A stretch of 64,000 nt of DNA, taken from assembly GCA_016206785.1 (NCBI GenBank), contig JACQQV010000021.1, positions 63,509-127,508 of the forward strand, written 5' to 3'. The notes below the pieces were generated by a model. That model saw only the letters and a list, made by a program, of their open reading frames with translations. It was not told the origin of the DNA and made no database searches. Origin of the DNA: Candidatus Omnitrophota bacterium (GTDB lineage Bacteria > Omnitrophota > Gorgyraeia > JACQQV01). The translations under genes and the position numbers were made by a program. Position 1 is the stretch's first letter. Each line of letters opens with the position of its first letter. This document shows positions 1-64,000 of this stretch, one piece after another.

Positions 1-46
1 TCGTCCACACCCTTCAGTTTTTCATTGAGGAGAAATGGCCACTCCC

Positions 47-1844
47 CTAGGAGGGAATCGAAAAGAGTTGCCAGAAGCGCTCCGACGCCCTGATAATAGA
101 GGGGAAGGAGTTCTTCTTGAAATCGATTTTCAATATCGCGGTGACGTTTCATTTTGTCAAGAAAGGAATCAGCAAATGGATATCCCCAGGCATGCTTTCC
201 GAGAGCGTAAACCAGGGCCTTCTGGTTTTGGGGGGAGACGCTCTCTACCTGTCTCAAGACATATCCGAATATTCGATCCTGTTTCAAACGCATCCGAAAG
301 GGTAAACCTTCAAGAGATCCTATGAGTCCCTCGACGAAATAAGGCTGATCTTCTTGACCCAGAGAACTCGCCCAATAATCGATCCTCTTCAAGAAAGCCT
401 TCTCGGAAGAACTCCACGCATTGCCGATCTCCTTAAGATAAAAAGGTTGATACATCCTGTCTAACTGTTTGACCCAAAGGAAAAGTTTTTCGAGATTTTC
501 CAGTGTCTCAGGGCGATAGACCATGTCTTGGCTTAAACCAAGATGGAAGTCGAACCGTTCGGAAGGAGATAAGCGCATATCCAATGCCTTTATTAAGTCT
601 GAAAGTTGGTTAAGATCCTGACCATGGCGATACGCAAGGGCCCACCCCAATTGACGATAGGAATACCCTCGATGCTTCAAGGAAAGGGCGAATTCTTTGA
701 ACCTCAGGAGATTCAGTTCACCCACACATCCCATCCCTAAAAGCAAAATAAGAATACCCAAAGAGACCTTTTGAAAGATTCTTGAGAAGTTTCCTAAACG
801 GACAAGTGCCAGAGCGATCACAGCAAAGAAAAAAGGAAAAAGAGGAACATAATAGCGGAATTCATAGATCCCCAGATGGAATCGACTGAGGCTTGCAGCG
901 GATAGGAAGAAGAGGGGGAACAGAAAAAAGAAATAAATTTTTTTATTCTCCTTTTCAAACTGGCAGAGGATGCCATAAGAAAAAAAGAGGGCGGCGTAAT
1001 AGACGATGTTGAAAAGTGTTATATGCGATAAGACATGGGTTCCTTCTCGATAATTGAAGGAAAAGAGTTGTATCAAACGAAGCGTCGCCAGTTTCAAGAA
1101 ACGAAAAGGAATAATCAGGGGCCGTTCCACAGAAGAATAGACAAAAGCCTCCTTGACACGATCGAAGCCATGAAAACCATAGAGGCCATTATAGAGTAGC
1201 CAGGGACTGAAACCGACGAGAAAAAAAAGGAGGAAAAGATAAAATTCTTTTTTTCGGAAGAGCCTTCGATCCTCGTAGCACCAGAAGAGAATAAAGCATG
1301 CGAGACTGACGACCTGCTGATAACTGAAATAAGTGCCGAATCCTTCTACAAGACCTAACCAGGCTGCACAACGCAGAGAATGTTTTCCATCGTACAGAAT
1401 ACGAAAGAGGAAGAAGAGTCCGAGTGCCGTAAAAAGAAGGGATTCGGCATGAACCCCCATTGCATACATCGCATAGAGGGTAAGATACGGAGGTGAAAAA
1501 AGGTAAAGGAGCGCTATATAAAGAGCTGCTTTCCTTCCAAAAAAGCGCTTCATGAACAGAGCCCATGTGAGGAACGTCCCCAATTGGAAAAAGAGGGCCG
1601 TCAGGCGAAGGACAAAAACACTTTTCCCAAAGACAAGAAACGAGGGGACCGTCAGGACTCCATAGACCAGGCTCCCGCCACTGTAGTGATCTGCAGCATA
1701 ATCAAAAAAGGGGATCTTTAATCCCTGGATGAGTTCTTTGGCAATGGTTCCTCGCTGGAGTTCTTCTGTGAAAGGCTCTGGGAAACAGTAAAGAAGGTGG
1801 AGAATTCGGGTGAGCAGAAAAACAATGGCGAGAAGAAAAATCAT
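47..1844 (-). CDS. GT-C fold membrane glycosyltransferase (ArnT/PMT-like, GT39/GT83-type), ~599 aa; absent from the supplied ORF track
   Basis: Manual minus-strand translation from ATG (revcomp of cat 1842-1844) to TAG (47-49) gives an uninterrupted ORF: MIFLLAIVFLLTRILHLLYCFPEPFTEELQRGTIAKELIQGLKIPFFDYAADHYSGGSLVYGVLTVPSFLVFGKSVFVLRLTALFFQLGTFLTWALFMKRFFGRKAALYIALLYLFSPPYLTLYAMYAMGVHAESLLF... It has at least 10 hydrophobic helices. The N-terminal region resembles ArnT/PMT-family polyprenyl-phosphate-sugar transferases. Its start abuts the stop of the upstream rSAM gene (TAAATG). Confidence 0.7.
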
Positions 1845-2930
1845 TTACGGGGCGGGTCGTCTCAAGCGCTCCTCGGCCAGAGCGAGCGCTTCGTAGTAAG
1901 GAACAGGGGCATCGAAGTTGTCCGCCTCCCCCCATCCATCCCGAGGGCAGCCACGGTAAAGGGGATGAAGACTTTTTCCGTCGGAAGGCTCTTTTTTCGC
2001 ATAAGCATCAAACCAATCAAGAAGGGTGCGCCACCCCTCGTGAACGGTTCCCTTCATTAGATTATACTTAGGGAAAGGAAAACTGACGCAAAAATTCATC
2101 TCCCCATAGGGAGTAATCGCGCAGGAGTTTTGGGCAGCCCGGCAATTCATCCGCCCTTTCCATCGCCTCGGTCCTTCCTCTCCTTTCTCGAGCGGTTTGT
2201 GGTAAACAAGAGGAAGGGGATCTTGAAGAAGTTGAGCCGCTTTGTCAGGATCGAGGCGGTAAACAAGCGGCTCGAGTGAACCGTCCGACTTGGGATGAAT
2301 TACGGTACTGGTTACGGCTCGGATTCCCCACCCCTTGGCCATCGCCTGCATCCTCTCCACTTCCTCAACGTTCACAGTCATGGCAGGAATGATGAGCGTT
2401 ACGGGGATCTTCTTCTTGATCAACCGCTCAATTCCAGAGATACATTTAGAGAAGGAGCCTGGAACAGAGGTCACTCTTTCATAAATCTTCCTTGTCGCTC
2501 CATAAAGTGAGAGGTCGACCTCCAGAGGAAGGAGAGATTGGAGACAATCGGCAATTTCCTCTGTCAGGAAGGTCCCATTTGTTTTCAGGGTAACGGCGAA
2601 TCCCTCCTCTTTAGCGCGAGTCAAAATGTCAAGAAAGTCTCTCCGCGTAAACATCTCTCCGCCTGTCAGGGTTAAAGAAAGGCATCCTTCTGTTCGGAGT
2701 TCTTTAAAAATAGAAATGATTTTCTCCGTCGGCATCTCCTCTTTCTTGGCCCTATGGGTAGGATTATAGCAATGGACGCAGCGGAGATTGCACCCGTAGG
2801 TCAGTTCCATAGTCGCCTCTAAAAGGGTCCGTGAGGATTCTGTTTTGCTAACGACGTTATCCCAAAACTCGATAGGAGAACGCTCCGGGATCGAAGGGGT
2901 TTTAGGATCTAGCGAGGGCATAGGCTTCAT
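1845..2930 (-). CDS. radical SAM/SPASM-domain peptide maturase-like protein (PqqE/MftC-like), 361 aa
   Basis: ORF track. Carries the CxxxCxxC motif LTYGCNLRCVHCYNP and a C-terminal Cys-rich SPASM-like region (CRAAQNSCAITPYGEMNFC). Paralogous to the two rSAM genes at 4040-6087. Confidence 0.8.
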   Translation of the reverse strand: MKPMPSLDPKTPSIPERSPIEFWDNVVSKTESSRTLLEATMELTYGCNLRCVHCYNPTHRAKKEEMPTEKIISIFKELRTEGCLSLTLTGGEMFTRRDFLDILTRAKEEGFAVTLKTNGTFLTEEIADCLQSLLPLEVDLSLYGATRKIYERVTSVPGSFSKCISGIERLIKKKIPVTLIIPAMTVNVEEVERMQAMAKGWGIRAVTSTVIHPKSDGSLEPLVYRLDPDKAAQLLQDPLPLVYHKPLEKGEEGPRRWKGRMNCRAAQNSCAITPYGEMNFCVSFPFPKYNLMKGTVHEGWRTLLDWFDAYAKKEPSDGKSLHPLYRGCPRDGWGEADNFDAPVPYYEALALAEERLRRPAP

Positions 2931-3831
2931 CAGGACGCGCCGCCTCCTTTAGAAAAGAAATAGCGCTTTGTTCTTTCACAAATCCGAATTGATAGCATGG
3001 GACACTCGAAAAAAGCTCTTCACAGAAGGCGAGCGCTTTTTGAATCCGTCCGCCATCCCAGTGTGGGAGGAAAAGTTGTGGGAGAAGAACCTCTGGGAAG
3101 TCTGACAGTGAAAGAGGCTTAAGAGAATTCTGAGAAGCGTGCTGAAGAAAAAAAAGTCCCCTAAGAGGCGCCGATTCTTGAGAGATTCGGAATGTATCCC
3201 CTGGCCACGGAGTTCCATGAAGGAAAAAAGAAGCGCCATCCTTTCGAATAATGACGGTCTCATCGCTCAAGATAGAAACGCCTCCTGTTCCAAGAAACAG
3301 ATGCGCAAGCGTACTCTTTCCCGAGCCAGAAGGACCCACAAAAGCTCTTCCCTCTCCCCCTTCTCGAATCCCAAGTCCATGGACAACGACCCCCTCTCCT
3401 TGACTTAAGAGGTGCACAAGAAGAATCTGCCCTAAGGGCTTCATAAATTCTGTAAAGGGCCAGCGGGGCTTTATCGGCGGAAAGAGTCTATGGAGAGGTC
3501 CAGAAACCCATCCAGGGGCAGCATAGACTTCACCTTCCGAGAAATCTTTCGTAAGGTGAGCAAGGAACTGTCTCTGCTTTGTCTTTGAATGAAAGGTTTC
3601 GATCCAATAATGGCCATCGCTTTCGTAAAGGGCCCAATGGTCTTTCAGTTCAAAAAGGACCCTTTCTTTTAAGAAATCGGGGAAACCGTTCTCGCAATGA
3701 ACCGTCAGATGAACCCTTGGTTTCCCCCGAAGAGGAAAAAGATCGTACCTGAAGGGAAAATCTCGTGGATGAGAATTTTCCCACTCAATGTGAAATCCAA
3801 TTCCTCCGATTTCGAGACTGAAAGAAGGCAT
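2902..3831 (-). CDS. HPr kinase C-domain-like P-loop protein (HprK-related kinase, as found in PqqD/lasso-peptide-kinase contexts), 309 aa
   Basis: The C-terminal half carries VVHGLGIREGGEGRAFVGPSGSGKSTLAH, which resembles the HprK P-loop GxSGxGKS(E/T). There is no N-terminal HPr-kinase regulatory domain. It lies 8 nt downstream of the candidate precursor ORF. Confidence 0.6.
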   Translation of the reverse strand: MPSFSLEIGGIGFHIEWENSHPRDFPFRYDLFPLRGKPRVHLTVHCENGFPDFLKERVLFELKDHWALYESDGHYWIETFHSKTKQRQFLAHLTKDFSEGEVYAAPGWVSGPLHRLFPPIKPRWPFTEFMKPLGQILLVHLLSQGEGVVVHGLGIREGGEGRAFVGPSGSGKSTLAHLFLGTGGVSILSDETVIIRKDGASFFLHGTPWPGDTFRISQESAPLRGLFFLQHASQNSLKPLSLSDFPEVLLPQLFLPHWDGGRIQKALAFCEELFSSVPCYQFGFVKEQSAISFLKEAARPDEAYALARS

Positions 3832-3842
3832 CTAAGGGGTAC

Positions 3843-4034
3843 CTAAGACGAGATCGCGCTGTTTCCCTGCGTTCTACTCCAACTTCGGCATCCATTTGCC
3901 CTACAGGTATTCGTACCGCTGTCAGAAGCAGAGGTCCCATTGGTGGCGCACTGAGAGAGGATCGCCTGTTCATGGTTTAACCGGATTCTAAAAATTTTCG
4001 GTGTTTCATACATCCTTTTCATTGTCTCTTCCAT
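3843..4034 (-). CDS. candidate RiPP precursor peptide, 63 aa (MEETMKRMYETPKIFRIRLNHEQAILSQCATNGTSASDSGTNTCRANGCRSWSRTQGNSAISS)
   Basis: A small ORF wedged between the rSAM gene (ends 4040) and the HprK-like gene (starts 3831). Minus-strand upstream sequence is gataAGAAGGAGGTaaagacaATG, a near-perfect Shine-Dalgarno about 7 nt before the ATG. The peptide has a charged leader-like N-terminus, then a Ser/Thr/Gly/Asn-rich segment with 3 Cys, and ends in Ser-Ser. Confidence 0.45.
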   Translation of the reverse strand: MEETMKRMYETPKIFRIRLNHEQAILSQCATNGTSASDSGTNTCRANGCRSWSRTQGNSAISS

Positions 4035-4039
4035 TGTCT

Positions 4040-5119
4040 TTACCTCCTTCTTATCTTTTCAGCCAAAAGATGCGCTGTCTGACAGAAATGATCGACCGGC
4101 ATCTCACTCTCTCCATTTTCAAAACGTGCCGGAAAAGGCATCTTCCCGCACATCGAATAGACCGTACACTGCCGACAGGGCGAATCGGTTTGATAGGTCA
4201 TTGTACGAATTTTTGGAAAAACTTCTTGGATCGCTTCCTGAAAGGAGTAATGTTTTAATGAAACTCTCGGCTCCCCAATAAAAGTACACGTTCCAAGCTC
4301 TCCCCAAGCCGAAACATGAAACGTATTGGTCCCGCAACCGCAGCGGTAAAGCCGATCGGTCGGCTCATCCGAAATTTCCACACAACGATCCTCGGTATCT
4401 ATGTCCTCGCCATTTATTTCAAGTTCAACAATTTCCTCTGGAGTGAGTCGATAGGCGCAGGGCTTCAAAGAACCATTCAAATCAGGATAGATATCGGTAC
4501 TGAAACGGAACTCCAGCCCGAAACTTTCGACCAGTTCTTTAATCTCATGGAGCCTTCCCCTGTTGAGCGTCATCGCTTTTGTTTTCACCTTGACCGGAAG
4601 TTTCCGTTCCACAAGAAGCCGCAATCCTTCAACAAATCGCTTGAAGGATCCGGGAACCTGAGTCACCGCGTCGAAAACCTCTTCCGTTCCTCCGTGGCAA
4701 CTCGTCTCAATCAAAAAAGGTGGGTCCTTCGCAAGCCGATCCGCAATCTCGGGAGTGATTATGGTGACATTCGTAAAAAGAATGAGAAGAAATCCTTTTT
4801 TCTTTGCATAGTCATAAATATCAAAAAAGTCCTTCCGCATGAAGATTTCGCCACCCGTAAGACAAAGCCAGAGACACCCCGCTTCATGGATTTCATCGAT
4901 CATCCGAAGGACCTCTTCATAAGAAAGCTCTTTTTGAATGTCCTGAGGGTTATTGTGGCAGTCGGTATAGCAGTGGACACAACGGATATTGCATTTATAG
5001 GTAAGTTCGATCTGGCCCCGGATTGGCATCCTTAAGTCATATCCCTTGTCATTGATCGCACTGCTGAAATCATGATACTCTATCTCAGGAATCGTTTCCT
5101 TCATCTTAAGGCCTCTCAC
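4040..5119 (-). CDS. radical SAM/SPASM-domain protein, 359 aa
   Basis: ORF track. Carries IELTYKCNIRCVHCYTD (CxxxCxxC) and SPASM-like C-terminal cysteines (CRQCTVYSMCGKMPF, CGCGTNTFHVSAWGELGTCTF). Confidence 0.8.
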   Translation of the reverse strand: MRGLKMKETIPEIEYHDFSSAINDKGYDLRMPIRGQIELTYKCNIRCVHCYTDCHNNPQDIQKELSYEEVLRMIDEIHEAGCLWLCLTGGEIFMRKDFFDIYDYAKKKGFLLILFTNVTIITPEIADRLAKDPPFLIETSCHGGTEEVFDAVTQVPGSFKRFVEGLRLLVERKLPVKVKTKAMTLNRGRLHEIKELVESFGLEFRFSTDIYPDLNGSLKPCAYRLTPEEIVELEINGEDIDTEDRCVEISDEPTDRLYRCGCGTNTFHVSAWGELGTCTFIGEPRVSLKHYSFQEAIQEVFPKIRTMTYQTDSPCRQCTVYSMCGKMPFPARFENGESEMPVDHFCQTAHLLAEKIRRR

Positions 5120-6087
5120 GGAGTTGAAGAAACCGCTTTGATTGGGATAAATCCGTTCTTCTTGAACATAAACTCCTTTTTAGGAAACCGGCATGGAAAA
5201 TGGGGAAGGTGATTGTAAAATCCATCGTGAAAAGAACCTTTTCGAAGGTCGTAACCCTTCATCCGGTTCCCGGAACAGAGTTGAAGCATCCCATACGCAT
5301 CGATATGAAAATTAAAGAAGCCTGATTCGCATTGGTAGGTTTCTGCCTCTCGTAATTGGATTTCCTTTTCCCGAAGCATCTGCGGATCTTTTTCCTCGAT
5401 CTCTCTCAGTTCTTTTTCAGAAAGTTGATATTCAAAAACATCCTCTGAGCCATCCAGGCGGTTCCGGATCTCCTCGCCAAATTTGAAGGAAACGTTTCCC
5501 AGACCCTTCACAAAAGCCCTGATCTTCAGAATCTCATCCCGATTCACCGTGAGTCCCGTCACCTTCAAAACAAGGTGGAGGTTTCTTTCTAAAAGAAGGT
5601 TGATCGCCCGTAATACTTTCTGAAAAGAGCCTTCTCCCTGCGTCACCTTTTCAAAAATCTCTTTCGATGTGGCATGAAGACTGATCTCGACGGAAAAAGG
5701 AGGATTTTCTTTCAGAAAATCGGAAACCTCCTCGGTAATCAAGGACCCATTGGTAAAAAGGGTGATTAAAAATCCCTTGTCCTTGGCAACCTTATAGATC
5801 TGGAAAAAATCTTTTCGCATAAAGATTTCGCCACCCGTCAAGGTAAGCCAAAGACATCCTCCTTTATGAAGTTCACCTAAGATCCGTAGGACTTCCTCAG
5901 TTTGAAGTTCTTTGGGAAAATATTGAGGATGATTATAGACATCTGTGTAGCAATGGATACAGTGAAGATTGCAGCGGCAAGTCAATTCCCATTGTCCGAT
6001 AAGAGGGAGTCTTCCCCTCTCACTCTTTGCGACGAGCCGCTTGAAAAACTCACGATCCGTAACAGAAGAAAGAAAATCGCATGCCAC
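5116..6087 (-). CDS. radical SAM/SPASM-domain protein, 323 aa
   Basis: ORF track. Carries WELTCRCNLHCIHCYTD (CxxxCxxC) and C-terminal Cys residues (CESGFFNFHIDAYGMLQLCSGNRMKGYD). It overlaps the downstream paralogue by 4 nt, which suggests translational coupling. Confidence 0.8.
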   Translation of the reverse strand: MACDFLSSVTDREFFKRLVAKSERGRLPLIGQWELTCRCNLHCIHCYTDVYNHPQYFPKELQTEEVLRILGELHKGGCLWLTLTGGEIFMRKDFFQIYKVAKDKGFLITLFTNGSLITEEVSDFLKENPPFSVEISLHATSKEIFEKVTQGEGSFQKVLRAINLLLERNLHLVLKVTGLTVNRDEILKIRAFVKGLGNVSFKFGEEIRNRLDGSEDVFEYQLSEKELREIEEKDPQMLREKEIQLREAETYQCESGFFNFHIDAYGMLQLCSGNRMKGYDLRKGSFHDGFYNHLPHFPCRFPKKEFMFKKNGFIPIKAVSSTP

Positions 6088-6092
6088 CCGCT

Positions 6093-6395
6093 CTATTCTC
6101 CCTTTTCCGCACCCGCAAAATGTTTCGGCTCTATGAGTCCTTCCCTCCTCAGTTTTTTAAGGAAGGAAAGCACATCATGCTTCACCCTTTTGGGTTCTGC
6201 TTCGAAGTTTTGTTCAATGTGTGTGATAAGTTCCTGAACGGTTCTACTCCCGTCCAACGCCTCCCAGATCGCTGCGCCAACAGGAGTGAGTTTGAGGAGG
6301 TCTCCCTCATCCTGATCCACGAGGATCGCTTCTTCCTCTACCCGTCGCCAAGGAATTCTTCCATTCTTCTCGAAGATATCCGTAAGTCTAAACAT
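6093..6395 (-). CDS. PqqD-family (RRE-like) small protein, 100 aa
   Basis: MFRLTDIFEKNGRIPWRRVEEEAILVDQDEGDLLKLTPVGAAIWEALDGSRTVQELITHIEQNFEAEP... matches the PqqD/RRE pattern: P..R..GE..L......L.N..A..IW.L.DG..T..E. Confidence 0.65.
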   Translation of the reverse strand: MFRLTDIFEKNGRIPWRRVEEEAILVDQDEGDLLKLTPVGAAIWEALDGSRTVQELITHIEQNFEAEPKRVKHDVLSFLKKLRREGLIEPKHFAGAEKGE

Positions 6396-7947
6396 GAAAA
6401 TGGATGAGGCGTAAAAAATAATTTTTTGTCTCTAGCCAAAGAAGAAAAAGGATTTTCCTTGCTTCTCTTCCCATTTTGTAGGTGAGGCCCTCACGAAAAT
6501 AGATCCAAAAAAGACGGAGATGTAGAAGTAAGGGATGGAAACCGAGACGCGCCGCTTCAAGTAGGTTCTCTTTTGCCAGACGAGACTCTTTTTTCTTGAG
6601 AAAGGCGGAACCGATCCAGAATTTCAGAATCGCCTCCGGCCCTTTGAGTTCGAGCGACTTCCGGAAAGCACTCAGGGCTCTATCCCACTCTCCCTGCTCG
6701 AAAAAAAGAGACCCTATCCCATAATAAGCCGTGGCCAGTCTGGGATTCTTCGAAAGGGCCTCTTCATAATAAAAGAGCGCCTGGGAAAAATCTTTCTCCG
6801 CCCTAAATGTATGGCCCAAACCGCAGAGTGCATGGGCGTGATTCGGGTCGAGGGTAAGAATCTTTTTGTACTCTTCCTCTGCCTTTTTCCATTGACCAAG
6901 ATTCTGATAGGCCGGTCCAAAATTGTTGTAGGCGGTGGCGTAGGTGGGATCCGCGGAAACCGCTTCTCGATAAAGTCGGGAGGCCTCTGTTTTCTCTCCC
7001 CTTTTTAGAAAGAGCAAAGAAAGATTGTAAAAGCTTGCAGCATCTTTTGGATTGACCCCAAGGGCCTTTCGATACTCCAAAATCGTCTCCTCCACCTTCC
7101 CCTCCTCTTCAAAGGCTTGTGCAGATCTTTTGTGATGATAAGCATCGTTTGGAGCGGAGGGGTCTCGGATAAGTTGTGCAAGGGCGTCTCCAAAATATTT
7201 ATAAGGAAGTGGAGTAAATCCCCCCTCGACAGAATAGGCAATCGTGACACAATCACTCCGGATACCCTTTGATCGCAAGGCGTCGACAACATTCTCTGGG
7301 AAGAGCCACGGTTTCTTACAGCGAGGGTCTTCATCCCCATGTTCTAAAAACCCTGAGATGAGGAAATCGGTATCAATATCAAGAAGAACCTCTTCTTCAA
7401 TAGTGGGAAGGTTCTGAAGAGTGCAGACAATCAATGGAAAGCCATAAAGTGTTGCCTGAGCCTTTGTTCCCTCAATACGGATATCGGTAAACGCTTCTGG
7501 ATGGTTTCTCCGAAATTCTCGAAAGATATAACCCATCTCTTTTTCCCAAGAAACCCCTCGGGGGGCTTCCGGGGTCGCCCAATAAAAAGCCCGAAGAAGG
7601 CCCTGCCGGAGAGCAGGGCAGATATAATTTCCGATATGGACGAAGGACTCTGTCCCTCGATCTGTGAAGTTCCAAAAGATCTTTTGTTGGGTAAGCGCTT
7701 CTAATTCTTGAGGAGAGGAGATACTGAGGAGATCGGAGAAGGACCTCTCAGGAATCCAATTGAAGTCGATGTGGGCATCGATATGGAGGAGGATGCGGTT
7801 TGAAAAGTTCCCTCTCTGCCAGGCCCAGAGGGCCTCATCATGATCTTCCATCAGGGTGACGGCAGGGAGAGGATCAATTCCTACCCGATCGTCTTGGGGA
7901 GTTGAAGACCTTCTTAAAGAAGGTTGGGTCGCTAACGCGTCGGTCAC
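6388..7947 (-). CDS. fusion protein: N-terminal UPF0489-like domain (putative metal-dependent hydrolase fold) plus C-terminal TPR repeats, 519 aa
   Basis: The N-terminus carries MEDHDEALWAW...ILLHIDAHIDFNW, which resembles the EDHHEVL...HFDSHPD signature I associate with UPF0489. The C-terminus carries at least 6 TPR-like repeats (AYNNFGPAYQNLGQWKKAEEEYKKILTLDPNHAHALCGLGHTF...). Confidence 0.6.
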   Translation of the reverse strand: MTDALATQPSLRRSSTPQDDRVGIDPLPAVTLMEDHDEALWAWQRGNFSNRILLHIDAHIDFNWIPERSFSDLLSISSPQELEALTQQKIFWNFTDRGTESFVHIGNYICPALRQGLLRAFYWATPEAPRGVSWEKEMGYIFREFRRNHPEAFTDIRIEGTKAQATLYGFPLIVCTLQNLPTIEEEVLLDIDTDFLISGFLEHGDEDPRCKKPWLFPENVVDALRSKGIRSDCVTIAYSVEGGFTPLPYKYFGDALAQLIRDPSAPNDAYHHKRSAQAFEEEGKVEETILEYRKALGVNPKDAASFYNLSLLFLKRGEKTEASRLYREAVSADPTYATAYNNFGPAYQNLGQWKKAEEEYKKILTLDPNHAHALCGLGHTFRAEKDFSQALFYYEEALSKNPRLATAYYGIGSLFFEQGEWDRALSAFRKSLELKGPEAILKFWIGSAFLKKKESRLAKENLLEAARLGFHPLLLHLRLFWIYFREGLTYKMGREARKILFLLWLETKNYFLRLIHFHV

Positions 7948-7950
7948 CGA

Positions 7951-8235
7951 TTATTTCTCTCGGATGATTCCGGTTTCCTTAAATTGCGCCAGAAGCCCCA
8001 AAAGATCTTTCTCTGCAACGTGAGGATCTATCTCAAATTCGGAGATAACCGTCTCGCAGACCTCTCGGACCGATTTCTTTCCATCAATCAGTTCCCAAAT
8101 CCTCGCCCCTACCTCATTCAACGTGAAGATGGCAGGTTCTTCCCCTAAGGTTTGACGAATAGGGACAAGGACCGTTTCTTCCGCGATTTTCCTTGATACA
8201 ATATTGGGAGATTTTTCGTAACTTGTTTCTAGCAC
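7951..8235 (-). CDS. PqqD-family (RRE-like) small protein, 94 aa
   Basis: ...PNIVSRKIAEETVLVPIRQTLGEEPAIFTLNEVGARIWELIDGKKSVREVCETV... fits the PqqD pattern. This is the second stand-alone copy in the locus. Confidence 0.65.
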   Translation of the reverse strand: MLETSYEKSPNIVSRKIAEETVLVPIRQTLGEEPAIFTLNEVGARIWELIDGKKSVREVCETVISEFEIDPHVAEKDLLGLLAQFKETGIIREK

Positions 8236-8278
8236 TGTAAATAACCTCGTTTCATCATAAAAGATTTAGACCGGTTTG

Positions 8279-9085
8279 TCAAGGTTTTTGTGGGGTGAGA
8301 ATCGCATTGCAGTTGCTGAAATCCATCTCCACAACTTTAAAGTTCGAGTTCTCTATCTCACTCAAAAGCTCCGAGGGTTTGCTGAAAATGTGCCAATAGT
8401 GACCCATAAAGCAGACGTCTCCTTCTTCTAGCTCCCGATTGCCGCCAGAAAGGATTGCAAGCCACTTTTTGAGCCGGAACTTCCAACCCTTTTCCCGGAA
8501 ATCATCTCTACCACAAAACTCTAGATAAAAAAATCCGTCGTCTTTGAGATGAGATCGCATCTTTCTTAAAAAGGCGATCCGCCTTGTGCGGGTAGGAATT
8601 TCGCTATACATCGACTGGCTCAGAAAAAGCGCGTCATGCTTTCTTGCCGGTGATAAACTATCAAGTACATTTCCCACTTCAAAGTGGCAATTTTTTAAGG
8701 AAAGGGCACGGACATGTTCTTTTGCTCTTTCTACAAGATCCTGGGAGGTCTCGATTCCCGTAACCTCAAATCCTAATTTCGCCAAGGCGAGGGATTCCCG
8801 ACCACCGCCAGACATCAGTACAAGACACTCCTTTTTTCCTTTTAAATATTTTGTCACAAATTGAGATTCTTCTGGGCTCAGTCCCCTCGTTCGTACCGCT
8901 TCCCCCGCCAAAGCCTCTGAAAAGTCCCTCCGATTATAAAACTGTTCAACAAATTTTTCGAGATCTTTAGGTTTTGAGAGAACTAGTACAAGTGACCCAA
9001 AGGCTGAAGAAATCTTTTCCTGAAAACGATTCAAGAGAAGGTCGATGCGCACCAAAACGGAAACAAGGAAAAACCGAGCACTCAT
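8279..9085 (-). CDS. class I SAM-dependent methyltransferase, 268 aa
   Basis: Carries the motif I-like segment CLVLMSGGGRESLALAKLGFEVTGIETSQDLVERAKEH, and DALFL/post-I motifs. Confidence 0.65.
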   Translation of the reverse strand: MSARFFLVSVLVRIDLLLNRFQEKISSAFGSLVLVLSKPKDLEKFVEQFYNRRDFSEALAGEAVRTRGLSPEESQFVTKYLKGKKECLVLMSGGGRESLALAKLGFEVTGIETSQDLVERAKEHVRALSLKNCHFEVGNVLDSLSPARKHDALFLSQSMYSEIPTRTRRIAFLRKMRSHLKDDGFFYLEFCGRDDFREKGWKFRLKKWLAILSGGNRELEEGDVCFMGHYWHIFSKPSELLSEIENSNFKVVEMDFSNCNAILTPQKP

Positions 9086-10161
9086 CTATTTTTTAAGAGG
9101 GGTTCAATGACTTCTACCAAGGCTTGGGCAGCGAGTCGATGACCACGTTCATTGAGATGAAACGGGTCTCCTTTTCTATAAAGTTTTTCTCTCAGGTGAC
9201 GTTGTAAACTTTCCCGGATATCGATCAGCGGAACCTGCAAGTTGTGCGAAATGCGTCGGAAACGATAAAAGGAGGGACGGATTTTTAAGATCCCCAGCTC
9301 GTGAAGATCCGGAAAATAGGCAAACAACACTTGAGCGTGAGAGCGACGTGCTAACTGAACCAGCTCGCGCAACCGTTGTTCCGCCTCCTGCCAGTAGCGC
9401 GCCTCCCGAGATCCTGTTGCGTTGTAAGAGACCTGAAGCGCCCAAAAAGAAATAACGGAACCGATGCGCTGATCCAAAAATTTCAATAAGAAACTGTGGG
9501 GCAGCAAGGAAGAGTAGAAATTGTGAAAAGGCGACGATGGAGAAGAAACCTCGGGTTCCGGTAAAAGACAAAGCCTCCCTTGATCATCGACGTTAAAGAG
9601 GGATGGGTAAATGTCGTTCCTATAGAAATTAACAATAACAATATCCGGTCTCAAAAGAGGAAGGAGTTCCTTAAAGATACGAACTTCCTGTTCAGTATTA
9701 TAATTATCAGAGGCGGCATTGAATACAATAGGAGGATTACGTGGAAATTTTTCCTTGAGTAACACTTCAAGTCTTTTACAAAAAGTTGTCTCAAAAGGAA
9801 CCCCGTAGCCAAATGTGATAGAGTCTCCCAAACAGAGGACGACATCGTCTTTTTCTTTCACCTTCGGCCATTCCGGTCCCCGCCAACCCTGTGTATTGAT
9901 TTCATACCATGCCCCTTGCCAGCGAATGCGTGCTCCTCGTCGATACCGGTGGACGACCTCAGGATCTGCGACAAAAAGACCGGGAATGTCGGACATGAAA
10001 AGATAAGGGTCTGGCGCATTTTCCGGCAAGGCCTTGATCACCTCCGCTTCCGGCATACGACGAGAGACAAAAACAAACCGATAAAATCGGAGGATCCCTT
10101 CTGCCGCCAAGCAAGCGAGGCACAAGCCGACTACCACAAGAAAAAATCGTGTACGAGTCAC
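9082..10161 (-). CDS. SGNH/GDSL-family hydrolase with N-terminal signal/TM segment, 359 aa
   Basis: Carries VVLCLGDSITFGYGV (the GDSx block). The N-terminus MTRTRFFLVVVGLCLACLAAEG is hydrophobic. The start codon, by my reading of the sequence, is GTG (cac 10159-10161). Confidence 0.65.
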   Translation of the reverse strand: MTRTRFFLVVVGLCLACLAAEGILRFYRFVFVSRRMPEAEVIKALPENAPDPYLFMSDIPGLFVADPEVVHRYRRGARIRWQGAWYEINTQGWRGPEWPKVKEKDDVVLCLGDSITFGYGVPFETTFCKRLEVLLKEKFPRNPPIVFNAASDNYNTEQEVRIFKELLPLLRPDIVIVNFYRNDIYPSLFNVDDQGRLCLLPEPEVSSPSSPFHNFYSSLLPHSFLLKFLDQRIGSVISFWALQVSYNATGSREARYWQEAEQRLRELVQLARRSHAQVLFAYFPDLHELGILKIRPSFYRFRRISHNLQVPLIDIRESLQRHLREKLYRKGDPFHLNERGHRLAAQALVEVIEPLLKNR

Positions 10162-10166
10162 GGCTG

Positions 10167-10175
10167 ATTATACCA
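10167..10175 (-). promoter_or_regulatory. extended -10 promoter candidate (TGGTATAAT on minus strand) for the SGNH/methyltransferase/RiPP operon
   Basis: Plus-strand attatacca 10167-10175 is minus-strand TGGTATAAT. It sits only 6 nt upstream of the GTG start at 10161, which implies a leaderless or near-leaderless transcript. Confidence 0.35.
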
Positions 10176-10178
10176 CTC

Positions 10179-10207
10179 TTGACCTCCTGAAAAAACAGAT
10201 TTATGCT
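10179..10207 (+). promoter_or_regulatory. sigma-70-type promoter candidate for the 10231 gene: TTGACC-N17-TATGCT
   Basis: TTGACC at 10179-10184, a 17-nt spacer, then TATGCT at 10202-10207, about 24 nt before the ATG. Confidence 0.4.
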
Positions 10208-10230
10208 AAACTATATCGAGAAAGAGAAGG

Positions 10231-12126
10231 ATGGTAGAAACAGTGAAGCCTATTGGTGTTTTAACCGATCTTCTTCAAATAACGGACATTCCAGAGATTA
10301 TCGATCTTTTGATCGCGTCCAAGAAGGCCCGTTTCACCATTGAAGGCTTCAGCATGTACCCCACCCTCCGAGTAGGAGACATCGTTGAGGTGGACCCCCT
10401 AACAAAAGAAACGCTTGAAGTAGGAGACCTTGTTGTTTTTCAAAAAGAAAAGAAACTCATCTGTCACCGCCTGGTAGAGATTTTTGAGAAAAACGGGGAG
10501 GCGTGGATTAAGACAAAGGGGGATACGGTCGAGGAGAGTGACACCCCACTCGCCCTTCGTCAGATCCTGGGAAAGGTGACGCGCATTGAGCGAGACGGAA
10601 TTCCTCGGATCCCCTCGGCCGTTCCTCAAAAACTTTCCTTTGCAGAAATCATCTTCTTCTCTGCCTATCGGCAATTCGGGGGAAAACTCAGACCGAAACT
10701 GAGAACAGTTTTCTTACGCAGTCTCTCTTCTCTTTTATTCCGCCGCGTGTATCGCTTCCTGTTCCGTCCCGATGTGATTTATTCTGTCAGAATTCCAACT
10801 GCTTCGACTCCTGATCCGAAATTCTGGCGGTCTGTTCAAAGTCTCCCGGGGGCGAATGAGTCTTTACAGGACGCTTCGGTCTATCGCTTTTTTGCAAAGG
10901 TAGGCAAAAATGTCGTTGGAAGTCTTGAGGTGCGGACTCTCGATAAAACCGCTTCGCAATGGAGGGTTTCCCATCTTTTCGTGAGGGCAAGGTACCGGGG
11001 GTGCCACGTTGCAACAACACTCCTGAGAAGATCGTTTCAGAGGCTCAGACGACAAGGAGCCTCCTTATTAAGCATAGAAGTGGGTCCTCAAAATCGTCCC
11101 GCACTTTCCCTTCTAAAACAACTAGGCTTCGACGACGCCGTACAAAAAGATCCTTTCGTCCTTCAGAAAGACCTTTCGTTCCCGCTCAAGCGCTTAAGAG
11201 GCGAAAAAGAACTGCAACCGTTTCTTTATCACGCTCTTCCCTCTGATACGCTCAAAGAAAGCTTCCTCAGGAGCGTCGCAAAACACCTCTTCTTCGAACA
11301 GGCCCTTCTTGAGATAGACACCGTTTTCAAAAATGCGGGAATACCTTTTATCGTACAGAAGGGAATGGCACTTGCGTATACCCTTTACCCCGACCCTGCG
11401 ACGCGACCGATGGTGGATATCGATCTGTATCTACGTAAAAACGATGTCCCCTCGGCCATATCCCTTTTAGAAGGACTCGGCTATGAACTGGGAGCAGCCA
11501 AGTTTCGAGAAGAACTGATCACCTTCGGGGGAGAGCTCAGCTTCCACAAAAAAAATGCCCCTTTTGTTGAACTCCACTGGTGCCTTGAACAGTATGAGCG
11601 ATTGAAAGGAATTGTAAAAGTTGACGAGGAAGACCTGTGGAAAAGGACTGTCTCCTATACGATTTCAGGAAGAAAATTTCTGACCCTCTGTTCAGAGCAT
11701 CAACTGCTCGCGCTTTCCATCCACCTCGGTCTCATTCATCGGTTTCGTGGCTCTCTCAAGTGGTTTCTGGACATCGATCAGTTCGTCATGAAATTCGGGG
11801 AGGACCTGGATTGGGAGGAACTTTTTCAAACCGCACGGCGATGGGGAATTGAACGGGTGTTTTGCCAAGTGCTCCTTGCAACCCAGGAGCTCTTCAACAC
11901 CCCCCTTCCTCCTCTTCCGATTCAAAATTCTTCATTCTTCCTGAGACATCCCATCTTTCAATGGTTCCTCCCAGATCGTCCCTCCGACCGCCTCCGGGTC
12001 CTCTTCCGGATCTTCTTCCCGAGCCGGGAATGGCTCATCTACCGATATCGCCTCAAACGGCGCGACCTCATCCCCTTCCACCGCTTCCTCCATCCTCTCT
12101 TTGTTCTTATCGGCAAGACAAGGTAG
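10231..12126 (+). CDS. tri-domain protein: N-terminal S24/S26-type peptidase-like domain, central GNAT acetyltransferase, C-terminal nucleotidyltransferase-like (NTP_transf_5-type) domain, 631 aa
   Basis: The N-terminus carries EGFSMYPTLRVGDIVEVD...DLVVFQKEKKLICHRLVEIF...KTKGDTV (compare signal-peptidase/LexA G-S-M-x-P-T-L...GD motifs). The central region ...SLEVRTL...VRARYRGCHVATTLLRRSFQRLRRQGASLLSIEVGPQN is GNAT-like. I assign the C-terminal region to uncharacterised nucleotidyltransferases. The upstream RBS is GAGAAGGatg. Confidence 0.6.
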   Translation: MVETVKPIGVLTDLLQITDIPEIIDLLIASKKARFTIEGFSMYPTLRVGDIVEVDPLTKETLEVGDLVVFQKEKKLICHRLVEIFEKNGEAWIKTKGDTVEESDTPLALRQILGKVTRIERDGIPRIPSAVPQKLSFAEIIFFSAYRQFGGKLRPKLRTVFLRSLSSLLFRRVYRFLFRPDVIYSVRIPTASTPDPKFWRSVQSLPGANESLQDASVYRFFAKVGKNVVGSLEVRTLDKTASQWRVSHLFVRARYRGCHVATTLLRRSFQRLRRQGASLLSIEVGPQNRPALSLLKQLGFDDAVQKDPFVLQKDLSFPLKRLRGEKELQPFLYHALPSDTLKESFLRSVAKHLFFEQALLEIDTVFKNAGIPFIVQKGMALAYTLYPDPATRPMVDIDLYLRKNDVPSAISLLEGLGYELGAAKFREELITFGGELSFHKKNAPFVELHWCLEQYERLKGIVKVDEEDLWKRTVSYTISGRKFLTLCSEHQLLALSIHLGLIHRFRGSLKWFLDIDQFVMKFGEDLDWEELFQTARRWGIERVFCQVLLATQELFNTPLPPLPIQNSSFFLRHPIFQWFLPDRPSDRLRVLFRIFFPSREWLIYRYRLKRRDLIPFHRFLHPLFVLIGKTR

Positions 12127-12147
12127 CTCATTCGTCGTTCGGCGTTC

Positions 12148-12248
12148 GGGACTAAGTCCCTATGACGGTAAGACTTGTTCCTTGCCAAGGCGGGACTTAG
12201 TCCCGCCTTCATGGGGGGAAAGTCTAAGGCGAAGAGGGACTTAGTCCC
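12148..12248. repeat. three copies of the 13-nt palindromic motif GGGACT(W)AGTCCC at exact 44-bp spacing between convergent genes
   Basis: Copies at 12148-12160 (GGGACTAAGTCCC), 12192-12204 and 12236-12248 (GGGACTTAGTCCC). The middle copy is embedded in a 25-nt near-perfect palindrome, CAAGGCGGGACT-T-AGTCCCGCCTTC. Confidence 0.6.
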
Positions 12249-12350
12249 GGTTTGCTCTGTTTGCTGTTTAGGACAGGTAAGCGGTGCTCGAACCACACCA
12301 GGGGCTACTTATCCTTGGGGACAAATTAGAGCCAGGTCGGAAAACGTCCC

Positions 12351-13206
12351 TCAGACGCGGACCCAGCGAATTCCTTTTTCCTTGCGGAACCAAGTCTCCT
12401 GACGTTTGGCGTATTGGCGGGTTAAGCGTTGAATATGGGTAATAGCCTCTTCGAGGGAAGATTCCCCTTTGAGGTAAGAGAAAAGTTCTTGAAGCCCGAT
12501 GATTCTTTTTGCAGTAAAACTCAGTCTCTTCCGGAGAAGCCTCTTAACTTCCGCAACAACATCATTGCGAATCATCTTTTCCACCCGACGATCGATCCTC
12601 TGATAAAGAACTTTTCGGGGGTGGCGTAATCCGATTTTCTGAATCCGAAACAAAGCTGAGAACCCACCTCCCCCCTCTGCGAACTCCGAGGGTTTTCTCC
12701 CGGTGACTTCGTAAATCTCAAGGGCGCGAATCAGACGATAGGTATCGTTGGGATGAATCTTTTTTGCCCGACGGGGATCGATCGCACGTAATCTTTCGTA
12801 CAAATAAGCGTTTCCCTTCTCCTTCACAAGCCTTGAATATTTTTTCCGAATCGTGGGATCGGCTTTGACGGGAGCGTGCTTTCCTCCCAAAAGGGCCTTG
12901 AGATAAAAACCGCTCCCCCCCACAAGGATTGGCACCTTTCTTCGGCGTGCAATGTCTTGAATAACACTTTTTGCGCGTTGGGAAAATTCAGCCGCGCTAA
13001 ATTCCTTATGTAGAGGGAGAAAACCGATAAGATGATGGGGAATTTTCTTTTGATCCTCTGGGAGGGGTTGGTTGGTGAGGATTGGAACGCCTCGGTACAC
13101 CTGCATGGCGTCGCAGGAGATAATTTCACCTTTGCATCGTTTCGCCAGGCGGAGGGCAAGCCGGCTTTTCCCGCTGGCGGTAGGGCCAACAATGACAATA
13201 AGTTTT
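12351..13206 (-). CDS. miaA: tRNA dimethylallyltransferase MiaA
   Basis: LIVIVGPTASGKSRLALRLAK...ISCDAMQVYRGVPILTNQP... The track ORF extends to 13298 and overlaps the upstream ATPase gene. The likely true start is a GTG (VKKLIVIVGPTASGKS) at about 13206. Confidence 0.85.
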
Positions 13207-13207
13207 T

Positions 13208-14023
13208 TCACCTCGCTTCCTGAACAACTTCCTGGATGGTCTGCTCGTCGATGGAAGTGGCTTTTTTGCCCAATCCTGAGAGAAGGGACAGATTGCATAA
13301 AGTATTGATCTTCCTCGGAATGCCTCCGCTATGTTCGTAGATGAGCTGGATCGCATCGTCCGTAAAGATCGGGTCCTCTCGACCGGCGGTCGTAAGCCGG
13401 GTCTGGATATAATGGCGCGTCTGCTCTTCGTCCAAACCCTCCAGATGGCATTTGATCTCGATCCGCTGCGAAAAGGGCTTGAATCGGTTCACATGTTCCC
13501 TCAACTCAGGTTGGCCGAACAAAAGGAGGGTCAGTAAAAACTGGTCGTTTGACTGAAAGTTGAGGAGGAGCCGCAATCCCTCCAGCACAGAAGGATCTTC
13601 GATCACATGGGCCTCATCCACAATAATGACCGTCTCGCTCCCATCCTTCAAATTATCGTAAAGGATATCCTTCAGCTCATTGAGGAGAAATGTCGCCACA
13701 AGATCCGATTTCTTCGTCGGGAGGTTCTTTCCGCCCCCTAATGCTTGAACGATTGCAGCCAGAAGTTCAATGTAATCCAGTTTTGGATTCCGGATGAAGG
13801 CGATCTTATATTTCTCTCCAACCAGCCCTTTCAACAGGGCTTCCCCCAATAACGTCTTTCCACATCCAAAGATCCCTGTCAACATGGCTGCCCCCACCTT
13901 CTCTTGGACGGCATACAAGAGCCTTGAAAGGGCTTCGTCATGTTGGGGGGAGGCGTAGAAGAATCGGGGATCGGGAGTATTTTGAAAGGGCATGAGATTG
14001 AATTTCCAATATTCTTTATACAT
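13208..14023 (-). CDS. ExeA/MshM-like AAA ATPase (putative secretion ATPase of PEP-CTERM loci), 271 aa
   Basis: Walker A is LTGIFGCGKT and Walker B is VIIVDEAH. The gene lies next to the PEP-CTERM/exosortase locus. Confidence 0.7.
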   Translation of the reverse strand: MYKEYWKFNLMPFQNTPDPRFFYASPQHDEALSRLLYAVQEKVGAAMLTGIFGCGKTLLGEALLKGLVGEKYKIAFIRNPKLDYIELLAAIVQALGGGKNLPTKKSDLVATFLLNELKDILYDNLKDGSETVIIVDEAHVIEDPSVLEGLRLLLNFQSNDQFLLTLLLFGQPELREHVNRFKPFSQRIEIKCHLEGLDEEQTRHYIQTRLTTAGREDPIFTDDAIQLIYEHSGGIPRKINTLCNLSLLSGLGKKATSIDEQTIQEVVQEAR

Positions 14024-14032
14024 GTTCAGACT

Positions 14033-14458
14033 TCAATTCAACATAATCTTTTCGTCTTTTTCGTTATAGGTAAACCGAGGTTTGCCATTCACCTTATGCA
14101 CCTCGGCGTCCGTCACGTTGAGGGTCCCATCCGGCGAAACCGTCACCCAAAAATCGACATCGAGGGCTTCCCCGGTCGTCTGGTCCACAAAATCGGCACA
14201 GGAGAAATAACCATCCTTGGTGGATAGTTTTCCGACCCGCTCATGGACCCGTTGAAAGGTGAGTTTTCTCTCTTGGCCTGTTTTATCGTCATGGATCGGG
14301 AAAAAGCCGCCGTTCTTATGGGTCACTTCCAAGGCATACGTCTGCATCGCCGTCCGGATTTCCTCATGGGTCGGCTCTACAGCATAAAGCTTCGTTCCAG
14401 CGAATGCCACAACGCCTGCGATGACCGCATATAAAAGAAGACGACTGTCGCCTTTCAT
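14033..14458 (-). CDS. hypothetical secreted/periplasmic protein, 141 aa
   Basis: ORF track. The N-terminal signal-like segment is MKGDSRLLLYAVIAGVVAFAG. No recognisable family. Confidence 0.45.
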   Translation of the reverse strand: MKGDSRLLLYAVIAGVVAFAGTKLYAVEPTHEEIRTAMQTYALEVTHKNGGFFPIHDDKTGQERKLTFQRVHERVGKLSTKDGYFSCADFVDQTTGEALDVDFWVTVSPDGTLNVTDAEVHKVNGKPRFTYNEKDEKIMLN

Positions 14459-14459
14459 C

Positions 14460-15431
14460 CTACACCTCCTTTTGTTTTGCGTGAACGTCTCTAAATTGAA
14501 ACTCTGTTTCTACCCTTTGAAAAGGTTTCCCGTCCAACTCGACATACGGATAGAAAAAAATATTGACCGGCTCGCCCTTCTGTTTTGGAACCAGTTGGAT
14601 ATTACGCCCTGTACTGATGAGAAGACGGTTTGCATCATAAGTTCCGAAGTAATACTCCCGCTTCTCTGGGTATTTCCATGCTTCCGAGGCATCCACGGAA
14701 ATCCACCCCTTTCCGTCGACATAAAACTCGGCCCAGCAGTGATACCCTGGAATTTTACCCTCTGATTCCTGTTCAGGGATAGGGATCCCGATTTTAAAAC
14801 GCGAGGGAATTTTACTCGCCCGCGCCAAGGAGATAAAGAGCGAATGAAAATCGGTGCAGTTCCCTTTGCCGACAAGACAGGCTCGCGCCGTATCCCCATT
14901 TCCCCATCCCGGTGTCGTCTTGTCATACTGCATATGGGAAAGGACGTAGTCATAAATGGCCCTTCCCTGTTCTAAAGGAAACACCTTCCCTTGGGTTACT
15001 TCTTTGGACAACCCCTGAATTCTTTCATCCACCACCATCCATTGGCCCGAGCCGAGGTGGAGACGTCTTTGAAAGGGGGTCTCCTGCAAGGGGTTTCTTC
15101 TTTCCTCTACAGTCACATGGTAGGTAATGGCAACGTCGATCTTTTGGGGAAGTGGCGGCTTCAGAAAAAGATGGAGGATCTCATTGCCATAGCGAGGTTC
15201 CTGAAAGATTTGATAAGGGGAAGAGGCGACGATTTTTCGGTCCAGGATCCTCTGGTTGGCCTCTGTGCGTGCCAAAGGGATCCAGATCCGGATCTGTTTT
15301 GCGTCGGGGGGAATTTCCTGAATCAAGGCATGGTAAGTGAGCTCAAACTCCCGCTCTGATTCTCGGGCTTCACTTTTTGAATCACTCAATATCAATAATG
15401 GGGTTACAATAAGTACTATCCATTTCCTCAT
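14460..15431 (-). CDS. transglutaminase-like cysteine protease domain protein with signal peptide
   Basis: Carries GKGNCTDFHSLFISLARASKIPSRF...GYHCWAEFYVDGKGWISVDASE, the Cys-His-Asp transglutaminase core. The likely start is MRKWIVLIVTPLLILS at about 15431, preceded by a GAGGAG RBS. The track ORF is over-extended to 15524. Confidence 0.75.
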   Translation of the reverse strand: MRKWIVLIVTPLLILSDSKSEARESEREFELTYHALIQEIPPDAKQIRIWIPLARTEANQRILDRKIVASSPYQIFQEPRYGNEILHLFLKPPLPQKIDVAITYHVTVEERRNPLQETPFQRRLHLGSGQWMVVDERIQGLSKEVTQGKVFPLEQGRAIYDYVLSHMQYDKTTPGWGNGDTARACLVGKGNCTDFHSLFISLARASKIPSRFKIGIPIPEQESEGKIPGYHCWAEFYVDGKGWISVDASEAWKYPEKREYYFGTYDANRLLISTGRNIQLVPKQKGEPVNIFFYPYVELDGKPFQRVETEFQFRDVHAKQKEV

Positions 15432-15444
15432 CTCTTTTTTCTCC

Positions 15445-16242
15445 TCATTCTTTTTGGGCGGGCGAAAAGGGGGTGACCAGAAGCCCCAGGAAGCTCTGCC
15501 ACCTCTCTGCTTCAAATGCGTCAAGTCCGTAATGGAGGGTCAAGATGTCCTCTTTCCTCCGGAAACTTTTAGCAAAGCGGTCCCAGAAAGAAAAAATACT
15601 GGAATAGTTCGAATCGGTCTCCGGCTGGAAGTGGGAATGATGGACCCGGTGCATATTCGGGGTGACAAGGAGGATGCGAAAGAGACGATCCCACCTTTCA
15701 GGCAAAGCCACATTGCTATGATGAAAAAGGATAATCGGAAGAAGAATCGTTTCGTAGAGGATCAGTTGCCAAAGAGTCAAGCCTAAGAGATACAGGATGC
15801 CGAATCTCACAAGAGAAGAAAGAGTCAGCTCTCCGATATGAAACCGGAGTGCTGTGGTGACGTCTAACTGGGGATCGCTATGATGCATCCTGTGAAACCG
15901 CCATAAAAAAGGCATCTGGTGGTTCGCCCTATGCCAAAGGTACATCCAAAGATCAAAAACAAAAATGGCGATAGCGGCTTCGGTCCAGAAAGGGATTTCG
16001 ATCCAGTGGAGGAGTCCGAACCCCTGGAATTCCGCCGCCTCTGTGATAAACGCGGTCGCCCCTGAGAAAAGGAATCCCGTCATCGCTCCATTCATGAGTC
16101 CCATCGCAATATTGCGGGACCCGTGACGGAGTCTTTCCTTTCTTTCCTTGAAAAGCGGAAGCCACGCTTCAAGGATCAAAAGTAGCGAGAGGATCACGAT
16201 CTCAAGAAGAATCTTCCCTTCTTTCAAACCCTCTGGATCCAT
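15445..16242 (-). CDS. fatty acid hydroxylase/sterol desaturase superfamily membrane protein, 265 aa
   Basis: Carries the histidine boxes HRANH...HRMHHSD...HHSHF. Confidence 0.7.
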   Translation of the reverse strand: MDPEGLKEGKILLEIVILSLLLILEAWLPLFKERKERLRHGSRNIAMGLMNGAMTGFLFSGATAFITEAAEFQGFGLLHWIEIPFWTEAAIAIFVFDLWMYLWHRANHQMPFLWRFHRMHHSDPQLDVTTALRFHIGELTLSSLVRFGILYLLGLTLWQLILYETILLPIILFHHSNVALPERWDRLFRILLVTPNMHRVHHSHFQPETDSNYSSIFSFWDRFAKSFRRKEDILTLHYGLDAFEAERWQSFLGLLVTPFSPAQKE

Positions 16243-16446
16243 GGGTCTATTCTACCATAAGGCGGGTCCTGTCTCGGCATTTCCCATTCGTCCTCGCTCC
16301 ACCCATCTCCGGCCGGCTCACCATCTCGCCGGCGCTCATGGCGTGGCCGCACTTATTCGTGCGGCCATTCGCCCCCGTGGGGGCTGAGTAAAACAGGTGG
16401 TCCCCTTCCGCTGCGGGCGAATGGGAGCCCTTGCCGAGCCACCCGC
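16243..16446. other. GC-rich structured intergenic region with a perfect 8-bp hairpin (16337-16358 ggccgcac-ttattc-gtgcggcc) and repeated CCATTCGCCC / GGGCGAATGG motifs
   Basis: Plus-strand CCATTCG occurs at 16283 and 16364, and its reverse complement CGAATGG occurs at 16418. The region lies between the MFS stop and the desaturase start. No convincing ORF. Confidence 0.4.
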
Positions 16447-17550
16447 CTATGGGCGAAGGAGCCAGCGCTGAATGAGAAGGATCAGGGTGAGAACGACACC
16501 GGAAGCGACGTAGGGAGCGCGGACGTCAAAGAGTTGGCCAACCCCGCCCCCCACAATCGGTCCGAGGCAGATGGCAAGACCGATAAACGCCTCGTGAGAA
16601 CTCGAACCGCCGCCGTGAGGACCTGTCTCCTTGAGGCTGACAAGGAGACTCGCAGAATAAGCGGTGCCGGAAAAACAGCCAAACAGGAAAAAAGAGATTG
16701 CCCAAAGAATCGGGTGATAGGTAAAGGCGATGGCGAAGACGGTAAAAATCGCCACGACCTCCCAGAAAAAAAGGAAATTTGGTCTTTCCCATCCTTCGAG
16801 GCGACCCAAAAAGATGAAAAAAAGGACCTGACCGACACCGATCAAAAGAAGAAAAGCCCCGATCGTGCTCGGTGAAAGCCCGAGTGCAAGCCCGTATTTG
16901 GGGAAAAGGCTCCGGAAGATAGAGGCGGAAAACCAGGCGGCGAAATTCGCGAGCCAACAAGCAATGAGAAACTTTCCAGGTTTTACAGAAGGAATTTTTG
17001 AAACAGTTTCTTTTTCCAACGGGCGAACCGGGAAACCCGCCAACAGGAAAACGACCGGAAGCAGAAAAAGGATCCCGACCCAGATCGGGAGGAGCCTTCC
17101 TCTTTCAAAGAGAAACCCCGCTAAGAAAGGGGCGATAATCTGACCCGGGCTCCAAGAGAGATTAAAGAAGCCGACACTCCGCTTTAAGGAAGTGCTCTCG
17201 CTCGCCTGGGAAATCCAGTTCTCAAGAGAAGGCCAGAAAACTCCCATCGCAAGACTCCCGATCGGGTAGATCCAGAAGACCGAAAAAAGCGTTGGCAGAA
17301 AAGGGTAACTGAAGGAAGTTAGGATAAAAAGTGCCGCTCCGAATAAGGTGAGACCTTTGGGCGAATAGCGACGTGCAAATCTTCTATTCGATGCAGCCCC
17401 CACCATAAAGACAAAGGCGCCAATCCCAGAAAGGGCTCCCAGTTGAAAGAGTGTGGCGTTGAAGTGATCGATAAGGTAGAAAATAATCCCGACAAGGATA
17501 ATGGTAAGGCCTGTATTTTGGAAAAAAGCGGAAAGATAGAGAGGGGTCAT
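16447..17550 (-). CDS. MFS transporter, 367 aa
   Basis: About 12 hydrophobic helices with typical MFS loop motifs. ORF track. Confidence 0.75.
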   Translation of the reverse strand: MTPLYLSAFFQNTGLTIILVGIIFYLIDHFNATLFQLGALSGIGAFVFMVGAASNRRFARRYSPKGLTLFGAALFILTSFSYPFLPTLFSVFWIYPIGSLAMGVFWPSLENWISQASESTSLKRSVGFFNLSWSPGQIIAPFLAGFLFERGRLLPIWVGILFLLPVVFLLAGFPVRPLEKETVSKIPSVKPGKFLIACWLANFAAWFSASIFRSLFPKYGLALGLSPSTIGAFLLLIGVGQVLFFIFLGRLEGWERPNFLFFWEVVAIFTVFAIAFTYHPILWAISFFLFGCFSGTAYSASLLVSLKETGPHGGGSSSHEAFIGLAICLGPIVGGGVGQLFDVRAPYVASGVVLTLILLIQRWLLRP

Positions 17551-18863
17551 GCGGCGCTGCCAAGGAGGGTTTTCCCGAAGAAGGAATCGACTTTTACCTG
17601 AAGAAGATCCCCCGGTGCGGCGTATTTGGCACGAAACACCACTTCACGGCTTGTGCGGGTCCTTCCTTTGTATTCGGATTTGTCCTTCTTGCTCTTTCCT
17701 TCCACAAGGACTTCAACGGTCTCCCCCATCATGGAACGTAACTTCTTTTCCGTCATCCGTCCCTGAAGTCTGAGAAGTGATTGATTACGCGCCTCTTTGT
17801 CCTTTTTGGAGACATCGTCCTTAAAATTCATAGCATCCGTGCCGGGTCGCGGCGAAAATTTAAAGATAAAGGCATCATCGAATTCGACCTCCCCCATCAG
17901 TTGAAAGGTCTTTCCAAAATCTTCTTCTGTCTCGCCGGGATACCCTACAATGACATCGGTCGTCACGGCCCCTTTTGGAAAACGTTTTCGAAATTCCTCG
18001 ATCCTCTTTTTATAATTCTCGACGGTGTATCCACGGCGCATATGGGAGAGGATCCGGTCTGAGCCGGATTGAATCGGAAGATGGAGATGTTCGCAAACAC
18101 GAGGATGTTCTCTTATCGCATCGAACAGCTTTTCGTTCGCATAAACAGGGTGGCTTGTCGTAAACCGGATCCGGTGAATTGTATCCGCAGCACGGTTCAC
18201 CTCCCCAAGAAGTGTCGCAAGATCCGTCGAGGGACTCAAGTCGCGGCCATACGCGTCCACGATCTGTCCGATGAGAGTGACTTCTTTATAACCCTGCGCA
18301 TCAAGCGATTTAACTTCGCTGAGAATCATTTCAACCGGCCGACTCTGCGCAGTCCCCCGGACCGTCGGAACGATGCAGAAGGTACAGTTGTGGTGGCACC
18401 CCTCCATGACGGTCACCCAGGCTTTGATTTGTCCCTCGCGGGCGATCGGACGTCCCATGACCTGCGGCCTCTCCTCTTTATCGACCGCTGCAAGGCGTGT
18501 TCCCTCCCCCTGCACCCTCTCAATCAGCTCTGGAATGTCGTAAATATTCCGCGGCCCTGAAATAAAATCGACGTGGGGGAGTCTGTCAAAGATCGCTTCC
18601 TTGTAATTCTGAGCCATGCACCCCACGATTCCGATGACGAGATCGGGCCTCTCCCGCTTGAGTTGTTTCAAATCTCCCACCTTCCCAAAAACCCGATCTT
18701 CCGCATGCTGCCGGACTGAACAGGTATTAAAAAGGATAATATCTGCTGTTTCTTCTTTCTCCGTCGGAAAATAGCCCCTTTCCCGGAGCATTCCCATAAT
18801 GATCTCCGAGTCAAAATCATTCATCTGGCATCCGTAGGTCTGTAGATAAAAGTTTTTACTCAT
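17547..18863 (-). CDS. miaB: tRNA-i6A37 methylthiotransferase MiaB
   Basis: The N-terminus is MSKNFYLQTYGCQMNDFDSEIIMGMLRERGY (MTTase N-domain). A radical SAM CxxxCxxC (CHHNCTFC) and a TRAM-like C-terminus follow. Confidence 0.9.
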   Translation of the reverse strand: MSKNFYLQTYGCQMNDFDSEIIMGMLRERGYFPTEKEETADIILFNTCSVRQHAEDRVFGKVGDLKQLKRERPDLVIGIVGCMAQNYKEAIFDRLPHVDFISGPRNIYDIPELIERVQGEGTRLAAVDKEERPQVMGRPIAREGQIKAWVTVMEGCHHNCTFCIVPTVRGTAQSRPVEMILSEVKSLDAQGYKEVTLIGQIVDAYGRDLSPSTDLATLLGEVNRAADTIHRIRFTTSHPVYANEKLFDAIREHPRVCEHLHLPIQSGSDRILSHMRRGYTVENYKKRIEEFRKRFPKGAVTTDVIVGYPGETEEDFGKTFQLMGEVEFDDAFIFKFSPRPGTDAMNFKDDVSKKDKEARNQSLLRLQGRMTEKKLRSMMGETVEVLVEGKSKKDKSEYKGRTRTSREVVFRAKYAAPGDLLQVKVDSFFGKTLLGSAA

Positions 18864-18874
18864 TCCTCAATGCG

Positions 18875-19129
18875 TTATGCGACGACTTTGTAGACCTTAT
18901 CGTTGGGGTGGACTTTCTGGTCTACTTTAAGGCCCACCTCCTGTCCCACCGCCGCTGTCTCAATATTCTTGTAGTCGATTTGCATGGAGCCGACCTGCTG
19001 AGTGAAATCGTAGCCATGGCCCTTGATGTGAATCGTATCGCCGACCTTAATGCTATCCGTGAGTTGAATCATTCCAACACCGACCTTGCCGAAGTAATGG
19101 GTAATAACTCCAACCTCTTTTTCTTCCAT
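18875..19129 (-). CDS. small EF-Tu domain-2-like (translation elongation factor-like) protein, 84 aa
   Basis: ORF track. MEEKEVGVITHYFGKVGVGMIQLTDSIKVGDTIHIKGHG... has a beta-barrel domain-2-like pattern. Confidence 0.4.
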   Translation of the reverse strand: MEEKEVGVITHYFGKVGVGMIQLTDSIKVGDTIHIKGHGYDFTQQVGSMQIDYKNIETAAVGQEVGLKVDQKVHPNDKVYKVVA

Positions 19130-19176
19130 GGGGCCCCTCCCTTGTTCAGACTTCTTCTAAAACGAAAGTTGCTCCT

Positions 19177-19431
19177 CTACCTAAAAACCTTCTTCCATAA
19201 AAGAAGTAAAAGGACCAAAACCGGGGGGCCGGCGAAGCGGTTCCAAAGACGTAAGCCGTTCCCTGATTTCTCTATCGTGATCTTAAATCCCAAAAGACGT
19301 AACACCCACGTGTAATAACGCGCCGTCCAACGATCTACAAAATGGGGGGTGAGCCATGAAAGGATTGTGAGTTTTGCGACAACAAGGACCAGTAAAAGAT
19401 AAACGGCCTGACCCAGCATTTCACCCATCAT
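19177..19431 (-). CDS. small membrane protein (DUF), 84 aa
   Basis: ORF track. Two hydrophobic segments. Confidence 0.35.
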   Translation of the reverse strand: MMGEMLGQAVYLLLVLVVAKLTILSWLTPHFVDRWTARYYTWVLRLLGFKITIEKSGNGLRLWNRFAGPPVLVLLLLLWKKVFR

Positions 19432-19619
19432 CCAATTCCACCGATATCGTCTTCATCATACTCTTCTATCTTCAACTCGTCTGGACTCACTTCCTCCGGC
19501 ACCTGGTATTCAGATGTTTTTCTACAAACGGTGCACAGGCATTTGGCAATCTTCACCTCTTCATCATAGGAGAAGAATGTCATTTGGGTAGCGCCGCAGA
19601 CCTTACAGGCCGCTTTCAT
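19428..19619 (-). CDS. small zinc-ribbon protein, 63 aa
   Basis: Two CxxC pairs (CKVCG...CTVCRK) and an acidic C-terminus. Confidence 0.4.
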   Translation of the reverse strand: MKAACKVCGATQMTFFSYDEEVKIAKCLCTVCRKTSEYQVPEEVSPDELKIEEYDEDDIGGIG

Positions 19620-19643
19620 GATTGATCCATTATACCAAAAAGC

Positions 19644-21041
19644 TTACAGTCTTACCTTCTGACCCCGTTCCGGGATAAGGGAGTGCGGGATACCCTGTTC
19701 TCTCAGGGCCTCCTGGAGGGTTTCACCTTGGGACCTTTCCCCATGGACAATGAAAATCTGTTTTAAGGTCTTTCCGCACTGGGTGATGAAATTTAAGAGC
19801 TCTTTCTGATCTGCATGTCCGCTAAAGGCGTTTAAGATCGACACTTCCGCCCGAAGCAAATGCGGTTCTCCAAAAATTTTTACACTTTTCTCCCGTTCCA
19901 CGATCCTTCGTCCAAGCGTTTCCTTCGCCATAAACCCGACGACGAGGATCGTATTCTTCGGATCCTCGACGCTGTTTTTAAGATGGTGGAGGATGCGACC
20001 CGATTCGCACATGCCGGAAGCCGAAAGGATCACCATCGGTCCGGAACGTTCATTGAGTTTCTTTGACTCTTCGACGTCCCGAATATACTCGATCCCTTCG
20101 GCGCCGAAGGGGTCTTTCCCCTCTTTCAACATGTTGCGCGTCTTGTCATCCCAGCACTCTGGATGATTCCTGAAAACTTCGGTCAAATTTGAAGCGAGGG
20201 GGCTATCGACATAAATAGGAATGGGGGGGAGGGATTTTTCTCGGATCAACTCATTCAGATAGTACACAACTTCCTGGGTTCTTTCTAAAGCAAAGGTCGG
20301 GACAATCAGCTTTCCTTTTTTCTGAATCGTCTTTTCTACGACAGTTTTTAATTCCACCTTCGCCTTTTGAATATCGTCGTGAAGGCGCCCCCCATAGGTA
20401 CTCTCAATGATGAGATAGTCCAAACGCTCCGGAATCACTGGATCGCGCAAAATCGGAAGAGAGGCCCTTCCCAGATCGACCGCATAGGCAATCCGGATCG
20501 ATTTCGGTTTTGCTGCAATCTCAAGCACTGCGATCGCGGACCCTAACACATGTCCTGCATCGTAAAGGACACAGGTCGCCCCCTCCACCACAAGAAAAGG
20601 TTTTTCGTACGATCTCTCGAAGAAACGTTTCAAGGAATGTTGGGCGTCCTTTGTGGTGTATAAAGGATGACGGGGAGGAAATCCTTTTCTGCGATGAATC
20701 TTATTGACAAATCGGATGTCTTCCTCTTGGATATGGGCGCTGTCGAGAAGCATATGGGTACAGAGATCTTTCGTCGCTTCCGTCGCATAGATCGGCTGGT
20801 GAAAGCCGCTCCGGATGAGGTTCGGGATATTGCCGCTATGATCAATATGGGCATGTGAAAGCACCATGGCGTCGAGGGACTCTGCCTCGAAGGGGAAATG
20901 CCGGTTCACTTCATACGATTCATTCCGTCTTCCCTGATAAAGTCCACAGTCGAGAAGAATCTTTTGGCCGTTCGCTTCTACCACATGCATGGAGCCGGTA
21001 ACATTTTCTAACCCGCCTAAAAATTGTATGGAGGAATTCAT
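19644..21041 (-). CDS. MBL-fold beta-CASP RNA-metabolising hydrolase (RNase J-like), 465 aa
   Basis: Carries the HAHIDHSGNIP metallo-beta-lactamase motif, with beta-CASP-like downstream motifs. Confidence 0.8.
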   Translation of the reverse strand: MNSSIQFLGGLENVTGSMHVVEANGQKILLDCGLYQGRRNESYEVNRHFPFEAESLDAMVLSHAHIDHSGNIPNLIRSGFHQPIYATEATKDLCTHMLLDSAHIQEEDIRFVNKIHRRKGFPPRHPLYTTKDAQHSLKRFFERSYEKPFLVVEGATCVLYDAGHVLGSAIAVLEIAAKPKSIRIAYAVDLGRASLPILRDPVIPERLDYLIIESTYGGRLHDDIQKAKVELKTVVEKTIQKKGKLIVPTFALERTQEVVYYLNELIREKSLPPIPIYVDSPLASNLTEVFRNHPECWDDKTRNMLKEGKDPFGAEGIEYIRDVEESKKLNERSGPMVILSASGMCESGRILHHLKNSVEDPKNTILVVGFMAKETLGRRIVEREKSVKIFGEPHLLRAEVSILNAFSGHADQKELLNFITQCGKTLKQIFIVHGERSQGETLQEALREQGIPHSLIPERGQKVRL

Positions 21042-21412
21042 GGCTGTCCCGTCGGACCCCCTTGTTGGGCCCGCCGATAGACATACTGATGGATACGGTC
21101 TCTGTCCTGGAACTTAAGTTCCAGGAATTCAACGCCCATCTCGAAGAAAGCGACCTCCCCGTCGGCCATCTTCTTGGCTTTAGCCCAACTCACCTTTCCC
21201 TGTGTCCGAAGAGGAGGAAGATTATCCGGAAGATGGATGATGAGTTCGAGGCGAGTATTCGCCTCTATGGCCTTGTGGAGGGGAAAACGGAGCCCCTTTC
21301 CGCCGATATTCTCGCACATCACGGAATAACTTTCTCCGCCCCCTCCGCGAAGAAAAACCTCGACGGGAATCGTGGTATCCAGTCTTTCGAATTTTCCTCT
21401 TTTACGATCCAT
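21038..21412 (-). CDS. PilZ-domain protein
   Basis: PilZ-like sequence (RLELIIHLPDNLPPLRTQGKVSW...). The likely start is MDRKRGKFERL at about 21412. The track ORF extends to 21466 and overlaps the LOG gene. Confidence 0.55.
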   Translation of the reverse strand: MDRKRGKFERLDTTIPVEVFLRGGGGESYSVMCENIGGKGLRFPLHKAIEANTRLELIIHLPDNLPPLRTQGKVSWAKAKKMADGEVAFFEMGVEFLELKFQDRDRIHQYVYRRAQQGGPTGQP

Positions 21413-21989
21413 CACTCTCCAAGATTTCCCGGAAGGCCCTGGCTGCAGCCTCGGGGGTAGAAACAAACCGTATCATTTGCTTCATACGATCCGCTTCCTT
21501 CGTAAAATGAAATTGGGGATCTGTCCCGGATTCCTGTCGCGCTTTTTTGACAGTAGCCTTCCAAAAATTTCCAAGAAAAACCATCGGTTTGAGCGGCATA
21601 AATTTTTTGTGGGTGTATTCCAAAACAAGGCTTACCTCAAGAAGGGTTCCTGTTCCTCCTTTGAAAACGAGATACCCATCCGCAATCGTCACCAGACGCT
21701 CAAGTCGCTCAAGGAGACTCCGTTTTTTCTCCACGCGATCGATATAGGGATTGGCCTTGAGGTTTTTCCCGGAGAAAGTGATGCCGATTGTTTCTCCGCC
21801 GGCCTCCTTGGCCCCCTTTGCAGAAGCCTCCATCGTTCCCCCAAACCCTCCATTACAAAGGAGGAAGCCGGCACGGGCAAGGGCCTCTCCGGTCCGACAG
21901 GCCAAAAGATACTCTTTCGAGCCCGGTTTGGGCCTGTAGCTCCCAAAGAGTGTAATAATCTTGGATCCTGTGCGAGGTTTGACACCCAT
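21402..21989 (-). CDS. LOG-family (TIGR00730-type Rossmann fold) protein, 195 aa
   Basis: Carries GGFGGTMEA...GGTGTLLEVS, typical of LOG/cytokinin riboside 5-prime-monophosphate phosphoribohydrolase-like proteins. Confidence 0.75.
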   Translation of the reverse strand: MGVKPRTGSKIITLFGSYRPKPGSKEYLLACRTGEALARAGFLLCNGGFGGTMEASAKGAKEAGGETIGITFSGKNLKANPYIDRVEKKRSLLERLERLVTIADGYLVFKGGTGTLLEVSLVLEYTHKKFMPLKPMVFLGNFWKATVKKARQESGTDPQFHFTKEADRMKQMIRFVSTPEAAARAFREILESDGS

Positions 21990-21997
21990 TTGGCTTT

Positions 21998-22006
21998 ATT
22001 ATATCA
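21998..22006 (-). promoter_or_regulatory. extended -10 promoter candidate (TGATATAAT on minus strand) abutting the LOG gene start
   Basis: Plus-strand attatatca 21998-22006 is minus-strand TGATATAAT. The ATG at 21989 lies 8 nt downstream, which implies leaderless mRNA. Confidence 0.35.
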
Positions 22007-22139
22007 AATAAACCCGAACTTTCCCGGATCGTCCATCTCTGTCACACCATATAATTAACTTCTGTCTCTTTTAACACAACCTAACTTGTTTAAAATAAAT
22101 TAATTAAGAAAATTTATATTGTTGCTTACCCGAAATATC

Positions 22140-22168
22140 TTGCATTTTAACCCTGCGTCATGTAAAAT
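22140..22168 (+). promoter_or_regulatory. sigma-70 promoter candidate for rpoN: TTGCAT-N17-TAAAAT
   Basis: TTGCAT at 22140-22145, a 17-nt spacer, then TAAAAT at 22163-22168, 21 nt before the ATG at 22190. The region is AT-rich. Confidence 0.4.
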
Positions 22169-22189
22169 TAGGGTAAACTTAAGAAACGT

Positions 22190-23527
22190 ATGAAACTCAT
22201 TCAGCACCTTGAACAGCGTCAGATCCTTGCCCCTTCTTTAAGGCAAGCACTCCATATTCTTCAACTCTCCACCCTGGAACTCCAGACCCTCATGGAAAAA
22301 GAGCTCCAGGAAAACCCCTGTTTGGAAGAGGAGCGGCCCCGCGGGTCGCAGGAAAAGACACTCCCCTTTGAAACGGTTGTTCCCCCCACATCCCATTTTT
22401 CAGCCTCTGAAGAGGATGAGGAGATATGGAACTACCGGGAGAGTTTGGTGACCAAGCCGATAACGCTGGGTGAACATCTGCTCCATCAGCTCCGTCTCTT
22501 TTGTACTTCAGAACAGGATTGCCGGATTGGGGAAGTCCTCATCGGCTCCCTCGATGAGAATGGATACCTCCGTGAGTCGGTCGAAGAGATTGCGGCCCTG
22601 CATCATGTCTCCCCCACCGACGTCGAACGGCTTCTTTCTCTCATTCAGGGATTTGATCCTCTTGGCGTCGGTGCACGCGATCTTGCAGAATGCCTTCTTC
22701 TTCAACTCGACTCCCACTCTCCGCTCGAGTCCACAATCATTCGTGATCACCTCTCGGACCTACAGGCCAAACGAGTGGACCTCATCCAAAAGAAACTCAA
22801 GGTCTCCGAAGAAAAACTCAAGGAAGCGGTCCGCCGCATCATGGCCCTGGAACCGAAGCCGGGACGTTCCTTTAGCCATCCCAAAACCAGCTACGTGACT
22901 CCTGACATCACTGTAAAGAAGGGGAAGGAAAACACCTTTGAGATTCTCCTCAATGATGAGGAACTCTCCCCTCTACGACTCAACCCCACCTATGAAAGGC
23001 TTTTAAAGGGAAACAACCTCTCCGAATCAGATAAAACTTTCTTAAGAGAAAAAATGCAGTCGGCCCAGTTTCTCATGCGGGCCATTCGCCAAAGGAAAGA
23101 GACACTCCAGCAACTCGCAGAAGCGCTTGTCGCGTTTCAGAAAGAGTTTTTTGAGCAGGGCCCCAGCGCTCTCAGGCCCATGACGATGGATGAGATGGCG
23201 AGCTGCATTCAGAAGCACCGTTCGACGGTAAGCCGGGCGGTCAAAAATAAATTCATCCAGACTCCCTATGGTCTTTTCGAGATCAAATTCTTCTTCACGG
23301 GCGATATGGGCAGTTTGGAGAACGAGGGAGTTTCTTCGAGAGCGGTTAAGGAAAGAATTAAAGAATTGATACAAAATGAAAATCCCGCCGCTCCCTTAAG
23401 CGACGACGAGATCCTTCAAAAACTTCAGGAAGAGGGGATTTCGATTAAACGTCGGACGGTTTCCAAATATCGGCAAACCCTTGGGTTTTCTTCCTCTTTC
23501 CTCAGGAAAAATAGACTTTCCCGTTAA
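22190..23527 (+). CDS. rpoN: RNA polymerase sigma-54 factor RpoN, 445 aa
   Basis: The N-terminal region I is Gln/Leu-rich (LRQALHILQLSTLELQ). The C-terminal RpoN box is KRRTVSKYRQ, and a HTH precedes it. Confidence 0.9.
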   Translation: MKLIQHLEQRQILAPSLRQALHILQLSTLELQTLMEKELQENPCLEEERPRGSQEKTLPFETVVPPTSHFSASEEDEEIWNYRESLVTKPITLGEHLLHQLRLFCTSEQDCRIGEVLIGSLDENGYLRESVEEIAALHHVSPTDVERLLSLIQGFDPLGVGARDLAECLLLQLDSHSPLESTIIRDHLSDLQAKRVDLIQKKLKVSEEKLKEAVRRIMALEPKPGRSFSHPKTSYVTPDITVKKGKENTFEILLNDEELSPLRLNPTYERLLKGNNLSESDKTFLREKMQSAQFLMRAIRQRKETLQQLAEALVAFQKEFFEQGPSALRPMTMDEMASCIQKHRSTVSRAVKNKFIQTPYGLFEIKFFFTGDMGSLENEGVSSRAVKERIKELIQNENPAAPLSDDEILQKLQEEGISIKRRTVSKYRQTLGFSSSFLRKNRLSR

Positions 23528-24549
23528 AAAATCACCATCGTGAGCTTGGCGAGTTGCGCCAAAAGATCCAAGTTTTGGGCCTTGAGGCGATTTTCCCGCT
23601 TGTGACTATTGATGCTTAAGATCCCTAATACCTTCTCCTGGCGGGAAAGAGGCATGACAATTGAAGAATCAATCTCGCTTCTTTTCAAGCGGTGCTTCAG
23701 GGCTGGATCGAGGGGCATTTCCGGATCAATGAGAAGCGGCCGATTCCGCTGGGCCACCCATCCTGCAACCCCTTCCCCAACTTTTACCTCCGCTTTCTGA
23801 ATCACTTCCTCGTTCAATCCGAGGGCGGCTCGAATACGAAGCGTCTGGGAAGGTGAATCCAAAACCATCACAGAACCAGAATCGGCTTTGGTCGCCCGCA
23901 GCGCGAGATCAAGGAGGGTTGAAAAAAAGTTGTCCAATTCATCGGGCTTCGTCGCAAGATCCTTTTTCCAGGAAGAAGTGAACTCAGAGAGGATCTGTTC
24001 GTGTCCTCCCTTGAGAGCGGTCGGTTGGACAAGATAATTACAGACTTCCGACAAAAGCTCAAGCATCGCCTTCATGCCGACGAAGGAAAAAAGTTTTGCT
24101 TCCTGATCAAGGCCCTCCAAGGAAAGAAGATCCCATCCCTGCTCCTTGGCCAGTCCCTCCAATTCCTTTTGGGATCTCCTTGAACCGAGCAAAAGAGGAC
24201 CTACGACAAGATAGGCCATGACCCGTGAAGATTCACTAAAAATGGGAATTACTGCGTAGGTAAAACCGAGCGACTCGGTCCCTTCCGCCGCCGCGTGTGT
24301 GGCTTCGCTTTTGCGGATGAGGCTCTGAATGACTTCGGAAGGCGTCCTGAATTTCAGTCGGGAAGGATTTTTGGCAGCGGCGATCAACTCCCAGATTTTC
24401 GGCGTGTGTTGAGGGAGGGTCAACAGTTTCGCCCTGGGGTCAACGGTGTAGACATCTACGCCCAGAACTTCTGCGAAACGGCTCAGGATGAATGCCCATT
24501 GATCGACATTGATAAGATTCGGTAATGACTCGCCGCCTGGTTCAACCAT
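23524..24549 (-). CDS. GAF-domain protein, 341 aa
   Basis: ORF track. A GAF-like C-terminal region (MVLDSPSQTLRIRAALGLNEEV...SIVMPLSRQEKVLGILSINS). It converges with rpoN. Confidence 0.55.
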   Translation of the reverse strand: MVEPGGESLPNLINVDQWAFILSRFAEVLGVDVYTVDPRAKLLTLPQHTPKIWELIAAAKNPSRLKFRTPSEVIQSLIRKSEATHAAAEGTESLGFTYAVIPIFSESSRVMAYLVVGPLLLGSRRSQKELEGLAKEQGWDLLSLEGLDQEAKLFSFVGMKAMLELLSEVCNYLVQPTALKGGHEQILSEFTSSWKKDLATKPDELDNFFSTLLDLALRATKADSGSVMVLDSPSQTLRIRAALGLNEEVIQKAEVKVGEGVAGWVAQRNRPLLIDPEMPLDPALKHRLKRSEIDSSIVMPLSRQEKVLGILSINSHKRENRLKAQNLDLLAQLAKLTMVIF

Positions 24550-24584
24550 AGATGTCCCCCCATCTCTTTGAGAGTTAACCTGGA

Positions 24585-25988
24585 TTAAACATGCTGAAGC
24601 GCCTCACCCCTTCCTCCAAATAAATTGTATTTTCTCATCTTATTATAGAGGGTGGTGCGGTTGACACCGAGAAGCGCGGCCGCTTTTTTACGATTCCAAT
24701 GGCACTCCTGAAGAGTTCTTAAAATCATCTCTCTCTCCGGTTCGCCGAGCATCTCTTTTAAGGAGCGGCTTGTCGTCTCTCCTCCTTCGGCAGAAACCGA
24801 CAGTTGATGAAAAAGATCGGGTAGATCTCCTTCGGTTAAAAGATCTCCATGCCCAACGATGGTTGCCCGTTCCATGACATTCTCGAGTTCCCGGACATTG
24901 CCCGGCCACTGATACGCTTCGATCGCCTTAAGAAACCCATCCGAAACACCCGAAAATTTCTTTTTGTTCTTCACTGAAAATTTTTTTAAAAAATGTTCGA
25001 TAAGGACAGGGATATCCTCTTTCCGCTCACGGAGCGAAGGGAGCCCAATCGCAATGACATTCAGTCGGTAATAAAGGTCTTCGCGGAACTTTCCTTGCTC
25101 GATGAGTTCTTCCAAATTCTGATTGGTGGCGGCGATGATCCGGACATCGACCCGAATGGTCTTGGTGTCGCCGACCCGCTCAAATTCCCCCTCCTGGAGG
25201 ACGCGGAGAAGTTTAACCTGAAGCGCCGGCGAAAAGGTGTCAATTTCATCCAGAAGGATGGTGCCGCCGTCCGCCAACTCGAAACGCCCCATCCGGTCCT
25301 TGATGGCACCGGTGAAAGCGCCTTTCACATGGCCAAAGAGTTCGCTCTCCAAAAGGGTCTCAGGAATCGCCGCGCAACTGACCTCCACGAAGGGTTTGTC
25401 CTTCCGAGCCGGATCATTCGCATGAATGGCCAAAGCGACCAACCGTTTCCCCGTACCACTTTCCCCCTTGATGAGAAGGGTCGCTTTCGTATCAGCGATC
25501 GTCTCGATCAAGGTATAGATCTTCTGCATCTTCTCATGTTTTCCAATGAGCTGATGGAAGGTATCACGGCCTGTGCGGGCCAGTTGCTGCCGGAGGGCGA
25601 TGTTTTCTTCGATGAGGTTTTTCTGTTCAAAAAGTTTTTTGATGACGATCTTGATCTCACCGTCCATGATGGGCTTGGTGATATAATCGGCCGCCCCAAG
25701 CCGCATCGCCTCGACCGCCTGATCAATCGTCCCGTAGCCCGTGATGAGGATCACGGGGATCTCCGGGTGCTTTTCTCTCACCTGCTTCAAAAGATCTATC
25801 CCGGAGAACTTCGGCATTTTGATGTCGGCGATCACGATATCGATCGGAAGCCGCTCGATTTTTTGCAGGGCCTCTTCCCCATCGGAGGCCATCTCCGCTT
25901 CATACCCTTCGAAACGAAGGGTTTCGTAGAGAGATTTCCGAATGAGTGGTTCGTCGTCGACAATGAGGATGCGTCCGTTACCTGGCAT
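24585..25988 (-). CDS. sigma-54-dependent response regulator (NtrC family; candidate PEP-CTERM-system regulator PrsR-like)
   Basis: Receiver domain [14 protein letters not shown]...D, AAA+ sigma-54 activator domain ([28 protein letters not shown]), and a C-terminal Fis-type HTH. The likely start is [10 protein letters not shown]; the track ORF starts at 26015. Confidence 0.9.
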
Positions 25989-27291
25989 AAACCGTAGACT
26001 CCTTTGGAACCGCATAATTTAAGGGGAAATGGACGAGGAACGTGGCTCCCCGACGCTCTTCACTTTCCACCTCAATCCGCCCGCCGTAGGAGCGGACGAG
26101 CTCATAACAGATGGAAAGTCCCAGACCGCACCCTTTGTCGATCTCTTTCGTCGTAAAGAACGGATCGAAAATGAAGGGCCGATTCTCTTTTGAGATGCCA
26201 CATCCTGTATCCGAGATACGTACCGTGATTTCATGGTCGCTGCGAAGGGTTGCGATCCGAAGTGTCCCCCCGTGAGGCATCGCCTCCAGGGCATTCTTAA
26301 TGACATTGGTAAAGATCTGGTCGATCCCTTTGTCCAGGAGTAACGGAAGGGCGGGATGGTACGCTTTAATGACTTGAACCCTGGAAGTATAAAAGTAATC
26401 GTTCAGGTTGGAAAGGACATCTTCAAGAACTTCATTCACATCCACCGGATTCATCGTGACGCGCTGGCGACTGGAAAAGGTGAGGAGGTTTTTGACGATA
26501 TTCACCATCCGGGTAAGGCCCTGTTTCACCTCCAGGAGATATTCCCGGACCATGTCCCCTTCCTTCAGGTGATTGAGAGAGAGATGAATGTAGCGAAGGG
26601 TTCCGTCCAGAGGGTTGTTCAGTTCATGAGCGATCCCCGCCGCCAATTTTCCGATCGAGGCCATTTTCTGAGAAAGTTCAAGCTCTGTTCCCAGTTGACG
26701 CTTTTCCTCCATCAGAAGGAGGGCGGTCTTGCGGGCTTCCTCCGCGTCATGATGAGACTTCTTGGCTTCGGCACCCAGATGTATCCTTTCAATCCCTTCG
26801 GCCACGTAAGAGGCGAAAAGGGTCATCCACTCCAGATCTTTGGAGACAAAGGGACGCTTCGATTTTTTATCGGTGAGGTTCAAGATGCCTAACAATTTCC
26901 CTTGAAAGACGATGGGGACAGAAAGGAAGGAGGTGGTACGGTAATGGGAAAAGCCGTTCCCGTTTTGGAACCGGAAATCGTTACGGATATCCTCAACCAG
27001 AATGGGAGATTGCCGGCTTGCCACATATCCCAGGATCCCCTCATCGAGCTTGCGCCTCACCTCCGGAAAGTGGGAGAGATACTCTCCAGAGGCCCCTTTA
27101 AGGACCAACTCTTTCTTGTTTTCGTCGACGAGGAAAAGGGATCCGACCTCCGCTTGAACCAGGTTGAGCGCTTCCCTTAAGGAGGTGTCTAAAAGGGAAT
27201 TAAGGAATTTTGCAGTTTGAATTCGCTCCAAAGCGGCCCGGAAACGGAGAATCGGGTCGAGTGGTTTACGTCGAAAGGTATCAAGAAACAT
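25978..27291 (-). CDS. GAF-domain sensor histidine kinase (cytoplasmic), 437 aa
   Basis: N-terminal GAF, H-box HELNNPLDG, and HATPase_c (GGTLRI...DTGCGI...GLGLSI). Confidence 0.8.
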   Translation of the reverse strand: MFLDTFRRKPLDPILRFRAALERIQTAKFLNSLLDTSLREALNLVQAEVGSLFLVDENKKELVLKGASGEYLSHFPEVRRKLDEGILGYVASRQSPILVEDIRNDFRFQNGNGFSHYRTTSFLSVPIVFQGKLLGILNLTDKKSKRPFVSKDLEWMTLFASYVAEGIERIHLGAEAKKSHHDAEEARKTALLLMEEKRQLGTELELSQKMASIGKLAAGIAHELNNPLDGTLRYIHLSLNHLKEGDMVREYLLEVKQGLTRMVNIVKNLLTFSSRQRVTMNPVDVNEVLEDVLSNLNDYFYTSRVQVIKAYHPALPLLLDKGIDQIFTNVIKNALEAMPHGGTLRIATLRSDHEITVRISDTGCGISKENRPFIFDPFFTTKEIDKGCGLGLSICYELVRSYGGRIEVESEERRGATFLVHFPLNYAVPKESTVYAR

Positions 27292-28159
27292 TTTTCTGTG
27301 TCCTCCTTGATGATTTTAACCGCTCAATCCGTTTTTTGAAAAGAGCGACATCCTTATGGTCGGGATAAGATTGGATGAATGATTCGTAGATCGCGATTCC
27401 TTTTTCCGGCTGTTTGAGCCGCAGGCTATAGGCATCGATCCTTGGAAAGTACATCCGACTCATCCTGGGATAGGTGAGAATAATTTCTTTAAGGACCTCC
27501 AGGGCTTTTTCCCATTTCTTCTGTTCCTCATACCCTCCCAGAAGATAGCTCATCGCCAAAAACTGTAGAGGTTTTTTAGGATGTTCCTGAATCAGTCGGC
27601 GGTAGTAGTCGGCCGCGGCCTCGTAACTTTCACTCCCCTTCTTACTGTCTGTCTTAAGGTCATGCCTTGCAATATAAAGAGGGATCTCAAGCCCGAGTTG
27701 ACTCTCCGGATACCGATCTCTTAAAAGACGGTACTCCTTCAAGGCCGCCTCCCAATGACCTTCCTTTTCATACGAGAATCCTACCAAGAATTGGGACCTT
27801 GCGTTAAAGGCCTTATCGTCGGGAAAATCCTTCCGGATCTTTGTCAAAAAATTTCTTCCCTCTTGATATTTTTTTTCGAAGATGAGGAGTCCTGCAATGG
27901 AGAGGTTGGATTCCTTGATCAAGGTGGGGTTCCCGGGATAATCTTTGATGATACCCTCAAAGCGTTTCCGTGATTTCTCGAACAAAGGGGGCGGCGTCGA
28001 CTCGGGGTTTACCACAATTTTCTGGGAGAGGGCCTTTGCTTTCCAAAAGCGTGTTTCCGTCGCATAGGTATTCTTTGAGGCATCCTTGGATCCCAAGTAA
28101 CGCAAACCCCCGTAGACCAGAAGAAGGAGGATCAGATAAACGCTAAGCGCTTTTTTCAT
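27281..28159 (-). CDS. TPR-repeat protein with signal peptide, 292 aa
   Basis: The N-terminus MKKALSVYLILLLLVYGGLRYLGS is signal-like. Multiple TPR-like repeats follow. Confidence 0.6.
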   Translation of the reverse strand: MKKALSVYLILLLLVYGGLRYLGSKDASKNTYATETRFWKAKALSQKIVVNPESTPPPLFEKSRKRFEGIIKDYPGNPTLIKESNLSIAGLLIFEKKYQEGRNFLTKIRKDFPDDKAFNARSQFLVGFSYEKEGHWEAALKEYRLLRDRYPESQLGLEIPLYIARHDLKTDSKKGSESYEAAADYYRRLIQEHPKKPLQFLAMSYLLGGYEEQKKWEKALEVLKEIILTYPRMSRMYFPRIDAYSLRLKQPEKGIAIYESFIQSYPDHKDVALFKKRIERLKSSRRTQKNVS

Positions 28160-29015
28160 GCCGTATCCTTAGAAAAAAGAGGGTTACACTCACCGCAATA
28201 AAGGTGTCGACGAGAAGCGTGGCCACGATCCCCACTCCCAAAAGCCAGACAATCGCTTCCGGCTGGAGGGTTCTTTGAACCAGAAAAGCGCTCCTTCCCT
28301 TCAAAAACCAGATCGGGCTATAACATAGCGCGGGAAAAAGGAGCAAAAGAAACACACGCCCAAAATGCCTCCCACCAAACACAATCCCTTCTCCGAGGGC
28401 GCGGAAGAATTTCTTGTTCTCAAGGACAAGGCAAGGAAAGATGAACAGGACAAGGGTTTGGATTGCGACGGCGATCAAGAAATTGAGGTAGCGAAAGCTC
28501 TTCGTGAGAAATTCAAGGGCTTTGCGTAGAAAACCCCTTCCGGCAAATTCAAACCCCGCCCTTAAAAAGGAGACCTCCCGCCCGCTCACAAAACCGAGCA
28601 GAAAAACGATGAACAGGGAGACGAGGATCAGAGCAAAGAGACGTTTTCTCACCTTCTTCCAGGCCGCTCCGAAGGTCAGGGGATGTCCTTCGGAGAGTGA
28701 GGCGGCCATTACGATCGTAACCGCAGTCAGGATCCCCCCAACGAAAATATAGATGAGAAGCTGGGCATACCCAAAAAGACTCGGCACAATAAAAAGGAAT
28801 GCCGGATAATGAAGACTGAATTCGCCAAAGAAACGCTTGATGGGAGGAAGAAAGAAGGTTTTTAAAGGAGGTTGAAGGCTAAAGCAGAGGATCTCAAGCC
28901 AGAGTGCTTCCAGAAACGCGACGATGGAAAGAGGTAAAAGGAGACGGGGTGTTTTTCGAATAAGATCATAGGCATCCAACCAGATATTTCCAAGTGTGTT
29001 CAATTTTTTAGACAT
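28143..29015 (-). CDS. polytopic membrane protein of unknown function, 290 aa
   Basis: ORF track. At least 6 hydrophobic helices. It is the first gene of the apparent operon with the TPR protein, histidine kinase and response regulator. Confidence 0.4.
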   Translation of the reverse strand: MSKKLNTLGNIWLDAYDLIRKTPRLLLPLSIVAFLEALWLEILCFSLQPPLKTFFLPPIKRFFGEFSLHYPAFLFIVPSLFGYAQLLIYIFVGGILTAVTIVMAASLSEGHPLTFGAAWKKVRKRLFALILVSLFIVFLLGFVSGREVSFLRAGFEFAGRGFLRKALEFLTKSFRYLNFLIAVAIQTLVLFIFPCLVLENKKFFRALGEGIVFGGRHFGRVFLLLLFPALCYSPIWFLKGRSAFLVQRTLQPEAIVWLLGVGIVATLLVDTFIAVSVTLFFLRIRHEKSA

Positions 29016-29048
29016 TGTTTATAGTTTACCATCCCTAAAAGGTAAGTC

Positions 29049-29094
29049 AAGTAAAAATTTAAAAAATTACAGGGGTAGATTTCTCTACCCCTGT
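29049..29094 (-). terminator. rho-independent terminator downstream of PEP-CTERM gene 29161..30189
   Basis: Perfect hairpin ACAGGGGTAGA-tttc-TCTACCCCTGT (29069-29094; 11-bp stem, 4-nt loop). On the minus strand a U-rich tract follows it (plus-strand aagtaaaaatttaaaaaatt, 29049-29068). Confidence 0.7.
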
Positions 29095-29160
29095 AACGTT
29101 ACACCGTCATTCCGAGGGAACCTATCTCATTTTACTACAACAAGTTAAGACTTGTATGAA

Positions 29161-30189
29161 TTACTTCTTAATCAGTCTTTTTCTCCCGAAGCCGGCCATC
29201 CCCAGAAGACCTGAACCTAACAGGAGCATGGATGAAGGTTCTGGAATAACGCCATCCGTTGTTGGGGGGGGAGGTGGTTCATTAATCCCCGCTCTCCCGA
29301 AAACGTGGAAAAGAGCCAGGAAGATGTTGTCATCATGAGAAGGGTTTATGGTTGTCACCGCGATAGTGGTATCCCCATCGGTAATTTGTGGCACGAGGTT
29401 GTACCGCTCATGATCCTCTGCATAGGTTGGGAGTAAAGGTGAGAAGGGATCATCAAAGCCGCCGACAGTAATCAATTGACCATTCGAAATAGAACCGATC
29501 CCATCATCATTGTTCCCGGCATTTTCTGTGATCGTAACGCCATTCACGGTGATCGTGGATCTCTGACCGCAACAGCTGAAGTTATCTCCGATGATCATTT
29601 CTGCAAAAAACCCTGCATCGGCCGGATGGAGCGGATCAGCAAAATTGATTGCCGTTGCATCCCCGCCAACTGCAGAAAAACCATCGAGGATTCCCACTGT
29701 CGCAACGGGGAGGGCCGGGTGAGAGTAAACGACGACCAGCGCCTCACCATCCTGACCTCCGAATCCCTCTGTCACCGTGAAGTTATAAATACCGCCCGGG
29801 CCTCCATCAATGATCGGTTTGACAATCCCGGTCACATCGGCACGGGCCGAGCCCAATCCACAACAGGCTGTTACATTGAATACACTCGGACCGAACGCAA
29901 CAGCATTTCCGTCTAATGTTGCGGTAGGAGCTGCCAGGCTGCCGAAAAATCCGGTGTAGAGATACGCGTTCAACACCGTTGCCCCCACGGGCACACTTGC
30001 GGAAATCGTGCCTGTCTGTCCTGTACTTCCGAAACCATCCGAGGAGTAGCCGACATTTCCCACAAACGTAACGAACTCTGTCAAGCTGGCATGCGCTACT
30101 CCCGCGACGCCAAGGGTGAGAAATGCCACCCCGATGACTGCCACGAACACCTTTTTCACGATAGGCCCCCTTCCCTGTTCATGGTTCAT
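29161..30189 (-). CDS. PEP-CTERM sorting-domain protein, 342 aa
   Basis: N-terminal signal peptide, Gly/Thr-rich body, and C-terminus VIPEPSSMLLLGSGLLGMAGFGRKRLIKK (PEP motif, TM helix, basic tail). Confidence 0.85.
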   Translation of the reverse strand: MNHEQGRGPIVKKVFVAVIGVAFLTLGVAGVAHASLTEFVTFVGNVGYSSDGFGSTGQTGTISASVPVGATVLNAYLYTGFFGSLAAPTATLDGNAVAFGPSVFNVTACCGLGSARADVTGIVKPIIDGGPGGIYNFTVTEGFGGQDGEALVVVYSHPALPVATVGILDGFSAVGGDATAINFADPLHPADAGFFAEMIIGDNFSCCGQRSTITVNGVTITENAGNNDDGIGSISNGQLITVGGFDDPFSPLLPTYAEDHERYNLVPQITDGDTTIAVTTINPSHDDNIFLALFHVFGRAGINEPPPPPTTDGVIPEPSSMLLLGSGLLGMAGFGRKRLIKK

Positions 30190-30210
30190 GGTGTGTGTTG
30201 CAAAAAGACC

Positions 30211-30537
30211 TTACGAGGTCTTCTTTCTAAACAACCTTCGAAGCCTTGAGCGACCGAGAGCACTACTGAGAAGTCCGGTGCCGAACAAAAGAAGGGAGCC
30301 AGGTTCTGGAGTATGGGCAAGGGTCGATGTTTCATTCCCATCACTCCCCCCATTTTCTGAAGAGACAAGCGTCACGACCCCGCTACTACTTCCGTAATAC
30401 TCTCCACCTGAACTCCCTGTTCCACTCAGTGCTCCTAAAAGACTGCTGAACGCCCCTCCCCCGCCTCCCTCCTCACAACCTGAAAGGAGGATAAGGAGAA
30501 GGGGTAAAAGGAGGAGAATAGATTTATCTCTGAACAA
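30211..30537 (-). CDS. small PEP-CTERM protein with lipoprotein-type signal, 108 aa
   Basis: LLSGC lipobox-like segment, Gly/Ser-rich body, and C-terminus TPEPGSLLLFGTGLLSSALGRSRLRR. Confidence 0.75.
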   Translation of the reverse strand: MFRDKSILLLLPLLLILLSGCEEGGGGGAFSSLLGALSGTGSSGGEYYGSSSGVVTLVSSENGGSDGNETSTLAHTPEPGSLLLFGTGLLSSALGRSRLRRLFRKKTS

Positions 30538-30579
30538 TCAAAATCACTTCCTTAATACAATACCCAGATTCGCCGAGAC

Positions 30580-31221
30580 TTAGGCGGCGTTCCTTTTCCT
30601 TCTTGCAAACCCCAATGCGCCGAGAAGCCCTGACCCGAAGAGGATCATGCTGGTCGGTTCCGGAATGGTGGTATGGAATCCGGCATCCGGAATCCGGTCA
30701 TCGGGTGGTGCGCCTGCGTTATCCAGAAGGCTAAAGGTATTGAACCCTCCGAGCGGAAAGCTGGCAAACATCCCTGATGGGATACCATATTCCACCGCGG
30801 ATCCCAAGACGGCCGAGGGCGCGCCTCCGACAGGAGTTCCACTTCCATCGAAGACGGTAAAGCCTGAGGCACGGAAGTCAAAGATCCTGTCGGCCAGGTC
30901 TGTGAAATCACCGTCCGCGTTGGTATCGAGTCCTGTGGTGTAGAAAACAGGGTCGATCGGCGGAAGGATATCGAGCGACGTGAAGGTCGGCACCCCATAG
31001 AGTTCGATGAGGACATAAAGTGCCCCCGCGTCACTCTGCATCGCAACCCGCGAGATGTCATAGGCATCCGGGATCGCTCCCTCATTCGGGTCAAACCCGT
31101 TGATCAAAAGTCCTGCCACCCATTCGCCGGCGGAATTAATCCCGTCGACGACGACGGCAGAGGCATCACTGGTAAATAAAAGAAGTGATGCCATCACTAC
31201 TGCTAACGTTACCTTTTTCAT
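30580..31221 (-). CDS. PEP-CTERM sorting-domain protein, 213 aa
   Basis: Signal peptide MKKVTLAVVMASLLLFTSDASA. C-terminus IPEPTSMILFGSGLLGALGFARRKRNAA. Confidence 0.85.
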   Translation of the reverse strand: MKKVTLAVVMASLLLFTSDASAVVVDGINSAGEWVAGLLINGFDPNEGAIPDAYDISRVAMQSDAGALYVLIELYGVPTFTSLDILPPIDPVFYTTGLDTNADGDFTDLADRIFDFRASGFTVFDGSGTPVGGAPSAVLGSAVEYGIPSGMFASFPLGGFNTFSLLDNAGAPPDDRIPDAGFHTTIPEPTSMILFGSGLLGALGFARRKRNAA

Positions 31222-32012
31222 TCTATTTCCTCCTTTTTAAACAACGTTTTCTTCTTACGCTTTAATAATCCTAAAAGACCCACACCTAAGAGCCCAAAAG
31301 AACTCGGCTCGGGGATGACATGGAGACATCCTCCAAGTTGCGGGCAGATCGCCCATTCCTCAAACCCATCATTGGAGGCGAAGTTGGTGCCGAGTTGGGA
31401 ATAGAGATAAACAAAATCCGAGTCCGCGGCTGTTGTAAAGAGACTCTCCGGAATGTAGGCGAACATATCCCCCTTGCCGCTGCCAGGATTTAGGATGTAA
31501 TTCAACTTCACATAACTATCTCCCGCAGCATCGAGATCATAGATAGGAACGCCGAGAGAAGCAAGATTGGAGGTGATGCTACCGCTATTTTTAATGAAGA
31601 TTTGCAGTTCGTCCAACGAGAGGAAAGCATCCGGCGCGGTTTGGTTAATGTCTAACAAAAACTCGCGGTAATCGACACCATTAATCGTAACGACGGGTAC
31701 ACTCCCTAAGGTAATGGAATGAGTAAAGACTGGACTTGTGTTCACATCGGGCCAAAGAGGGAGCGGGCGACCATCTGTGTTATATCCCTCTTCGGTCCCA
31801 TTATGTTGAATGCGAACAAATGAATCAATGATGCCGGTCCCTGTTGCATGGCGGTTAAGGTCAGTCTGCAGGAAGAAAGCCCCATTAACGAAACCTGAGG
31901 AGGCCGCGGTTGTGAGGTCCAGGACGACCGCCTGCGCTTCGGAAACGCTACCCATAATGCCGATGCCTACCATCATGAGAAGAGCGCTACAAAAGAATAC
32001 GAACCGCTTCAT
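31218..32012 (-). CDS. PEP-CTERM sorting-domain protein
   Basis: C-terminus VIPEPSSFGLLGVGLLGLLKRKKK. The likely start is MKRFVFFCSALLMMV at about 32012. The track ORF starts at 32024. Confidence 0.8.
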   Translation of the reverse strand: MKRFVFFCSALLMMVGIGIMGSVSEAQAVVLDLTTAASSGFVNGAFFLQTDLNRHATGTGIIDSFVRIQHNGTEEGYNTDGRPLPLWPDVNTSPVFTHSITLGSVPVVTINGVDYREFLLDINQTAPDAFLSLDELQIFIKNSGSITSNLASLGVPIYDLDAAGDSYVKLNYILNPGSGKGDMFAYIPESLFTTAADSDFVYLYSQLGTNFASNDGFEEWAICPQLGGCLHVIPEPSSFGLLGVGLLGLLKRKKKTLFKKEEIE

Positions 32013-32023
32013 TCTCACCCCCA

Positions 32024-32824
32024 TTACCTCGCCCCTTTACCGGTTAAGACCACAACAAACGTGTTTACCAGAATCCGAAGATCGACCAAAAGACACATCT
32101 TGCGAATATAGAGAAGATCGTATTTTACTTTCTTCCGGACATCCTGAACCGTCTCGTCGTATTTGTGCCAGACCTGTGCAAGTCCCGTAATCCCCGGTTT
32201 GACCTTCAGTCTTCTCTCGTAATCCGGAATCGCTTCCCGAAGCTGATTCACAAATTCAGGCCGCTCCGGTCTTGGACCGATAAAGCTCATCTCCCCGCGG
32301 AGCACGTTCCAGAGTTGCGGAATCTCATCGAGGTGCATCTTCCGGATCCATTTCCCACCGGCAATGAGACGGGGGTCATTCTCTTTGGCCCAGACCGCCC
32401 CGGTCTCTTTTTCGGCATCCACACGCATGGTACGTAACTTATAAATGGTAAAGAGGACTCCCTCTTTTCCGACCCGCGCTTGTTTAAAGAAAATAGGACC
32501 TGGTGAAACGATCTTGATGAAGAGCCCAACAAGGATTAAAAGCGGAAGGGCCGAGAGGAGTCCGAGGAAAGATACGGTGCAGTCGAAAATTCTTTTAAAC
32601 TCCTGAAAACGGCGGCGGGCAAAACGGACGATCGCCCCCACTACGCCACCACCCCCCAATAAGATCGCACTGCTCGGTTCAGGAAGAACCGCGTGATTAT
32701 TCGCAAGGTCGCTGGCCGAAGAAGAACCGACGTAGAGAAACGAAGCCAACCCGATGAGGGCGAAAATGAATACTCCCACGACCAGTGCAATCCGGATTTT
32801 CCCTTTGAGACTTTTATGCGACAT
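32024..32824 (-). CDS. bacterial sugar transferase (polyprenyl-phosphate glycosyl-phosphotransferase, Bac_transf/EpsB-like) with an N-terminal TM segment and an internal PEP-CTERM-like motif
   Basis: The C-terminal catalytic domain is ...IVSPGPIFFKQARVGKEGVLFTIYKLRTM...DEIPQLWNVLRGEMSFIGPRPERPEF... The N-terminal region MSHKSLKGKIRIALVVGVFIFALIGLASF... contains VLPEPSSAILLGGGGVVGAIVRFARRR. The track ORF extends to 32926, but a sigma-54 promoter lies inside that extension, so the start is probably MSHKS at about 32824. Confidence 0.75.
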   Translation of the reverse strand: MSHKSLKGKIRIALVVGVFIFALIGLASFLYVGSSSASDLANNHAVLPEPSSAILLGGGGVVGAIVRFARRRFQEFKRIFDCTVSFLGLLSALPLLILVGLFIKIVSPGPIFFKQARVGKEGVLFTIYKLRTMRVDAEKETGAVWAKENDPRLIAGGKWIRKMHLDEIPQLWNVLRGEMSFIGPRPERPEFVNQLREAIPDYERRLKVKPGITGLAQVWHKYDETVQDVRKKVKYDLLYIRKMCLLVDLRILVNTFVVVLTGKGAR

Positions 32825-32894
32825 GAAACTTCTTTCTTTGTTCAGAGTTGAACCAAACAGGGCATAAAAATAGCGTGACATACTGTTATAAGAA

Positions 32895-32909
32895 GCATGT
32901 TTCGTGCCA
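32895..32909 (-). promoter_or_regulatory. sigma-54 (-24/-12) promoter on minus strand: TGGCACGAAACATGC
   Basis: Plus-strand gcatgtttcgtgcca at 32895-32909 is minus-strand TGGCACG-AAAC-ATGC, matching the consensus TGGCACG-N4-TTGC(W) with a single change (TTGC to ATGC). It lies about 70 nt upstream of the proposed MSHKS start. rpoN and a sigma-54-dependent regulator are encoded nearby. Confidence 0.6.
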
Positions 32910-33005
32910 ACTCCCTTTCTTCTCAAAAAAATTTCTCTGTTTTCATAATTTTTAACTCTTTTATCTACAATAAGTTACGAGATTATTTTTGGCCGTTTTT
33001 AGGAC

Positions 33006-33036
33006 TGTCTAGGATATACGTGGACATACTTAGACA
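33006..33036. promoter_or_regulatory. candidate enhancer/UAS dyad TGTCTA-N19-TAGACA about 100-130 nt upstream of the sigma-54 promoter
   Basis: TGTCTA at 33006-33011 and its exact reverse complement TAGACA at 33031-33036. The distance from the -24/-12 element is typical for a bacterial enhancer-binding-protein site. Confidence 0.3.
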
Positions 33037-33118
33037 ATCCATTCTTTTTTTGTTGATCAAACTCGACATCGTGTTGACGGTTCGTGTTGGAGGTTAACCA
33101 GTTAGCGGGTTGGCGAGT

Positions 33119-33742
33119 TCAGGCGTGGGGTTCTTGGGTTAAGATCGGGAGAAGTTCTCCGATAAACCGTTTTGCTGTTATGAGGGATTCCTCTTCACTC
33201 TTTGAAATCGGAACGATGATCCGGACCATAGCCCCTCCCAATCCCTTACCGGTCGCTTGCTTCATGACCCACCGGATCTGCTGAGTGAAGTAATCATTGG
33301 TGAATTCCTTGCCCAACATGTACCAATAGAGAACGACGTTTTGGCTCTTTCCCTCTCCGGCAAGGAGTCGGTTTACCGTTAGGGTTTGACCGGGAAAGGA
33401 AAGACTCTCCTTCGTCGTCTTTGTGACAGAAACCCCGCTTCCAATCAGACAGACGACCGGAGGATGGCAGACACGGCGGTTGGTTTCGGAATAGATCACA
33501 AACAGATCAACGGATTCACCCTTTTTGTTTCGATACTGCCGCAGGGCCAAATTCCTTGTTTCAAGAATCTCGTAATCATGGTCGGAGACGGCGACGTCAC
33601 TTGCTTTCCATTCACCGATCTCCATCGGAATTTCGCGGATGTCCCGAATATCCTTCTCCACCCTCTGCATCTGGTAAAAGTGGAAGGAAATGGCACCGAC
33701 GATGACGAAAAGGAAACTGCTGACAACCCAATGCTTCTTCAT
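33119..33742 (-). CDS. EpsI-family exosortase-associated protein, 207 aa
   Basis: N-terminal TM helix. ...GESVDLFVIYSETNRRVCHPPVVCLIGSGVSV... matches the EpsI signature. It overlaps the exosortase gene stop by 4 nt. Confidence 0.7.
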   Translation of the reverse strand: MKKHWVVSSFLFVIVGAISFHFYQMQRVEKDIRDIREIPMEIGEWKASDVAVSDHDYEILETRNLALRQYRNKKGESVDLFVIYSETNRRVCHPPVVCLIGSGVSVTKTTKESLSFPGQTLTVNRLLAGEGKSQNVVLYWYMLGKEFTNDYFTQQIRWVMKQATGKGLGGAMVRIIVPISKSEEESLITAKRFIGELLPILTQEPHA

Positions 33743-34545
33743 CGGAGAATCCTTCCGACGGTGGAGAGGCCACCCAGTGCGAGTCCGAACACGACGAATC
33801 CGGAGAAATCATGAAAGAATTTGAGGGCCGCTTCAACGCCGTAGATATCGGCGATACCTGCAAGAAGGATGATGCGGACGATATTGGCAATCATGGCGAT
33901 CGGAATGGAAGAAAGGAAAAAGAGCGTTTTCCTCGGAAAAGAGGCCTGTTTGAGATACGCAAAAAGGACGCCGAGTGTCAGAAGCGACAAAAGCGACCGA
34001 AGGCCGCTACAGGGATCTTCCACCGCAACCACCGCATTTTTCATGTAGATCAGATGACCTTTTTGAAGAGCGGGAAACCCGATCGCATGAAGTACATGGG
34101 TCGCACACATCGCTGCGAAAAGTTTAAGACGCACCGTCGCCGTTCCAACGACCACGAGGGGAAACGGAACCATGAAAAGGAGAAAGATTATCGGAAAGGC
34201 CGCCGCCCGAAGCATCTTTTTCCCCCAGAGAAAAAGCACGAGTCCCGTGACGGTTAAGAGGATGGAGAAGGCCGAAGTGAAATAGACCTTGATCAAAGCA
34301 CTCACCAGATGGACCAAGAGTCCTGTGATCAGCAGAGGAAGGCCCCATCGGGAGGGCGAAGGAACGATAGTGGCGATCTCCTTCCGTTTACGCCAAACCA
34401 GATAAAGACTCACAAAGGGAATCAAGAATCCATGGCCGAAATAGGAATCTTTCGCGCTCCAACGGTCCACCATCCAGACAATCGTCGGGAAATAAGCGAA
34501 GGTGAGCAGAAGACTCATGACACCGAGTGAAATCCACTTTTTCAT
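33739..34545 (-). CDS. exosortase (EpsH/Xrt family)
   Basis: Polytopic membrane protein with the exosortase Cys motif AVEDPCSGLRSLLSLL and the Asn/Arg motif IANIVRIILLAGI. The likely start is MKKWISLGVMSLLLTF at about 34545. The track ORF's extra 24 N-terminal residues are translated from the upstream repeat region. Confidence 0.85.
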   Translation of the reverse strand: MKKWISLGVMSLLLTFAYFPTIVWMVDRWSAKDSYFGHGFLIPFVSLYLVWRKRKEIATIVPSPSRWGLPLLITGLLVHLVSALIKVYFTSAFSILLTVTGLVLFLWGKKMLRAAAFPIIFLLFMVPFPLVVVGTATVRLKLFAAMCATHVLHAIGFPALQKGHLIYMKNAVVAVEDPCSGLRSLLSLLTLGVLFAYLKQASFPRKTLFFLSSIPIAMIANIVRIILLAGIADIYGVEAALKFFHDFSGFVVFGLALGGLSTVGRILR

Positions 34546-34566
34546 AGGGCTGTCTTCCCGAAAAAT

Positions 34567-34694
34567 TCCAATAACCAAATCACAATGACCAAATAAGCTC
34601 CAATACCCAAATTCCAAACACCAAACCGAGGTTTAATTATTGGTGATTGGTTCTTGGTGATTATTTGGAACTTGGAATTTGGTGCTTGGTGATT
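34567..34694. repeat. imperfect palindrome built from degenerate heptad repeats: ACCAAAT-like units at 34567-34626, a central gaggtttaatta, then ATTTGGT/TTGGTGA-like units at 34639-34694
   Basis: Left arm is ccaataaccaaatcacaatgaccaaataagctccaatacccaaattccaaacaccaaacc. Right arm is ttggtgattggttcttggtgattatttggaacttggaatttggtgcttggtgattg. The arms are approximately reverse-complementary. The structure lies in the GT2-exosortase intergenic region. Confidence 0.6.
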
Positions 34695-34702
34695 GTTTCT
34701 CA

Positions 34703-35824
34703 TCATTGTGTTTTCCAAGTCACCTGCTGCTGTCGTGAAAGATAGCGATAAAGACCGACGAGGGCAGAGACATTTAAAAGACAGAAGACATACGGTTGAG
34801 AAAAAAGACGCCGTGCCTTTTGCGGTGCAACCGCTCCGAGAGTCGCACAGCCGTAAAAAGCGATCTGCAACATGAAAAAAATCCGGTAGAGGGGCTCATG
34901 GAGCAGGAAAAAATCGGATAAAAAGAGCGCGATCAAAAAGAAAGGCGCAAGAACCCTTAAGAGTTTGTGGGATATGAATTGAAGGGCGACGCGACTTCGG
35001 AAGGGATTGAGCATGGAAGAGAACTGCACAAAACTTTGATAATTCCCCGCCAGGGTTCTCACCTTCCGTTCATATTCCTGTCGTGGTGTGGAAGAGACAT
35101 CATCATACACCCATGCCCTTCCTTCAAAGAGGGTGCGGTATCCCTGAGAAACCACTTTCATCGGAAGATAAAGGTCGTCCAAGATCGTCTCTTCCGGCAT
35201 GGGATGATACAAAAGGCGGCGGATGGCATAGAGCGCTCCTGTGGCTCCGATCACAGAGCCCGCCTGACTCTCATGACCTCGGATGAATTTCTCATAGTTC
35301 CAATAGAATCCGAGTCCCTTCGCGACCGAGCCATTTGTTCCTTCAAGCACGAGTTCCCCACTGACACATCCCACCGCCGGGTCGCTGAAATTTCGAACCA
35401 AATGACGAATCGCCTGCCGATCGATCTTCTGTCGGGCGTCCGTAAAAACCAGAATCTCGCCTCTCGCCTGCTCAGCCAAGCCATTGAGCATCCGGGGTTT
35501 CCCCCCCCTTTCATTCAAAACGACAAGGCCAACCCTTTCCCCTTCGTACTGTGCCAAAATGCTTGCAGTATTGTCTGTGGAACCGTCGGAACCGACGAAG
35601 ATCTCAAGTTTATCCTCCGGATAGTCGAGGGAAAGAAGATTTTCCATTTTCTTGGCGATCACCTTCTCCTCATTAAAAGCAGAAAGAAGGACAGAGACAG
35701 AGGGTAAATGTTCTGAGGCCCGGACAGGACAAGGAAAGTACTTTGCCCAAATCCATAAAAGAAGCGGGTATCCTAAGTAAATATAAAAAAGTATCGTCGC
35801 TGAAACCCAGAAAAGAAAGGTCAT
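34703..35824 (-). CDS. family 2 glycosyltransferase (membrane-associated, cellulose-synthase-like), 373 aa
   Basis: Carries the GT2 motifs SVLLSAFNEE...DGSTD...VFTDA, with C-terminal TM segments. Confidence 0.8.
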   Translation of the reverse strand: MTFLFWVSATILFYIYLGYPLLLWIWAKYFPCPVRASEHLPSVSVLLSAFNEEKVIAKKMENLLSLDYPEDKLEIFVGSDGSTDNTASILAQYEGERVGLVVLNERGGKPRMLNGLAEQARGEILVFTDARQKIDRQAIRHLVRNFSDPAVGCVSGELVLEGTNGSVAKGLGFYWNYEKFIRGHESQAGSVIGATGALYAIRRLLYHPMPEETILDDLYLPMKVVSQGYRTLFEGRAWVYDDVSSTPRQEYERKVRTLAGNYQSFVQFSSMLNPFRSRVALQFISHKLLRVLAPFFLIALFLSDFFLLHEPLYRIFFMLQIAFYGCATLGAVAPQKARRLFSQPYVFCLLNVSALVGLYRYLSRQQQVTWKTQ

Positions 35825-35825
35825 G

Positions 35826-36608
35826 CTATTTCTCCTTTACTGCCTTCCCTCGGACTCTTTCATAGAGGGTGTGGCCCAAGAGCCGATAGGCCGATTGCTT
35901 GACCAGATACTCAAAAACGAGATGACCCTTTGTACGCCCCTCTACGATAGAAATAAAATCATCAAGCGTGTAGGGCCGTTTGATGGTCCACCGCTTAAGA
36001 CGGAACGGATCTGCGTCTTGGCGATTCACGCCGATGTCGGAGGTGCAGGCGGCCCGATAGCCGACTCCTTTGACCGCTTCTAAGACGCGGTGGTTGTAAC
36101 GGCCGCGCGGGATTGAGAAAAAAGGAACCTCTTTTTTAAGAATCTCTTCCAGTCTCTTCTTGGATCGGGTCAGTTGATCATGAAGTTTTTGATCGTCGAG
36201 CCGCGTCAAGAAAATGTGGTCGAACCCATGGGAGCCAACTTCCATCCCTTCTCCATTCAACCGTCTAAGTTCATCCGTGGTTAGATGATCTTCGGTATTC
36301 AATGTCCCGGGATTCACGAAGAAGGTTGTAGTAAAGCCGTGACGTTTCAAAATCGGAAATGCAATGGAAAAGTCGCTTGAGAGGCCATCGTCAAAAGTGA
36401 TCACGATCGGTTTCTCAGGAAGCGGTTTGCCGGTGAGCCAGTTTACCAGTTCTCTTAAAGAGATGGAATGAAAGTTCCCCCTTGCAAGATAGGCCATCTG
36501 TGCCTCAAACTGCGCCTGGGTGAGTGTGTACAATCCATTCCCGGCGCTGTTTTCTTCCACCAAGCCATGATACGTCAAGATTGGAACTGACGGTGCGTTG
36601 CGTTTCAT
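35826..36608 (-). CDS. polysaccharide deacetylase (NodB-type)
   Basis: Carries VPILTYHG...ITFDDG...HGFDHI motifs. The likely start is MKRNAPSVPILTYHG at about 36608. The track ORF extends to 36683. Confidence 0.8.
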   Translation of the reverse strand: MKRNAPSVPILTYHGLVEENSAGNGLYTLTQAQFEAQMAYLARGNFHSISLRELVNWLTGKPLPEKPIVITFDDGLSSDFSIAFPILKRHGFTTTFFVNPGTLNTEDHLTTDELRRLNGEGMEVGSHGFDHIFLTRLDDQKLHDQLTRSKKRLEEILKKEVPFFSIPRGRYNHRVLEAVKGVGYRAACTSDIGVNRQDADPFRLKRWTIKRPYTLDDFISIVEGRTKGHLVFEYLVKQSAYRLLGHTLYERVRGKAVKEK

Positions 36609-37618
36609 CTGGGTCTCGGCAGACCCACCCCGAACAGAATGTGGGCGATGGTATTGACCATAAAGAAATCGATCTGGCCCCACTCACGCGCAAGCTGTGC
36701 CAAAGGAGCCGTGGATCGAAAAATGGCAAAGATGACAAGATTTCCGACGAGGACAAGCCAAAGAAACCCGATGGGAACGGTCGTCCCAAAACGCCAAAGA
36801 TCGGACCTCTTCCCCGCGAACTGTTGCGATGTCCTCCATTGCCCTGTCCGGCTCAGGAGCTTACGTGCATAGAAGACATACCAGATAATGTAGTGGTAGA
36901 TGACGATTAGCGCAAACCGTTCTGCAGAGGTGAATAGAGGTTCGCCAAATGGCTGCGCCAAACACAAACCGCCCAGAATGCCCACCGCGCTCCATCCAAA
37001 AAGTGAACGGGATGAACGGGGGGCAGGCAGGAGATAGTACCATCCGTACGCGATCCAGAGGACCGTCCAGAGGGCAGCCACAACCGGCAGCGCCCTATGC
37101 CACATATGATCTGCCATCGCCAACTGATCGATCAAGACCAGACCAACCGCCAGCGTCACCCAGAAGGTGCCACGTGTTGTCCAAGCGGCCGGCTGATACC
37201 CGTTTGCCGTCTGCTGCCTGAAAAGAACCTCGTTGGAGGCATGATGGGTCATAAACACCGCTTCGACGAATAGGAAATTTACCTGCGTGGGCAACCACCA
37301 TCTCAGCAAAGCGGCATAAGCGCCCATGACTGTGAGGAAGGCGGCAAGGTACCCGAAGGCGGCCGGCAGATTCCCATATCGTCGACAGACTAACCTCCAG
37401 GTGAAGATGTAGGCCAGGGTGAAATGTCCGTAGCCAAGAAAGTTGCGCATACGGATGATGTTCAGAAAGTGCAAGAGATTCGCACTCGCTGCCCACGCCA
37501 GCAAAAGAAACAGACACCCCATGGACCATGCCGTCACGCTTCCGTAATCGTAGAGTCCGGGGTGCGAGAGGCTGACTGATTGGGCAGAAAGAGTCACGCT
37601 GGACTGATGTTGTCTCAT
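36605..37618 (-). CDS. polytopic membrane protein, unknown function, 337 aa
   Basis: ORF track. At least 8 hydrophobic helices, rich in Trp/Tyr. Confidence 0.4.
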   Translation of the reverse strand: MRQHQSSVTLSAQSVSLSHPGLYDYGSVTAWSMGCLFLLLAWAASANLLHFLNIIRMRNFLGYGHFTLAYIFTWRLVCRRYGNLPAAFGYLAAFLTVMGAYAALLRWWLPTQVNFLFVEAVFMTHHASNEVLFRQQTANGYQPAAWTTRGTFWVTLAVGLVLIDQLAMADHMWHRALPVVAALWTVLWIAYGWYYLLPAPRSSRSLFGWSAVGILGGLCLAQPFGEPLFTSAERFALIVIYHYIIWYVFYARKLLSRTGQWRTSQQFAGKRSDLWRFGTTVPIGFLWLVLVGNLVIFAIFRSTAPLAQLAREWGQIDFFMVNTIAHILFGVGLPRPR

Positions 37619-40600
37619 TCTGCACCCTTTAACGATTCAATGGCCTGCGCGATCCGACCTCGTAACTCCAAGAGACCCTCCGGCTGTTTCGGGTATTCTC
37701 GCATCGAACGGGCAAGGGTCTCCGCATCATTTAACGCCGTCTCTGCCTGTTGAATGGTCTCTGCCAGGAGACTCCCCTTCGCTTTAGCCCTTGCAATCTT
37801 ATCCGACAGAATCGCAATCATGTCATAATCCTCCATCCCATCGCGTAGTAGTTCGAGACGGATGGAACCGACCGGACCCTCCGGGCCCGGATAGAAAAGA
37901 ACCCCATTGTCGTTCTGTTCCCACTTGGTGTTCTCCGGATTGGTGTAGGGGTTTACGGTCCAGAAGTTCACGCACCAATAGAGAAGCCCTGTCACTTTGT
38001 ACTTCCAGCACATCCAAGGAAGAATCCGGTAGGCCATCATCGGGTAATCGATCACAAAGGTCGGATAGGGATAGGAGGGACCTGAACAATAGATCCAAAG
38101 TTCCTTTCCCGCTTTTCTAATCTCTTCCGCCTGTGCGGGGTCGAAAGAGACGTTTCTAAGACAAACAATATCGATATCCTTAAACCAGTCCGCATATGAA
38201 GAGTACATCGGCGTTTCCATAAGAGTGACCATATTCCTCAGGAAAGGGCTTGCTTGATGAACCTTCTCTGCGACTCTCGCGACCTTCTCTGTACCGGCAG
38301 GAGATTCATCAGAGGTGTAAAGATAAGAGCGGTCGAGGAGATTGTGATCTCGTAAAATGGCGGCGTAGCTCTGATAAAGGGGGACAACGGGGGTAAGGTC
38401 TGCTGGCCAATTGTTTCCGCTGCTCCCACTATATTTTCCGATACCGAAAGAGGTCATTCCAAGATTCAAAAGGCGCTTGACTCGCTCAATACTTTCTGGT
38501 CTTGCCGGATCGATATTGAGGATCGGAGAAATCCGATAGCGAAGCATCCTCTCGTAATACCGGTCTTCCAATTGGGAAATAGATTCTCGCCACTTCGGCC
38601 ACCAATCGGGAAAGAAATTTTGATAACCGTCGACCAAACGACCCGTATAGAGGTCAAAAGCGGTCTTGAGGCGTGGGGTCTTCGGAAGTTCAAAGTCCCA
38701 AATGTGTACCTCAAGAGCTACTTTCTTCTGAGGACCATTTTTGGGTTGAATGAAAATTGATCCTTGATAAAGACCGGCCGGTGTCCCGGGGGGTGCGTAG
38801 ACGGTCACCCAAATCGGCTGAAGCTTCCCTCGCTTCACGTCAAAAGTTTCTTTTGAAGGAAGGGGATCGGGAACAAAGCCGATCAGTTCCGGGAGATACT
38901 GTGTTTTCCTGAGTTCAACATATCCGACCGGATAGGTCACGATTTCTTTTTTGTCAATCTTAGTGCCTGTCGTCGCATTCACAAGGTCTTCTGCCTGAAT
39001 CCGAACCTCTTTTAAATCCCCCGCGAGAGAAGAGAGAACGATCTGCGTCGATTCGTATTCGTTGGCAGCGAGGGAGAGTTGAATCGGATTGGCATGCCCA
39101 AGACCTTTGAATGGGGCATCTCTGAGAACCCTTTGGAATGGAGAAACAATTCGCACCTCGTAATCGAGGCCTTTGGCTTCGGACTTGGCAACGATTTCCT
39201 CTTCTTTCTTTTCATAGTAAGGTTTAAGAAAAGAGGGATTCCTGACACCGAGCAAATAAGGAACCGTGTAAAGAAGCGGGGGGACCCGATCATAAGTGAT
39301 TTTGCCGAAGACCATCCCGTTCCGGAGCGGATCTTCACTACGGTCCTGGGCCTGAATCTGCGCCATGAGTCGGCGACGGCCCTCTTCCATATATTTTGCC
39401 TCGCCGGTGAGTTCGTACGAATAAGCGAGCGCATCGAAGAAAGGAAGATACTTTTCGTTCTGAATCAAATAATCGGTCCCTTTTAGGATTGCCTCTTTGA
39501 CACGGGGATTACCCGTGAGACGATGATACGTGATGAGAGACGGAAGGGTATGAAGTGCCATAAATCGGCTATCCGATTCATCCGGCCAGCTGTCCGCGCG
39601 GGGGTTATAGTCTTTCGCCCAACTTCCGTCTTCTCGCTGGCCCTCCACAAAGAGAGCGGCCCACCGGTCAGCCGCTTCCTTATATCGCTTGTCGCGCGTT
39701 GCCTGATAAAGGAGGGTCTCACCCCAGAGGAGATTGGCAATCGCCCGTTGAGGGGCGATATCCGGATGTCGGGTATAGGTAATCGGGTTCTTGAGATAAA
39801 AACTTCCGACCTCTTTCGCCACATCAAAAGAGCGTTCATAACCGGTTAAATAATAATAGAGAAGAAAACCGAGGAGATGCGTATGGGAGGCCTCATCGGA
39901 GCGTCCTCCCCAATGGTTTGCGTTATGCCGGTGCATCGCTCCCACATGGCTATGGTCACTGTAGATTTTTCCCTTAAGCCGAGGATCCCTCTCAACCATG
40001 TCATAGTGGATGGTATCGACATCCATGATGTGACGGGAAGAGGCTTCCCCAAAAGCAAAATATTTGTAAAGGCCGGTCCTTGCAAATTGTAAAAGGGACG
40101 CTGCATGCGTTCCGACCTGTTCGCAGTTAAACCAACCCCATCGTCCCTCGGGATGCCAACCCCATTCCGGATAGGATTTATCATAGGCATCTTTGCGATA
40201 CCAGAAACGGGTGTCTCCATAATCGAGCATCCCGTACCAGCCGAACGCCTTCGGCTGTCGCGCCGCCCAATCAAAAAGACGGGCGATGAGTTCCTCCCCT
40301 TCCACAGAAACTTGGTGAGGGCCGAGAGATCCGAGCGCGTAACTGACGTACACCCACTCGGGGTCTGCGTGAAGAATCGGTGGATGCTGAAAAGCACTCA
40401 GCGTCTGATGAAGGGTTTGGGGTTCCGCAACACCTGAATGAAAGGAGAAAATAAGTTCATGAGTCTTACCGAGTCCGAAGGCGGAACCGCGTGCGACCGC
40501 ATCGGGCCCATAGGCCGCATCCTGTGTTTCGAGATTGAGTGGACCTGCCGAACGAGGCCAGAGAGAGATCTTGATTTTCCCTGCAACATCCACAAGGATC

Positions 40601-42384
40601 TCCTTGGGATATTGCTGCCAGAAATCTCTGACAAAAACCGAAGTCCCTGAGGAAAGGGACGAAAGATTCACCCACCCGGACGCCTCTTTCCCTTCATGAA
40701 TCACATCCGTTCCTTGCGAAAGACGGAAAAGATCCTGCTTGGGCTGGGAAAGGAGCAAAGGTCCTTTCATCTTCCCAACGAGAACCTGCGTGGGAAGACC
40801 GACCTGATAGGCGGTCTCTTTCTGGGTAGGAGAGGAATGCTCCATCGCAATCTCTTCAATCGTTTCGTTCTCAGGGAGACCTTTGACATCTTTATATTCA
40901 TGATGGTAGATATTTTCAGGATAGCCGGTATAAATAAAGGTGTGATAGACGCGAACGTCGCTTTTCCCTGCAAAGGCCTGGATCCGAACGTTATACTGAC
41001 AGAATTTCTTTCCTTCTGCGTTCCGAAACCAACCACTCGCCTTGAGGGTTACCCGCAGAGGTCCTCGCTCTTCAAGCTTTAGAGAGTACTCTTCCGCATC
41101 CAAGGAAGAGCGGTACTCGCTTCCTCGAAAACGGATCACAAGGTCTCCTCCCCCATCGGCTACCTTTTCATCCTCTAAAAATTGTTTATCACCGTTTAAA
41201 TCCAAAAAGGCCTTTTGGAAAAGGGTAAAATTCTTTTTGCTCACGGAAAATTGCAGAGGACCTGTCGTGATTGTGACTGAGGAGGGATCTTCTGAAATAC
41301 GAAGAGGACTCTCTGGTTCAGTGGGCGGGGGTGTTTGATGAATTTCAAGGAAAAGTTTTTTGTCTGCCGTCCCCTGAGGAAGCTGCGTATCTACAAGAAG
41401 CCACTGGATGGAACCATCTTCCCAAAATCCCAGAGGACGGATTTGAAGCGGAAGTTCCTCCCCCTCCGCCGTCATGAGTCGGAAAGAAGTCGTGCTACTT
41501 AAAAGTCCATAAGGAAATGGAACCCCCCCAGAGACTGGAAATCTGTCAGGAAGCGTAGCGGTGAGGCTCGCAACTTTGATGGGAACTTGCAAGAATGTCT
41601 CTCCGCTTGTCTTGGAAACGGCCTGCCATTTCTTCGCGACCTGTTGAAACAGGAGACCGCTCACGACATTCGGAGAGTTTGCAGTGATGGACCCACCAAA
41701 CGGCTCTTTCTCTGAGGCCGCCACAGGAGTTTGTGGTTCAGGAGCGCCCTCGAGTTCCGGAGAAAGACGAGATTCCTCTTGTCGAGCCTTTTTCTCCTTC
41801 GGGATCAGCTTAACGTCGTCGAGGAAAAAGATCGCGGCCGTTTTTGGATTCCAGCGGAAAAAATTAAGTTGGACGATCTCTTTCAGATCGACAAAAGAAG
41901 CGATATCTTCAAGAGGAACCCTGTAAGAAAGAGAGTTGTTCGCCGGGATGTACATATCCTCTTTATAACGGCGGTCCTTTCTATCCTTAATCTGAAGGAT
42001 GAGACGCTGCTGGGAAGACCCGGGATTAAACAATGTGAAGACAAGGGTTTCATAACCCCGCCAGTCCCTCGCCTTTTTGTTCTTCTCGAAGAAGTCTTCC
42101 ATCATAAAAGTGGGGTTCTGATCCCCCCCATAGGTGAGCTTGGCGGAATGCCTACCGCGGGCAACATGTTCATCGGAAAGAAATGCAGAAACGTTTGTCG
42201 CTTCCCATCGTTCCAAATCTTTTTCGGACTCAAAGTCGCCAAGCATGAGTTCGCCGGAGGCGAAAATGAACTCTTCCTTTGACCTTCTTCCCTCCCCTTG
42301 ACCCTTTTCATGAGACCTGGATAGAAACTGCCCTATCGCGATTCCGAGGAGGAGAATTGCTCCAATCTGAAACCATTTTTTCAC
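37615..42384 (-). CDS. giant secreted multidomain protein (1589 aa) with a central alpha/alpha-toroid-like (glycosidase/lyase-like) region and a C-terminal DUF4091/GH123-like domain
   Basis: The N-terminus is signal/TM-like: MKKWFQIGAILLLGIAIGQFL. The central region carries W/Y-rich repeats: ...WYGMLDYGDTRFWYRKDAYDKSYPEWGWHPEGRWGWFNCEQ... The C-terminus ...ELWIYCSGPSYPYPTFVIDYPMMAYRILPWMCWKYKVTGLLYWCVNFW... resembles DUF4091-type glycoside-hydrolase domains. Confidence 0.65.
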   Translation of the reverse strand: MKKWFQIGAILLLGIAIGQFLSRSHEKGQGEGRRSKEEFIFASGELMLGDFESEKDLERWEATNVSAFLSDEHVARGRHSAKLTYGGDQNPTFMMEDFFEKNKKARDWRGYETLVFTLFNPGSSQQRLILQIKDRKDRRYKEDMYIPANNSLSYRVPLEDIASFVDLKEIVQLNFFRWNPKTAAIFFLDDVKLIPKEKKARQEESRLSPELEGAPEPQTPVAASEKEPFGGSITANSPNVVSGLLFQQVAKKWQAVSKTSGETFLQVPIKVASLTATLPDRFPVSGGVPFPYGLLSSTTSFRLMTAEGEELPLQIRPLGFWEDGSIQWLLVDTQLPQGTADKKLFLEIHQTPPPTEPESPLRISEDPSSVTITTGPLQFSVSKKNFTLFQKAFLDLNGDKQFLEDEKVADGGGDLVIRFRGSEYRSSLDAEEYSLKLEERGPLRVTLKASGWFRNAEGKKFCQYNVRIQAFAGKSDVRVYHTFIYTGYPENIYHHEYKDVKGLPENETIEEIAMEHSSPTQKETAYQVGLPTQVLVGKMKGPLLLSQPKQDLFRLSQGTDVIHEGKEASGWVNLSSLSSGTSVFVRDFWQQYPKEILVDVAGKIKISLWPRSAGPLNLETQDAAYGPDAVARGSAFGLGKTHELIFSFHSGVAEPQTLHQTLSAFQHPPILHADPEWVYVSYALGSLGPHQVSVEGEELIARLFDWAARQPKAFGWYGMLDYGDTRFWYRKDAYDKSYPEWGWHPEGRWGWFNCEQVGTHAASLLQFARTGLYKYFAFGEASSRHIMDVDTIHYDMVERDPRLKGKIYSDHSHVGAMHRHNANHWGGRSDEASHTHLLGFLLYYYLTGYERSFDVAKEVGSFYLKNPITYTRHPDIAPQRAIANLLWGETLLYQATRDKRYKEAADRWAALFVEGQREDGSWAKDYNPRADSWPDESDSRFMALHTLPSLITYHRLTGNPRVKEAILKGTDYLIQNEKYLPFFDALAYSYELTGEAKYMEEGRRRLMAQIQAQDRSEDPLRNGMVFGKITYDRVPPLLYTVPYLLGVRNPSFLKPYYEKKEEEIVAKSEAKGLDYEVRIVSPFQRVLRDAPFKGLGHANPIQLSLAANEYESTQIVLSSLAGDLKEVRIQAEDLVNATTGTKIDKKEIVTYPVGYVELRKTQYLPELIGFVPDPLPSKETFDVKRGKLQPIWVTVYAPPGTPAGLYQGSIFIQPKNGPQKKVALEVHIWDFELPKTPRLKTAFDLYTGRLVDGYQNFFPDWWPKWRESISQLEDRYYERMLRYRISPILNIDPARPESIERVKRLLNLGMTSFGIGKYSGSSGNNWPADLTPVVPLYQSYAAILRDHNLLDRSYLYTSDESPAGTEKVARVAEKVHQASPFLRNMVTLMETPMYSSYADWFKDIDIVCLRNVSFDPAQAEEIRKAGKELWIYCSGPSYPYPTFVIDYPMMAYRILPWMCWKYKVTGLLYWCVNFWTVNPYTNPENTKWEQNDNGVLFYPGPEGPVGSIRLELLRDGMEDYDMIAILSDKIARAKAKGSLLAETIQQAETALNDAETLARSMREYPKQPEGLLELRGRIAQAIESLKGAE

Positions 42385-43505
42385 GAAGAAATTCCTTTCG
42401 CTTGCAATAAGCGTTCATAGAGTGCTTCTGTCTTTTCAACCATCCGTTCTACCGTGAATGCTTTCGTAATAGACTCGCGCGCCTTCTGTCCGATCTCCGC
42501 AACTCTTCTTGGATCCTGAAGGAGAGAAGAAAGTGCCTCAACCAATTCATCGGTTTGCCCATGGCGGACCAGAATGCCGGTCTCGCCGTCTTGGACCACC
42601 TCGGGTGTCCCACCCACGCGTGTGGCAACCACACATTTTCCCGCTGCCATCGCCTCTAAAACAACATTGGGACAGCCCTCATATCGTGATGGCAAAATGA
42701 AAAGATCGATTCCCGCCAGAAGTTCAGGAATGTCTGAACGGGCACCAAGCCATCTGAGATGCGTTGCAATGCCCAATTCTTCTCCAAGACGGACAAGAGA
42801 AGTATACAAAGGCCCGTCACCGATTAAAAGGAGATAAGGCTTTACGTTCTTTTTGAAGAGTTGGGACGCCGCTTGAAGGAGGGTGCGGTGATCCTTTTCA
42901 GGACCGAGGCGCCCGACCGTTCCCAAAACGAAAGCGTCTTCCGGAATCTCAAGGGATTTCCGAAGATGACCATTCTGCATGGGGTAAGGAAAACGACCGA
43001 GATCCACGCCATTATGAATGGTATAAATCTTAGAAATTTTAATCTTTTCCCGGGCGGCCAGAATTTCTCCGATGCAAGAGGCGTTCCCTATGACCGCATC
43101 GCACCACCTTCCCAAGTAGCGGTCTACAAGAATATAGCGCTGCTTCTTATCCGGTTCGGTACTCCGTACGGAACTGATGAGCATTGGAACTCCGGCCATT
43201 CTTGCGGCAAGCCTTCCGTAAAAGTCGGCTGTAAAAAGATAAGTGTGAACAATCGTCGGAGAGAACTGGCGGAGGGCCTTCCAAAGTTTAAAGAGCACCG
43301 GAAACGAGATCTTCCCCCGCTGGTCGAAGAGAATGACAGAAAGACCGGCTTTTTCAAAGGCGTCTTTCAGAGCAATCTTTTTTTCGGAAAGAGCATAGAG
43401 GACCGGTTGGAAACGTCGCCGATCGAGCCGCTTCACCAGTTCCAAGAGTTGGCGCTGGGCCCCTCCCAATCCCAAGTCATCGATCACAAACGCAATCTTT
43501 ACCAT
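42381..43505 (-). CDS. GT4 (GT-B) glycosyltransferase, 374 aa
   Basis: N-terminus MVKIAFVIDDLGLGGAQRQLLELVKRL. C-terminal EX7E-like region LPSRYEGCPNVVLEAMAAGKCVVAT. Confidence 0.8.
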   Translation of the reverse strand: MVKIAFVIDDLGLGGAQRQLLELVKRLDRRRFQPVLYALSEKKIALKDAFEKAGLSVILFDQRGKISFPVLFKLWKALRQFSPTIVHTYLFTADFYGRLAARMAGVPMLISSVRSTEPDKKQRYILVDRYLGRWCDAVIGNASCIGEILAAREKIKISKIYTIHNGVDLGRFPYPMQNGHLRKSLEIPEDAFVLGTVGRLGPEKDHRTLLQAASQLFKKNVKPYLLLIGDGPLYTSLVRLGEELGIATHLRWLGARSDIPELLAGIDLFILPSRYEGCPNVVLEAMAAGKCVVATRVGGTPEVVQDGETGILVRHGQTDELVEALSSLLQDPRRVAEIGQKARESITKAFTVERMVEKTEALYERLLQAKGISS

Positions 43506-44890
43506 TGGAGCGCTACCTCTTTGAATCCTTCTCTGTTTCTCATCTTAACCCACGCCGTCCCCTTCCCTTCGACCCTGACTCTGGGATCCCCATCGAACGG
43601 GGATTCAATGACAACGTGTCTCAAGAAGCCACGAAGTTCCTCTACCGATCCTTCTTTGAATTGGAAATGTCCTTCCGTATCGCCGACAGAGACGACCTCG
43701 ATCCGTTCTGAACTATACGTGATCAGTTGATAAGGAACATTCGCGAGGATCTTCTGATTCGCATAAGGTGGAATGACGAAGTTCCGGTAGTCATTTGGAT
43801 TCCCGGAGCGCCCGGCCTCGGCCGCCTTGAGAATGTTGTAAGCCTCTCGCGCCGTAGCATAATGGAGCCGGTATCGTTTCCCGTCGTTATACTTTTTCTC
43901 CAACGTCTCATACATCTTCTCGGCCCCCTTCCCTAAAAGGGGTTCATGGTCTCTGGCGATCGCCCCATGGGTAAAAACCTTCACAAAAATCCACTCGGGC
44001 CGACCTTTCACATGGATCGCTGTCCTCATCCAGCGGTCGATCCGTTTTGACGTTGGAAGATCCCAAACGGTTACATCCCCATGGTCATAGCGGAGCCTTC
44101 CTTTCTCAAAGGAAAGGATGCTCGGGCCTTCAAAGATAAGAAGGTCGCCCCACGCTTCACCTTCTGCCTGTACGATTTGACCTTTGTCGTATGATTTGGG
44201 ATGTGACGGATCATCCTTTGCGTAATAGAGACTGTTCGTGAGCGTCGGATTCATCGTCCCCCAGGATGAATGCGTAAAATCTGCGTAGCAGCCGGTCTTG
44301 CGCAGAATCTCCAGTTCATTGTTGACTCCACAAAACTGCCCCTCTCTCGAATTGTCCAGCGCCCACATCCCATGGATAAAGGCATACATCGTCTTGGGTT
44401 TTTCTTCTGCCGTAATAAATGCCCCCGTCACCTGTGAAAGTTTGATCCGTCTTTGAAGTTCACGGGTCACCGTGAGAGGTGTGTCGTTGTTGTGATGGAG
44501 ATGGAGTTCCACCTCCCCATACCCCTCATAAGCAAGTTTTGCAAGTCTCGTGAGATTTCGAAGGGTCACATCCCCCCTGTCATCGGCCCAATACCAGAAA
44601 AAGGTGTGTTGCGGTTTCCTTCCATCCGCATCCCGGTGGCGGTCTGCGAGGCGTCGGTACATCTTCTCCCATCGTTCAACAGCAGCGATGTGGTGTGGTT
44701 CAAAGTGGTCGACGAAAACGAAAACAATGTCTACGGGTTGCTTTGAGGAAAAGGAGGGATCTTTCTGAAAAATTTGTTGAGCCAACAAACCGGGAAGCCA
44801 CGGCTTTGTCCGATGAACATAGAAGCCGATCCCGCTTGCGGCCAAAAGAAATAAAACGACAATCAGTTTTCGTAACGTACTCTTACGCAT
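43499..44890 (-). CDS. conserved hypothetical protein with N-terminal TM anchor (unassigned family)
   Basis: ORF track. The TM segment is LIVVLFLLAASGIGFY, followed by a His-rich motif VFVFVDHFEPHH...HLHHNN. The likely start is MRKSTLRKL at about 44890. The track ORF extends to 45010. Confidence 0.45.
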   Translation of the reverse strand: MRKSTLRKLIVVLFLLAASGIGFYVHRTKPWLPGLLAQQIFQKDPSFSSKQPVDIVFVFVDHFEPHHIAAVERWEKMYRRLADRHRDADGRKPQHTFFWYWADDRGDVTLRNLTRLAKLAYEGYGEVELHLHHNNDTPLTVTRELQRRIKLSQVTGAFITAEEKPKTMYAFIHGMWALDNSREGQFCGVNNELEILRKTGCYADFTHSSWGTMNPTLTNSLYYAKDDPSHPKSYDKGQIVQAEGEAWGDLLIFEGPSILSFEKGRLRYDHGDVTVWDLPTSKRIDRWMRTAIHVKGRPEWIFVKVFTHGAIARDHEPLLGKGAEKMYETLEKKYNDGKRYRLHYATAREAYNILKAAEAGRSGNPNDYRNFVIPPYANQKILANVPYQLITYSSERIEVVSVGDTEGHFQFKEGSVEELRGFLRHVVIESPFDGDPRVRVEGKGTAWVKMRNREGFKEVALQW

Positions 44891-47198
44891 CGTGAAGAAG
44901 TTCCTCATAAAGTTTTTCGGTATCGCGAAGGAGTTTTTCCCTCGAATAGTGCGAAAGGACGGTCTTTCGCGCCTCTTTCCCGATCCGTTTCGCTTCCTCC
45001 GGGTGATCAAGGAGATAGGCGATCTTTCCGGAGAGGGCCTTGACGTCTCCTACAGAAATTAAAAAGCCGTTTTGGCCGTCCTGGATCAGGCGCGCATGGT
45101 CTCCTACACGTGAAACAATAACCGGCAGTTCAGTGGCCATCGCTTCAAGGACCGCCAGGGAAAGGGCTTCTCGTGAAGAAGTAAGCACAAAGAGGTCGGC
45201 ACTTCGATAGATCCCTTCGACATTTTCTCTTTCTCCTAAGAATTGAACCCGCCCATCGAGACCCAACCTCGCCTTCAATCTCAAGAGTTCCTCCCTCTCC
45301 TGTCCCTCTCCAACCAATATCAAGTTTAAATCAGTCCTTGCAAGTGACGGCTCTTTAAGTGCCTTTAAAAAAATATCGTGCCGTTTCTCAGGAGCCAGCC
45401 GCCCGATACTCAGGGCAATTTTCTTTTCAACAGAGAAACCAAGTTCTTTGCGCCACCTCAGGCAATCCGGATCGGGTTTAAAACGTTCGGTGTCGATCCC
45501 ATTTGGAATGACAGTACATTTCCGTTCGGCGACGCTCGTGACCTTGCAAAATTCTTGCCGGACCATCTCGGCAACAAAAATGATTTTATGACAAAGAAGC
45601 GAAAGAACCTTATCGGCGAAACGATGGAGCGGCCCTCGCCATTCCTGAATGCCATGTTCTGTTGCGATGCGGACCGGCACACCGGCCAACCACGCTGCAA
45701 TCCTTCCCCAGACATTGGCTCCCCAAAGATGGGTATGCACGATTTGAACTTTTTCTTTCCGCATGAGTGTCACAAGTTTCGGAATCACGGAAAAATCGAG
45801 GCCGCTCCGTTTGTGAAGTGCCACGACCGGAATCCCCGAGGGGATGAGCCGTTCGGCGAGCGAACCGGGATGATTGAGGCAGCAGATGAGAGGATCAAAA
45901 CGCCTCCGATCCAGTCCTTCTGCCAGAGACACCACCAGACCCTCAGCCCCTCCCATCTCAAGCGACCAGATCACGTAAAGAATTTTGATCTTCCCGGTTT
46001 TTTCTTCAAAGAGACGCGATAACGCCTTAAGATGGAGGTCCGAATTAAATTTCTCCGATACCGTGCGGTGCGCTTCTTCCCCATAACGGTTCGCCAACGG
46101 AGGGTCCTTCAGTATCGTTTCAATGGCCCCTGCGAGTGCCGCGGGATTTTTTTCTGGGACAAGGAGGCCGTTTCTCCCTGAAGTCACCGCTTCAGGAATG
46201 CCGGAAATCTCCGTGGAAACGACAGGAATTCCGACAGCCATCGCTTCCAAGAGAACGTTCGGGATGCCGTCCCGGTCTCCACTCGGAGCGATCTCAGACG
46301 GAAGCACGAAACAGGCGGCCTTTCGATAATAATCCAGAAGTTCTTCTCTTGAGAGAGAACCGGCCAACCGGACAACATGCTCCAATTGTTCTTCCTTAAT
46401 TTCCTCTTCCAGTTTGCTACGCAAGGGTCCCTCTCCGACAATGACGCACTCAAAGGAGAACCTTTTTGCTTTAAGAAGAGAAAGCGATCGAATCAACGTG
46501 AAAAATCCTTTTGTTTCCACAACTCTTCCGACCGAAAGAATGAGCGGTGTACCCTCTTTCCGAAGGGGCTCCCTTTTCTGAAAGCGGTTTAAGTCCACAC
46601 CATGATAATTGAGAAAGATCTTTTGTTCGCATCCCGGCGATGTTGTAGAAAGGAACTTCCGGTTATGCTCTGTACAGGTCACAACAAACTCGGCTTCCTC
46701 GAGTTTCTCTTTGAGTGTGGGATTCCCCACATAAAGATCCCACGCGTGCCCTGTGAAACTGAAAGGAAGGTTGAGGAGTCTCGCCATCATCCTTGCCGAA
46801 GTTGTTGGAAAGGTCGCCCAATGGGAATGGAGATGACCGATTCTCATCCCTTTAGCGCGATGTACCAAGGCGAGTGTTTTTACATACACGACGAGCACTT
46901 TTAAGAAAGAGACGAAATCTTTTCCATCCGCCATCATTTCTCCCAGGGCTTCGATGGACCTCATCGGTTGTCTGAGGAACTCGAGCAGTCCCTCTCCCCA
47001 CACCGTGGGTGAGGAGAGAGGGGCATACTCTACCCAATGAAGAAGTGACCCAACCTCGGGGTGGATGATCCGATCGCGGCACTTCTTTAGTGAAAAAATC
47101 CGCAACTCGACCCCTACTTCCCGCAAGGCGAGAAACTCCTTCAAGATAAAGGTTTCGTGCAACTCTGGAAATTGGCTCACAACAATGCCGAGTTTCAT
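44883..47198 (-). CDS. tandem double GT4 glycosyltransferase fusion, 771 aa
   Basis: Two complete GT-B/GT4 modules, each with a Gly-rich N-terminus (…KILYVIWSLEMGGAEGLVVSLA…) and an E-x7-E C-terminal motif (…LPSEIAPSGDRDGIPNVLLEAMAVGIPVVST…; …VLTSSREALSLAVLEAMATELPVIVS…). Confidence 0.8.
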   Translation of the reverse strand: MKLGIVVSQFPELHETFILKEFLALREVGVELRIFSLKKCRDRIIHPEVGSLLHWVEYAPLSSPTVWGEGLLEFLRQPMRSIEALGEMMADGKDFVSFLKVLVVYVKTLALVHRAKGMRIGHLHSHWATFPTTSARMMARLLNLPFSFTGHAWDLYVGNPTLKEKLEEAEFVVTCTEHNRKFLSTTSPGCEQKIFLNYHGVDLNRFQKREPLRKEGTPLILSVGRVVETKGFFTLIRSLSLLKAKRFSFECVIVGEGPLRSKLEEEIKEEQLEHVVRLAGSLSREELLDYYRKAACFVLPSEIAPSGDRDGIPNVLLEAMAVGIPVVSTEISGIPEAVTSGRNGLLVPEKNPAALAGAIETILKDPPLANRYGEEAHRTVSEKFNSDLHLKALSRLFEEKTGKIKILYVIWSLEMGGAEGLVVSLAEGLDRRRFDPLICCLNHPGSLAERLIPSGIPVVALHKRSGLDFSVIPKLVTLMRKEKVQIVHTHLWGANVWGRIAAWLAGVPVRIATEHGIQEWRGPLHRFADKVLSLLCHKIIFVAEMVRQEFCKVTSVAERKCTVIPNGIDTERFKPDPDCLRWRKELGFSVEKKIALSIGRLAPEKRHDIFLKALKEPSLARTDLNLILVGEGQEREELLRLKARLGLDGRVQFLGERENVEGIYRSADLFVLTSSREALSLAVLEAMATELPVIVSRVGDHARLIQDGQNGFLISVGDVKALSGKIAYLLDHPEEAKRIGKEARKTVLSHYSREKLLRDTEKLYEELLHDA

Positions 47199-48784
47199 TC
47201 TTTGACTCCATATTTCATTTTGTCCAACCTCCGAAGCGAAGAAGAAATGGAGCGGGATCGTGCCACTGCAGGAACAGGAATCGGTAATGTCCTCACCGCA
47301 GTTTTCACTTTCCCCACCCCTTCCTGGAGTTCTGGCGATGTTGATGTTTCAAACAAAAGCCCGCGAAGCATCAGCGCAGAGAGGATCCAGAAATAACCGG
47401 AAATTTCTTCATGGTGCAGGCGCGAACCAAACATGTTTGCCATAAGGACTCCGAAAAGCCCTGCGAGAAAGCCGAGGGCCGTTGCCTTCAAAAAAGGATC
47501 CTTTGCCGTCTTATAAAGGCGATACGTCTTCCAGATAATTAGGGAAAGGACCCATAAGAAAATGAGGAGTGCAGGAATCCCCATTTCTGCGGCGATAATG
47601 ATGTAACTATTGTGAGCGTCCATGCGTCGTCCGCGAAGTTCAGGGGCATAGAAGGGGATCACAGCCCCGAACGTTCCATATCCGGTTCCCCAAAAGGGGT
47701 AATCGGCGATGATCTTGAGCGCCCCTTTCCAGATGATGAGCCTTCCTCGGGAACTTCCCTCAAGAACGACTTCTTCACCCTCATACCCTTCGGCGGCAAT
47801 TTCTCTGCGACCCTGTTCATCCATCTGCTCCACATTCTTAAAGGTTGAAAGCAAACGATAAACAATCCCCTGAGGCAAAAGAATAGGATTCATGAGCGCA
47901 ATCACCAACGCGAAAATGGTGAAGACAAATAAGATTTTACTTCTGAAAAAAGAGAGGGCGAGGCCTCCGGCAAAAAAGGAAAGATACCCGCCGCGTGAAA
48001 AGGTGACCTGGATCCCACGGAAACAGATAAGCATTGGAACCAGAAGGAGCCAATATCGGGGTTTCGTGCTGTTGCACAGGAAAAAACTGCCAAAAAGAAA
48101 CATGTAATAACAAAAGAAAGCGGCAAGCATGTTCGGCTGCTCCGCAATCCCTCCCACCCGCTCTTTTTCAATGCTTCCCACTTGCCCGATGTCGATATGT
48201 TCTTTAATGGTCAAGAGCCCGACCACGGCGACAGCGATCATGATGATCAAAACAACTGTTTTAAGAGTCCGACGGTCCCTTACAATCAAGAGAGTGAGGA
48301 AATAAAGGAAAATAGGTGTGAGCCATCTCTTAAGAGGAATAATAAATTTCTCCATATACCACGCGCCATATTCCCAGCTCCCTCGGATAAGACTGATGGC
48401 TCCTACCAAGGCAAAAAGAAAGACCGCGAAATTTAAGGCCGATTTTGGAAAGGTTCCCACCTTTTCCTTCTTGAGGGGAGACATGTATCCAAAAATCGCC
48501 AAAAGGCACAAAATATTCATGAGATTTAAGGCGGTCATCAGCCCGCCGAAATTCCCTTGCAAGGTACGACTAAAAGGAAGATAGGCCACTAACACATAAA
48601 AGGGAATTTCAGGATAGAAAAGAGTGCTAAAGAAAAGCGCTGCGCCTCCCAATATCCCCCCCATCACAATGGCGGGGAGGGGAAGCGAGATCTCCTTGTT
48701 CACGACATAAGCAAGAATGAGACTCAGGACGCCGAATACGAAGAGCGGTTTCCAGGAAACTCTTTCAGAAACATTATTTCTCAT
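47195..48784 (-). CDS. O-antigen ligase-like (Wzy_C domain) polytopic membrane protein, 529 aa
   Basis: At least 10 TM helices. A Wzy_C-like loop (…FSRGGYLSFFAGGLALSF…) and a C-terminal soluble tail. Confidence 0.7.
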   Translation of the reverse strand: MRNNVSERVSWKPLFVFGVLSLILAYVVNKEISLPLPAIVMGGILGGAALFFSTLFYPEIPFYVLVAYLPFSRTLQGNFGGLMTALNLMNILCLLAIFGYMSPLKKEKVGTFPKSALNFAVFLFALVGAISLIRGSWEYGAWYMEKFIIPLKRWLTPIFLYFLTLLIVRDRRTLKTVVLIIMIAVAVVGLLTIKEHIDIGQVGSIEKERVGGIAEQPNMLAAFFCYYMFLFGSFFLCNSTKPRYWLLLVPMLICFRGIQVTFSRGGYLSFFAGGLALSFFRSKILFVFTIFALVIALMNPILLPQGIVYRLLSTFKNVEQMDEQGRREIAAEGYEGEEVVLEGSSRGRLIIWKGALKIIADYPFWGTGYGTFGAVIPFYAPELRGRRMDAHNSYIIIAAEMGIPALLIFLWVLSLIIWKTYRLYKTAKDPFLKATALGFLAGLFGVLMANMFGSRLHHEEISGYFWILSALMLRGLLFETSTSPELQEGVGKVKTAVRTLPIPVPAVARSRSISSSLRRLDKMKYGVKE

Positions 48785-51515
48785 GTTGAGAGACCTTTTC
48801 TGCCAAGGAAAGAATGCGATTCACAAAATGTGTCAGGGAAAATTCATTTTGGACCCGCTCATAAGCCTTCTCCACCATTTTCTGGACTTCGGAGCCTCCT
48901 CCCATGACGCGAAGGATCGCTTCGCGAAGAGCCACCGGATCTCCTGGAGGAACCACAATCCCAGTAACCTCCGGCGTGACATGGTCAAGTACCCCCGGAA
49001 CTTCACTCACAATGACTGGCTTTTTGAGAGCCATCGCGTTTAAGTAGCTCTGTTGGCCTGTGCTTTGAAGGAGACCTCGCGTGAGAGGAAGAACCACCAT
49101 CCGGGCCCCCGCCATGAGTTTCCGAAATCCGAGGGGATCTGTTGTTTGAGCAGTCACATGAGGAGGAAGGGGTTTTCCATTCCAGAAAGCCACCTGTTTT
49201 GCAACGATCAGAGTCGGGAACGAAAGGGATCGGACCGCCTCAAGAAGCGTTTCATAATCTCTGGAGGAGTCCCCACCGGCAAAAATATAATTCCCGTTTT
49301 TTCCTTCTACGTCATATCCATCGAGTGACGCATGATGCGGCATAAAAACGAATTTTTCTCTCGGAATTTTGAAATAAGCACTATAGGTGTCGCACTCCTG
49401 CCGCGACCAGACGAGAAATAGTCTTACCGAGCGGGCAATCCATCGGAGGACCATCCCCTTCCACCACTTCCGAAGAGGATTCGTTTCAGATTTCCAAAGA
49501 CAACAGGTCATCAGGTGCGGAATTCTTTTGCCCGGTAAGAGGGACTGAAGTATTGCGAAAAAGCCATCTTCTCTTTCGCATCCTGTAATAAGAACATCAT
49601 ATTTTCGTCTCGCCTTAAGGAGACGAAACGCCAGGGTCCAGTCCCGGAAACCCCAATGGCCCAAGAGACCTCGTTTTTCCTCACTCCTCGGCTTTAAGAG
49701 AGTGGTCTCCTTTTGCCAGTGAGGACTTTGTGGAATGGGATAGGTCGTCAGGATCCGGACGCCGCTACGATTCAGCTGAGGGCGTGTCAATATGTTAGGA
49801 AGAGAATGGGAAATTTCCTTCTTCGCCTCAAACAGCCTTTCAAAAATCGTCATTCCCTTGATCCGGAAGCTCAGAATCCTTTGGCCGGTCTCGCAAATTC
49901 CAATGCGACGATAGGTCCGAAGGGACGTCTCGTTTTGGACATTAATCACGCAGTAGAGATACCGAATTCCTTCCTCAGCGAGTCGATTGCAAAACTCTTC
50001 AAAGGCCTTCAGGGCAATTCCTTTCCCGCGATACTCTGCCTGGGTCATTGCGTCGTAAAAGAAGGCCTCGTTTTCTCTAAGGGGGAATCTTCTCGAATTC
50101 TCCCACACGCACCACTCGTTCGGACTAACCCAGGTCGTATGAATCAGCTTGCCGTTGACAAAGGCTCCGAAACAACGATGCCCCCGCTTCCACCGCACTC
50201 CGAATTTATCAACGTCGTTCGTCTCTTTGAGTCTCGCAATCTCGCTCAGAGTCGCACGGTCCCCAGCGTCGAGCCAGCGGTATTCTATACCACCTCCTAC
50301 AACAGTTCGAACACCCTTTGCCCTGTTGTTTCTGGAATCCATCACAAAGACCTTAAAAAGATCCCTCTGAAACCAACGGCTCTTGGGATTCATTTTCTTA
50401 AGAAAACTCCGAACGGTAGAAGGAAAATGGACGAGCCTTTGTAACCAGGTCAATAACCTCCCCCGGAAGGTCGTCCCCAAGATCAGAACCCTCCCCACCT
50501 CTCGGATACCCTGGGTCCAGTCATACTTGTAGTTCTCCCCCCCACGCAACAGATCCACCTCCCGAATCCCCCGCTTGCAGCAGTCCTCGAGGATATATCC
50601 CATGAGGATTTGAAAAACCCCCGATTGCTTGTAGGCCGGATCGAAGCCGGTCTGATAGGCAAAGAGCCGCCCCTGATACTCAAAACCGTACTGAACAGCA
50701 ACCCGCTTCCCGTTGAGTTCAAGAAAAGAGAGATGGAGCCGACCGCGTCCGGCCAACTCCTGGGCCAGGCGACTGTGGAAGAGACGGTACGCCTCGAAAC
50801 TGAACTTGTCCGCCGACCCAATCGAAATCCTGCGCTTTCCATGGAGCTCCATAAAATTTTGCATGTCTTGCTCAAGGGTGGAGGGGTTCCCGGCTTTTAC
50901 AAAAGTTGTTTGGAATTCCCTGTTCAGCTTCGTCCGGCGCCTTCGGATATTTTTCTGCATGCTGTCCTTCAGAGAGGCGACGTAAGTATCCCATCCCTGC
51001 CCGTCCAGTTGGACATAGGGGGCAACCTCCCCCAAGCGCTTCTCAATCAGGGCCCTCCCACTCCCCTTGAGCTCTTCCCCGAGACGTCGACAGAAAGGAT
51101 CCTCTACATCGATATCGCGCAACATCATCGTGTCCCACTCATGTTGAATAGAGACGAGGAAATCCTTCACCTTCTGGATAACCGCCTCTTCATAGCCGGG
51201 AGCCACAAGGCCAGTGAGATGATCAGGGCAAACCAGGCCACCTGTTCCGACAAAACGAAGTTCCCTTACCGAAAGGATCTTTTTCATCTTACGTCGCGTC
51301 AGATAGAATGGAACGCCGCCGACCAGTTGATCTTTATCATAGGCAAGTAAAAGATAAAGCTGATTTCCCCTGCCGAAGACGGACCACCAACTCCCGAGCC
51401 ACTCAACCGTCAAAAAGATGTTGGGACGCGGCGCGGCATCGAGGAGGGCATTCCACTCCCCCCGCACCTGATAAAATTCCCGCAGTGTCTGAATCACCCG
51501 TACAGAAAGAGACAT
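48774..51515 (-). CDS. 913-aa fusion: FemAB/BioF2-like GNAT domain plus a second GNAT acetyltransferase plus a GT4-like glycosyltransferase domain
   Basis: The N-terminal 350 aa are FemAB-like (…LTVEWLGSWWSVFG…FLELNGKRVAVQYGFEYQGRLFAYQTGFDP…). The middle region is GNAT (…AEYRGKGIALKAFEEFCNRLAEEGIRYLYCVIN…). The C-terminal region is GT-B-like (…KPVIVSEVPGVLDHVTPEVTGIVV…). Confidence 0.7.
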   Translation of the reverse strand: MSLSVRVIQTLREFYQVRGEWNALLDAAPRPNIFLTVEWLGSWWSVFGRGNQLYLLLAYDKDQLVGGVPFYLTRRKMKKILSVRELRFVGTGGLVCPDHLTGLVAPGYEEAVIQKVKDFLVSIQHEWDTMMLRDIDVEDPFCRRLGEELKGSGRALIEKRLGEVAPYVQLDGQGWDTYVASLKDSMQKNIRRRRTKLNREFQTTFVKAGNPSTLEQDMQNFMELHGKRRISIGSADKFSFEAYRLFHSRLAQELAGRGRLHLSFLELNGKRVAVQYGFEYQGRLFAYQTGFDPAYKQSGVFQILMGYILEDCCKRGIREVDLLRGGENYKYDWTQGIREVGRVLILGTTFRGRLLTWLQRLVHFPSTVRSFLKKMNPKSRWFQRDLFKVFVMDSRNNRAKGVRTVVGGGIEYRWLDAGDRATLSEIARLKETNDVDKFGVRWKRGHRCFGAFVNGKLIHTTWVSPNEWCVWENSRRFPLRENEAFFYDAMTQAEYRGKGIALKAFEEFCNRLAEEGIRYLYCVINVQNETSLRTYRRIGICETGQRILSFRIKGMTIFERLFEAKKEISHSLPNILTRPQLNRSGVRILTTYPIPQSPHWQKETTLLKPRSEEKRGLLGHWGFRDWTLAFRLLKARRKYDVLITGCEREDGFFAILQSLLPGKRIPHLMTCCLWKSETNPLRKWWKGMVLRWIARSVRLFLVWSRQECDTYSAYFKIPREKFVFMPHHASLDGYDVEGKNGNYIFAGGDSSRDYETLLEAVRSLSFPTLIVAKQVAFWNGKPLPPHVTAQTTDPLGFRKLMAGARMVVLPLTRGLLQSTGQQSYLNAMALKKPVIVSEVPGVLDHVTPEVTGIVVPPGDPVALREAILRVMGGGSEVQKMVEKAYERVQNEFSLTHFVNRILSLAEKVSQHEK

Positions 51516-53665
51516 TATCGATACCCCAACAGCCGGCAGGCCAATGTGCTGAACGGCTCTTCGTAGGCCGGCACCCGTTTCAGAATAAATGGTTCTTGAA
51601 AGTCGCGATTGACCCCGTAAAGGGTGGTGCAGGCGGCTGTGAATCCATTTGCCTTAAGGGCGCCAATGGCCCTTTCATCGAAATCTCCCGCTTCGCCGTT
51701 CGGATAGGCAAAAAGGGTTACCCTTTGCCCCGTCATCGCTTCAATCCGTTCCTTCGACCCGACAATCTCCTTCTCCAACATCCCGTTACTCATTTTGGAG
51801 AGGATCGGATGAGAGATGGTGTGGGCACCAAAAGAGATCCCTGCTTGCGACATCACTTTCGCCTCCTCCCACGTCATCATCCTCGCACCGTCTTGGTGAA
51901 AAAACGTGGGCGTCATCTGCGCCAGTTTCTCGACGAGGGTATTCCTCTCTGGATCCGGCAACCGCTTCAGCCATTCTTTCAACGCCTTGAGGGTGGTTAT
52001 TTTTTCCCAGACGGTTTTTGTCGGAAAACGTCTTTCGATGCCGTTTCCGCCAAGGGTCAATGTCTCTCCCTCGAAACGGGAAACCAACGAGGTGACACAA
52101 TCTGTCCAGAGCGGCCTCTGGTCATCCATCGCGCCCGTTGTCAGAAAGACGGTCGCCGGAAGTTTCATCGCGGAAAGGGCCGGAAAGGCGACCGAGAATG
52201 TGTTTCGGATGCCGTCGTCAAACGTCAGACTGACCGTCCGGCGAGGAACTCTTTTGCCTCGGGAGAGGGTATCCACCACCTCTCCAAGAGGGAGTACCGT
52301 AAAGTGACGCTTTAAAAAAGCGAGCTGCCGTTCGAAATGTGTAACGCTAATCCCGGTAAAATAGGGAACCTCTTCTTTCAAAACACGGTGATACATGAGG
52401 ATCGAAAATGCGTTCTCTCTTCCGAGGCGCCAAGGAACCGCACGGGTCCCCGACCAGGCCACATCCGCCGCTCTTTCCAAGAGGGTCCGTCGAAGGCGCC
52501 GTTTGACCTGTGCAAGTAGCTTTCCCTTCGCACGGAGACGCAACCGCTCATAAGTTTCAAGAGCCTCTCCTGCCACACGCGCCATTGAAAAATGCCGTAA
52601 GATCCTCTCCCGCCCCGATTCCGACATCTTTTTTCTCTTCTCATGATTTGTAATAAGTTCTTTCATCGCTTCTGCGAGCGCCGAGGGGTCGGAAGGAGGG
52701 ATTAGAATTCCATCCTGGCCGTTTCTAACCAATTCCGGAATACCCCCTACCTCCGTCGCAATGACCGCCTTTCCAAGGGCCATCGCTTCTGCGATGGCAA
52801 GCCCAAGTCCCTCTCCCAAAGAGGGAAGGACAACGAGATCCATCGCCGCCATGACCGGTTTTACGTCCGACTGCCACGGAATAAAACGGATCTTCCCGCC
52901 CAGCGATAACGTTTCCGCAAGGTTCCGAATCCGTTCTTCATAAGCCCCTTTTCCGTTCGCTCCGACCAGAAAAAACGAAACATTTTTCTCCCTTTCCAGA
53001 ACCTTCTGTGCGGCGTTAAGAAACTGATCATGCCCCTTCCCTTCCACAAACCGTGCGATCATCCCTACCGCGCACTCCCCTTCCGGCAAGGCGAGTTTTT
53101 GCCGCTCATCGCTTCTCACCGACGGATTCATCTCAAATTCGCGAAGGTCGATTCCGTCGTAGAGGGTCTTAACGCTCCGGGATCCCTTCAAGGAGTCGAG
53201 CCGGTAAACATTCCTTACCGCATTCGAGACACACAAATATTCATCGACCCAACGGCTCGCCCAGCGGGAAAGATTTCCCATAAACATTGTCTCGTTTCCG
53301 CGCGCATGCGAAACCAAAGGAATGCCTAAGCATTTCGCAGCCGCTGCGCCGGATAAGCCAGAGGCGACACCCGTATTCAAATGGACGATTTCTACTTTTT
53401 CCTTAAGACAGAGCGCGGTAAGAAAAAGGATCTCGGCGAATAAACGGGGGATAATAAAGAGTTTTCCCCTTCCAAAGAATTTCGGAATCGTGAAAATAGA
53501 TACCCCCAATTCACGGAGTTTCTCAACATTCGGGCCTGTCTTTCGCACGGCAACCGTCGGAGTCACCCCATGATGCTGTAACACCTTGGCCAGCCGGTAG
53601 AGCGAAGCGGAGGATCCGCCGGAACCTGAACCCGCTTCGATATAGAGCACATGGAGGGCACTCAT
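51515..53665 (-). CDS. 716-aa fusion: GT4 glycosyltransferase plus polysaccharide deacetylase (NodB) domain
   Basis: The N-terminus is GT4 (…LYIEAGSGSGGSSASL…LPSLGEGLGLAIAEAMALGKAVIAT…). The C-terminus is NodB (…ILMYHRV…LTFDDG…). Confidence 0.8.
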   Translation of the reverse strand: MSALHVLYIEAGSGSGGSSASLYRLAKVLQHHGVTPTVAVRKTGPNVEKLRELGVSIFTIPKFFGRGKLFIIPRLFAEILFLTALCLKEKVEIVHLNTGVASGLSGAAAAKCLGIPLVSHARGNETMFMGNLSRWASRWVDEYLCVSNAVRNVYRLDSLKGSRSVKTLYDGIDLREFEMNPSVRSDERQKLALPEGECAVGMIARFVEGKGHDQFLNAAQKVLEREKNVSFFLVGANGKGAYEERIRNLAETLSLGGKIRFIPWQSDVKPVMAAMDLVVLPSLGEGLGLAIAEAMALGKAVIATEVGGIPELVRNGQDGILIPPSDPSALAEAMKELITNHEKRKKMSESGRERILRHFSMARVAGEALETYERLRLRAKGKLLAQVKRRLRRTLLERAADVAWSGTRAVPWRLGRENAFSILMYHRVLKEEVPYFTGISVTHFERQLAFLKRHFTVLPLGEVVDTLSRGKRVPRRTVSLTFDDGIRNTFSVAFPALSAMKLPATVFLTTGAMDDQRPLWTDCVTSLVSRFEGETLTLGGNGIERRFPTKTVWEKITTLKALKEWLKRLPDPERNTLVEKLAQMTPTFFHQDGARMMTWEEAKVMSQAGISFGAHTISHPILSKMSNGMLEKEIVGSKERIEAMTGQRVTLFAYPNGEAGDFDERAIGALKANGFTAACTTLYGVNRDFQEPFILKRVPAYEEPFSTLACRLLGYR

Positions 53666-54609
53666 TCGTCTTTACGCTCCTTCAAAGTTGCTACTGCACA
53701 GACGCCGCTCGCGGCAGTTGCCAGATACGGTTTCACATGTTTGAACAGTTTTACAACTCCTCCATCTGTATCCTCTTCAAAATAGCTCCCCAATGTGGGT
53801 TGGGACCAGACGGCGGCGGCAAAATGTCGCGTCGCACTCCGATACAAACGTTTACGATAGTACTCCTTCGCCAAGAGGTAATGGCGAACGGCCAGCCGTG
53901 TTTTCAAAAGAGGCGTATAGTATTTAAACATCGGGTCTCTCAAGAGTTTTTGAAATATCTTAATCTGTTCACCAAACATATGGATGAGGTTAGATGAGAG
54001 GCTCTGATTGGAAAGACGGTAGGTTGCGAGCGTTTCCCGGAGACCACAAAAGTCATACCTCGCCGCCAATCTCATCCAGAGATCGTAATCATCGGGACCC
54101 TTCAGGCTCTCATCAAAACCACCCACCGCTTTGATGCATTCCAGACGCGCTACCACCGTAAGCGTCGGAATAAAATTCATCTGCAGGAGTTCTTCGAGTG
54201 TCTCGGGATGAACCTTATCTGGCTTATTCCCGAGAAAATGCCCTTCATCGTCTACCACCTGTGCTATTGCATAAAGGAAGCCAAGCGTCGGACGACGTTC
54301 CAGAAATGCTACTTGCCGTTCCAGTTTTTCGGGAAGCCAGGAGTCATCATCATCAAGAAATCCCACATATGTCCCCCGCGCTTCCCCGATACCCCTATTG
54401 CGGGCTGCGGCGACGCCGCGATTGGTCTGGAAAAAGTAGCGTACGGCTCTCCCGAATTTCGCGACCAGATCGGCTGTCCCATCTGTCGAGCCGTCATCCA
54501 CCACAATCAGTTCCCAGTCCTGATAGGTCTGGTCCAAGACGCTTTGAATCGCCCTTGACAGAAGATGGGCCCGGTTATACGTTGGGAGTATCACACTAAC
54601 TTTTGGCAT
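53662..54609 (-). CDS. GT2 glycosyltransferase, 315 aa
   Basis: MPKVSVILPTYNRAHLL…VVDDGSTDGT… (classic GT2 DxD context). Confidence 0.8.
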   Translation of the reverse strand: MPKVSVILPTYNRAHLLSRAIQSVLDQTYQDWELIVVDDGSTDGTADLVAKFGRAVRYFFQTNRGVAAARNRGIGEARGTYVGFLDDDDSWLPEKLERQVAFLERRPTLGFLYAIAQVVDDEGHFLGNKPDKVHPETLEELLQMNFIPTLTVVARLECIKAVGGFDESLKGPDDYDLWMRLAARYDFCGLRETLATYRLSNQSLSSNLIHMFGEQIKIFQKLLRDPMFKYYTPLLKTRLAVRHYLLAKEYYRKRLYRSATRHFAAAVWSQPTLGSYFEEDTDGGVVKLFKHVKPYLATAASGVCAVATLKERKDE

Positions 54610-55768
54610 GGTTCATCCTTAAATAACGACCACTCTTTCGTTCTTTCCAGAACTCCTCTTTGACTGAAAATTTGTTCAATAAAGCGGAGAAGAGCACCTT
54701 TAAACGGGATATTTGACACGGGTGTCCAAAATAGTACTTCAGATAAAACGTAGCCCCGGGGCGGTCTTCGATGAGAATGCGCAACATCGCCTCGCGTGTC
54801 CGCCGGGCTTCCTTCGGCCAATGTTTAAGTAATTTTAAATAATCGCTTTCGGCATCCCGTATCAAATTGGCCAGGCGGAAGAGAGTATTGGAAACGTATG
54901 TTTCCTCCTCATTTTCCAACTTCTTTTCCTGACGGCGTATGAATTCCTGGGTCGCCTGCATGTCTCCTTTGGCGAACGCCTCCACAAGATTGTATTGATC
55001 ATGGGCAAGAAGGCTCCGCCTCGTAAGAGTTCTCTTTTCCTCCTCATTCTTTAGAAAGGAGGAACGATAGGCAAGGGCCTCATCGGTCACGCGTAGCCCC
55101 AGGCGGAGATACCTCCAAAGATCCCGCTGACGCAGTTGTATGAAATTGGATTGTCCATGTCGTCGGTGCGCAACGGTCCAAGCACGCAGACGGACCATTT
55201 GTGTCCTTGAAGAGAGACGGAGCCACAACGAATAATCGGACATCCCGGAGTGCTCTTCAGGCCAGCCTCCCGCCTCTTCCAGCGCTTTCCTTCGGAAAAG
55301 AGCGGTGGCAGGGGCGCAGCCCAATCCGTGCATCGGGTAAAATTCCCACGGATCAAAGGTCTCAACGCCCACATCAGAAAGGTCGTATCGCACATCGCTA
55401 CCGTCTTGAAAAGGCCGCATCTGCGCAACGGCGGCAGAAACTTCGGGATGCCTTTCAAGGGTTTCGTTCAATAACGCCAAATGTTCCGGATGCCAAAGGT
55501 CATCCTGGTCCAAAAATGCCACACGCTCTGCGCGGGTGTGGGAAAGCCCAAAATTTCTTGAAGCGGTTCCGCCCTTCTTGATCGCGGAATCCTTCACAAG
55601 AAAACGGACGCCTGGATAGCTTTTAATTAATTCCGGAGAACCGTCCGTGGAGCCATCATCGACCACAATGACCTCTTCGGGCTTAAGGCGCTGCGCAAAA
55701 ACCGAATCGAGAGTCTCGCGAATCCATTTTGCCCCGTTGTAAAGCGGAATAATGACAGCGATCGCCAT
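54596..55768 (-). CDS. GT2 glycosyltransferase, 390 aa
   Basis: MAIAVIIPLYNGAKWI…VVDDGSTDGS…FLDQDDLW…. Confidence 0.8.
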   Translation of the reverse strand: MAIAVIIPLYNGAKWIRETLDSVFAQRLKPEEVIVVDDGSTDGSPELIKSYPGVRFLVKDSAIKKGGTASRNFGLSHTRAERVAFLDQDDLWHPEHLALLNETLERHPEVSAAVAQMRPFQDGSDVRYDLSDVGVETFDPWEFYPMHGLGCAPATALFRRKALEEAGGWPEEHSGMSDYSLWLRLSSRTQMVRLRAWTVAHRRHGQSNFIQLRQRDLWRYLRLGLRVTDEALAYRSSFLKNEEEKRTLTRRSLLAHDQYNLVEAFAKGDMQATQEFIRRQEKKLENEEETYVSNTLFRLANLIRDAESDYLKLLKHWPKEARRTREAMLRILIEDRPGATFYLKYYFGHPCQISRLKVLFSALLNKFSVKEEFWKERKSGRYLRMNHAKS

Positions 55769-56721
55769 TACACTCCCTCTCTGTTCAAGTCAACCAAGTC
55801 TTCTATCGTTTCTTTCGATAGATACTGTTTCAACTGCCGCTCGGCAAACGCCTCTATCGCCGGGCCACGCTCCGGAAAGTGAGCGGCCGCATGGGAAGTG
55901 ATTAAAAGTCTCGGTGTCTTCCAGATGGAGTCGCTCTCCGAAACCGGTTCAGGAACGATCACGTCAAGGCCTGCCCCTCCCAGATGGCTTCCTCGTAGGA
56001 CTTTCACAAGCGCTTCTGTTTGTAGCGTCTCTCCCCGACCCACATTCACTAAAACCGCATGTTTAGGGAGTGACTGAAGCATCCCTTCGTCAAAGAGCGC
56101 TTCCGTGCTCGTATTTCGAGGGAGCGCAAGGAAACATAAATCTGCCTCTTTAAGATGCGTGGGCCAACTCTCAGCGTTGTAGCGGGCCTCGCAGAAAGGG
56201 GCCGCCAGTCCTTCTCCGCTACGCGAAGCCCCTATGACAAAAAGCCCCCGACTCTTTAAAATCTTTGCGATCTCCCGACCAATGTGGCTCATGCCGACCA
56301 CCATCGCCGTCTTGGGCGAAGGAAGTGGGGCAAGTTCCAAGTGCCATTTGGGTTGACTAGGACGTAGAAACTCATCTACCTTTCTTGTCACAAGACTATC
56401 GGAAAGTTTCAGTGCAAACCGGGCGATCACATCAGAAAAAAGGGTGCACCGTGACAGGATCACCTGTTTATCCCGAAGCATCTGAAGGGGAAGCCGATCT
56501 GTGCCGCCTGCGGTCGATTGGACCCATTTCAACCGGCGTACATGCGGCATCACCTGTCTTAAATAACGATGCCCGAAAATGACATCTGCCTCCTCTGCCG
56601 CCCGGATCGCCTCCTCCTCGGAATGTGCAACCGCGACATGGCTCTTTTGAGTGATCGCCTTCAATCTCGAGACGTGAGCCTCGCTCGGCTCATGGGTGCT
56701 ATACATTAAAAGAATATTCAT
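55768..56721 (-). CDS. D-isomer-specific 2-hydroxyacid dehydrogenase (NAD-binding)
   Basis: GMSHIGREIAKIL…GxGxxG-like NAD site and the catalytic R/E/H region (…VNVGRGETL…ITSHAA…). The likely start is MNILLMYS at about 56721. The track ORF starts at 56805. Confidence 0.75.
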   Translation of the reverse strand: MNILLMYSTHEPSEAHVSRLKAITQKSHVAVAHSEEEAIRAAEEADVIFGHRYLRQVMPHVRRLKWVQSTAGGTDRLPLQMLRDKQVILSRCTLFSDVIARFALKLSDSLVTRKVDEFLRPSQPKWHLELAPLPSPKTAMVVGMSHIGREIAKILKSRGLFVIGASRSGEGLAAPFCEARYNAESWPTHLKEADLCFLALPRNTSTEALFDEGMLQSLPKHAVLVNVGRGETLQTEALVKVLRGSHLGGAGLDVIVPEPVSESDSIWKTPRLLITSHAAAHFPERGPAIEAFAERQLKQYLSKETIEDLVDLNREGV

Positions 56722-57496
56722 GATGCAACATCTCCCGGATCGCTTCACAAAAACGCTCATGGTCCGCCGCTTTCGCTTCGGGTCCTCGCCGGCTACTCGC
56801 TTCAAAGGCGACGTGTATCGCCCGAACTTCGGCCACCAAGTCCCGATCTTTACATTCTTTTTTGAAGGTGCGTCGCATGAAGCTTAACCCGCACCCAAGG
56901 CGGGTTAACTCATGCAGAATATGCGTAAACCGAATCGGATATCCTCCCCCTAAAATGGTGACACCCCCAAATCCATACACTCTCCCTGGAAGCGCTTGGA
57001 AAATGCGCTCGACAGTCCCATCCAGAACGTATTCCCAAATCGATTTTCCCCCTTTTGCGATCATGAGGTCATTCAGTCCGATATAGACATACTCCCAGCC
57101 GAGTTTCGCAAGATCCCGACTCTCCGCCTCCAGTTGCGGCGTTTCAATTTGAACAAGGGTCTTTGCCCGACCTTTGACGATTTTAAGAAAGGACTCCACG
57201 TCCCGACAATTCCTTGCCATCGGAAGCATGAGGATCCTTGCGCCGTGGTCCAGTGCCGTTTCCACCTCTGTCGCGGTATGTGCCCCCGGACAATTGATCC
57301 GCACCGTCACAGGAATGTGCAGATGACTCGCGAGATTGGAGACATCCTCCGGCGAATCGCCGTTGATTTCAACGTCATACCCCTGCTGACGGCTCCCCTT
57401 TCCCTTCGTCTCCCAGTCCACAATGACGCTGTCAAGACCAGCGCGCTCTGCTTCTTGTGCGAGTGTCAAATCGGTTGTAAATAAAAATAATTTCAT
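56699..57496 (-). CDS. HpcH/HpaI aldolase / citrate-lyase-beta-like family protein, 265 aa
   Basis: TIM-barrel aldolase pattern (…VRINCPGAHTATEVETALDHGARILMLPMA…IETPQ…). This assignment comes from overall pattern rather than a single diagnostic motif. Confidence 0.6.
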   Translation of the reverse strand: MKLFLFTTDLTLAQEAERAGLDSVIVDWETKGKGSRQQGYDVEINGDSPEDVSNLASHLHIPVTVRINCPGAHTATEVETALDHGARILMLPMARNCRDVESFLKIVKGRAKTLVQIETPQLEAESRDLAKLGWEYVYIGLNDLMIAKGGKSIWEYVLDGTVERIFQALPGRVYGFGGVTILGGGYPIRFTHILHELTRLGCGLSFMRRTFKKECKDRDLVAEVRAIHVAFEASSRRGPEAKAADHERFCEAIREMLHHEYSFNV

Positions 57497-60400
57497 CTAT
57501 ACCTCTATAGACTTTACAAGAAGACGCTTCCCAGAGGGTTCCCGCGGGATCTCCGATACCGCTTTGGCGCCTACCGTGAAGTCTTTTCCGAAAAAACTTT
57601 GAAGATCGTGCTCGAGAGAGGCTCCAATCTGCGGTGTCCACTTTGAAGTCGGAACATAGAGAAATTGAAGCTCAGAGTCACCCCGCCGTACCGCCTGATA
57701 CTCCACGAGATGCGGCGTATAGTCATGCTGAATTTGCAGAAGGTGGTCAATCATACTCGAGAAAACGATGCGGCCGGAACGGGTTGTGATCCGATCCGAA
57801 GTCCTTCCTTCAATGTGTGCAATGGTCGGCCAGCTCCGTCCGCACCGACATGGTTCAGAGACGCGTACAAGGTCTCCTGTGTCATAGCGGATAAAAGGCA
57901 TTGCCTCGTTGGTGAGATCGGTGATGACGATGTGCCCCACCTCGCCCGAGTCTGCCGGAGAACCGTCCTCCCGCAGAATTTCACAGACGTACCATTCTGG
58001 ATTAAGATGCATCAGATCCGGAACGTCCGGGCAGGAGAACCCAACGGTTCCAAATTCCAAACTCGCATACTGATTGATCGTACCTGTTCCAAAAGCCTGT
58101 TCGATGAGCCTTCGCTGTGCTGTACTCATCGTTTCTGCCGTTGCGATCACACATCGGGGACGCCGCACCACTTTTAATCCCTGACGCTCAATCTCCTCTG
58201 CCATCACCAAAAGGGCCGATGTATAGCCTGCCAGAACATAAGAAACAGGTGCCCTTGTGATGCGTGCCAGATGAAAAGGCACAGTACGGGCCGAGAGATC
58301 AAAGACAGAGATGAAACGGGGTGGCTCCTGACCCAGCATCACCTTGAACCATTCCCCCACGCGCCGCTCACTTTTATGAAAAGGTGCGCCAATCCAAACA
58401 AGTCGATCACCTGGCTGGATTCCCGCCCACCGGTCAGCGAGACGACGGCATGCAATCCGCATCGGCATCCCCGCAATATCCCGATAGAATCGAAACGCCT
58501 CCCCTGTGGAACCCGAAGTAAATGCGAGGTGAAATCTTGATCTGTCCACCTTCTCTGCCACGCATCCCTGAGGAAAAACACGGGCAAGATCCCGTTTCGA
58601 AATAATCGGCAACCTTTTTAAGAGTTCAAACCCCTCTAAATTTTCTCCGCGACAGACGCTGCCATTCCACCGCTCTCGATAAAAAGGAACCTGGGTGACC
58701 GCATGGTGAATCAAGTGAGAAATCCGGGCAGCCACTCGTTTCTGTCGTTCTGTATCGTTTTCCCATTGCGAGCGGTCTAAGGCGATAAATTCTCTCTCTG
58801 TCCGAGCGTGTATCTCAGGACTCGTCTTCCACGGTTGACTGACAATATGCCGTGCCTCAAACCGACGCTGCCTTAACAACTGTACCGCTAGCGGAACCGC
58901 GGCCAACACCGTCTGGCGCATCGGCCGCGCACGTTCCTCAAGTGATTTCATGAGGGTGGAAGGTGTTTCATGAAGGAGAGTACCCATATGTTCGACGAGT
59001 TGGTCCGCTGTCAATCCTTCAAGCGGCAGGACGTGATGGCTTTGACCCATCGGTCTCATGACTCCCATCATTTTCATGGTGTAGTAGTCGCTGACACTGA
59101 CGGCGATTGCTGGTCTTGCGGTCGAGAGGGTAAAAAGGACACCGTGATACCGGGTTCCGATGACCAGATCCATTCTCCCTAAAATCCCCTTGATGACAGA
59201 AGGCGTGTGATCCCCTCGAACAATGAAAGAGCGTTCCCGATGCCGCATTCGGCCGATGATCCGTTTCGCCTCAACCCGGTCATCCTTGGCCGGATCCTGA
59301 TTCACGAACATCGGCACAAAAACGATAGCGGCATTGAAACGTTCCACTGCCTGATCGAATGCTTCTGCAAAGAGATCCCGCAAACGATCTTCGCTGAAGG
59401 AGCTGGTGGCCACGAAACGGGCCGTCACACCGATCCAAGGAGTGTGAGAGTGGGGGAAGAGGTCTTCCTGACGGAGGGCCGCTTCTACCGCCTCGGCAGG
59501 AACCGCTTCAAGCGCCCAAGCGTCGTCGGCGACGTCGAGAATCTTTGGACAGACGACGCCGATCTGTCGAAGCACCTCCCGGGAGATCCCATGATCGCGA
59601 AGGGTGATGACCTCTGCTCGGTTTAACGCAACGCGCGCAAACCACCGGTCAAACGGCCGTGTGAGGGGTCCAACCGTCTGACCGGAGAGGACCGACCGCT
59701 TTCCGAAAATCCGACCTGCTAAAATGACCAGCGCCCGGTGGTATAGACCCTCTGCCGCATAGAGGCTGTTCATCGCCCCAGCCCCCACCATGTAAAGCAA
59801 GTCTGCCTGCTGGATCGCCTTGAGGATGCGATCGGCTTGTGAGGGTAAGCACCATGTCTTGCCAAACGTCTTAAGGAAAAAAGCATTCAACAAGATCCAT
59901 CCCCCATAAGTGATCGCTTGGACGGTTGAGCGAATTTCCGAGATTCGAAATCGTCGGTGAGACGGAAGGACGAGATTCGCTATCCTGCTCAGACGAGTGG
60001 CAATGCCCCCCGCTCCCCTCGCCACCGCCTCTACGATAGGATAACCTGACTTTAGTAATCCTGTGAGGGAAAGAAGGACATCTGTCGGTTGATTGAGATC
60101 CGCCTGACGCACCTCTTCCGGTGTCAACTCCCGATGGATAAGAGTGACCGTACGGATCGGCCCAAACTCCTTTGCAAAGGCGCTCCGCGTGACGTTGTAC
60201 ATCGCATCATCCCCTCGGTTCCCTCGATGAGAAGGAGTCACGAAAAGAACCGTCGGTATTTTCTGAGAGACAGAGGCCGATGGCCTCCTGCCATGCATCA
60301 CTGTCCAACGTCCAACGGTCCTTTTTATCCTGAGGGGTCTGATGAGACTTAACACGGCATTCCGGGCTGTATGTTTGGCGCGCCGGACAAATCCGCCGGG

Positions 60401-61537
60401 AACGCTCTGGGTGCGATGGGGCGGGTCACTGACCGTCATAAAGAGGCCGCTAAAGTTAAATCCATTCTCCGCCAGGAATTCCGCCTGGCGATCGAGGACG
60501 GCAATGCGGCGCCTCAACCAATAGTGATAAAAAGGATCGACCTTTTCAGTGCGGAGAAGATGCTTTCCGAAAGAACGGCGCAGAGTTTCTGTCATCGGTC
60601 CTCTTCCTTCTTGCGCGTAGGCGCTGAGTTGAACTCCGAAGGAAAAAGGTAACACGACCAGAGGAGATCGCCACGTCGCCCTCGCGCGCCATCGCCCAGG
60701 AAGGAGATTCCATTCTAAAAGCCTGGAAGTCCACTCCACCGGAGAGACCCCCTCCAGTGATGCAAAAACAACCGCACCGCCATCACCCGTCGTCAGGAAT
60801 GCACTCTTCTCCCGAGAAACAGTCACCCATCCCTGGTCTCTGATAAATTGATCTACTGTAAAGATCGCCTCTCCCAAAACCTCTCCGACCCGAGCCAGGA
60901 GTACCTTTAAACAACTCATACGATCGGGGGAGTTTTTGAACCAGTCGCGCCGCAACAAAGCGACCTCTTCGATGAAGTGCGGGGTAGTGATTTTTCCGGT
61001 GACTGTTTGAAGCACTTTGAGACAAGACACCAGGTTATTCAGGAAAGCCAGGACGGCTCGGATGGAGAGTTCCGTCTCGCCCAACAGGCGGGCGTACCTT
61101 AACGCATGAAACCCGAGTTGGTCTACCGTATGAATCACGGACAATATCGCCGCCTCTTTCTCTGTATATACCTCCTGCATCAACACCTTCCCGTGAATAG
61201 GGCGAAGGCGTGGAAGAGGAAACGCTTCCTGGAGATGATGAAAAACGCTCTTTGGAACAATGCGAGGCTCCCCCCGAAATGCGACGTGACCGGCACCGAA
61301 AAGGGGCCGGGCTGAGAATTCCTCCGGGCGGCTCTTTGTCAACCGGTCCTCGACCACGCAGACCAGATCGAGATCGGAAATCCCCAGGATAGTCGGCTCG
61401 CCCTGTTGATAGACCGCCAAGAGCTCCGGTCGCTTCGCTAAGTGGCTCACAAAAACCTCACGGGCTTTCTCATAATCTTCCGGAGCAGCCAATGAGGGTT
61501 CCCCTATCCACCGGATTTGATCAAGATATTTTTTCAT
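57497..61537 (-). CDS. about 1350-aa tri-domain fusion: N-terminal nucleotidyltransferase-like, central polysaccharide pyruvyl transferase (CsaB/WcaK-like), C-terminal CapK/PaaK-like adenylate-forming enzyme (F390-synthetase family)
   Basis: The N-terminus is …ILGISDLDLVCVVED… (the GxSDxDL nucleotidyltransferase motif). The middle is …VLFVTPSHRGNRGDDAMYNVTRS…RDHGISREVL… (PS_pyruv_trans-like). The C-terminus is …HLAFTSGSTGEAFRF…YDTGDLV…GRTSDRI… (phenylacetate-CoA-ligase-like). The likely start is MKKYLDQ at about 61537. The track ORF starts at 61567. Confidence 0.75.
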   Translation of the reverse strand: MKKYLDQIRWIGEPSLAAPEDYEKAREVFVSHLAKRPELLAVYQQGEPTILGISDLDLVCVVEDRLTKSRPEEFSARPLFGAGHVAFRGEPRIVPKSVFHHLQEAFPLPRLRPIHGKVLMQEVYTEKEAAILSVIHTVDQLGFHALRYARLLGETELSIRAVLAFLNNLVSCLKVLQTVTGKITTPHFIEEVALLRRDWFKNSPDRMSCLKVLLARVGEVLGEAIFTVDQFIRDQGWVTVSREKSAFLTTGDGGAVVFASLEGVSPVEWTSRLLEWNLLPGRWRARATWRSPLVVLPFSFGVQLSAYAQEGRGPMTETLRRSFGKHLLRTEKVDPFYHYWLRRRIAVLDRQAEFLAENGFNFSGLFMTVSDPPHRTQSVPGGFVRRAKHTARNAVLSLIRPLRIKRTVGRWTVMHGRRPSASVSQKIPTVLFVTPSHRGNRGDDAMYNVTRSAFAKEFGPIRTVTLIHRELTPEEVRQADLNQPTDVLLSLTGLLKSGYPIVEAVARGAGGIATRLSRIANLVLPSHRRFRISEIRSTVQAITYGGWILLNAFFLKTFGKTWCLPSQADRILKAIQQADLLYMVGAGAMNSLYAAEGLYHRALVILAGRIFGKRSVLSGQTVGPLTRPFDRWFARVALNRAEVITLRDHGISREVLRQIGVVCPKILDVADDAWALEAVPAEAVEAALRQEDLFPHSHTPWIGVTARFVATSSFSEDRLRDLFAEAFDQAVERFNAAIVFVPMFVNQDPAKDDRVEAKRIIGRMRHRERSFIVRGDHTPSVIKGILGRMDLVIGTRYHGVLFTLSTARPAIAVSVSDYYTMKMMGVMRPMGQSHHVLPLEGLTADQLVEHMGTLLHETPSTLMKSLEERARPMRQTVLAAVPLAVQLLRQRRFEARHIVSQPWKTSPEIHARTEREFIALDRSQWENDTERQKRVAARISHLIHHAVTQVPFYRERWNGSVCRGENLEGFELLKRLPIISKRDLARVFPQGCVAEKVDRSRFHLAFTSGSTGEAFRFYRDIAGMPMRIACRRLADRWAGIQPGDRLVWIGAPFHKSERRVGEWFKVMLGQEPPRFISVFDLSARTVPFHLARITRAPVSYVLAGYTSALLVMAEEIERQGLKVVRRPRCVIATAETMSTAQRRLIEQAFGTGTINQYASLEFGTVGFSCPDVPDLMHLNPEWYVCEILREDGSPADSGEVGHIVITDLTNEAMPFIRYDTGDLVRVSEPCRCGRSWPTIAHIEGRTSDRITTRSGRIVFSSMIDHLLQIQHDYTPHLVEYQAVRRGDSELQFLYVPTSKWTPQIGASLEHDLQSFFGKDFTVGAKAVSEIPREPSGKRLLVKSIEV

Positions 61538-62441
61538 TAAATCTCCTAAACGGACGCCCGATCCCATACACCCACCGCTTTAAAAGTGGCGATACGATCG
61601 CTGTGTCGTATATCAAGTAAGCGGTGTTGACAATGGGAGAACGCTCCACTTTCTGATAGGCCTGCGGAGTCGTATTCGAGAGTTGGAGCATGTCGTGTGT
61701 TTCACCCCAGAGTATCTGCAATCCAATCGACCGGAATTTTCTGATCGTCCGCTCTCCCCCGTGGTTGGGCTGCATGGGACGCCTGGAATCTTTTCGTAAT
61801 GCCCCGTTGACAATTAAGATCCCATTTTCAGTTAAGGAGCCCCGAAGTTCTTTCATCGTCGCGATCGGATCCTCCACATGCTGGAGGACGTGAAAACAGG
61901 TAATCATATCAAACTTGTTCTTGGGAAGTGCGTTTTGCTTTAAGTCAAGAGATTCCGCTGAAAGCCCCCGCCGTTCAAAACGCCATTTGGCAAAATCCAA
62001 CATGCGACTCGAGATATCGGCGACCGTTGTTGCAATTCCCTCTCGGGCAAAAAAGATCGCTCCGGATCCCGTTCCAGCCCCATAGTCAAGATAGTGACGC
62101 ACGCCTAAACGCTTTGCCAGATCCAAGGCGTAGAGGTAAAGGAGGGGACTACTGTTTTCAGTTCTCATGGCGCTATTATGCATGACAAAGAAAATATGAC
62201 TGAATGACTCATCGTAGAACTTCGTTCGAGCGAGCGCGTCGTCCTGGCGCTTTTCTTCCCACTCTTTCGCAAACGCTTCTGTGCCGTTGTAAAAAAGTTT
62301 TTCTACTTCTGGCCGAGGAAGTTTCGAATACTCCTCTAGTTCGTCCAAAAAGTTTGTCACCACATCTTTACGCGGATTAAGACAAATCCCCTTAACCCAC
62401 TGCTGACGATAGACGGTGACATCAATAGAATTTCCCATCAC
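61521..62441 (-). CDS. class I SAM-dependent methyltransferase, 306 aa
   Basis: …HYLDYGAGTGSGAIFFAREGIATTVADIS… (motif I) and …FDMITCFHVLQHVEDP… (post-I/motif II). Confidence 0.75.
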   Translation of the reverse strand: MMGNSIDVTVYRQQWVKGICLNPRKDVVTNFLDELEEYSKLPRPEVEKLFYNGTEAFAKEWEEKRQDDALARTKFYDESFSHIFFVMHNSAMRTENSSPLLYLYALDLAKRLGVRHYLDYGAGTGSGAIFFAREGIATTVADISSRMLDFAKWRFERRGLSAESLDLKQNALPKNKFDMITCFHVLQHVEDPIATMKELRGSLTENGILIVNGALRKDSRRPMQPNHGGERTIRKFRSIGLQILWGETHDMLQLSNTTPQAYQKVERSPIVNTAYLIYDTAIVSPLLKRWVYGIGRPFRRFNEKIS

Positions 62442-63997
62442 GCCATCTTCTTCTGAAGCACCTTTTCGTAGAGGGCTTCGATCTTTTCTTTTGTTCTCTG
62501 GATATCAAAATGATCCTGCGCTTTCTTCTGCGCCGCCTCTCCCATCTTTCGGCGCTCTTTTTCTCCCCTTAAGAGGGAAAGGAGAGCGTTTGCGAATGCG
62601 TTGGGATCGCCAGGAGTCACCAAAAGTCCTGTGACCCCGTCTTCAACAAGTTCCGGAATCGCCCCTACCCGGGTCGAGACAACTGGGATTGCATGGGCCA
62701 TCGCTTCAAGACAGACGAGTGAAAAGCCCTCCGGCATAAGAGAGGTCTGGGCTAAAAGATCAAAGGCTGGATAAAGAGTTTCGGGATGTTCCACCCAGCC
62801 GGTAAACTGGATATTGCCTGAGAGGCCCTGTTCGGAAACCAGACCCTTGAGATGAGCAAGGTAATTGGAGGGGGCCTCACATTCATCCCCGGCAATAATC
62901 GCCCTCGCGTCTGGATAGACCTTTACAACCTCTGCCATTGCCTGAATAAATTCATGCTGACCCTTCAAAGGCATCAACCGACTCACTACACCCATGGTGG
63001 GTGCTCCATTTAAAATCCCGAGTCTTTTACGAGTTTCCTCCCGATGTAAAGAGGAAGGAGACGTGCCTTTCACATCAAGGCCATTCGGGACATAATGGAG
63101 TTTCTCGGATAAAACGCCTTGGCCCTCACAGATCCTTTTCGAGGAGTGACTGATGACCACGAGCGCCTTCAAGAATTGAACCAAGAACAACTCAGGATTT
63201 GTCAGCGGTCTATTGGCGCGCAAATGAGAGACGATGGGAATTCCTAAAAGACGGGCCGCAAAGACCGCTACGAACGGCGAGCGGGGACTGTTGTTTAGAT
63301 GGATGAGGTCCGGCTTAATCGCCCGAAACTCTCGAATGAGCCGATAAAAAAGAGGAAGGTAAAATTCGAAGAGGTTTCGAAGAAATCCTCTCCCTGTCGC
63401 CTCCGGCCGAAGTCGAACAGAATGAACAGGGATCCCCATCTCAAGCATCTCATCGGTCGATTTCCCTGATTGATGCACAATGACAACCGGATCCCAACGG
63501 CTTCGATTCAGAACTCTTAGAAGGCGAAGGAGGGAAACGGCCGAGCCGCCGCTCCCAGACCCCGCATCAAGATATAAGACACGGTATTTCATATTTCCAT
63601 TCGACGGACGGGTCTTGCGCACGCGTCGTTCATAGAGGTAATTCTTAATCGCATGCACTGCACGCCGTGCCATCGAACGCACAAACGGCATCGGATCATC
63701 CCAAGCGAAGATCCCGAAGACGTTTGTCCCCCAGAGAGAGCCCAACCACTGCCTCCATGAAAGCAGGCCCTGCCGATGGTAGGCGCGAAAGGCATCGCAG
63801 TCCTGTTCGAAAAACAGAAGTTTCTTGCGATAGGTTCTTGCGTGTTGTTCCTCTACACGCCCTCCCAGCATTTCCCGATAGGCAAGATATGGCGCATCAA
63901 TGCCGCTCGCCACGACCAGCGCCAACGAGATAGCACATCGGGGGTTCACCTCGATCAATTTGAAACGATTGTCCCGTGGATCCTTTTTAAATTCCAC
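62438..63997 (-). CDS. GT4 glycosyltransferase whose N-terminal 120 aa look like the C-terminal part of an ATP-grasp domain; the gene probably continues beyond the window end
   Basis: …FKLIEVNPRCAISLALVVASGIDAPYLAYREMLG… (ATP-grasp C-terminal-like) followed by a GT4 module (…VLYLDAGSGSGGSAVSLLRL…MPEGFSLVCLEAMAHAIPVVST…). The ORF is open to within 3 nt of the window edge. Confidence 0.7.
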   Translation of the reverse strand: MEFKKDPRDNRFKLIEVNPRCAISLALVVASGIDAPYLAYREMLGGRVEEQHARTYRKKLLFFEQDCDAFRAYHRQGLLSWRQWLGSLWGTNVFGIFAWDDPMPFVRSMARRAVHAIKNYLYERRVRKTRPSNGNMKYRVLYLDAGSGSGGSAVSLLRLLRVLNRSRWDPVVIVHQSGKSTDEMLEMGIPVHSVRLRPEATGRGFLRNLFEFYLPLFYRLIREFRAIKPDLIHLNNSPRSPFVAVFAARLLGIPIVSHLRANRPLTNPELFLVQFLKALVVISHSSKRICEGQGVLSEKLHYVPNGLDVKGTSPSSLHREETRKRLGILNGAPTMGVVSRLMPLKGQHEFIQAMAEVVKVYPDARAIIAGDECEAPSNYLAHLKGLVSEQGLSGNIQFTGWVEHPETLYPAFDLLAQTSLMPEGFSLVCLEAMAHAIPVVSTRVGAIPELVEDGVTGLLVTPGDPNAFANALLSLLRGEKERRKMGEAAQKKAQDHFDIQRTKEKIEALYEKVLQKKMA

Positions 63998-64000
63998 ATG

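Follow-up and report, generated by a model that had tools for sequence, protein, structure and literature searches.

The largest gene in the window, the whole 64-kb stretch of DNA analysed here, encodes a 1589-aa protein that is rather likely to be an extracytoplasmic, membrane-tethered, two-headed glycan-cleaving enzyme of an exosortase/PEP-CTERM EPS locus in a probable Omnitrophota bacterium, acting on that locus's own polymer. Its architecture comprises, from N- to C-terminus, a hydrophobic segment, a CBM11-like domain, a disordered linker, a PcRGLX/PL26-like three-domain module and a GH123 module, and two enzyme folds, their catalytic motifs intact, cover about 1250 of the 1589 residues. 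The first-pass annotation had read the protein as a large secreted glycan-cleaving enzyme, a reading that is supported, and had made it depend on CAZy-family similarity, which was found for the two catalytic segments and for the CBM.

The gene, its operon and the N-terminal region

The gene is a single ORF on the minus strand (37615..42384) with a GTG start. Public metagenomes contain the identical protein (P0001) as well as 14 full-length homologues with 41-71% identity, indicating that the gene observation is not due to chance. The GTG start, preceded by AGGA ~10 nt 5', overlaps the stop codon of an upstream GT4 glycosyltransferase gene (stp2/TIGR03088-like; 42381..43505, minus) as GTGA, and the stop codon overlaps the start of a downstream gene for a 337-aa multi-TM protein (36605..37618, minus) as ATGA; the ORF is translationally coupled to both. 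These overlaps and the conserved synteny described below bear out the earlier proposal of co-transcription with glycosyltransferases and deacetylases. A search for a family match to the 337-aa protein found none, and of the related loci just the two nearest, L001 and L010, were found to have this protein.

The same-strand neighbours encode glycosyltransferases, two CE4 deacetylase domains, a Wzy-like protein, the exosortase EpsH, EpsI, Bac_transf and PEP-CTERM proteins. With EpsH (XrtA-like) and EpsI (33119..34617, minus), PEP-CTERM proteins, a priming sugar transferase and a sigma-54 two-component regulator, the features of an exosortase/PEP-CTERM EPS locus are all present. The nearest CE4 polysaccharide deacetylase (35826..36608, minus; PF01522, E=9e-28) probably starts at M26 of the listed ORF, so that it overlaps the gene before it as ATGA, and its best NCBIfam match is the PgaB deacetylase domain, below cut-off. 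Its conserved partner is a membrane-embedded GT2 (GT21-like; 34703..35824, minus) with three predicted TM segments, one N-terminal and two C-terminal, whose best NCBIfam match is PgaC/IcaA (1.2e-20), also below cut-off. Because two CE4 domains and GNATs are encoded in the locus, and because PgaC and PgaB are the closest matches of the GT2 and the CE4, the EPS is likely to be a HexNAc-containing polymer. The adjacent CE4 carries no N-terminal hydrophobic segment or signal sequence; it may be a cytoplasmic enzyme acting on lipid-linked units, in which case it would be linked to the 1589-aa protein only indirectly.

The N-terminal hydrophobic segment (MKKWFQIGAILLLGIAIGQFL, aa 4-22; 42319..42375, minus), a putative signal anchor or signal peptide, is the only 19-mer of the 1589-aa protein with a Kyte-Doolittle mean >1.6; it is helical in the structure model, and an MK(K/R)+hydrophobic N-terminus is found in 15/15 fused homologues. 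The signal/TM N-terminus noted at first pass is therefore present, and, on hydropathy, the label "secreted" would rather denote a protein tethered to the membrane and facing out of the cytoplasm than one that is freely released. A CBM11-like beta-sandwich follows (aa ~45-195; 41800..42252, minus), with a Pfam CBM_11 match below cut-off (13.7 vs 27 bits). It shares 17-20% identity with the CBM11 of Clostridium thermocellum Lic26A-Cel5E (PDB 6R31/1V0A) and, unlike the latter, stands after a membrane anchor; across loci it serves as a common leader for either catalytic module. A disordered Pro/Glu-rich linker (aa ~198-235; 41680..41793, minus; pLDDT <50) separates it from the catalytic modules.

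The GH123 module

The C-terminal module (aa ~1075-1527) consists of an N-terminal beta-sandwich (aa ~1075-1232; 38689..39162, minus), which holds D1173 and W1192, and a (beta/alpha)8 catalytic domain including DUF4091 (aa ~1240-1527; 37804..38667, minus). Both models of the GH123 N-domain scored above their gathering scores (PF22680, E=1.5e-9, 38.3 vs 27; PF19543, E=6.6e-8, 31.3 vs 22), and GH123_cat (PF13320 = DUF4091) matched with E=6.8e-23 and 82 bits against a cut-off of 23.1. The AlphaFold model of the module (pLDDT 94.7) displays the GH123 layout of a beta-sandwich, its strands evident, followed by a (beta/alpha)8 barrel, and its best PDB match in Foldseek was 8K2F (E=1.2e-39, TM 0.82), the top 22 PDB matches all being GH123-type enzymes (TM 0.65-0.82). 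The domain matches and the structural match confirm the DUF4091/GH123-like C-terminal domain proposed earlier, and the two Trp/Cys-rich motifs then quoted were located at aa 1432-1448 (YCSGPSYPYPTFVIDYP) and aa 1457-1475 (WMCWKYKVTGLLYWCVNFW).

NgaCa of Cohnella abietis, a Group 1 oligosaccharide-releasing beta-N-acetylgalactosaminidase (PDB 8K2F/8K2G; PMC11087588), is the best match of the target in both sequence and structure. A phmmer comparison of the GH123 part with 8K2F (E=4.6e-29) aligned aa 1071-1527 with NgaCa 9-470 without large insertions, and the target seems to have, like NgaCa, the plain plan of a beta-sandwich plus a (beta/alpha)8 barrel, with none of the insertions found in Groups 2-4 and in classical GH123 enzymes. 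Alignment to NgaCa (YNYTADEIG) and to the DE of NgaDssm revealed the putative catalytic motif D1359-E1360 (YLYTSDESP; 38305..38310, minus), and with it the predicted acid/base residue that the first-pass annotation had suggested looking for; the motif is kept in 44/45 aligned relatives and in 15/15 fused homologues. In this motif the Asp acts as the acetamido stabiliser and the Glu as the acid/base (PMC11087588). Nine residues strictly conserved across the GH123 groups (D95, W115, D327, E328, Y392, G427, W431, Y466 and R478 of NgaLy) were all found in the target as D1173, W1192, D1359, E1360, Y1432, G1466, W1470, Y1498 and R1509, the counterparts being assigned via the NgaCa alignment together with order and spacing; they are invariant in the 15 fused homologues, and, like the DE motif, are common to NgaCa and the target.

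Best-hit ranking, at only 26% identity, tentatively places the GH123 head nearest to Group 1, the cleft-type enzymes that release oligosaccharides. The probable counterpart of NgaCa W197 is Y1246, and the preference for GalNAc or GlcNAc is not readable from the sequence; another characterised Group 1 enzyme, NgaMg, was inactive on every substrate tried. NgaCa is a free-standing 516-aa protein of a Bacillota species, whereas the target module makes up the C-terminal head of an anchored fusion of 1589 aa encoded in an EPS operon and carries an additional ~60-aa helical tail (aa ~1528-1589; 37618..37803, minus), modelled as three long helices.

The PL26-like module

The middle of the protein (aa ~254-1046) is a PcRGLX/PL26-like module in which the three PcRGLX-like domain models all exceeded their Pfam cut-offs. 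It reproduces the PL26 architecture of a RIFT barrel (aa ~263-348; 41341..41598, minus; PF19501, E=4.9e-10), a central beta-sandwich that is strand-rich in the model (aa ~362-650; 40435..41301, minus; PF21345, E=3.9e-16) and an alpha/alpha toroid (aa ~655-1046; 39247..40422, minus). The first-pass annotation had missed the PL26/PcRGLX identity of the middle ~800 aa. PcRGLX of Penicillium chrysogenum (PDB 5XQ3/5XQO), an exo-rhamnogalacturonan lyase and the only characterised PL26 member (PMC10461819), shares 16-19% identity with the module and was missed by a single-sequence search with the target, a profile being needed.

Profile alignment with 5XQ3 (E=9e-75) delineated a conserved polar cluster as the putative active site (aa 716-825; 39910..40239, minus), in which WYGMLDYGD, N753-x-E755, R769, H785 with D790 and H793, and R819 with H820, H824 and W825 correspond to WYGFLDYGD, NSE, RTG, RH..VDVYH and RHGVQHW of PcRGLX. 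The cluster is conserved among 24 members of the clade and, for a set of 30 distant relatives, in 80-97% of them; across the 15 fused homologues almost every position is invariant, with N753 replaced by Gly in two. The polar residues conserved superfamily-wide are all retained (D724, N753, E755, R769, H785, D790, H793, R819, H820, H824 and R851), as are W321, D323, S325 and W328 of the RIFT barrel, which are kept across the superfamily, PcRGLX included.

One loop differs. PcRGLX carries here a Tyr, changed to Phe in its substrate complex (5XQO), that is presumed to be catalytic from this difference between the two PDB sequences. In the alignments the Tyr-bearing loop is replaced by a shortened, clade-specific loop A631-R632-G-S-A-F-G637 (40474..40494, minus) that is found throughout the Omnitrophota clade; R632, K640 and H642 of this region are invariant in the clade. 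An alternative alignment register places Y624, which is not conserved, at the Tyr position. A UDP-sugar dehydrogenase, as a source of uronic acid on which a lyase could act, was not found among the ORFs of the window. Because the Tyr loop is replaced and the window holds no sign of uronic-acid synthesis, lyase chemistry of the PL26-like head is not established. PcRGLX serves fungal pectin degradation, whereas the target module sits in a bacterial biosynthetic EPS locus, and exo-rhamnogalacturonan lyase activity (EC 4.2.2.24) of the target is, given this context, unlikely.

A conserved EPS-operon slot and the proposed role

Omnitrophota-type loci with 35-72% identity repeat the gene order GT4, X, CE4, GT2, EpsH, and a CE4 lies downstream of the target's homologue in 25/27 assessable loci. 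The slot X is most often occupied by a PL26-like protein alone (L003-L006); it can instead hold a lone GH123 protein that has the same leader domain (L007), PL26-like and GH123 proteins as two adjacent genes (L043), or the fused protein (the window, L001, L002 and L023). The PL26-like module, rather than the GH123 domain, is thus the conserved core of the slot, which is kept over dozens of divergent loci sharing only EPS biosynthesis genes. This core was among the points passed over at first pass, together with the PL26 kinship, the closeness to Group 1 and the membrane anchoring.

This conservation bears on the alternative that only the GH123 head is catalytic and that the PcRGLX-like module has lost its catalysis and become a large glycan-binding or scaffolding part, much as the PgaB C-terminal domain was once believed to guide the polymer. 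The shortening of the 5XQO Tyr-to-Phe loop to ARGSAFG and the lack of a uronic-acid-forming enzyme in the window favour such a loss, but we consider it improbable, since the slot has, in most loci, no glycanase-like gene other than that of the PL26-like protein, the superfamily polar residues are retained and nearly all clade-invariant, and an invariant replacement loop is more in keeping with an active site that has changed than with one that has decayed. Translational coupling to biosynthetic genes on both sides, a slot kept across so many EPS loci, a predicted membrane tether in place of free secretion, and the lack of transporter, SusC/D or sugar-catabolism genes flanking the target in the window likewise make it unlikely that the protein is aimed at foreign glycans, in foraging or in attack on host or prey surfaces, and is merely co-located with EPS genes. 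That alternative draws on the catabolic roles of the characterised GH123 and PL26 enzymes and on the more distant relatives that the PL26-like module has, at 25-31% identity, in Bacteroidota, Latescibacterota and Planctomycetota, groups in which the breakdown of polysaccharides is common.

Retaining, substrate-assisted enzymes of the hexosaminidase type can also transglycosylate via their oxazolinium intermediate, and the GH123 head might mainly move EPS segments to a chain, to a lipid anchor or to exosortase-processed PEP-CTERM proteins, in matrix attachment or cross-linking. Besides an exosortase, the locus encodes several PEP-CTERM proteins of unexplained attachment chemistry, and tethering would put the enzyme where coupling would happen; this is nevertheless very unlikely, given that the cited GH123 work reports no member as a dedicated transglycosylase and that many exosortase and PEP-CTERM loci exist without a GH123 module. 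A non-enzymatic surface adhesin or structural protein, a role that the first-pass annotation had tied to adhesin-type repeats, would suit the large size, the N-terminal anchor and the beta-rich N-terminal part, and is scarcely credible for a protein in which no internal repeats and no adhesin-type repeats or domains were seen and which is mostly made up of two enzyme folds.

The conserved slot in the EPS operon points to the two-headed enzyme most likely trimming the cell's own polymer, and its most likely function, as judged from sequence, would be the extracytoplasmic cleavage or trimming of the HexNAc-containing EPS. The anchor would tether the protein to the cytoplasmic membrane on its outer side, the site of Wzy-type polymerisation, where the CBM-like domain could grip the nascent chain. 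The GH123 head would be a retaining hydrolase of beta-linked GalNAc or GlcNAc bonds that works by substrate-assisted catalysis, with D1359 orienting the 2-acetamido group and E1360 serving as acid/base, and would probably cut within the chain or free oligosaccharides, as does the cleft-type NgaCa. Since such a head would cut only at residues that are still N-acetylated, the deacetylases of the locus would set the permissible cut sites. The PL26-like head may cleave a second linkage type, by beta-elimination or by hydrolysis.

Dispersin B, a GH20 hydrolase of PNAG, is a (beta/alpha)8 hexosaminidase that acts on a beta-HexNAc exopolysaccharide by substrate-assisted catalysis with an Asp-Glu pair. 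It is a mechanistic analogue of the action proposed for the GH123 head, although it belongs to a different family and, unlike the target, is secreted for dispersal and encoded outside the biosynthetic operon. Closer in setting are the operon glycanases PgaB-GH153, PelA, PslG, BcsZ, AlgL and Sph3/Ega3, which are co-expressed with synthesis genes, extracytoplasmic and presumed to act on their own polymer. Like the target, the C-terminal GH153 domain of PgaB and these other enzymes are encoded among synthesis genes (PMC5933820), and pairing with a CE4 deacetylase is common to PgaB, PelA and the target locus. The target has no sequence or fold kinship to GH153, GH166, GH39, GH8 or PL5; its locus is of the Wzy/exosortase type and not classically synthase-dependent, and, unlike these enzymes, it carries two different cleaving modules on one polypeptide, the occupant of the slot alternating among genomes. 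EPS repeat units have been suggested as the natural substrate of Group 1 GH123 enzymes by the authors of PMC11087588. The net role of the protein would be control of EPS chain length, release or quality control, as for PgaB-GH153, PelA, PslG, BcsZ and AlgL. Glycanases within EPS operons are an established theme (PMC5933820) and were known already; what is new here is the arrangement of two cleaving modules.

Domain organization and predicted catalytic modules of the 1589-aa protein

The longest gene within the 64 kb is one ORF of 1589 codons with a GTG start on the minus strand (37615..42384). Its GTG shares bases with the TGA that ends the upstream GT4 gene (GTGA) and has an AGGA about 10 nt before it; its own TGA likewise runs into the following gene's ATG (ATGA). 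The gene is therefore part of an operon and translationally coupled to both neighbours. The first-pass annotation had described it as a secreted multidomain enzyme with a DUF4091/GH123-like C-terminal domain in a biosynthetic EPS operon; the ORF, the domains and the two C-terminal motifs it had quoted (aa 1432-1448 and aa 1457-1475) were all confirmed, and its interpretation is supported with the refinements described below. An exact copy of the protein is present in public metagenomes, as are 14 homologues that cover its full length at 41-71% identity; several of these entries are labelled Candidatus Omnitrophota. Hydropathy analysis revealed a single strongly hydrophobic segment (aa 4-22) right behind MKK, and this type of start, MKK-like plus hydrophobic segment, is shared by 15/15 fused homologues.

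Five Pfam models scored above their curated cut-offs: PcRGLX_1st (aa 283-329), PcRGLX_2nd (aa 362-489), PcRGLX_3rd (aa 668-859), the GH123 N-domain (aa ~1098-1230) and GH123_cat/DUF4091 (aa 1338-1526, E=6.8e-23). Pfam matches below threshold were obtained to CBM11/Agarase-CBM at aa 44-162 and to GH88/GH127 in the toroid, and an NCBIfam search with the whole protein gave no match. The protein was modelled by AlphaFold as two halves from homologue alignments. The model of aa 1-1060 reached a pLDDT of 82.8 and a pTM of 0.76, with disorder in two linkers (aa 22-40 and aa 198-235) and one loop (aa 725-750), and that of aa 1061-1589 reached 94.7 and 0.93, respectively. The toroid by itself resembled the (alpha/alpha)6 enzymes of GH105, GH88 and GH76 in a fold search.

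The best fold match of the C-terminal half was NgaCa (8K2F; E=1.2e-39, TM 0.82), followed by the remaining GH123-type structures, and sequence alone matched 8K2F to aa 1071-1527 without large insertions (E=4.6e-29). NgaCa, a Group 1 oligosaccharide-releasing beta-N-acetylgalactosaminidase, is thus the closest characterised relative of this head, Group 1 being cleft-type. In the GH123 study (PMC11087588), catalysis is described as retaining and substrate-assisted, the Asp of the catalytic pair stabilising the 2-acetamido group and the Glu serving as acid/base, and nine residues are listed as strictly conserved across all GH123 groups. The Asp-Glu pair corresponds to D1359-E1360, and the counterparts of the nine residues are D1173, W1192, D1359, E1360, Y1432, G1466, W1470, Y1498 and R1509, all invariant in 15/15 fused homologues, with DE present in 44/45 aligned relatives. 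Together, the sequence and fold matches, the DE pair and the nine residues place the predicted head in the expanded GH123 family on every criterion of sequence and fold. The authors of that study propose that Group 1 enzymes cut inside longer chains and state that their natural substrate is unknown (PMC11087588).

A single-sequence phmmer search of the protein against the PDB matched the GH123 part only and missed PcRGLX, the Penicillium chrysogenum PL26 exo-rhamnogalacturonan lyase, which was found with a 26-sequence profile (E=9e-75). The motifs WYG(M/F)LDYGD, N-x-E, RTG, RH..D-x-x-H and RH...HW are common to both proteins. When 24 clade members, 29 distant relatives (27 from genome loci plus the homologous proteins P0040 and P0042) and PcRGLX were compared, every superfamily-wide polar residue was present in the target (W321, D323, S325, W328, R467, D724, N753, E755, R769, H785, D790, H793, R819, H820, H824 and R851), and nearly all of them are invariant across the fused homologues. 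Judged by sequence, the PL26-like head is a genuine PL26 homologue and is predicted to be probably catalytic, with lyase or other chemistry.

Substrate-bound PcRGLX (5XQO) differs from the wild type (5XQ3) by a Tyr->Phe change in the loop LEITYEDWEP (chain residue ~437), and we take this difference between the two chain sequences to mark a catalytic Tyr. In the Omnitrophota clade the Tyr loop is shortened to ARGSAFG, which is itself invariant; Y624 can be aligned to the PcRGLX Tyr in another register and is not conserved. Among distant PcRGLX-like relatives the Tyr position is occupied by W, H, Y or another residue or is absent, so that the Pfam 'PcRGLX-like' superfamily probably comprises proteins of differing function. 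Of the more than 1600 sequences in PL26, one enzyme has been characterised (PMC10461819). UDP-sugar dehydrogenase and uronic-acid synthesis genes were absent from the annotated ORFs of the window, an absence that covers 64 kb only, so nothing encoded nearby points to a uronic-acid substrate.

The EPS locus and its conserved slot

About 40 kb around the gene form an exosortase/PEP-CTERM EPS locus, all on one strand, which encodes three PEP-CTERM proteins, a priming sugar transferase, EpsI, an XrtA-like exosortase, a membrane GT2, a CE4 deacetylase, several GT4s including stp2-like ones, a Wzy/O-antigen-ligase-like protein, two more GT2s and a methyltransferase. A run at 44883-53665 (-) encodes a double GT4 (771 aa), a GNAT-GNAT-GT4 protein (913 aa) and a GT4-CE4 deacetylase (716 aa), and fused genes, of which the target is one, seem to be common throughout the locus. 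The giant protein encoded at 57497-61567 (-; 1356 aa) contains a polysaccharide pyruvyl transferase domain at residues 530-826 only, its other ~1000 residues giving no Pfam match; this domain implies a pyruvylated EPS. At 22190-27291, rpoN (sigma-54) lies divergent from genes for a sigma-54 activator/response regulator, a GAF histidine kinase and a TPR protein, a set at the locus end resembling the PrsK/PrsR/PrsT regulators typical of PEP-CTERM systems. Farther away, at 1845-7947 (-), three consecutive radical-SAM genes stand with a P-loop-like ORF and a TPR/UPF0489 protein; this group appears unrelated to the EPS locus and may be a small peptide- or cofactor-modification cluster.

The best NCBIfam matches of the neighbouring GT2 and CE4 were PgaC/IcaA and the PgaB deacetylase, both far under cut-off, and the GT2, with three predicted TM segments (one N-terminal and two C-terminal), lacks the QxxRW motif; we therefore did not adopt the label of a PNAG system for this sub-cluster. 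The CE4 gene as listed (35826-36683, -) has a GTG start and a 79-nt overlap with the previous gene, and an alternative start at Met26 (nt 36608) would give an ATGA overlap. No signal sequence was found with either start, suggesting that this CE4 may work in the cytoplasm on lipid-linked units, the activity annotated for HfsH. The gene coupled translationally to the target stop (36605-37618, -) encodes 337 aa that match no family and contain at least four hydrophobic segments; this protein is confined to the closest relatives, loci L001 and L010, and is missing from most other loci. The gene at 43499-45010 (-), second upstream from the target, encodes 503 aa with a single predicted TM segment; its product gave no Pfam or NCBIfam match and occupies the same relative position in L001, L007, L010, L012, L026, L029, L030 and L033 (47-69% identity).

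Comparison of the homologue loci revealed a recurring order, GT4 -> X -> (small ORFs) -> CE4 -> GT2 -> EpsH -> EpsI -> Bac_transf -> PEP-CTERM genes, in which the slot X takes four forms. X is the fusion in the window, L001, L002 and L023, a CBM-like plus PL26-like protein alone in L003-L006, and a GH123 protein alone in L007 and L008. In L043 it is two adjacent genes, TM plus PL26-like (955 aa) followed immediately by TM, CBM-like and GH123 (759 aa). P0050, a GH123-only protein, has a CBM-like leader 41% identical to that of the target, and such a leader occurs in 31/120 GH123-only relatives. Among 37 species-representative Omnitrophota-type loci, 27 continue for 2 kb or more past the downstream end of the PL26-like module; CE4 was found downstream in 25/27 and a GH123 module directly behind the PL26-like module in 7/27. 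These slot forms and counts identify the PL26-like module as the common occupant and the GH123 module as an add-on or alternative, both being functionally linked partners of the CE4/GT2 pair.

The fusion in L002 bears an extra N-terminal Metallophos domain; it belongs to a subclade of ~1890 aa (P0011 at L002 10001-15670, P0012 and P0013) with an N-terminal calcineurin-like phosphoesterase (Metallophos, PF00149), by sequence a potential three-activity enzyme in the slot. L009 was dropped as a split-gene case and replaced by the clean two-gene arrangement of L043: at L009 1660-1740 (contig JAUYQF010000120.1) the PL26-like and GH123 frames meet with a one-base offset inside a heptanucleotide repeat, (CCGAACT)x3, probably a frameshift or assembly error. 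Should the offset not come from assembly, the repeat would be a slippage-prone site that could switch the GH123 head on and off. The closest genome match, L010 (CAMTXJ010000007.1; 72% identity, gene order as in the window), is labelled 'Candidatus Peregrinibacteria', probably a binning or taxonomy error, nearly all other relatives being labelled Omnitrophota.

Proposed role, alternatives and significance

The data show the architecture, the intact catalytic motifs, membership of the operon and a conserved slot with interchangeable occupants; the mechanism proposed from these is inferred. The reading we favour, with somewhat better than even confidence, is a membrane-tethered two-headed enzyme that cleaves the EPS of its own locus. 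The protein would be held at the outer face of the cytoplasmic membrane, where the CBM-like domain would bind nascent EPS and the GH123 head would hydrolyse beta-HexNAc linkages with retention via an oxazolinium intermediate, a route that would limit it to residues keeping the N-acetyl group. Because of this requirement, the locus deacetylases would set which EPS stretches are cleavable and which protected, and the PL26-like head would cleave a second linkage. The outcome would be EPS chain-length control, release or quality control, as documented or proposed for BcsZ, AlgL, PslG, Sph3 and PgaB-GH153; glycanases of this EPS-operon type are described as an emerging trend (PMC5933820).

It is doubtful, taken as a whole, that the protein combines a PL26-like head of new specificity with two-headed editing of the acetylation pattern. 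Here the Omnitrophota PcRGLX-like module would not be a rhamnogalacturonan-type lyase and its chemistry would possibly be new as well, an invariant R632/K640/H642 loop standing in for the PL26 Tyr loop. The protein would read the N-acetylation pattern written by the CE4 deacetylases of the locus, the GH123 head cutting where beta-HexNAc stays acetylated and the PL26-like head cutting the remaining residues, for which deacetylation, pyruvylation or another modification is conceivable, in parallel to the Sph3/Ega3 pair of fungal galactosaminogalactan. That the PL26-like module, with its shortened Tyr loop and its retained polar residues, is non-catalytic we consider unlikely, and a foraging or attack enzyme directed against foreign glycans, encoded as it is amid EPS genes, about as unlikely. 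A transglycosylase joining EPS to acceptors is very improbable. The reading as an adhesin or structural protein was rejected, since repeats were not seen and most of the protein is accounted for by two enzyme folds whose motifs are intact; the chance of an adhesin is minimal.

Neither of the catalytic families is new, nor is the CBM fold or the concept of an EPS operon that encodes a glycanase. What appears to be new is the fusion of PL26-like and GH123 Group-1-like modules, and more generally the conserved swappable slot, in Omnitrophota exosortase EPS loci, together with the altered loop of the PL26-like clade and the hypothesis, open to testing, that both of these poorly understood enzyme groups, the PL26-like and the GH123 Group 1, naturally act on self-made EPS. 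No description of the PL26-like/GH123 slot or fusion was found in the literature searched, the coverage of which was incomplete, making this absence weak evidence. To our knowledge, glycobiology has hardly been studied by experiment in the phylum Omnitrophota.

If the ordinary reading holds, the protein is one more EPS-operon glycanase, of annotation value and no surprise. Enzymes of this kind are also candidate matrix-degrading reagents, and the slot states (either head, both separate, both fused) offer a natural experiment that could link glycanase type to polymer chemistry. Genomic context makes the EPS of the locus a concrete, testable substrate candidate for GH123 Group 1, and a PL26-like clade fixed in an EPS biosynthesis locus with a changed active-site loop suggests a second, non-pectin PL26 function. 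If the protein does edit the acetylation pattern, self-made EPS would answer the long-standing question of what GH123 Group 1 enzymes naturally cleave, and the large, essentially uncharacterised PL26-like superfamily would gain a second function.

Follow-up and report, generated by a model that had tools for sequence, protein, structure and literature searches.

Enzymes related to each part of the gene described here are known from other systems. Polysaccharide pyruvyl transferases of the PF04230 family carry an N-terminal G-N-x-G-D and a C-terminal R-x-H signature motif. In AadA/ANT enzymes, the acceptor of the nucleotidyl group is a sugar or cyclitol hydroxyl, and the nucleotidyltransferase (NTase)-fold proteins LicD, fukutin and MNN4 decorate glycans with phospho-substituents from NDP-X donors (PMC2794190). 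The first genetic assignment of a CapK-like ligase is recent (VpsH, 2026): in Vibrio cholerae, genetic data show that glycine amidation of GulNAcA on lipid-linked VPS depends on this CapK/PaaK-like protein (PMC13463779).

The window, by which we mean the whole stretch of 64,000 nucleotides analysed, carries an exosortase, EpsI, a priming transferase, Wzy, many glycosyltransferases, PEP-CTERM proteins and a PrsK/PrsR-like pair, and the best model for its exosortase is XrtA (197.9 bits, cutoff 208). A preliminary description of this DNA had placed it in an exosortase/PEP-CTERM exopolysaccharide (EPS) locus, and this assignment stands. Within the locus, one gene joins an AadA/ANT-like domain (N-domain), a polysaccharide pyruvyl transferase domain and a CapK/PaaK-like ligase domain, in that order (Table 1).

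Domain architecture of the fused gene

The gene lies in a single uninterrupted ORF of 1356 codons, whose mechanical limits are 57497..61567 on the minus strand. An AGGAG stands 5 nt upstream of the M11 codon (ATG at 61535-61537), and judging from the sequence M11 is most likely the true start, at 61537. The predicted product has no transmembrane helix and is identical to MBI4436490.1, a protein from a Candidatus Omnitrophota MAG that GenBank names "polysaccharide pyruvyl transferase family protein".

Table 1. Positions in the window of the fused gene, its domains and the neighbouring features
Feature	Coordinates	Strand	Details
Fused gene	57497..61537	-	1346 aa when counted from M11, the likely true start
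N-domain	60299..61537	-	ORF aa 11-423; AadA/ANT-like nucleotidyltransferase fold plus helical bundle
Polysaccharide pyruvyl transferase domain	58847..60298	-	ORF aa 424-907; begins at the retained ancestral start M424
CapK/PaaK-like adenylate-forming ligase domain	57497..58846	-	ORF aa 908-1356 plus stop codon
Junction 2, in-frame pyruvyl transferase/ligase join	58793..58879	-	ORF aa ~897-925; unique to the window's assembly
Mosaic tract	57860..59043	-	Nearer to the distant L002 lineage than to L001, otherwise the closest relative
Class I SAM methyltransferase	61521..62441	-	Pfam Methyltransf_11/12/23/25; 17-nt overlap with the start of the fused gene
Aldolase/citrate-lyase-like (HpcH/HpaI) protein	56699..57496	-	265 aa; starts directly after the stop codon of the fused gene
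D-isomer-specific 2-hydroxyacid dehydrogenase	55768..56721	-	~317 aa; 2-Hacid_dh_C 116.5 bits, cutoff 25.1
Two GT2 glycosyltransferases	53662..55768	-	Pfam Glycos_transf_2; immediately downstream, same operon
FemAB-like GNAT/GNAT/GT4 protein	48774..51515		913 aa

The N-domain has no Pfam match at E = 10 and no sequence match among solved PDB chains, and it falls outside the curated sequence families considered (NTP_transf_2, Polbeta, LicD and others). By two methods, its best fold match among solved NTases is to the AadA/ANT(3'')(9)-type O-nucleotidyltransferases. Its family comprises at least 722 sequence clusters, spans bacteria, CPR and archaea and occurs in glycan loci; Pfam finds weak Polbeta matches in 3 of 61 family members. 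G52, S54, D55 and D57 (the aspartates numbered from M11) are invariant in all 61, forming the metal-binding signature G-[GS]...D-x-[DE]. Where AadA has its third carboxylate, 42 of the 61 members have His and the window's clade has Gly-Glu; a D/E at position 139, conserved in 87% of the family, might serve as a substitute. The C-terminal extra region of the domain, about 170 aa, was poorly modelled by structure prediction. In 120 diverse genomes, the neighbours of N-domain genes include GT4 glycosyltransferases, sulfotransferases, flippases and, recurrently, methyltransferases, and members of the family are elsewhere fused to a methyltransferase (P0006), to GNAT domains or to GT4.

The middle domain matches PS_pyruv_trans (PF04230): scanning the full protein gives 95.7 bits (cutoff 25.3) for aa 530-826, and scanning the domain alone gives 98.8 bits. 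Its motifs, GNRGDD (449) and TRYH (805), are identical in the orthologues from two related loci, L001 and L002. The NCBIfam equivalog cutoffs are missed for both CsaB (83.6 versus 213) and WcaK (47.5 versus 399 and 37.5 versus 727), and WcaK is the best annotated tblastn match, with about 25% identity over 62% of the domain.

In the C-terminal domain, aa ~935-1300 are matched by PaaK, F390-synthetase-related and DVU_1553-like NCBIfam models, all below their cutoffs and far below them for the PaaK equivalogs (TIGR02155/NF041878, 81 versus 646 and 104 versus 700). The PaaK structures 4r1l and 2y27 align with it over its full length (E = 1e-22 to 1e-24), and the adenylation motifs TSGSTG (1017), YASLE (1167), YDTGD (1228), GRTSD (1254) and SGK (1345-1347) are conserved in its orthologues. 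Among its annotated relatives, a Deinococcus "CapK" ranks first (32% identity, E = 2e-41), whereas true PaaK enzymes reach about 26% identity (E ~1e-16). A Methanohalobium homologue (E = 7e-42) lies in a glycosyltransferase cluster, and CapK-like ligases are carried by glycan loci of both bacteria and archaea. TIGR03098, which we take to be the NCBIfam model for the exosortase-A-associated acyl-CoA ligase, is absent from the 10 NCBIfam families that match at E <= 0.01, which weakens the parallel drawn in the preliminary description with the stand-alone AMP-forming ligases of exosortase-A-type loci.

Domain searches and structure alignments thus bear out the domain content and order given in the preliminary description, which had also raised the loss of catalytic residues from any domain as a concern; the motifs are intact in all three. 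Its label "CapK-like" suits the ligase well, since the Deinococcus protein outscores the true PaaK enzymes.

Stepwise fusion and gene neighbourhood

Related loci present the same module in less fused forms. L002-L005 have separate genes in the order methyltransferase (314 aa), N-domain (431 aa), pyruvyl transferase (494 aa), ligase (452 aa), GT2 and GT2, and the ligase of this lineage is 81% identical to the window's ligase domain. In L001 the N-domain and the pyruvyl transferase are fused into a 920-aa protein and the ligase is a separate, overlapping gene; these two domains are likewise fused in L006. All three are fused only in the window's assembly, a single MAG: no second triple fusion was found in protein-database searches restricted by a word prefilter (one with the full-length query, the others not) or in a pattern-based scan of JGI metagenomes. 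The gene order of the module and the adjacency of pyruvyl transferase and ligase are kept between lineages with only about 52% identity. A co-localised pyruvyl transferase and CapK-like ligase were absent near 120 other N-domain genes and from plasmid records; the pairing is found only in a small clade, so that the case for functional coupling draws on one lineage.

At junction 1 the ancestral ATG of the pyruvyl transferase (M424) is kept and lines up with the point where the separate L002 gene starts. At junction 2, L001 and L002 have a stop codon and a separate start codon, whereas the window has no in-frame ATG, GTG or TTG between L897 and V945, so the ligase has no independent start there; "RHIV-SQPWK" of the window aligns with the L002 ligase N-terminus, "MEMM-SQPWK". 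On these alignments and gene arrangements, neighbouring genes fused step by step, from three to two to one, and the fused gene is the final stage. The fusion had earlier been put forward as undescribed, which is right as to its rarity but not as to a new class of protein, given this stepwise origin.

Upstream of the module, the SAM methyltransferase recurs in L001 (79% identity) and in L002-L004 (74%). It was left out of the preliminary description and is, on gene order, a conserved partner of the module. On the downstream side, GT2 genes follow the module in L001 and L002 as in the window. Between the fused gene and its GT2 genes stand the aldolase-like gene and the D-2-hydroxyacid dehydrogenase gene, which had been named as flanking genes and are real neighbours; five genes here are contiguous, overlapping or abutting. 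The aldolase-like protein matches HpcH_HpaI below threshold in Pfam (19.3 bits, cutoff 25) and only in its N-terminal half, has no NCBIfam match, and is 30% identical over 97% of its length to a protein that PGAP calls "aldolase/citrate lyase family protein"; its single-sequence AF2 model (pLDDT 42) is too poor for use. A homologue lies in a polysaccharide locus, beside a PEP-using NeuB-like synthase. The dehydrogenase probably starts at 56721 rather than at 56805, a placement that agrees with L001, and NCBIfam D-2-hydroxyacid dehydrogenase and glyoxylate reductase models match it below their cutoffs.

Both genes are found in the window and in L001 only, where the counterparts are 88% (aldolase-like) and 84% (dehydrogenase) identical. 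L002-L005 have neither in at least 3.4 kb after the ligase, and GT2 genes come directly next. Because they are missing from the unfused module, the two genes are accessories and not part of its core. Thus, the "self-contained pathway" once proposed for them together with the fused gene is not a conserved unit.

Reality of the triple fusion and rival readings

Junction 2 borders a tract of about 1.2 kb in which sliding amino-acid identity switches from L001 to L002. A blastn comparison with L001 leaves a gap at 59043..58579, the 5' two-thirds of the ligase region is 81-94% identical in nucleotides to L002 versus 49-77% to L001, with the order reversed in the 3' third, and the region around aa 840-930 resembles neither. 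The contig could therefore be chimeric or mis-assembled at junction 2, and the organism would then have a 920-aa protein and, as L001 does, a free-standing ligase of about 450 aa; we consider this unlikely, while granting it a real chance. In its favour, the junction is present in one assembly only, the closest relative has separate overlapping genes at this point, and the junction sits at the left edge of the switching tract, a pattern that strain mixing in a metagenome could yield. However, a one-base frameshift of the L001 or L002 layout does not account for the join: a shorter, diverged linker is read through in a continuous frame, and no in-frame start remains. The tract was not simply copied from an L002 population, because its identity to L002 is just 81-94%, and a mis-joined contig would also have to account for the stretch unlike either relative. 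Moreover, mismatches cluster at one codon position, the pattern that selection on coding sequence would leave, and natural recombination explains the mosaic equally well. Of the errors that had been proposed as a refutation, a simple frameshift can thus be dismissed, but another assembly error keeps some probability at junction 2, which occurs in one assembly at the edge of a mosaic tract, and for this reason the triple fusion needs read-level confirmation.

Two further readings concern what the ligase acts on. In the pathway of the preliminary description, the aldolase and dehydrogenase make a 2-oxo- or 2-hydroxy-acid, the ligase adenylates the free acid, and an acyl or ketal-like substituent ends up on the polysaccharide; one example within this scheme would be the product of an HpcH-type aldol reaction of pyruvate after reduction at C2. 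The tight packing of the five genes, the retention of both accessory genes after the ligase in L001, the homologue beside the NeuB-like synthase and the fact that free small acids are normal substrates of PaaK-type enzymes all speak for it. We nonetheless hold it improbable: the ligase of L002-L005 occurs with neither gene and is thus independent of both, the aldolase assignment is weak in both profile score and structural model, and the scheme has no acyltransferase step. Similarly improbable, in our view, is a true acyl-CoA ligase that feeds the nearby GNAT/FemAB-like acyltransferases and is uncoupled from the pyruvyl transferase, with the fusion as neutral operon compaction. The nearest solved structures are indeed CoA ligases, and the locus encodes a protein made of a FemAB-like GNAT, a second GNAT and a GT4 domain. 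Several other neighbouring glycan genes in the operon are fused as well. Yet the PaaK-type equivalog scores lie far under their cutoffs, CapK-type relatives outscore true PaaK enzymes, the sole CapK-like protein with genetic data (VpsH) acts on a lipid-linked glycan carboxylate, and adjacency to the pyruvyl transferase is maintained between the diverged lineages.

Proposed role and comparison with known systems

Our preferred reading, to which we give about an even chance, is that the product of the fused gene works in the cytoplasm as a multi-step enzyme that tailors the repeat unit of an XrtA-like (PEP-CTERM) exopolysaccharide, and that the gene arose by stepwise fusion of three genes. The domain identities, intact motifs, gene order and three-two-one series are direct observations, from which we infer the reaction steps, including the acceptor, donor and order of reactions in the clade of the fused enzyme. 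The pyruvyl transferase domain would use PEP to ketalise one sugar of the undecaprenyl-PP-linked repeat unit with pyruvate. The CapK-like domain would adenylate a carboxylate of the same intermediate, which may belong to a uronic acid or be the newly added pyruvyl carboxylate, and then couple it to an amine or alcohol. With its two invariant aspartates, Mg2+ and an NTP or NDP-X donor, the N-domain could nucleotidylylate or phospho-substitute a sugar hydroxyl, and it may work in concert with the adjacent methyltransferase. Fusion would provide these activities in equal stoichiometry and in close proximity to each other on one substrate. The locus has many other fused genes, however, and the triple fusion may instead reflect a general trend to operon compaction. 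The aldolase-like enzyme and dehydrogenase, as lineage-specific accessories, probably supply a small 2-hydroxy- or 2-oxo-acid co-substrate. A bolder version is that the module builds a new compound substituent, in which the ketal carboxylate is adenylated and converted to an amide or ester, and that the N-domain founds a large class of glycan O-nucleotidylyl- or phospho-transferases with partner methyltransferases; this we regard as a long shot.

The fusion itself is a modest lineage-specific curiosity. Its practical impact is limited, being confined to one uncultured lineage, with every domain from a known superfamily. The series of three, two and one genes is a natural "Rosetta stone", which argues that an NTase-fold protein, a pyruvyl transferase and a CapK-like ligase share one exopolysaccharide intermediate, and it draws attention to an NTase-like family without a Pfam model that is widespread in glycan loci, often beside methyltransferases. 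The fused version also offers a single-polypeptide system for probing the role of CapK-like ligases and the further modification of a pyruvyl carboxylate.

Compared with known systems, the N-domain resembles AadA/ANT and other aminoglycoside and lincosamide O-nucleotidyltransferases in having an NTase domain followed by a helical bundle, and shares with AadA/ANT the G-S...D-x-D metal-binding signature. It differs in that the position of the third AadA carboxylate, E87 on the adjacent strand, is not conserved in its family, and in context, which is glycan synthesis and not antibiotic resistance; for a family in glycan loci, LicD, fukutin and MNN4 offer a plausible functional analogy. The pyruvyl transferase domain shares its polysaccharide-locus setting with WcaK- and CsaB-type enzymes, but has some 90 aa inserted behind its N-terminal motif, with the Pfam match beginning at profile position 59, and is fused on both sides, to the NTase-like domain and to the ligase. 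The phenylacetate catabolism context of PaaK (4r1l, 2y27) is absent around the window's ligase. With VpsH and "CapK", in contrast, the ligase has in common a PaaK-like fold, full adenylation motifs and a Wzx/Wzy-type polysaccharide locus, and VpsH serves as a working model, its likeness being drawn by fold class and locus type. VpsH and CapK are stand-alone proteins, whereas the ligase here is the C-terminal domain of a 1346-aa protein. A 738-aa protein on Roseobacter litoralis plasmid pROLI127 (WP_187431085.1; 29% identity, 99% coverage), a glycosyltransferase with a C-terminal CapK-like ligase, shows a precedent for the fusion of such ligases to glycan enzymes, its partner being a glycosyltransferase and not a pyruvyl transferase or NTase-like domain.

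One reading frame with three domains

The fused gene is one uninterrupted open reading frame of 1356 codons, a length far beyond chance origin, in which three domains were identified: an N-terminal domain (N-domain, aa 11-423), a pyruvyl transferase (aa 424-907) and a CapK/PaaK-like ligase (aa 908-1356). This confirms the preliminary description, which had proposed that three activities are joined in one polypeptide. Codons 1-10 overlap the 3' end of the upstream methyltransferase gene. The most likely start is the ATG at 61537, which has AGGAG 5 nt before it and gives a product of 1346 aa. This product is identical to GenBank MBI4436490.1, from a Candidatus Omnitrophota metagenome-assembled genome (MAG), recorded only as a "polysaccharide pyruvyl transferase family protein". 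Hydropathy speaks against a membrane anchor: no segment of the fused protein looks transmembrane, the highest Kyte-Doolittle value over 19 residues being 1.5.

Pfam finds a single domain in the fused protein, PS_pyruv_trans (95.7 bits, aa 530-826). The pyruvyl transferase motifs GNRGDD (449) and TRYH (805) are kept in orthologues, and the domain has no match among PDB sequences. Further along, aa ~935-1300 match the NCBIfam PaaK, DVU_1553 family, FlxY and F390-synthetase-related models, all far under their equivalog cutoffs. The ligase domain aligns over its full length with solved PaaK structures and retains the adenylation motifs TSGSTG, YASLE, YDTGD and GRTSD and the C-terminal SGK lysine. 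Among annotated relatives, the best match (32% identity, E = 2e-41) is a "capsule biosynthesis protein CapK" from Deinococcus, whereas true PaaK enzymes reach about E = 1e-16, and the label "CapK-like" given to it earlier is therefore fair. Judged by sequence, the fused protein qualifies for PF04230 and the ANL/PaaK-like superfamily, and it falls short of the NCBIfam equivalog cutoffs of PaaK, CsaB and WcaK.

Stepwise fusion and a mosaic tract

Close relatives of the fused gene are found in only four lineages. One protein recurs in four samples (L002-L005), at loci where the methyltransferase (314 aa), N-domain (431 aa), pyruvyl transferase (494 aa), ligase (452 aa) and two GT2 enzymes are all encoded by separate genes. 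The closest relative locus, L001, shares 82% identity with the window across domains one and two and encodes them as one 920-aa protein; its ligase is a separate 452-aa gene with a 14-nt overlap, followed by aldolase-like, dehydrogenase and GT2 genes. The first two domains are likewise fused in a further relative, L006. The three-domain gene thus appears to have arisen by stepwise fusion of neighbouring genes. At the join of N-domain and pyruvyl transferase, the ancestral pyruvyl transferase start codon (M424) is retained and the stop codon of the N-domain gene is lost, a state seen in three independent assemblies. The join of pyruvyl transferase and ligase (junction 2) occurs in the window only; there, "RHIV-SQPWK" stands in place of the L002 ligase N-terminus "MEMM-SQPWK", and the pyruvyl transferase gene has lost its tail, its stop codon and the spacer behind it.

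A frameshift or assembly error joining separate genes had been named in the preliminary description as what would undo the fusion, and this objection is answered in part. A one-base frameshift of either the L001 or the L002 arrangement at junction 2 is ruled out, since the linker has diverged and no other start is available (no in-frame ATG, GTG or TTG between L897 and V945). Junction 2 nevertheless borders a mosaic tract, so chimerism may underlie it. Within the tract, amino-acid identity to L001 drops from ~90% to 38-65%, with nucleotide identity of 49-77%. The distant L002 comes closer there, with 90-97% of amino acids and 81-94% of nucleotides identical; towards the ligase C-terminus, over its final third, L001 is the nearer relative again. 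Natural recombination may have produced both the tract and the fusion; the mosaic pattern would look no different if the MAG were a chimera of strains.

The triple architecture was not found elsewhere in word-prefiltered protein-database searches or in a pattern-based metagenome scan with the full protein, which recovered only the L002 contig, in agreement with the earlier suggestion that it is undescribed. Outside the clade, pyruvyl transferase and CapK-like ligase share no plasmid record and do not co-localise beside the 120 N-domain genes listed. Each domain belongs to a known superfamily.

A nucleotidyltransferase-like family of glycan loci

The N-terminal ~415 aa have no Pfam match even at E = 10, the N-domain profile matches no PDB sequence, and the domain belongs to no Pfam or NCBIfam family among those tested. 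AlphaFold, given five sequences, yields a moderately good model of it (pLDDT 65, pTM 0.66; residues 1-240 best), and Foldseek independently ranked five AadA chains first, with weak scores (E 0.03-0.05). When 61 diverse members are aligned, G52, S54, D55 and D57 (numbered from M11, the likely true start) are invariant. These residues form the Pol-beta nucleotidyltransferase (NTase) signature, including two metal-binding aspartates; the usual third-carboxylate position is not conserved among the 61, and Pfam recognises three of them, weakly, as Polbeta. By motif and modelled fold, the N-domain would be a Pol-beta-type NTase. D55 and D57 are invariant in the family and the motifs of the other two domains are present. 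The catalytic motifs are intact in all three domains, where an absence of catalytic residues had been named as a possible objection to the fusion.

Among 1.84 billion cluster representatives, the N-domain profile matches at least 722 clusters with E <= 1e-3, of which 205 reach E <= 1e-10; most of the proteins stand alone and are 320-430 aa long. Scanning GTDB species genomes with a degenerate DNA motif gave at least 120 loci, and local hmmsearch found a family member encoded at every locus among the matches listed, with hosts that include Bacteroidota, Patescibacteria, Planctomycetota, Eremiobacterota, Woesearchaeota, Methanosarcinales and other groups. An alignment-pattern scan of GTDB genomes gave 64 pattern matches and no true relative. 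The immediately adjacent same-strand ORFs among the matches listed (n = 125) include GT4 enzymes (22), SAM methyltransferases (about 16), GINT1_N proteins (9) and sulfotransferases (5-9), as well as GT9 enzymes and flippases. Elsewhere, family members are fused to a methyltransferase (P0006), a GNAT-GNAT pair (P0072), a GT4 (P0079) or a second, recognisable NTP_transf_2 domain (P0095, P0144). Taken together, fold, conserved residues, distribution and neighbours point to an NTase-fold family that is widespread in glycan loci and has no Pfam model.

A distant tandem form of the family, P0005 (779 aa, 25% identical; locus L007, 781..3120), weakly matches the N-terminal domain of class I adenylate cyclase, and its gene lies directly upstream of a 418-aa ABC ATPase gene. 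This adjacency would fit a role of N-domain and methyltransferase in terminating chains for ABC-transporter pathways, in the manner of WbdD; the idea was dropped as unsupported because ABC transporter families are absent from the 25 commonest neighbour families of the N-domain family among the matches listed.

Locus context and proposed decoration route

The fused gene sits in a long, co-directional exopolysaccharide (EPS) operon with an exosortase (best match XrtA, 197.9 bits against a cutoff of 208), EpsI, a priming sugar transferase, three PEP-CTERM proteins, a TPR protein, a histidine kinase and sigma-54 response regulator, a Wzy-like polymerase and many glycosyltransferases. The methyltransferase, fused, aldolase-like, dehydrogenase and GT2 genes each overlap or abut the next. 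Several neighbours are fusions as well, and the locus or genome seems generally prone to gene fusion. The GNAT-GNAT pair of the window is the same as that in P0072 (963 aa).

Features of the window and their coordinates
Feature	Position	Strand	Size	Remark
Radical-SAM ORF	1845..2930	-		first of three consecutive; an unannotated 309-aa ORF lies between it and the next
Radical-SAM ORF	4040..5119	-		
Radical-SAM ORF	5116..6087	-		
GNAT acetyltransferase + PF14907 NTP_transf_5 ("uncharacterised nucleotidyltransferase")	10231..12126	+	631 aa	second NTase-type protein, unrelated to N-domain
MiaB-like UPF0004/radical-SAM gene	17547..18863	-		
EPS-locus ORF	28143..29015	-	290 aa	no Pfam or NCBIfam match at E <= 1e-5
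EPS-locus ORF	36605..37618	-	337 aa	no Pfam or NCBIfam match at E <= 1e-5
PcRGLX-like domain + GH123	37615..42384	-	1589 aa	
EPS-locus ORF	43499..45010	-	503 aa	no Pfam or NCBIfam match at E <= 1e-5
GT4 + GT4	44883..47198	-	771 aa	
FemAB-like GNAT + second GNAT + GT4	48774..51515	-	913 aa	
GT4 + polysaccharide deacetylase	51515..53665	-	716 aa	
Dehydrogenase, mechanical ORF	55768..56805	-		TTG start at 56805
Fused gene	57497..61567	-		
Mosaic tract	about 57860..59043			
Junction 2	58793..58879			
GT4 with N-terminal extension (~140 aa)	62438..63997	-		weak ATP-grasp (ATPgrasp_Ter) match in extension; ORF start 3 nt from window edge, may extend beyond

The preliminary description had joined the fused gene with an aldolase and a 2-hydroxyacid dehydrogenase into a self-contained pathway. 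The dehydrogenase is a clear member of the D-2-hydroxyacid dehydrogenase family; its mechanical ORF overlaps the aldolase-like gene by 107 nt, and comparison with L001 places the real start, in all probability, at the ATG at 56721. The aldolase assignment is less firm: the 265-aa protein matches HpcH_HpaI only below threshold, and its single-sequence AF2 model (pLDDT 42) is too poor for a fold search. In favour of the assignment, it is 30% identical over its full length to proteins named "aldolase/citrate lyase family protein" by PGAP. A homologue on Pseudohalocynthiibacter plasmid pRR4-35_2 (L129, 9001..9822) is flanked by asnB and a NeuB-like synthase within a polysaccharide locus of the nonulosonic-acid type, which suggests an aldolase/citrate-lyase subfamily dedicated to glycan pathways. 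Both genes are present in L001 and missing from L002-L005, where the three-gene module and methyltransferase persist; thus they are accessories of one sub-lineage, outside the conserved core. The interpretation in the preliminary description is supported in part: the three domains and the CapK-like label stand, but with the flanking genes the proposed self-contained pathway is not a conserved unit.

With domain families, intact motifs, conserved synteny and stepwise fusion as the demonstrated basis, a route can be proposed. The pyruvyl transferase would put a PEP-derived pyruvate ketal on a lipid-linked repeat unit, and the CapK-like domain would activate a carboxylate of that intermediate with ATP, giving an amide or ester. 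Because the two domains are fused, the newly installed pyruvyl carboxylate is an attractive candidate substrate for the ligase; in the literature we found no amide-linked pyruvate ketal and no F390 synthetase paired with a pyruvyl transferase. The N-domain could depend on an NTP or NDP-X for a transfer to a sugar hydroxyl and may act together with the adjacent methyltransferase. Two results are of most use: the evidence from gene fusion that ties three tailoring activities together, and a large NTase-like family, lacking a Pfam model, that is now recognised in glycan loci.

The proposed N-domain transfer is drawn by analogy from two enzyme groups. ANT enzymes nucleotidylylate sugar hydroxyls. 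The LicD/fukutin/MNN4 enzymes attach phospho-substituents to glycans (PMC2794190). For the CapK-like step, the analogy is VpsH of V. cholerae, deletion of which traps a glycine-free lipid-linked disaccharide (PMC13463779). A locus of Roseobacter litoralis plasmid pROLI127 (L131) holds a VPLPA-CTERM sorting-domain protein, sulfate-activation genes and a 738-aa "glycosyltransferase" (6131..8347) whose C-terminal ~430 aa are CapK-like and 29% identical to the window ligase; this glycosyltransferase-ligase fusion is a precedent for joining such a ligase to a glycan enzyme.
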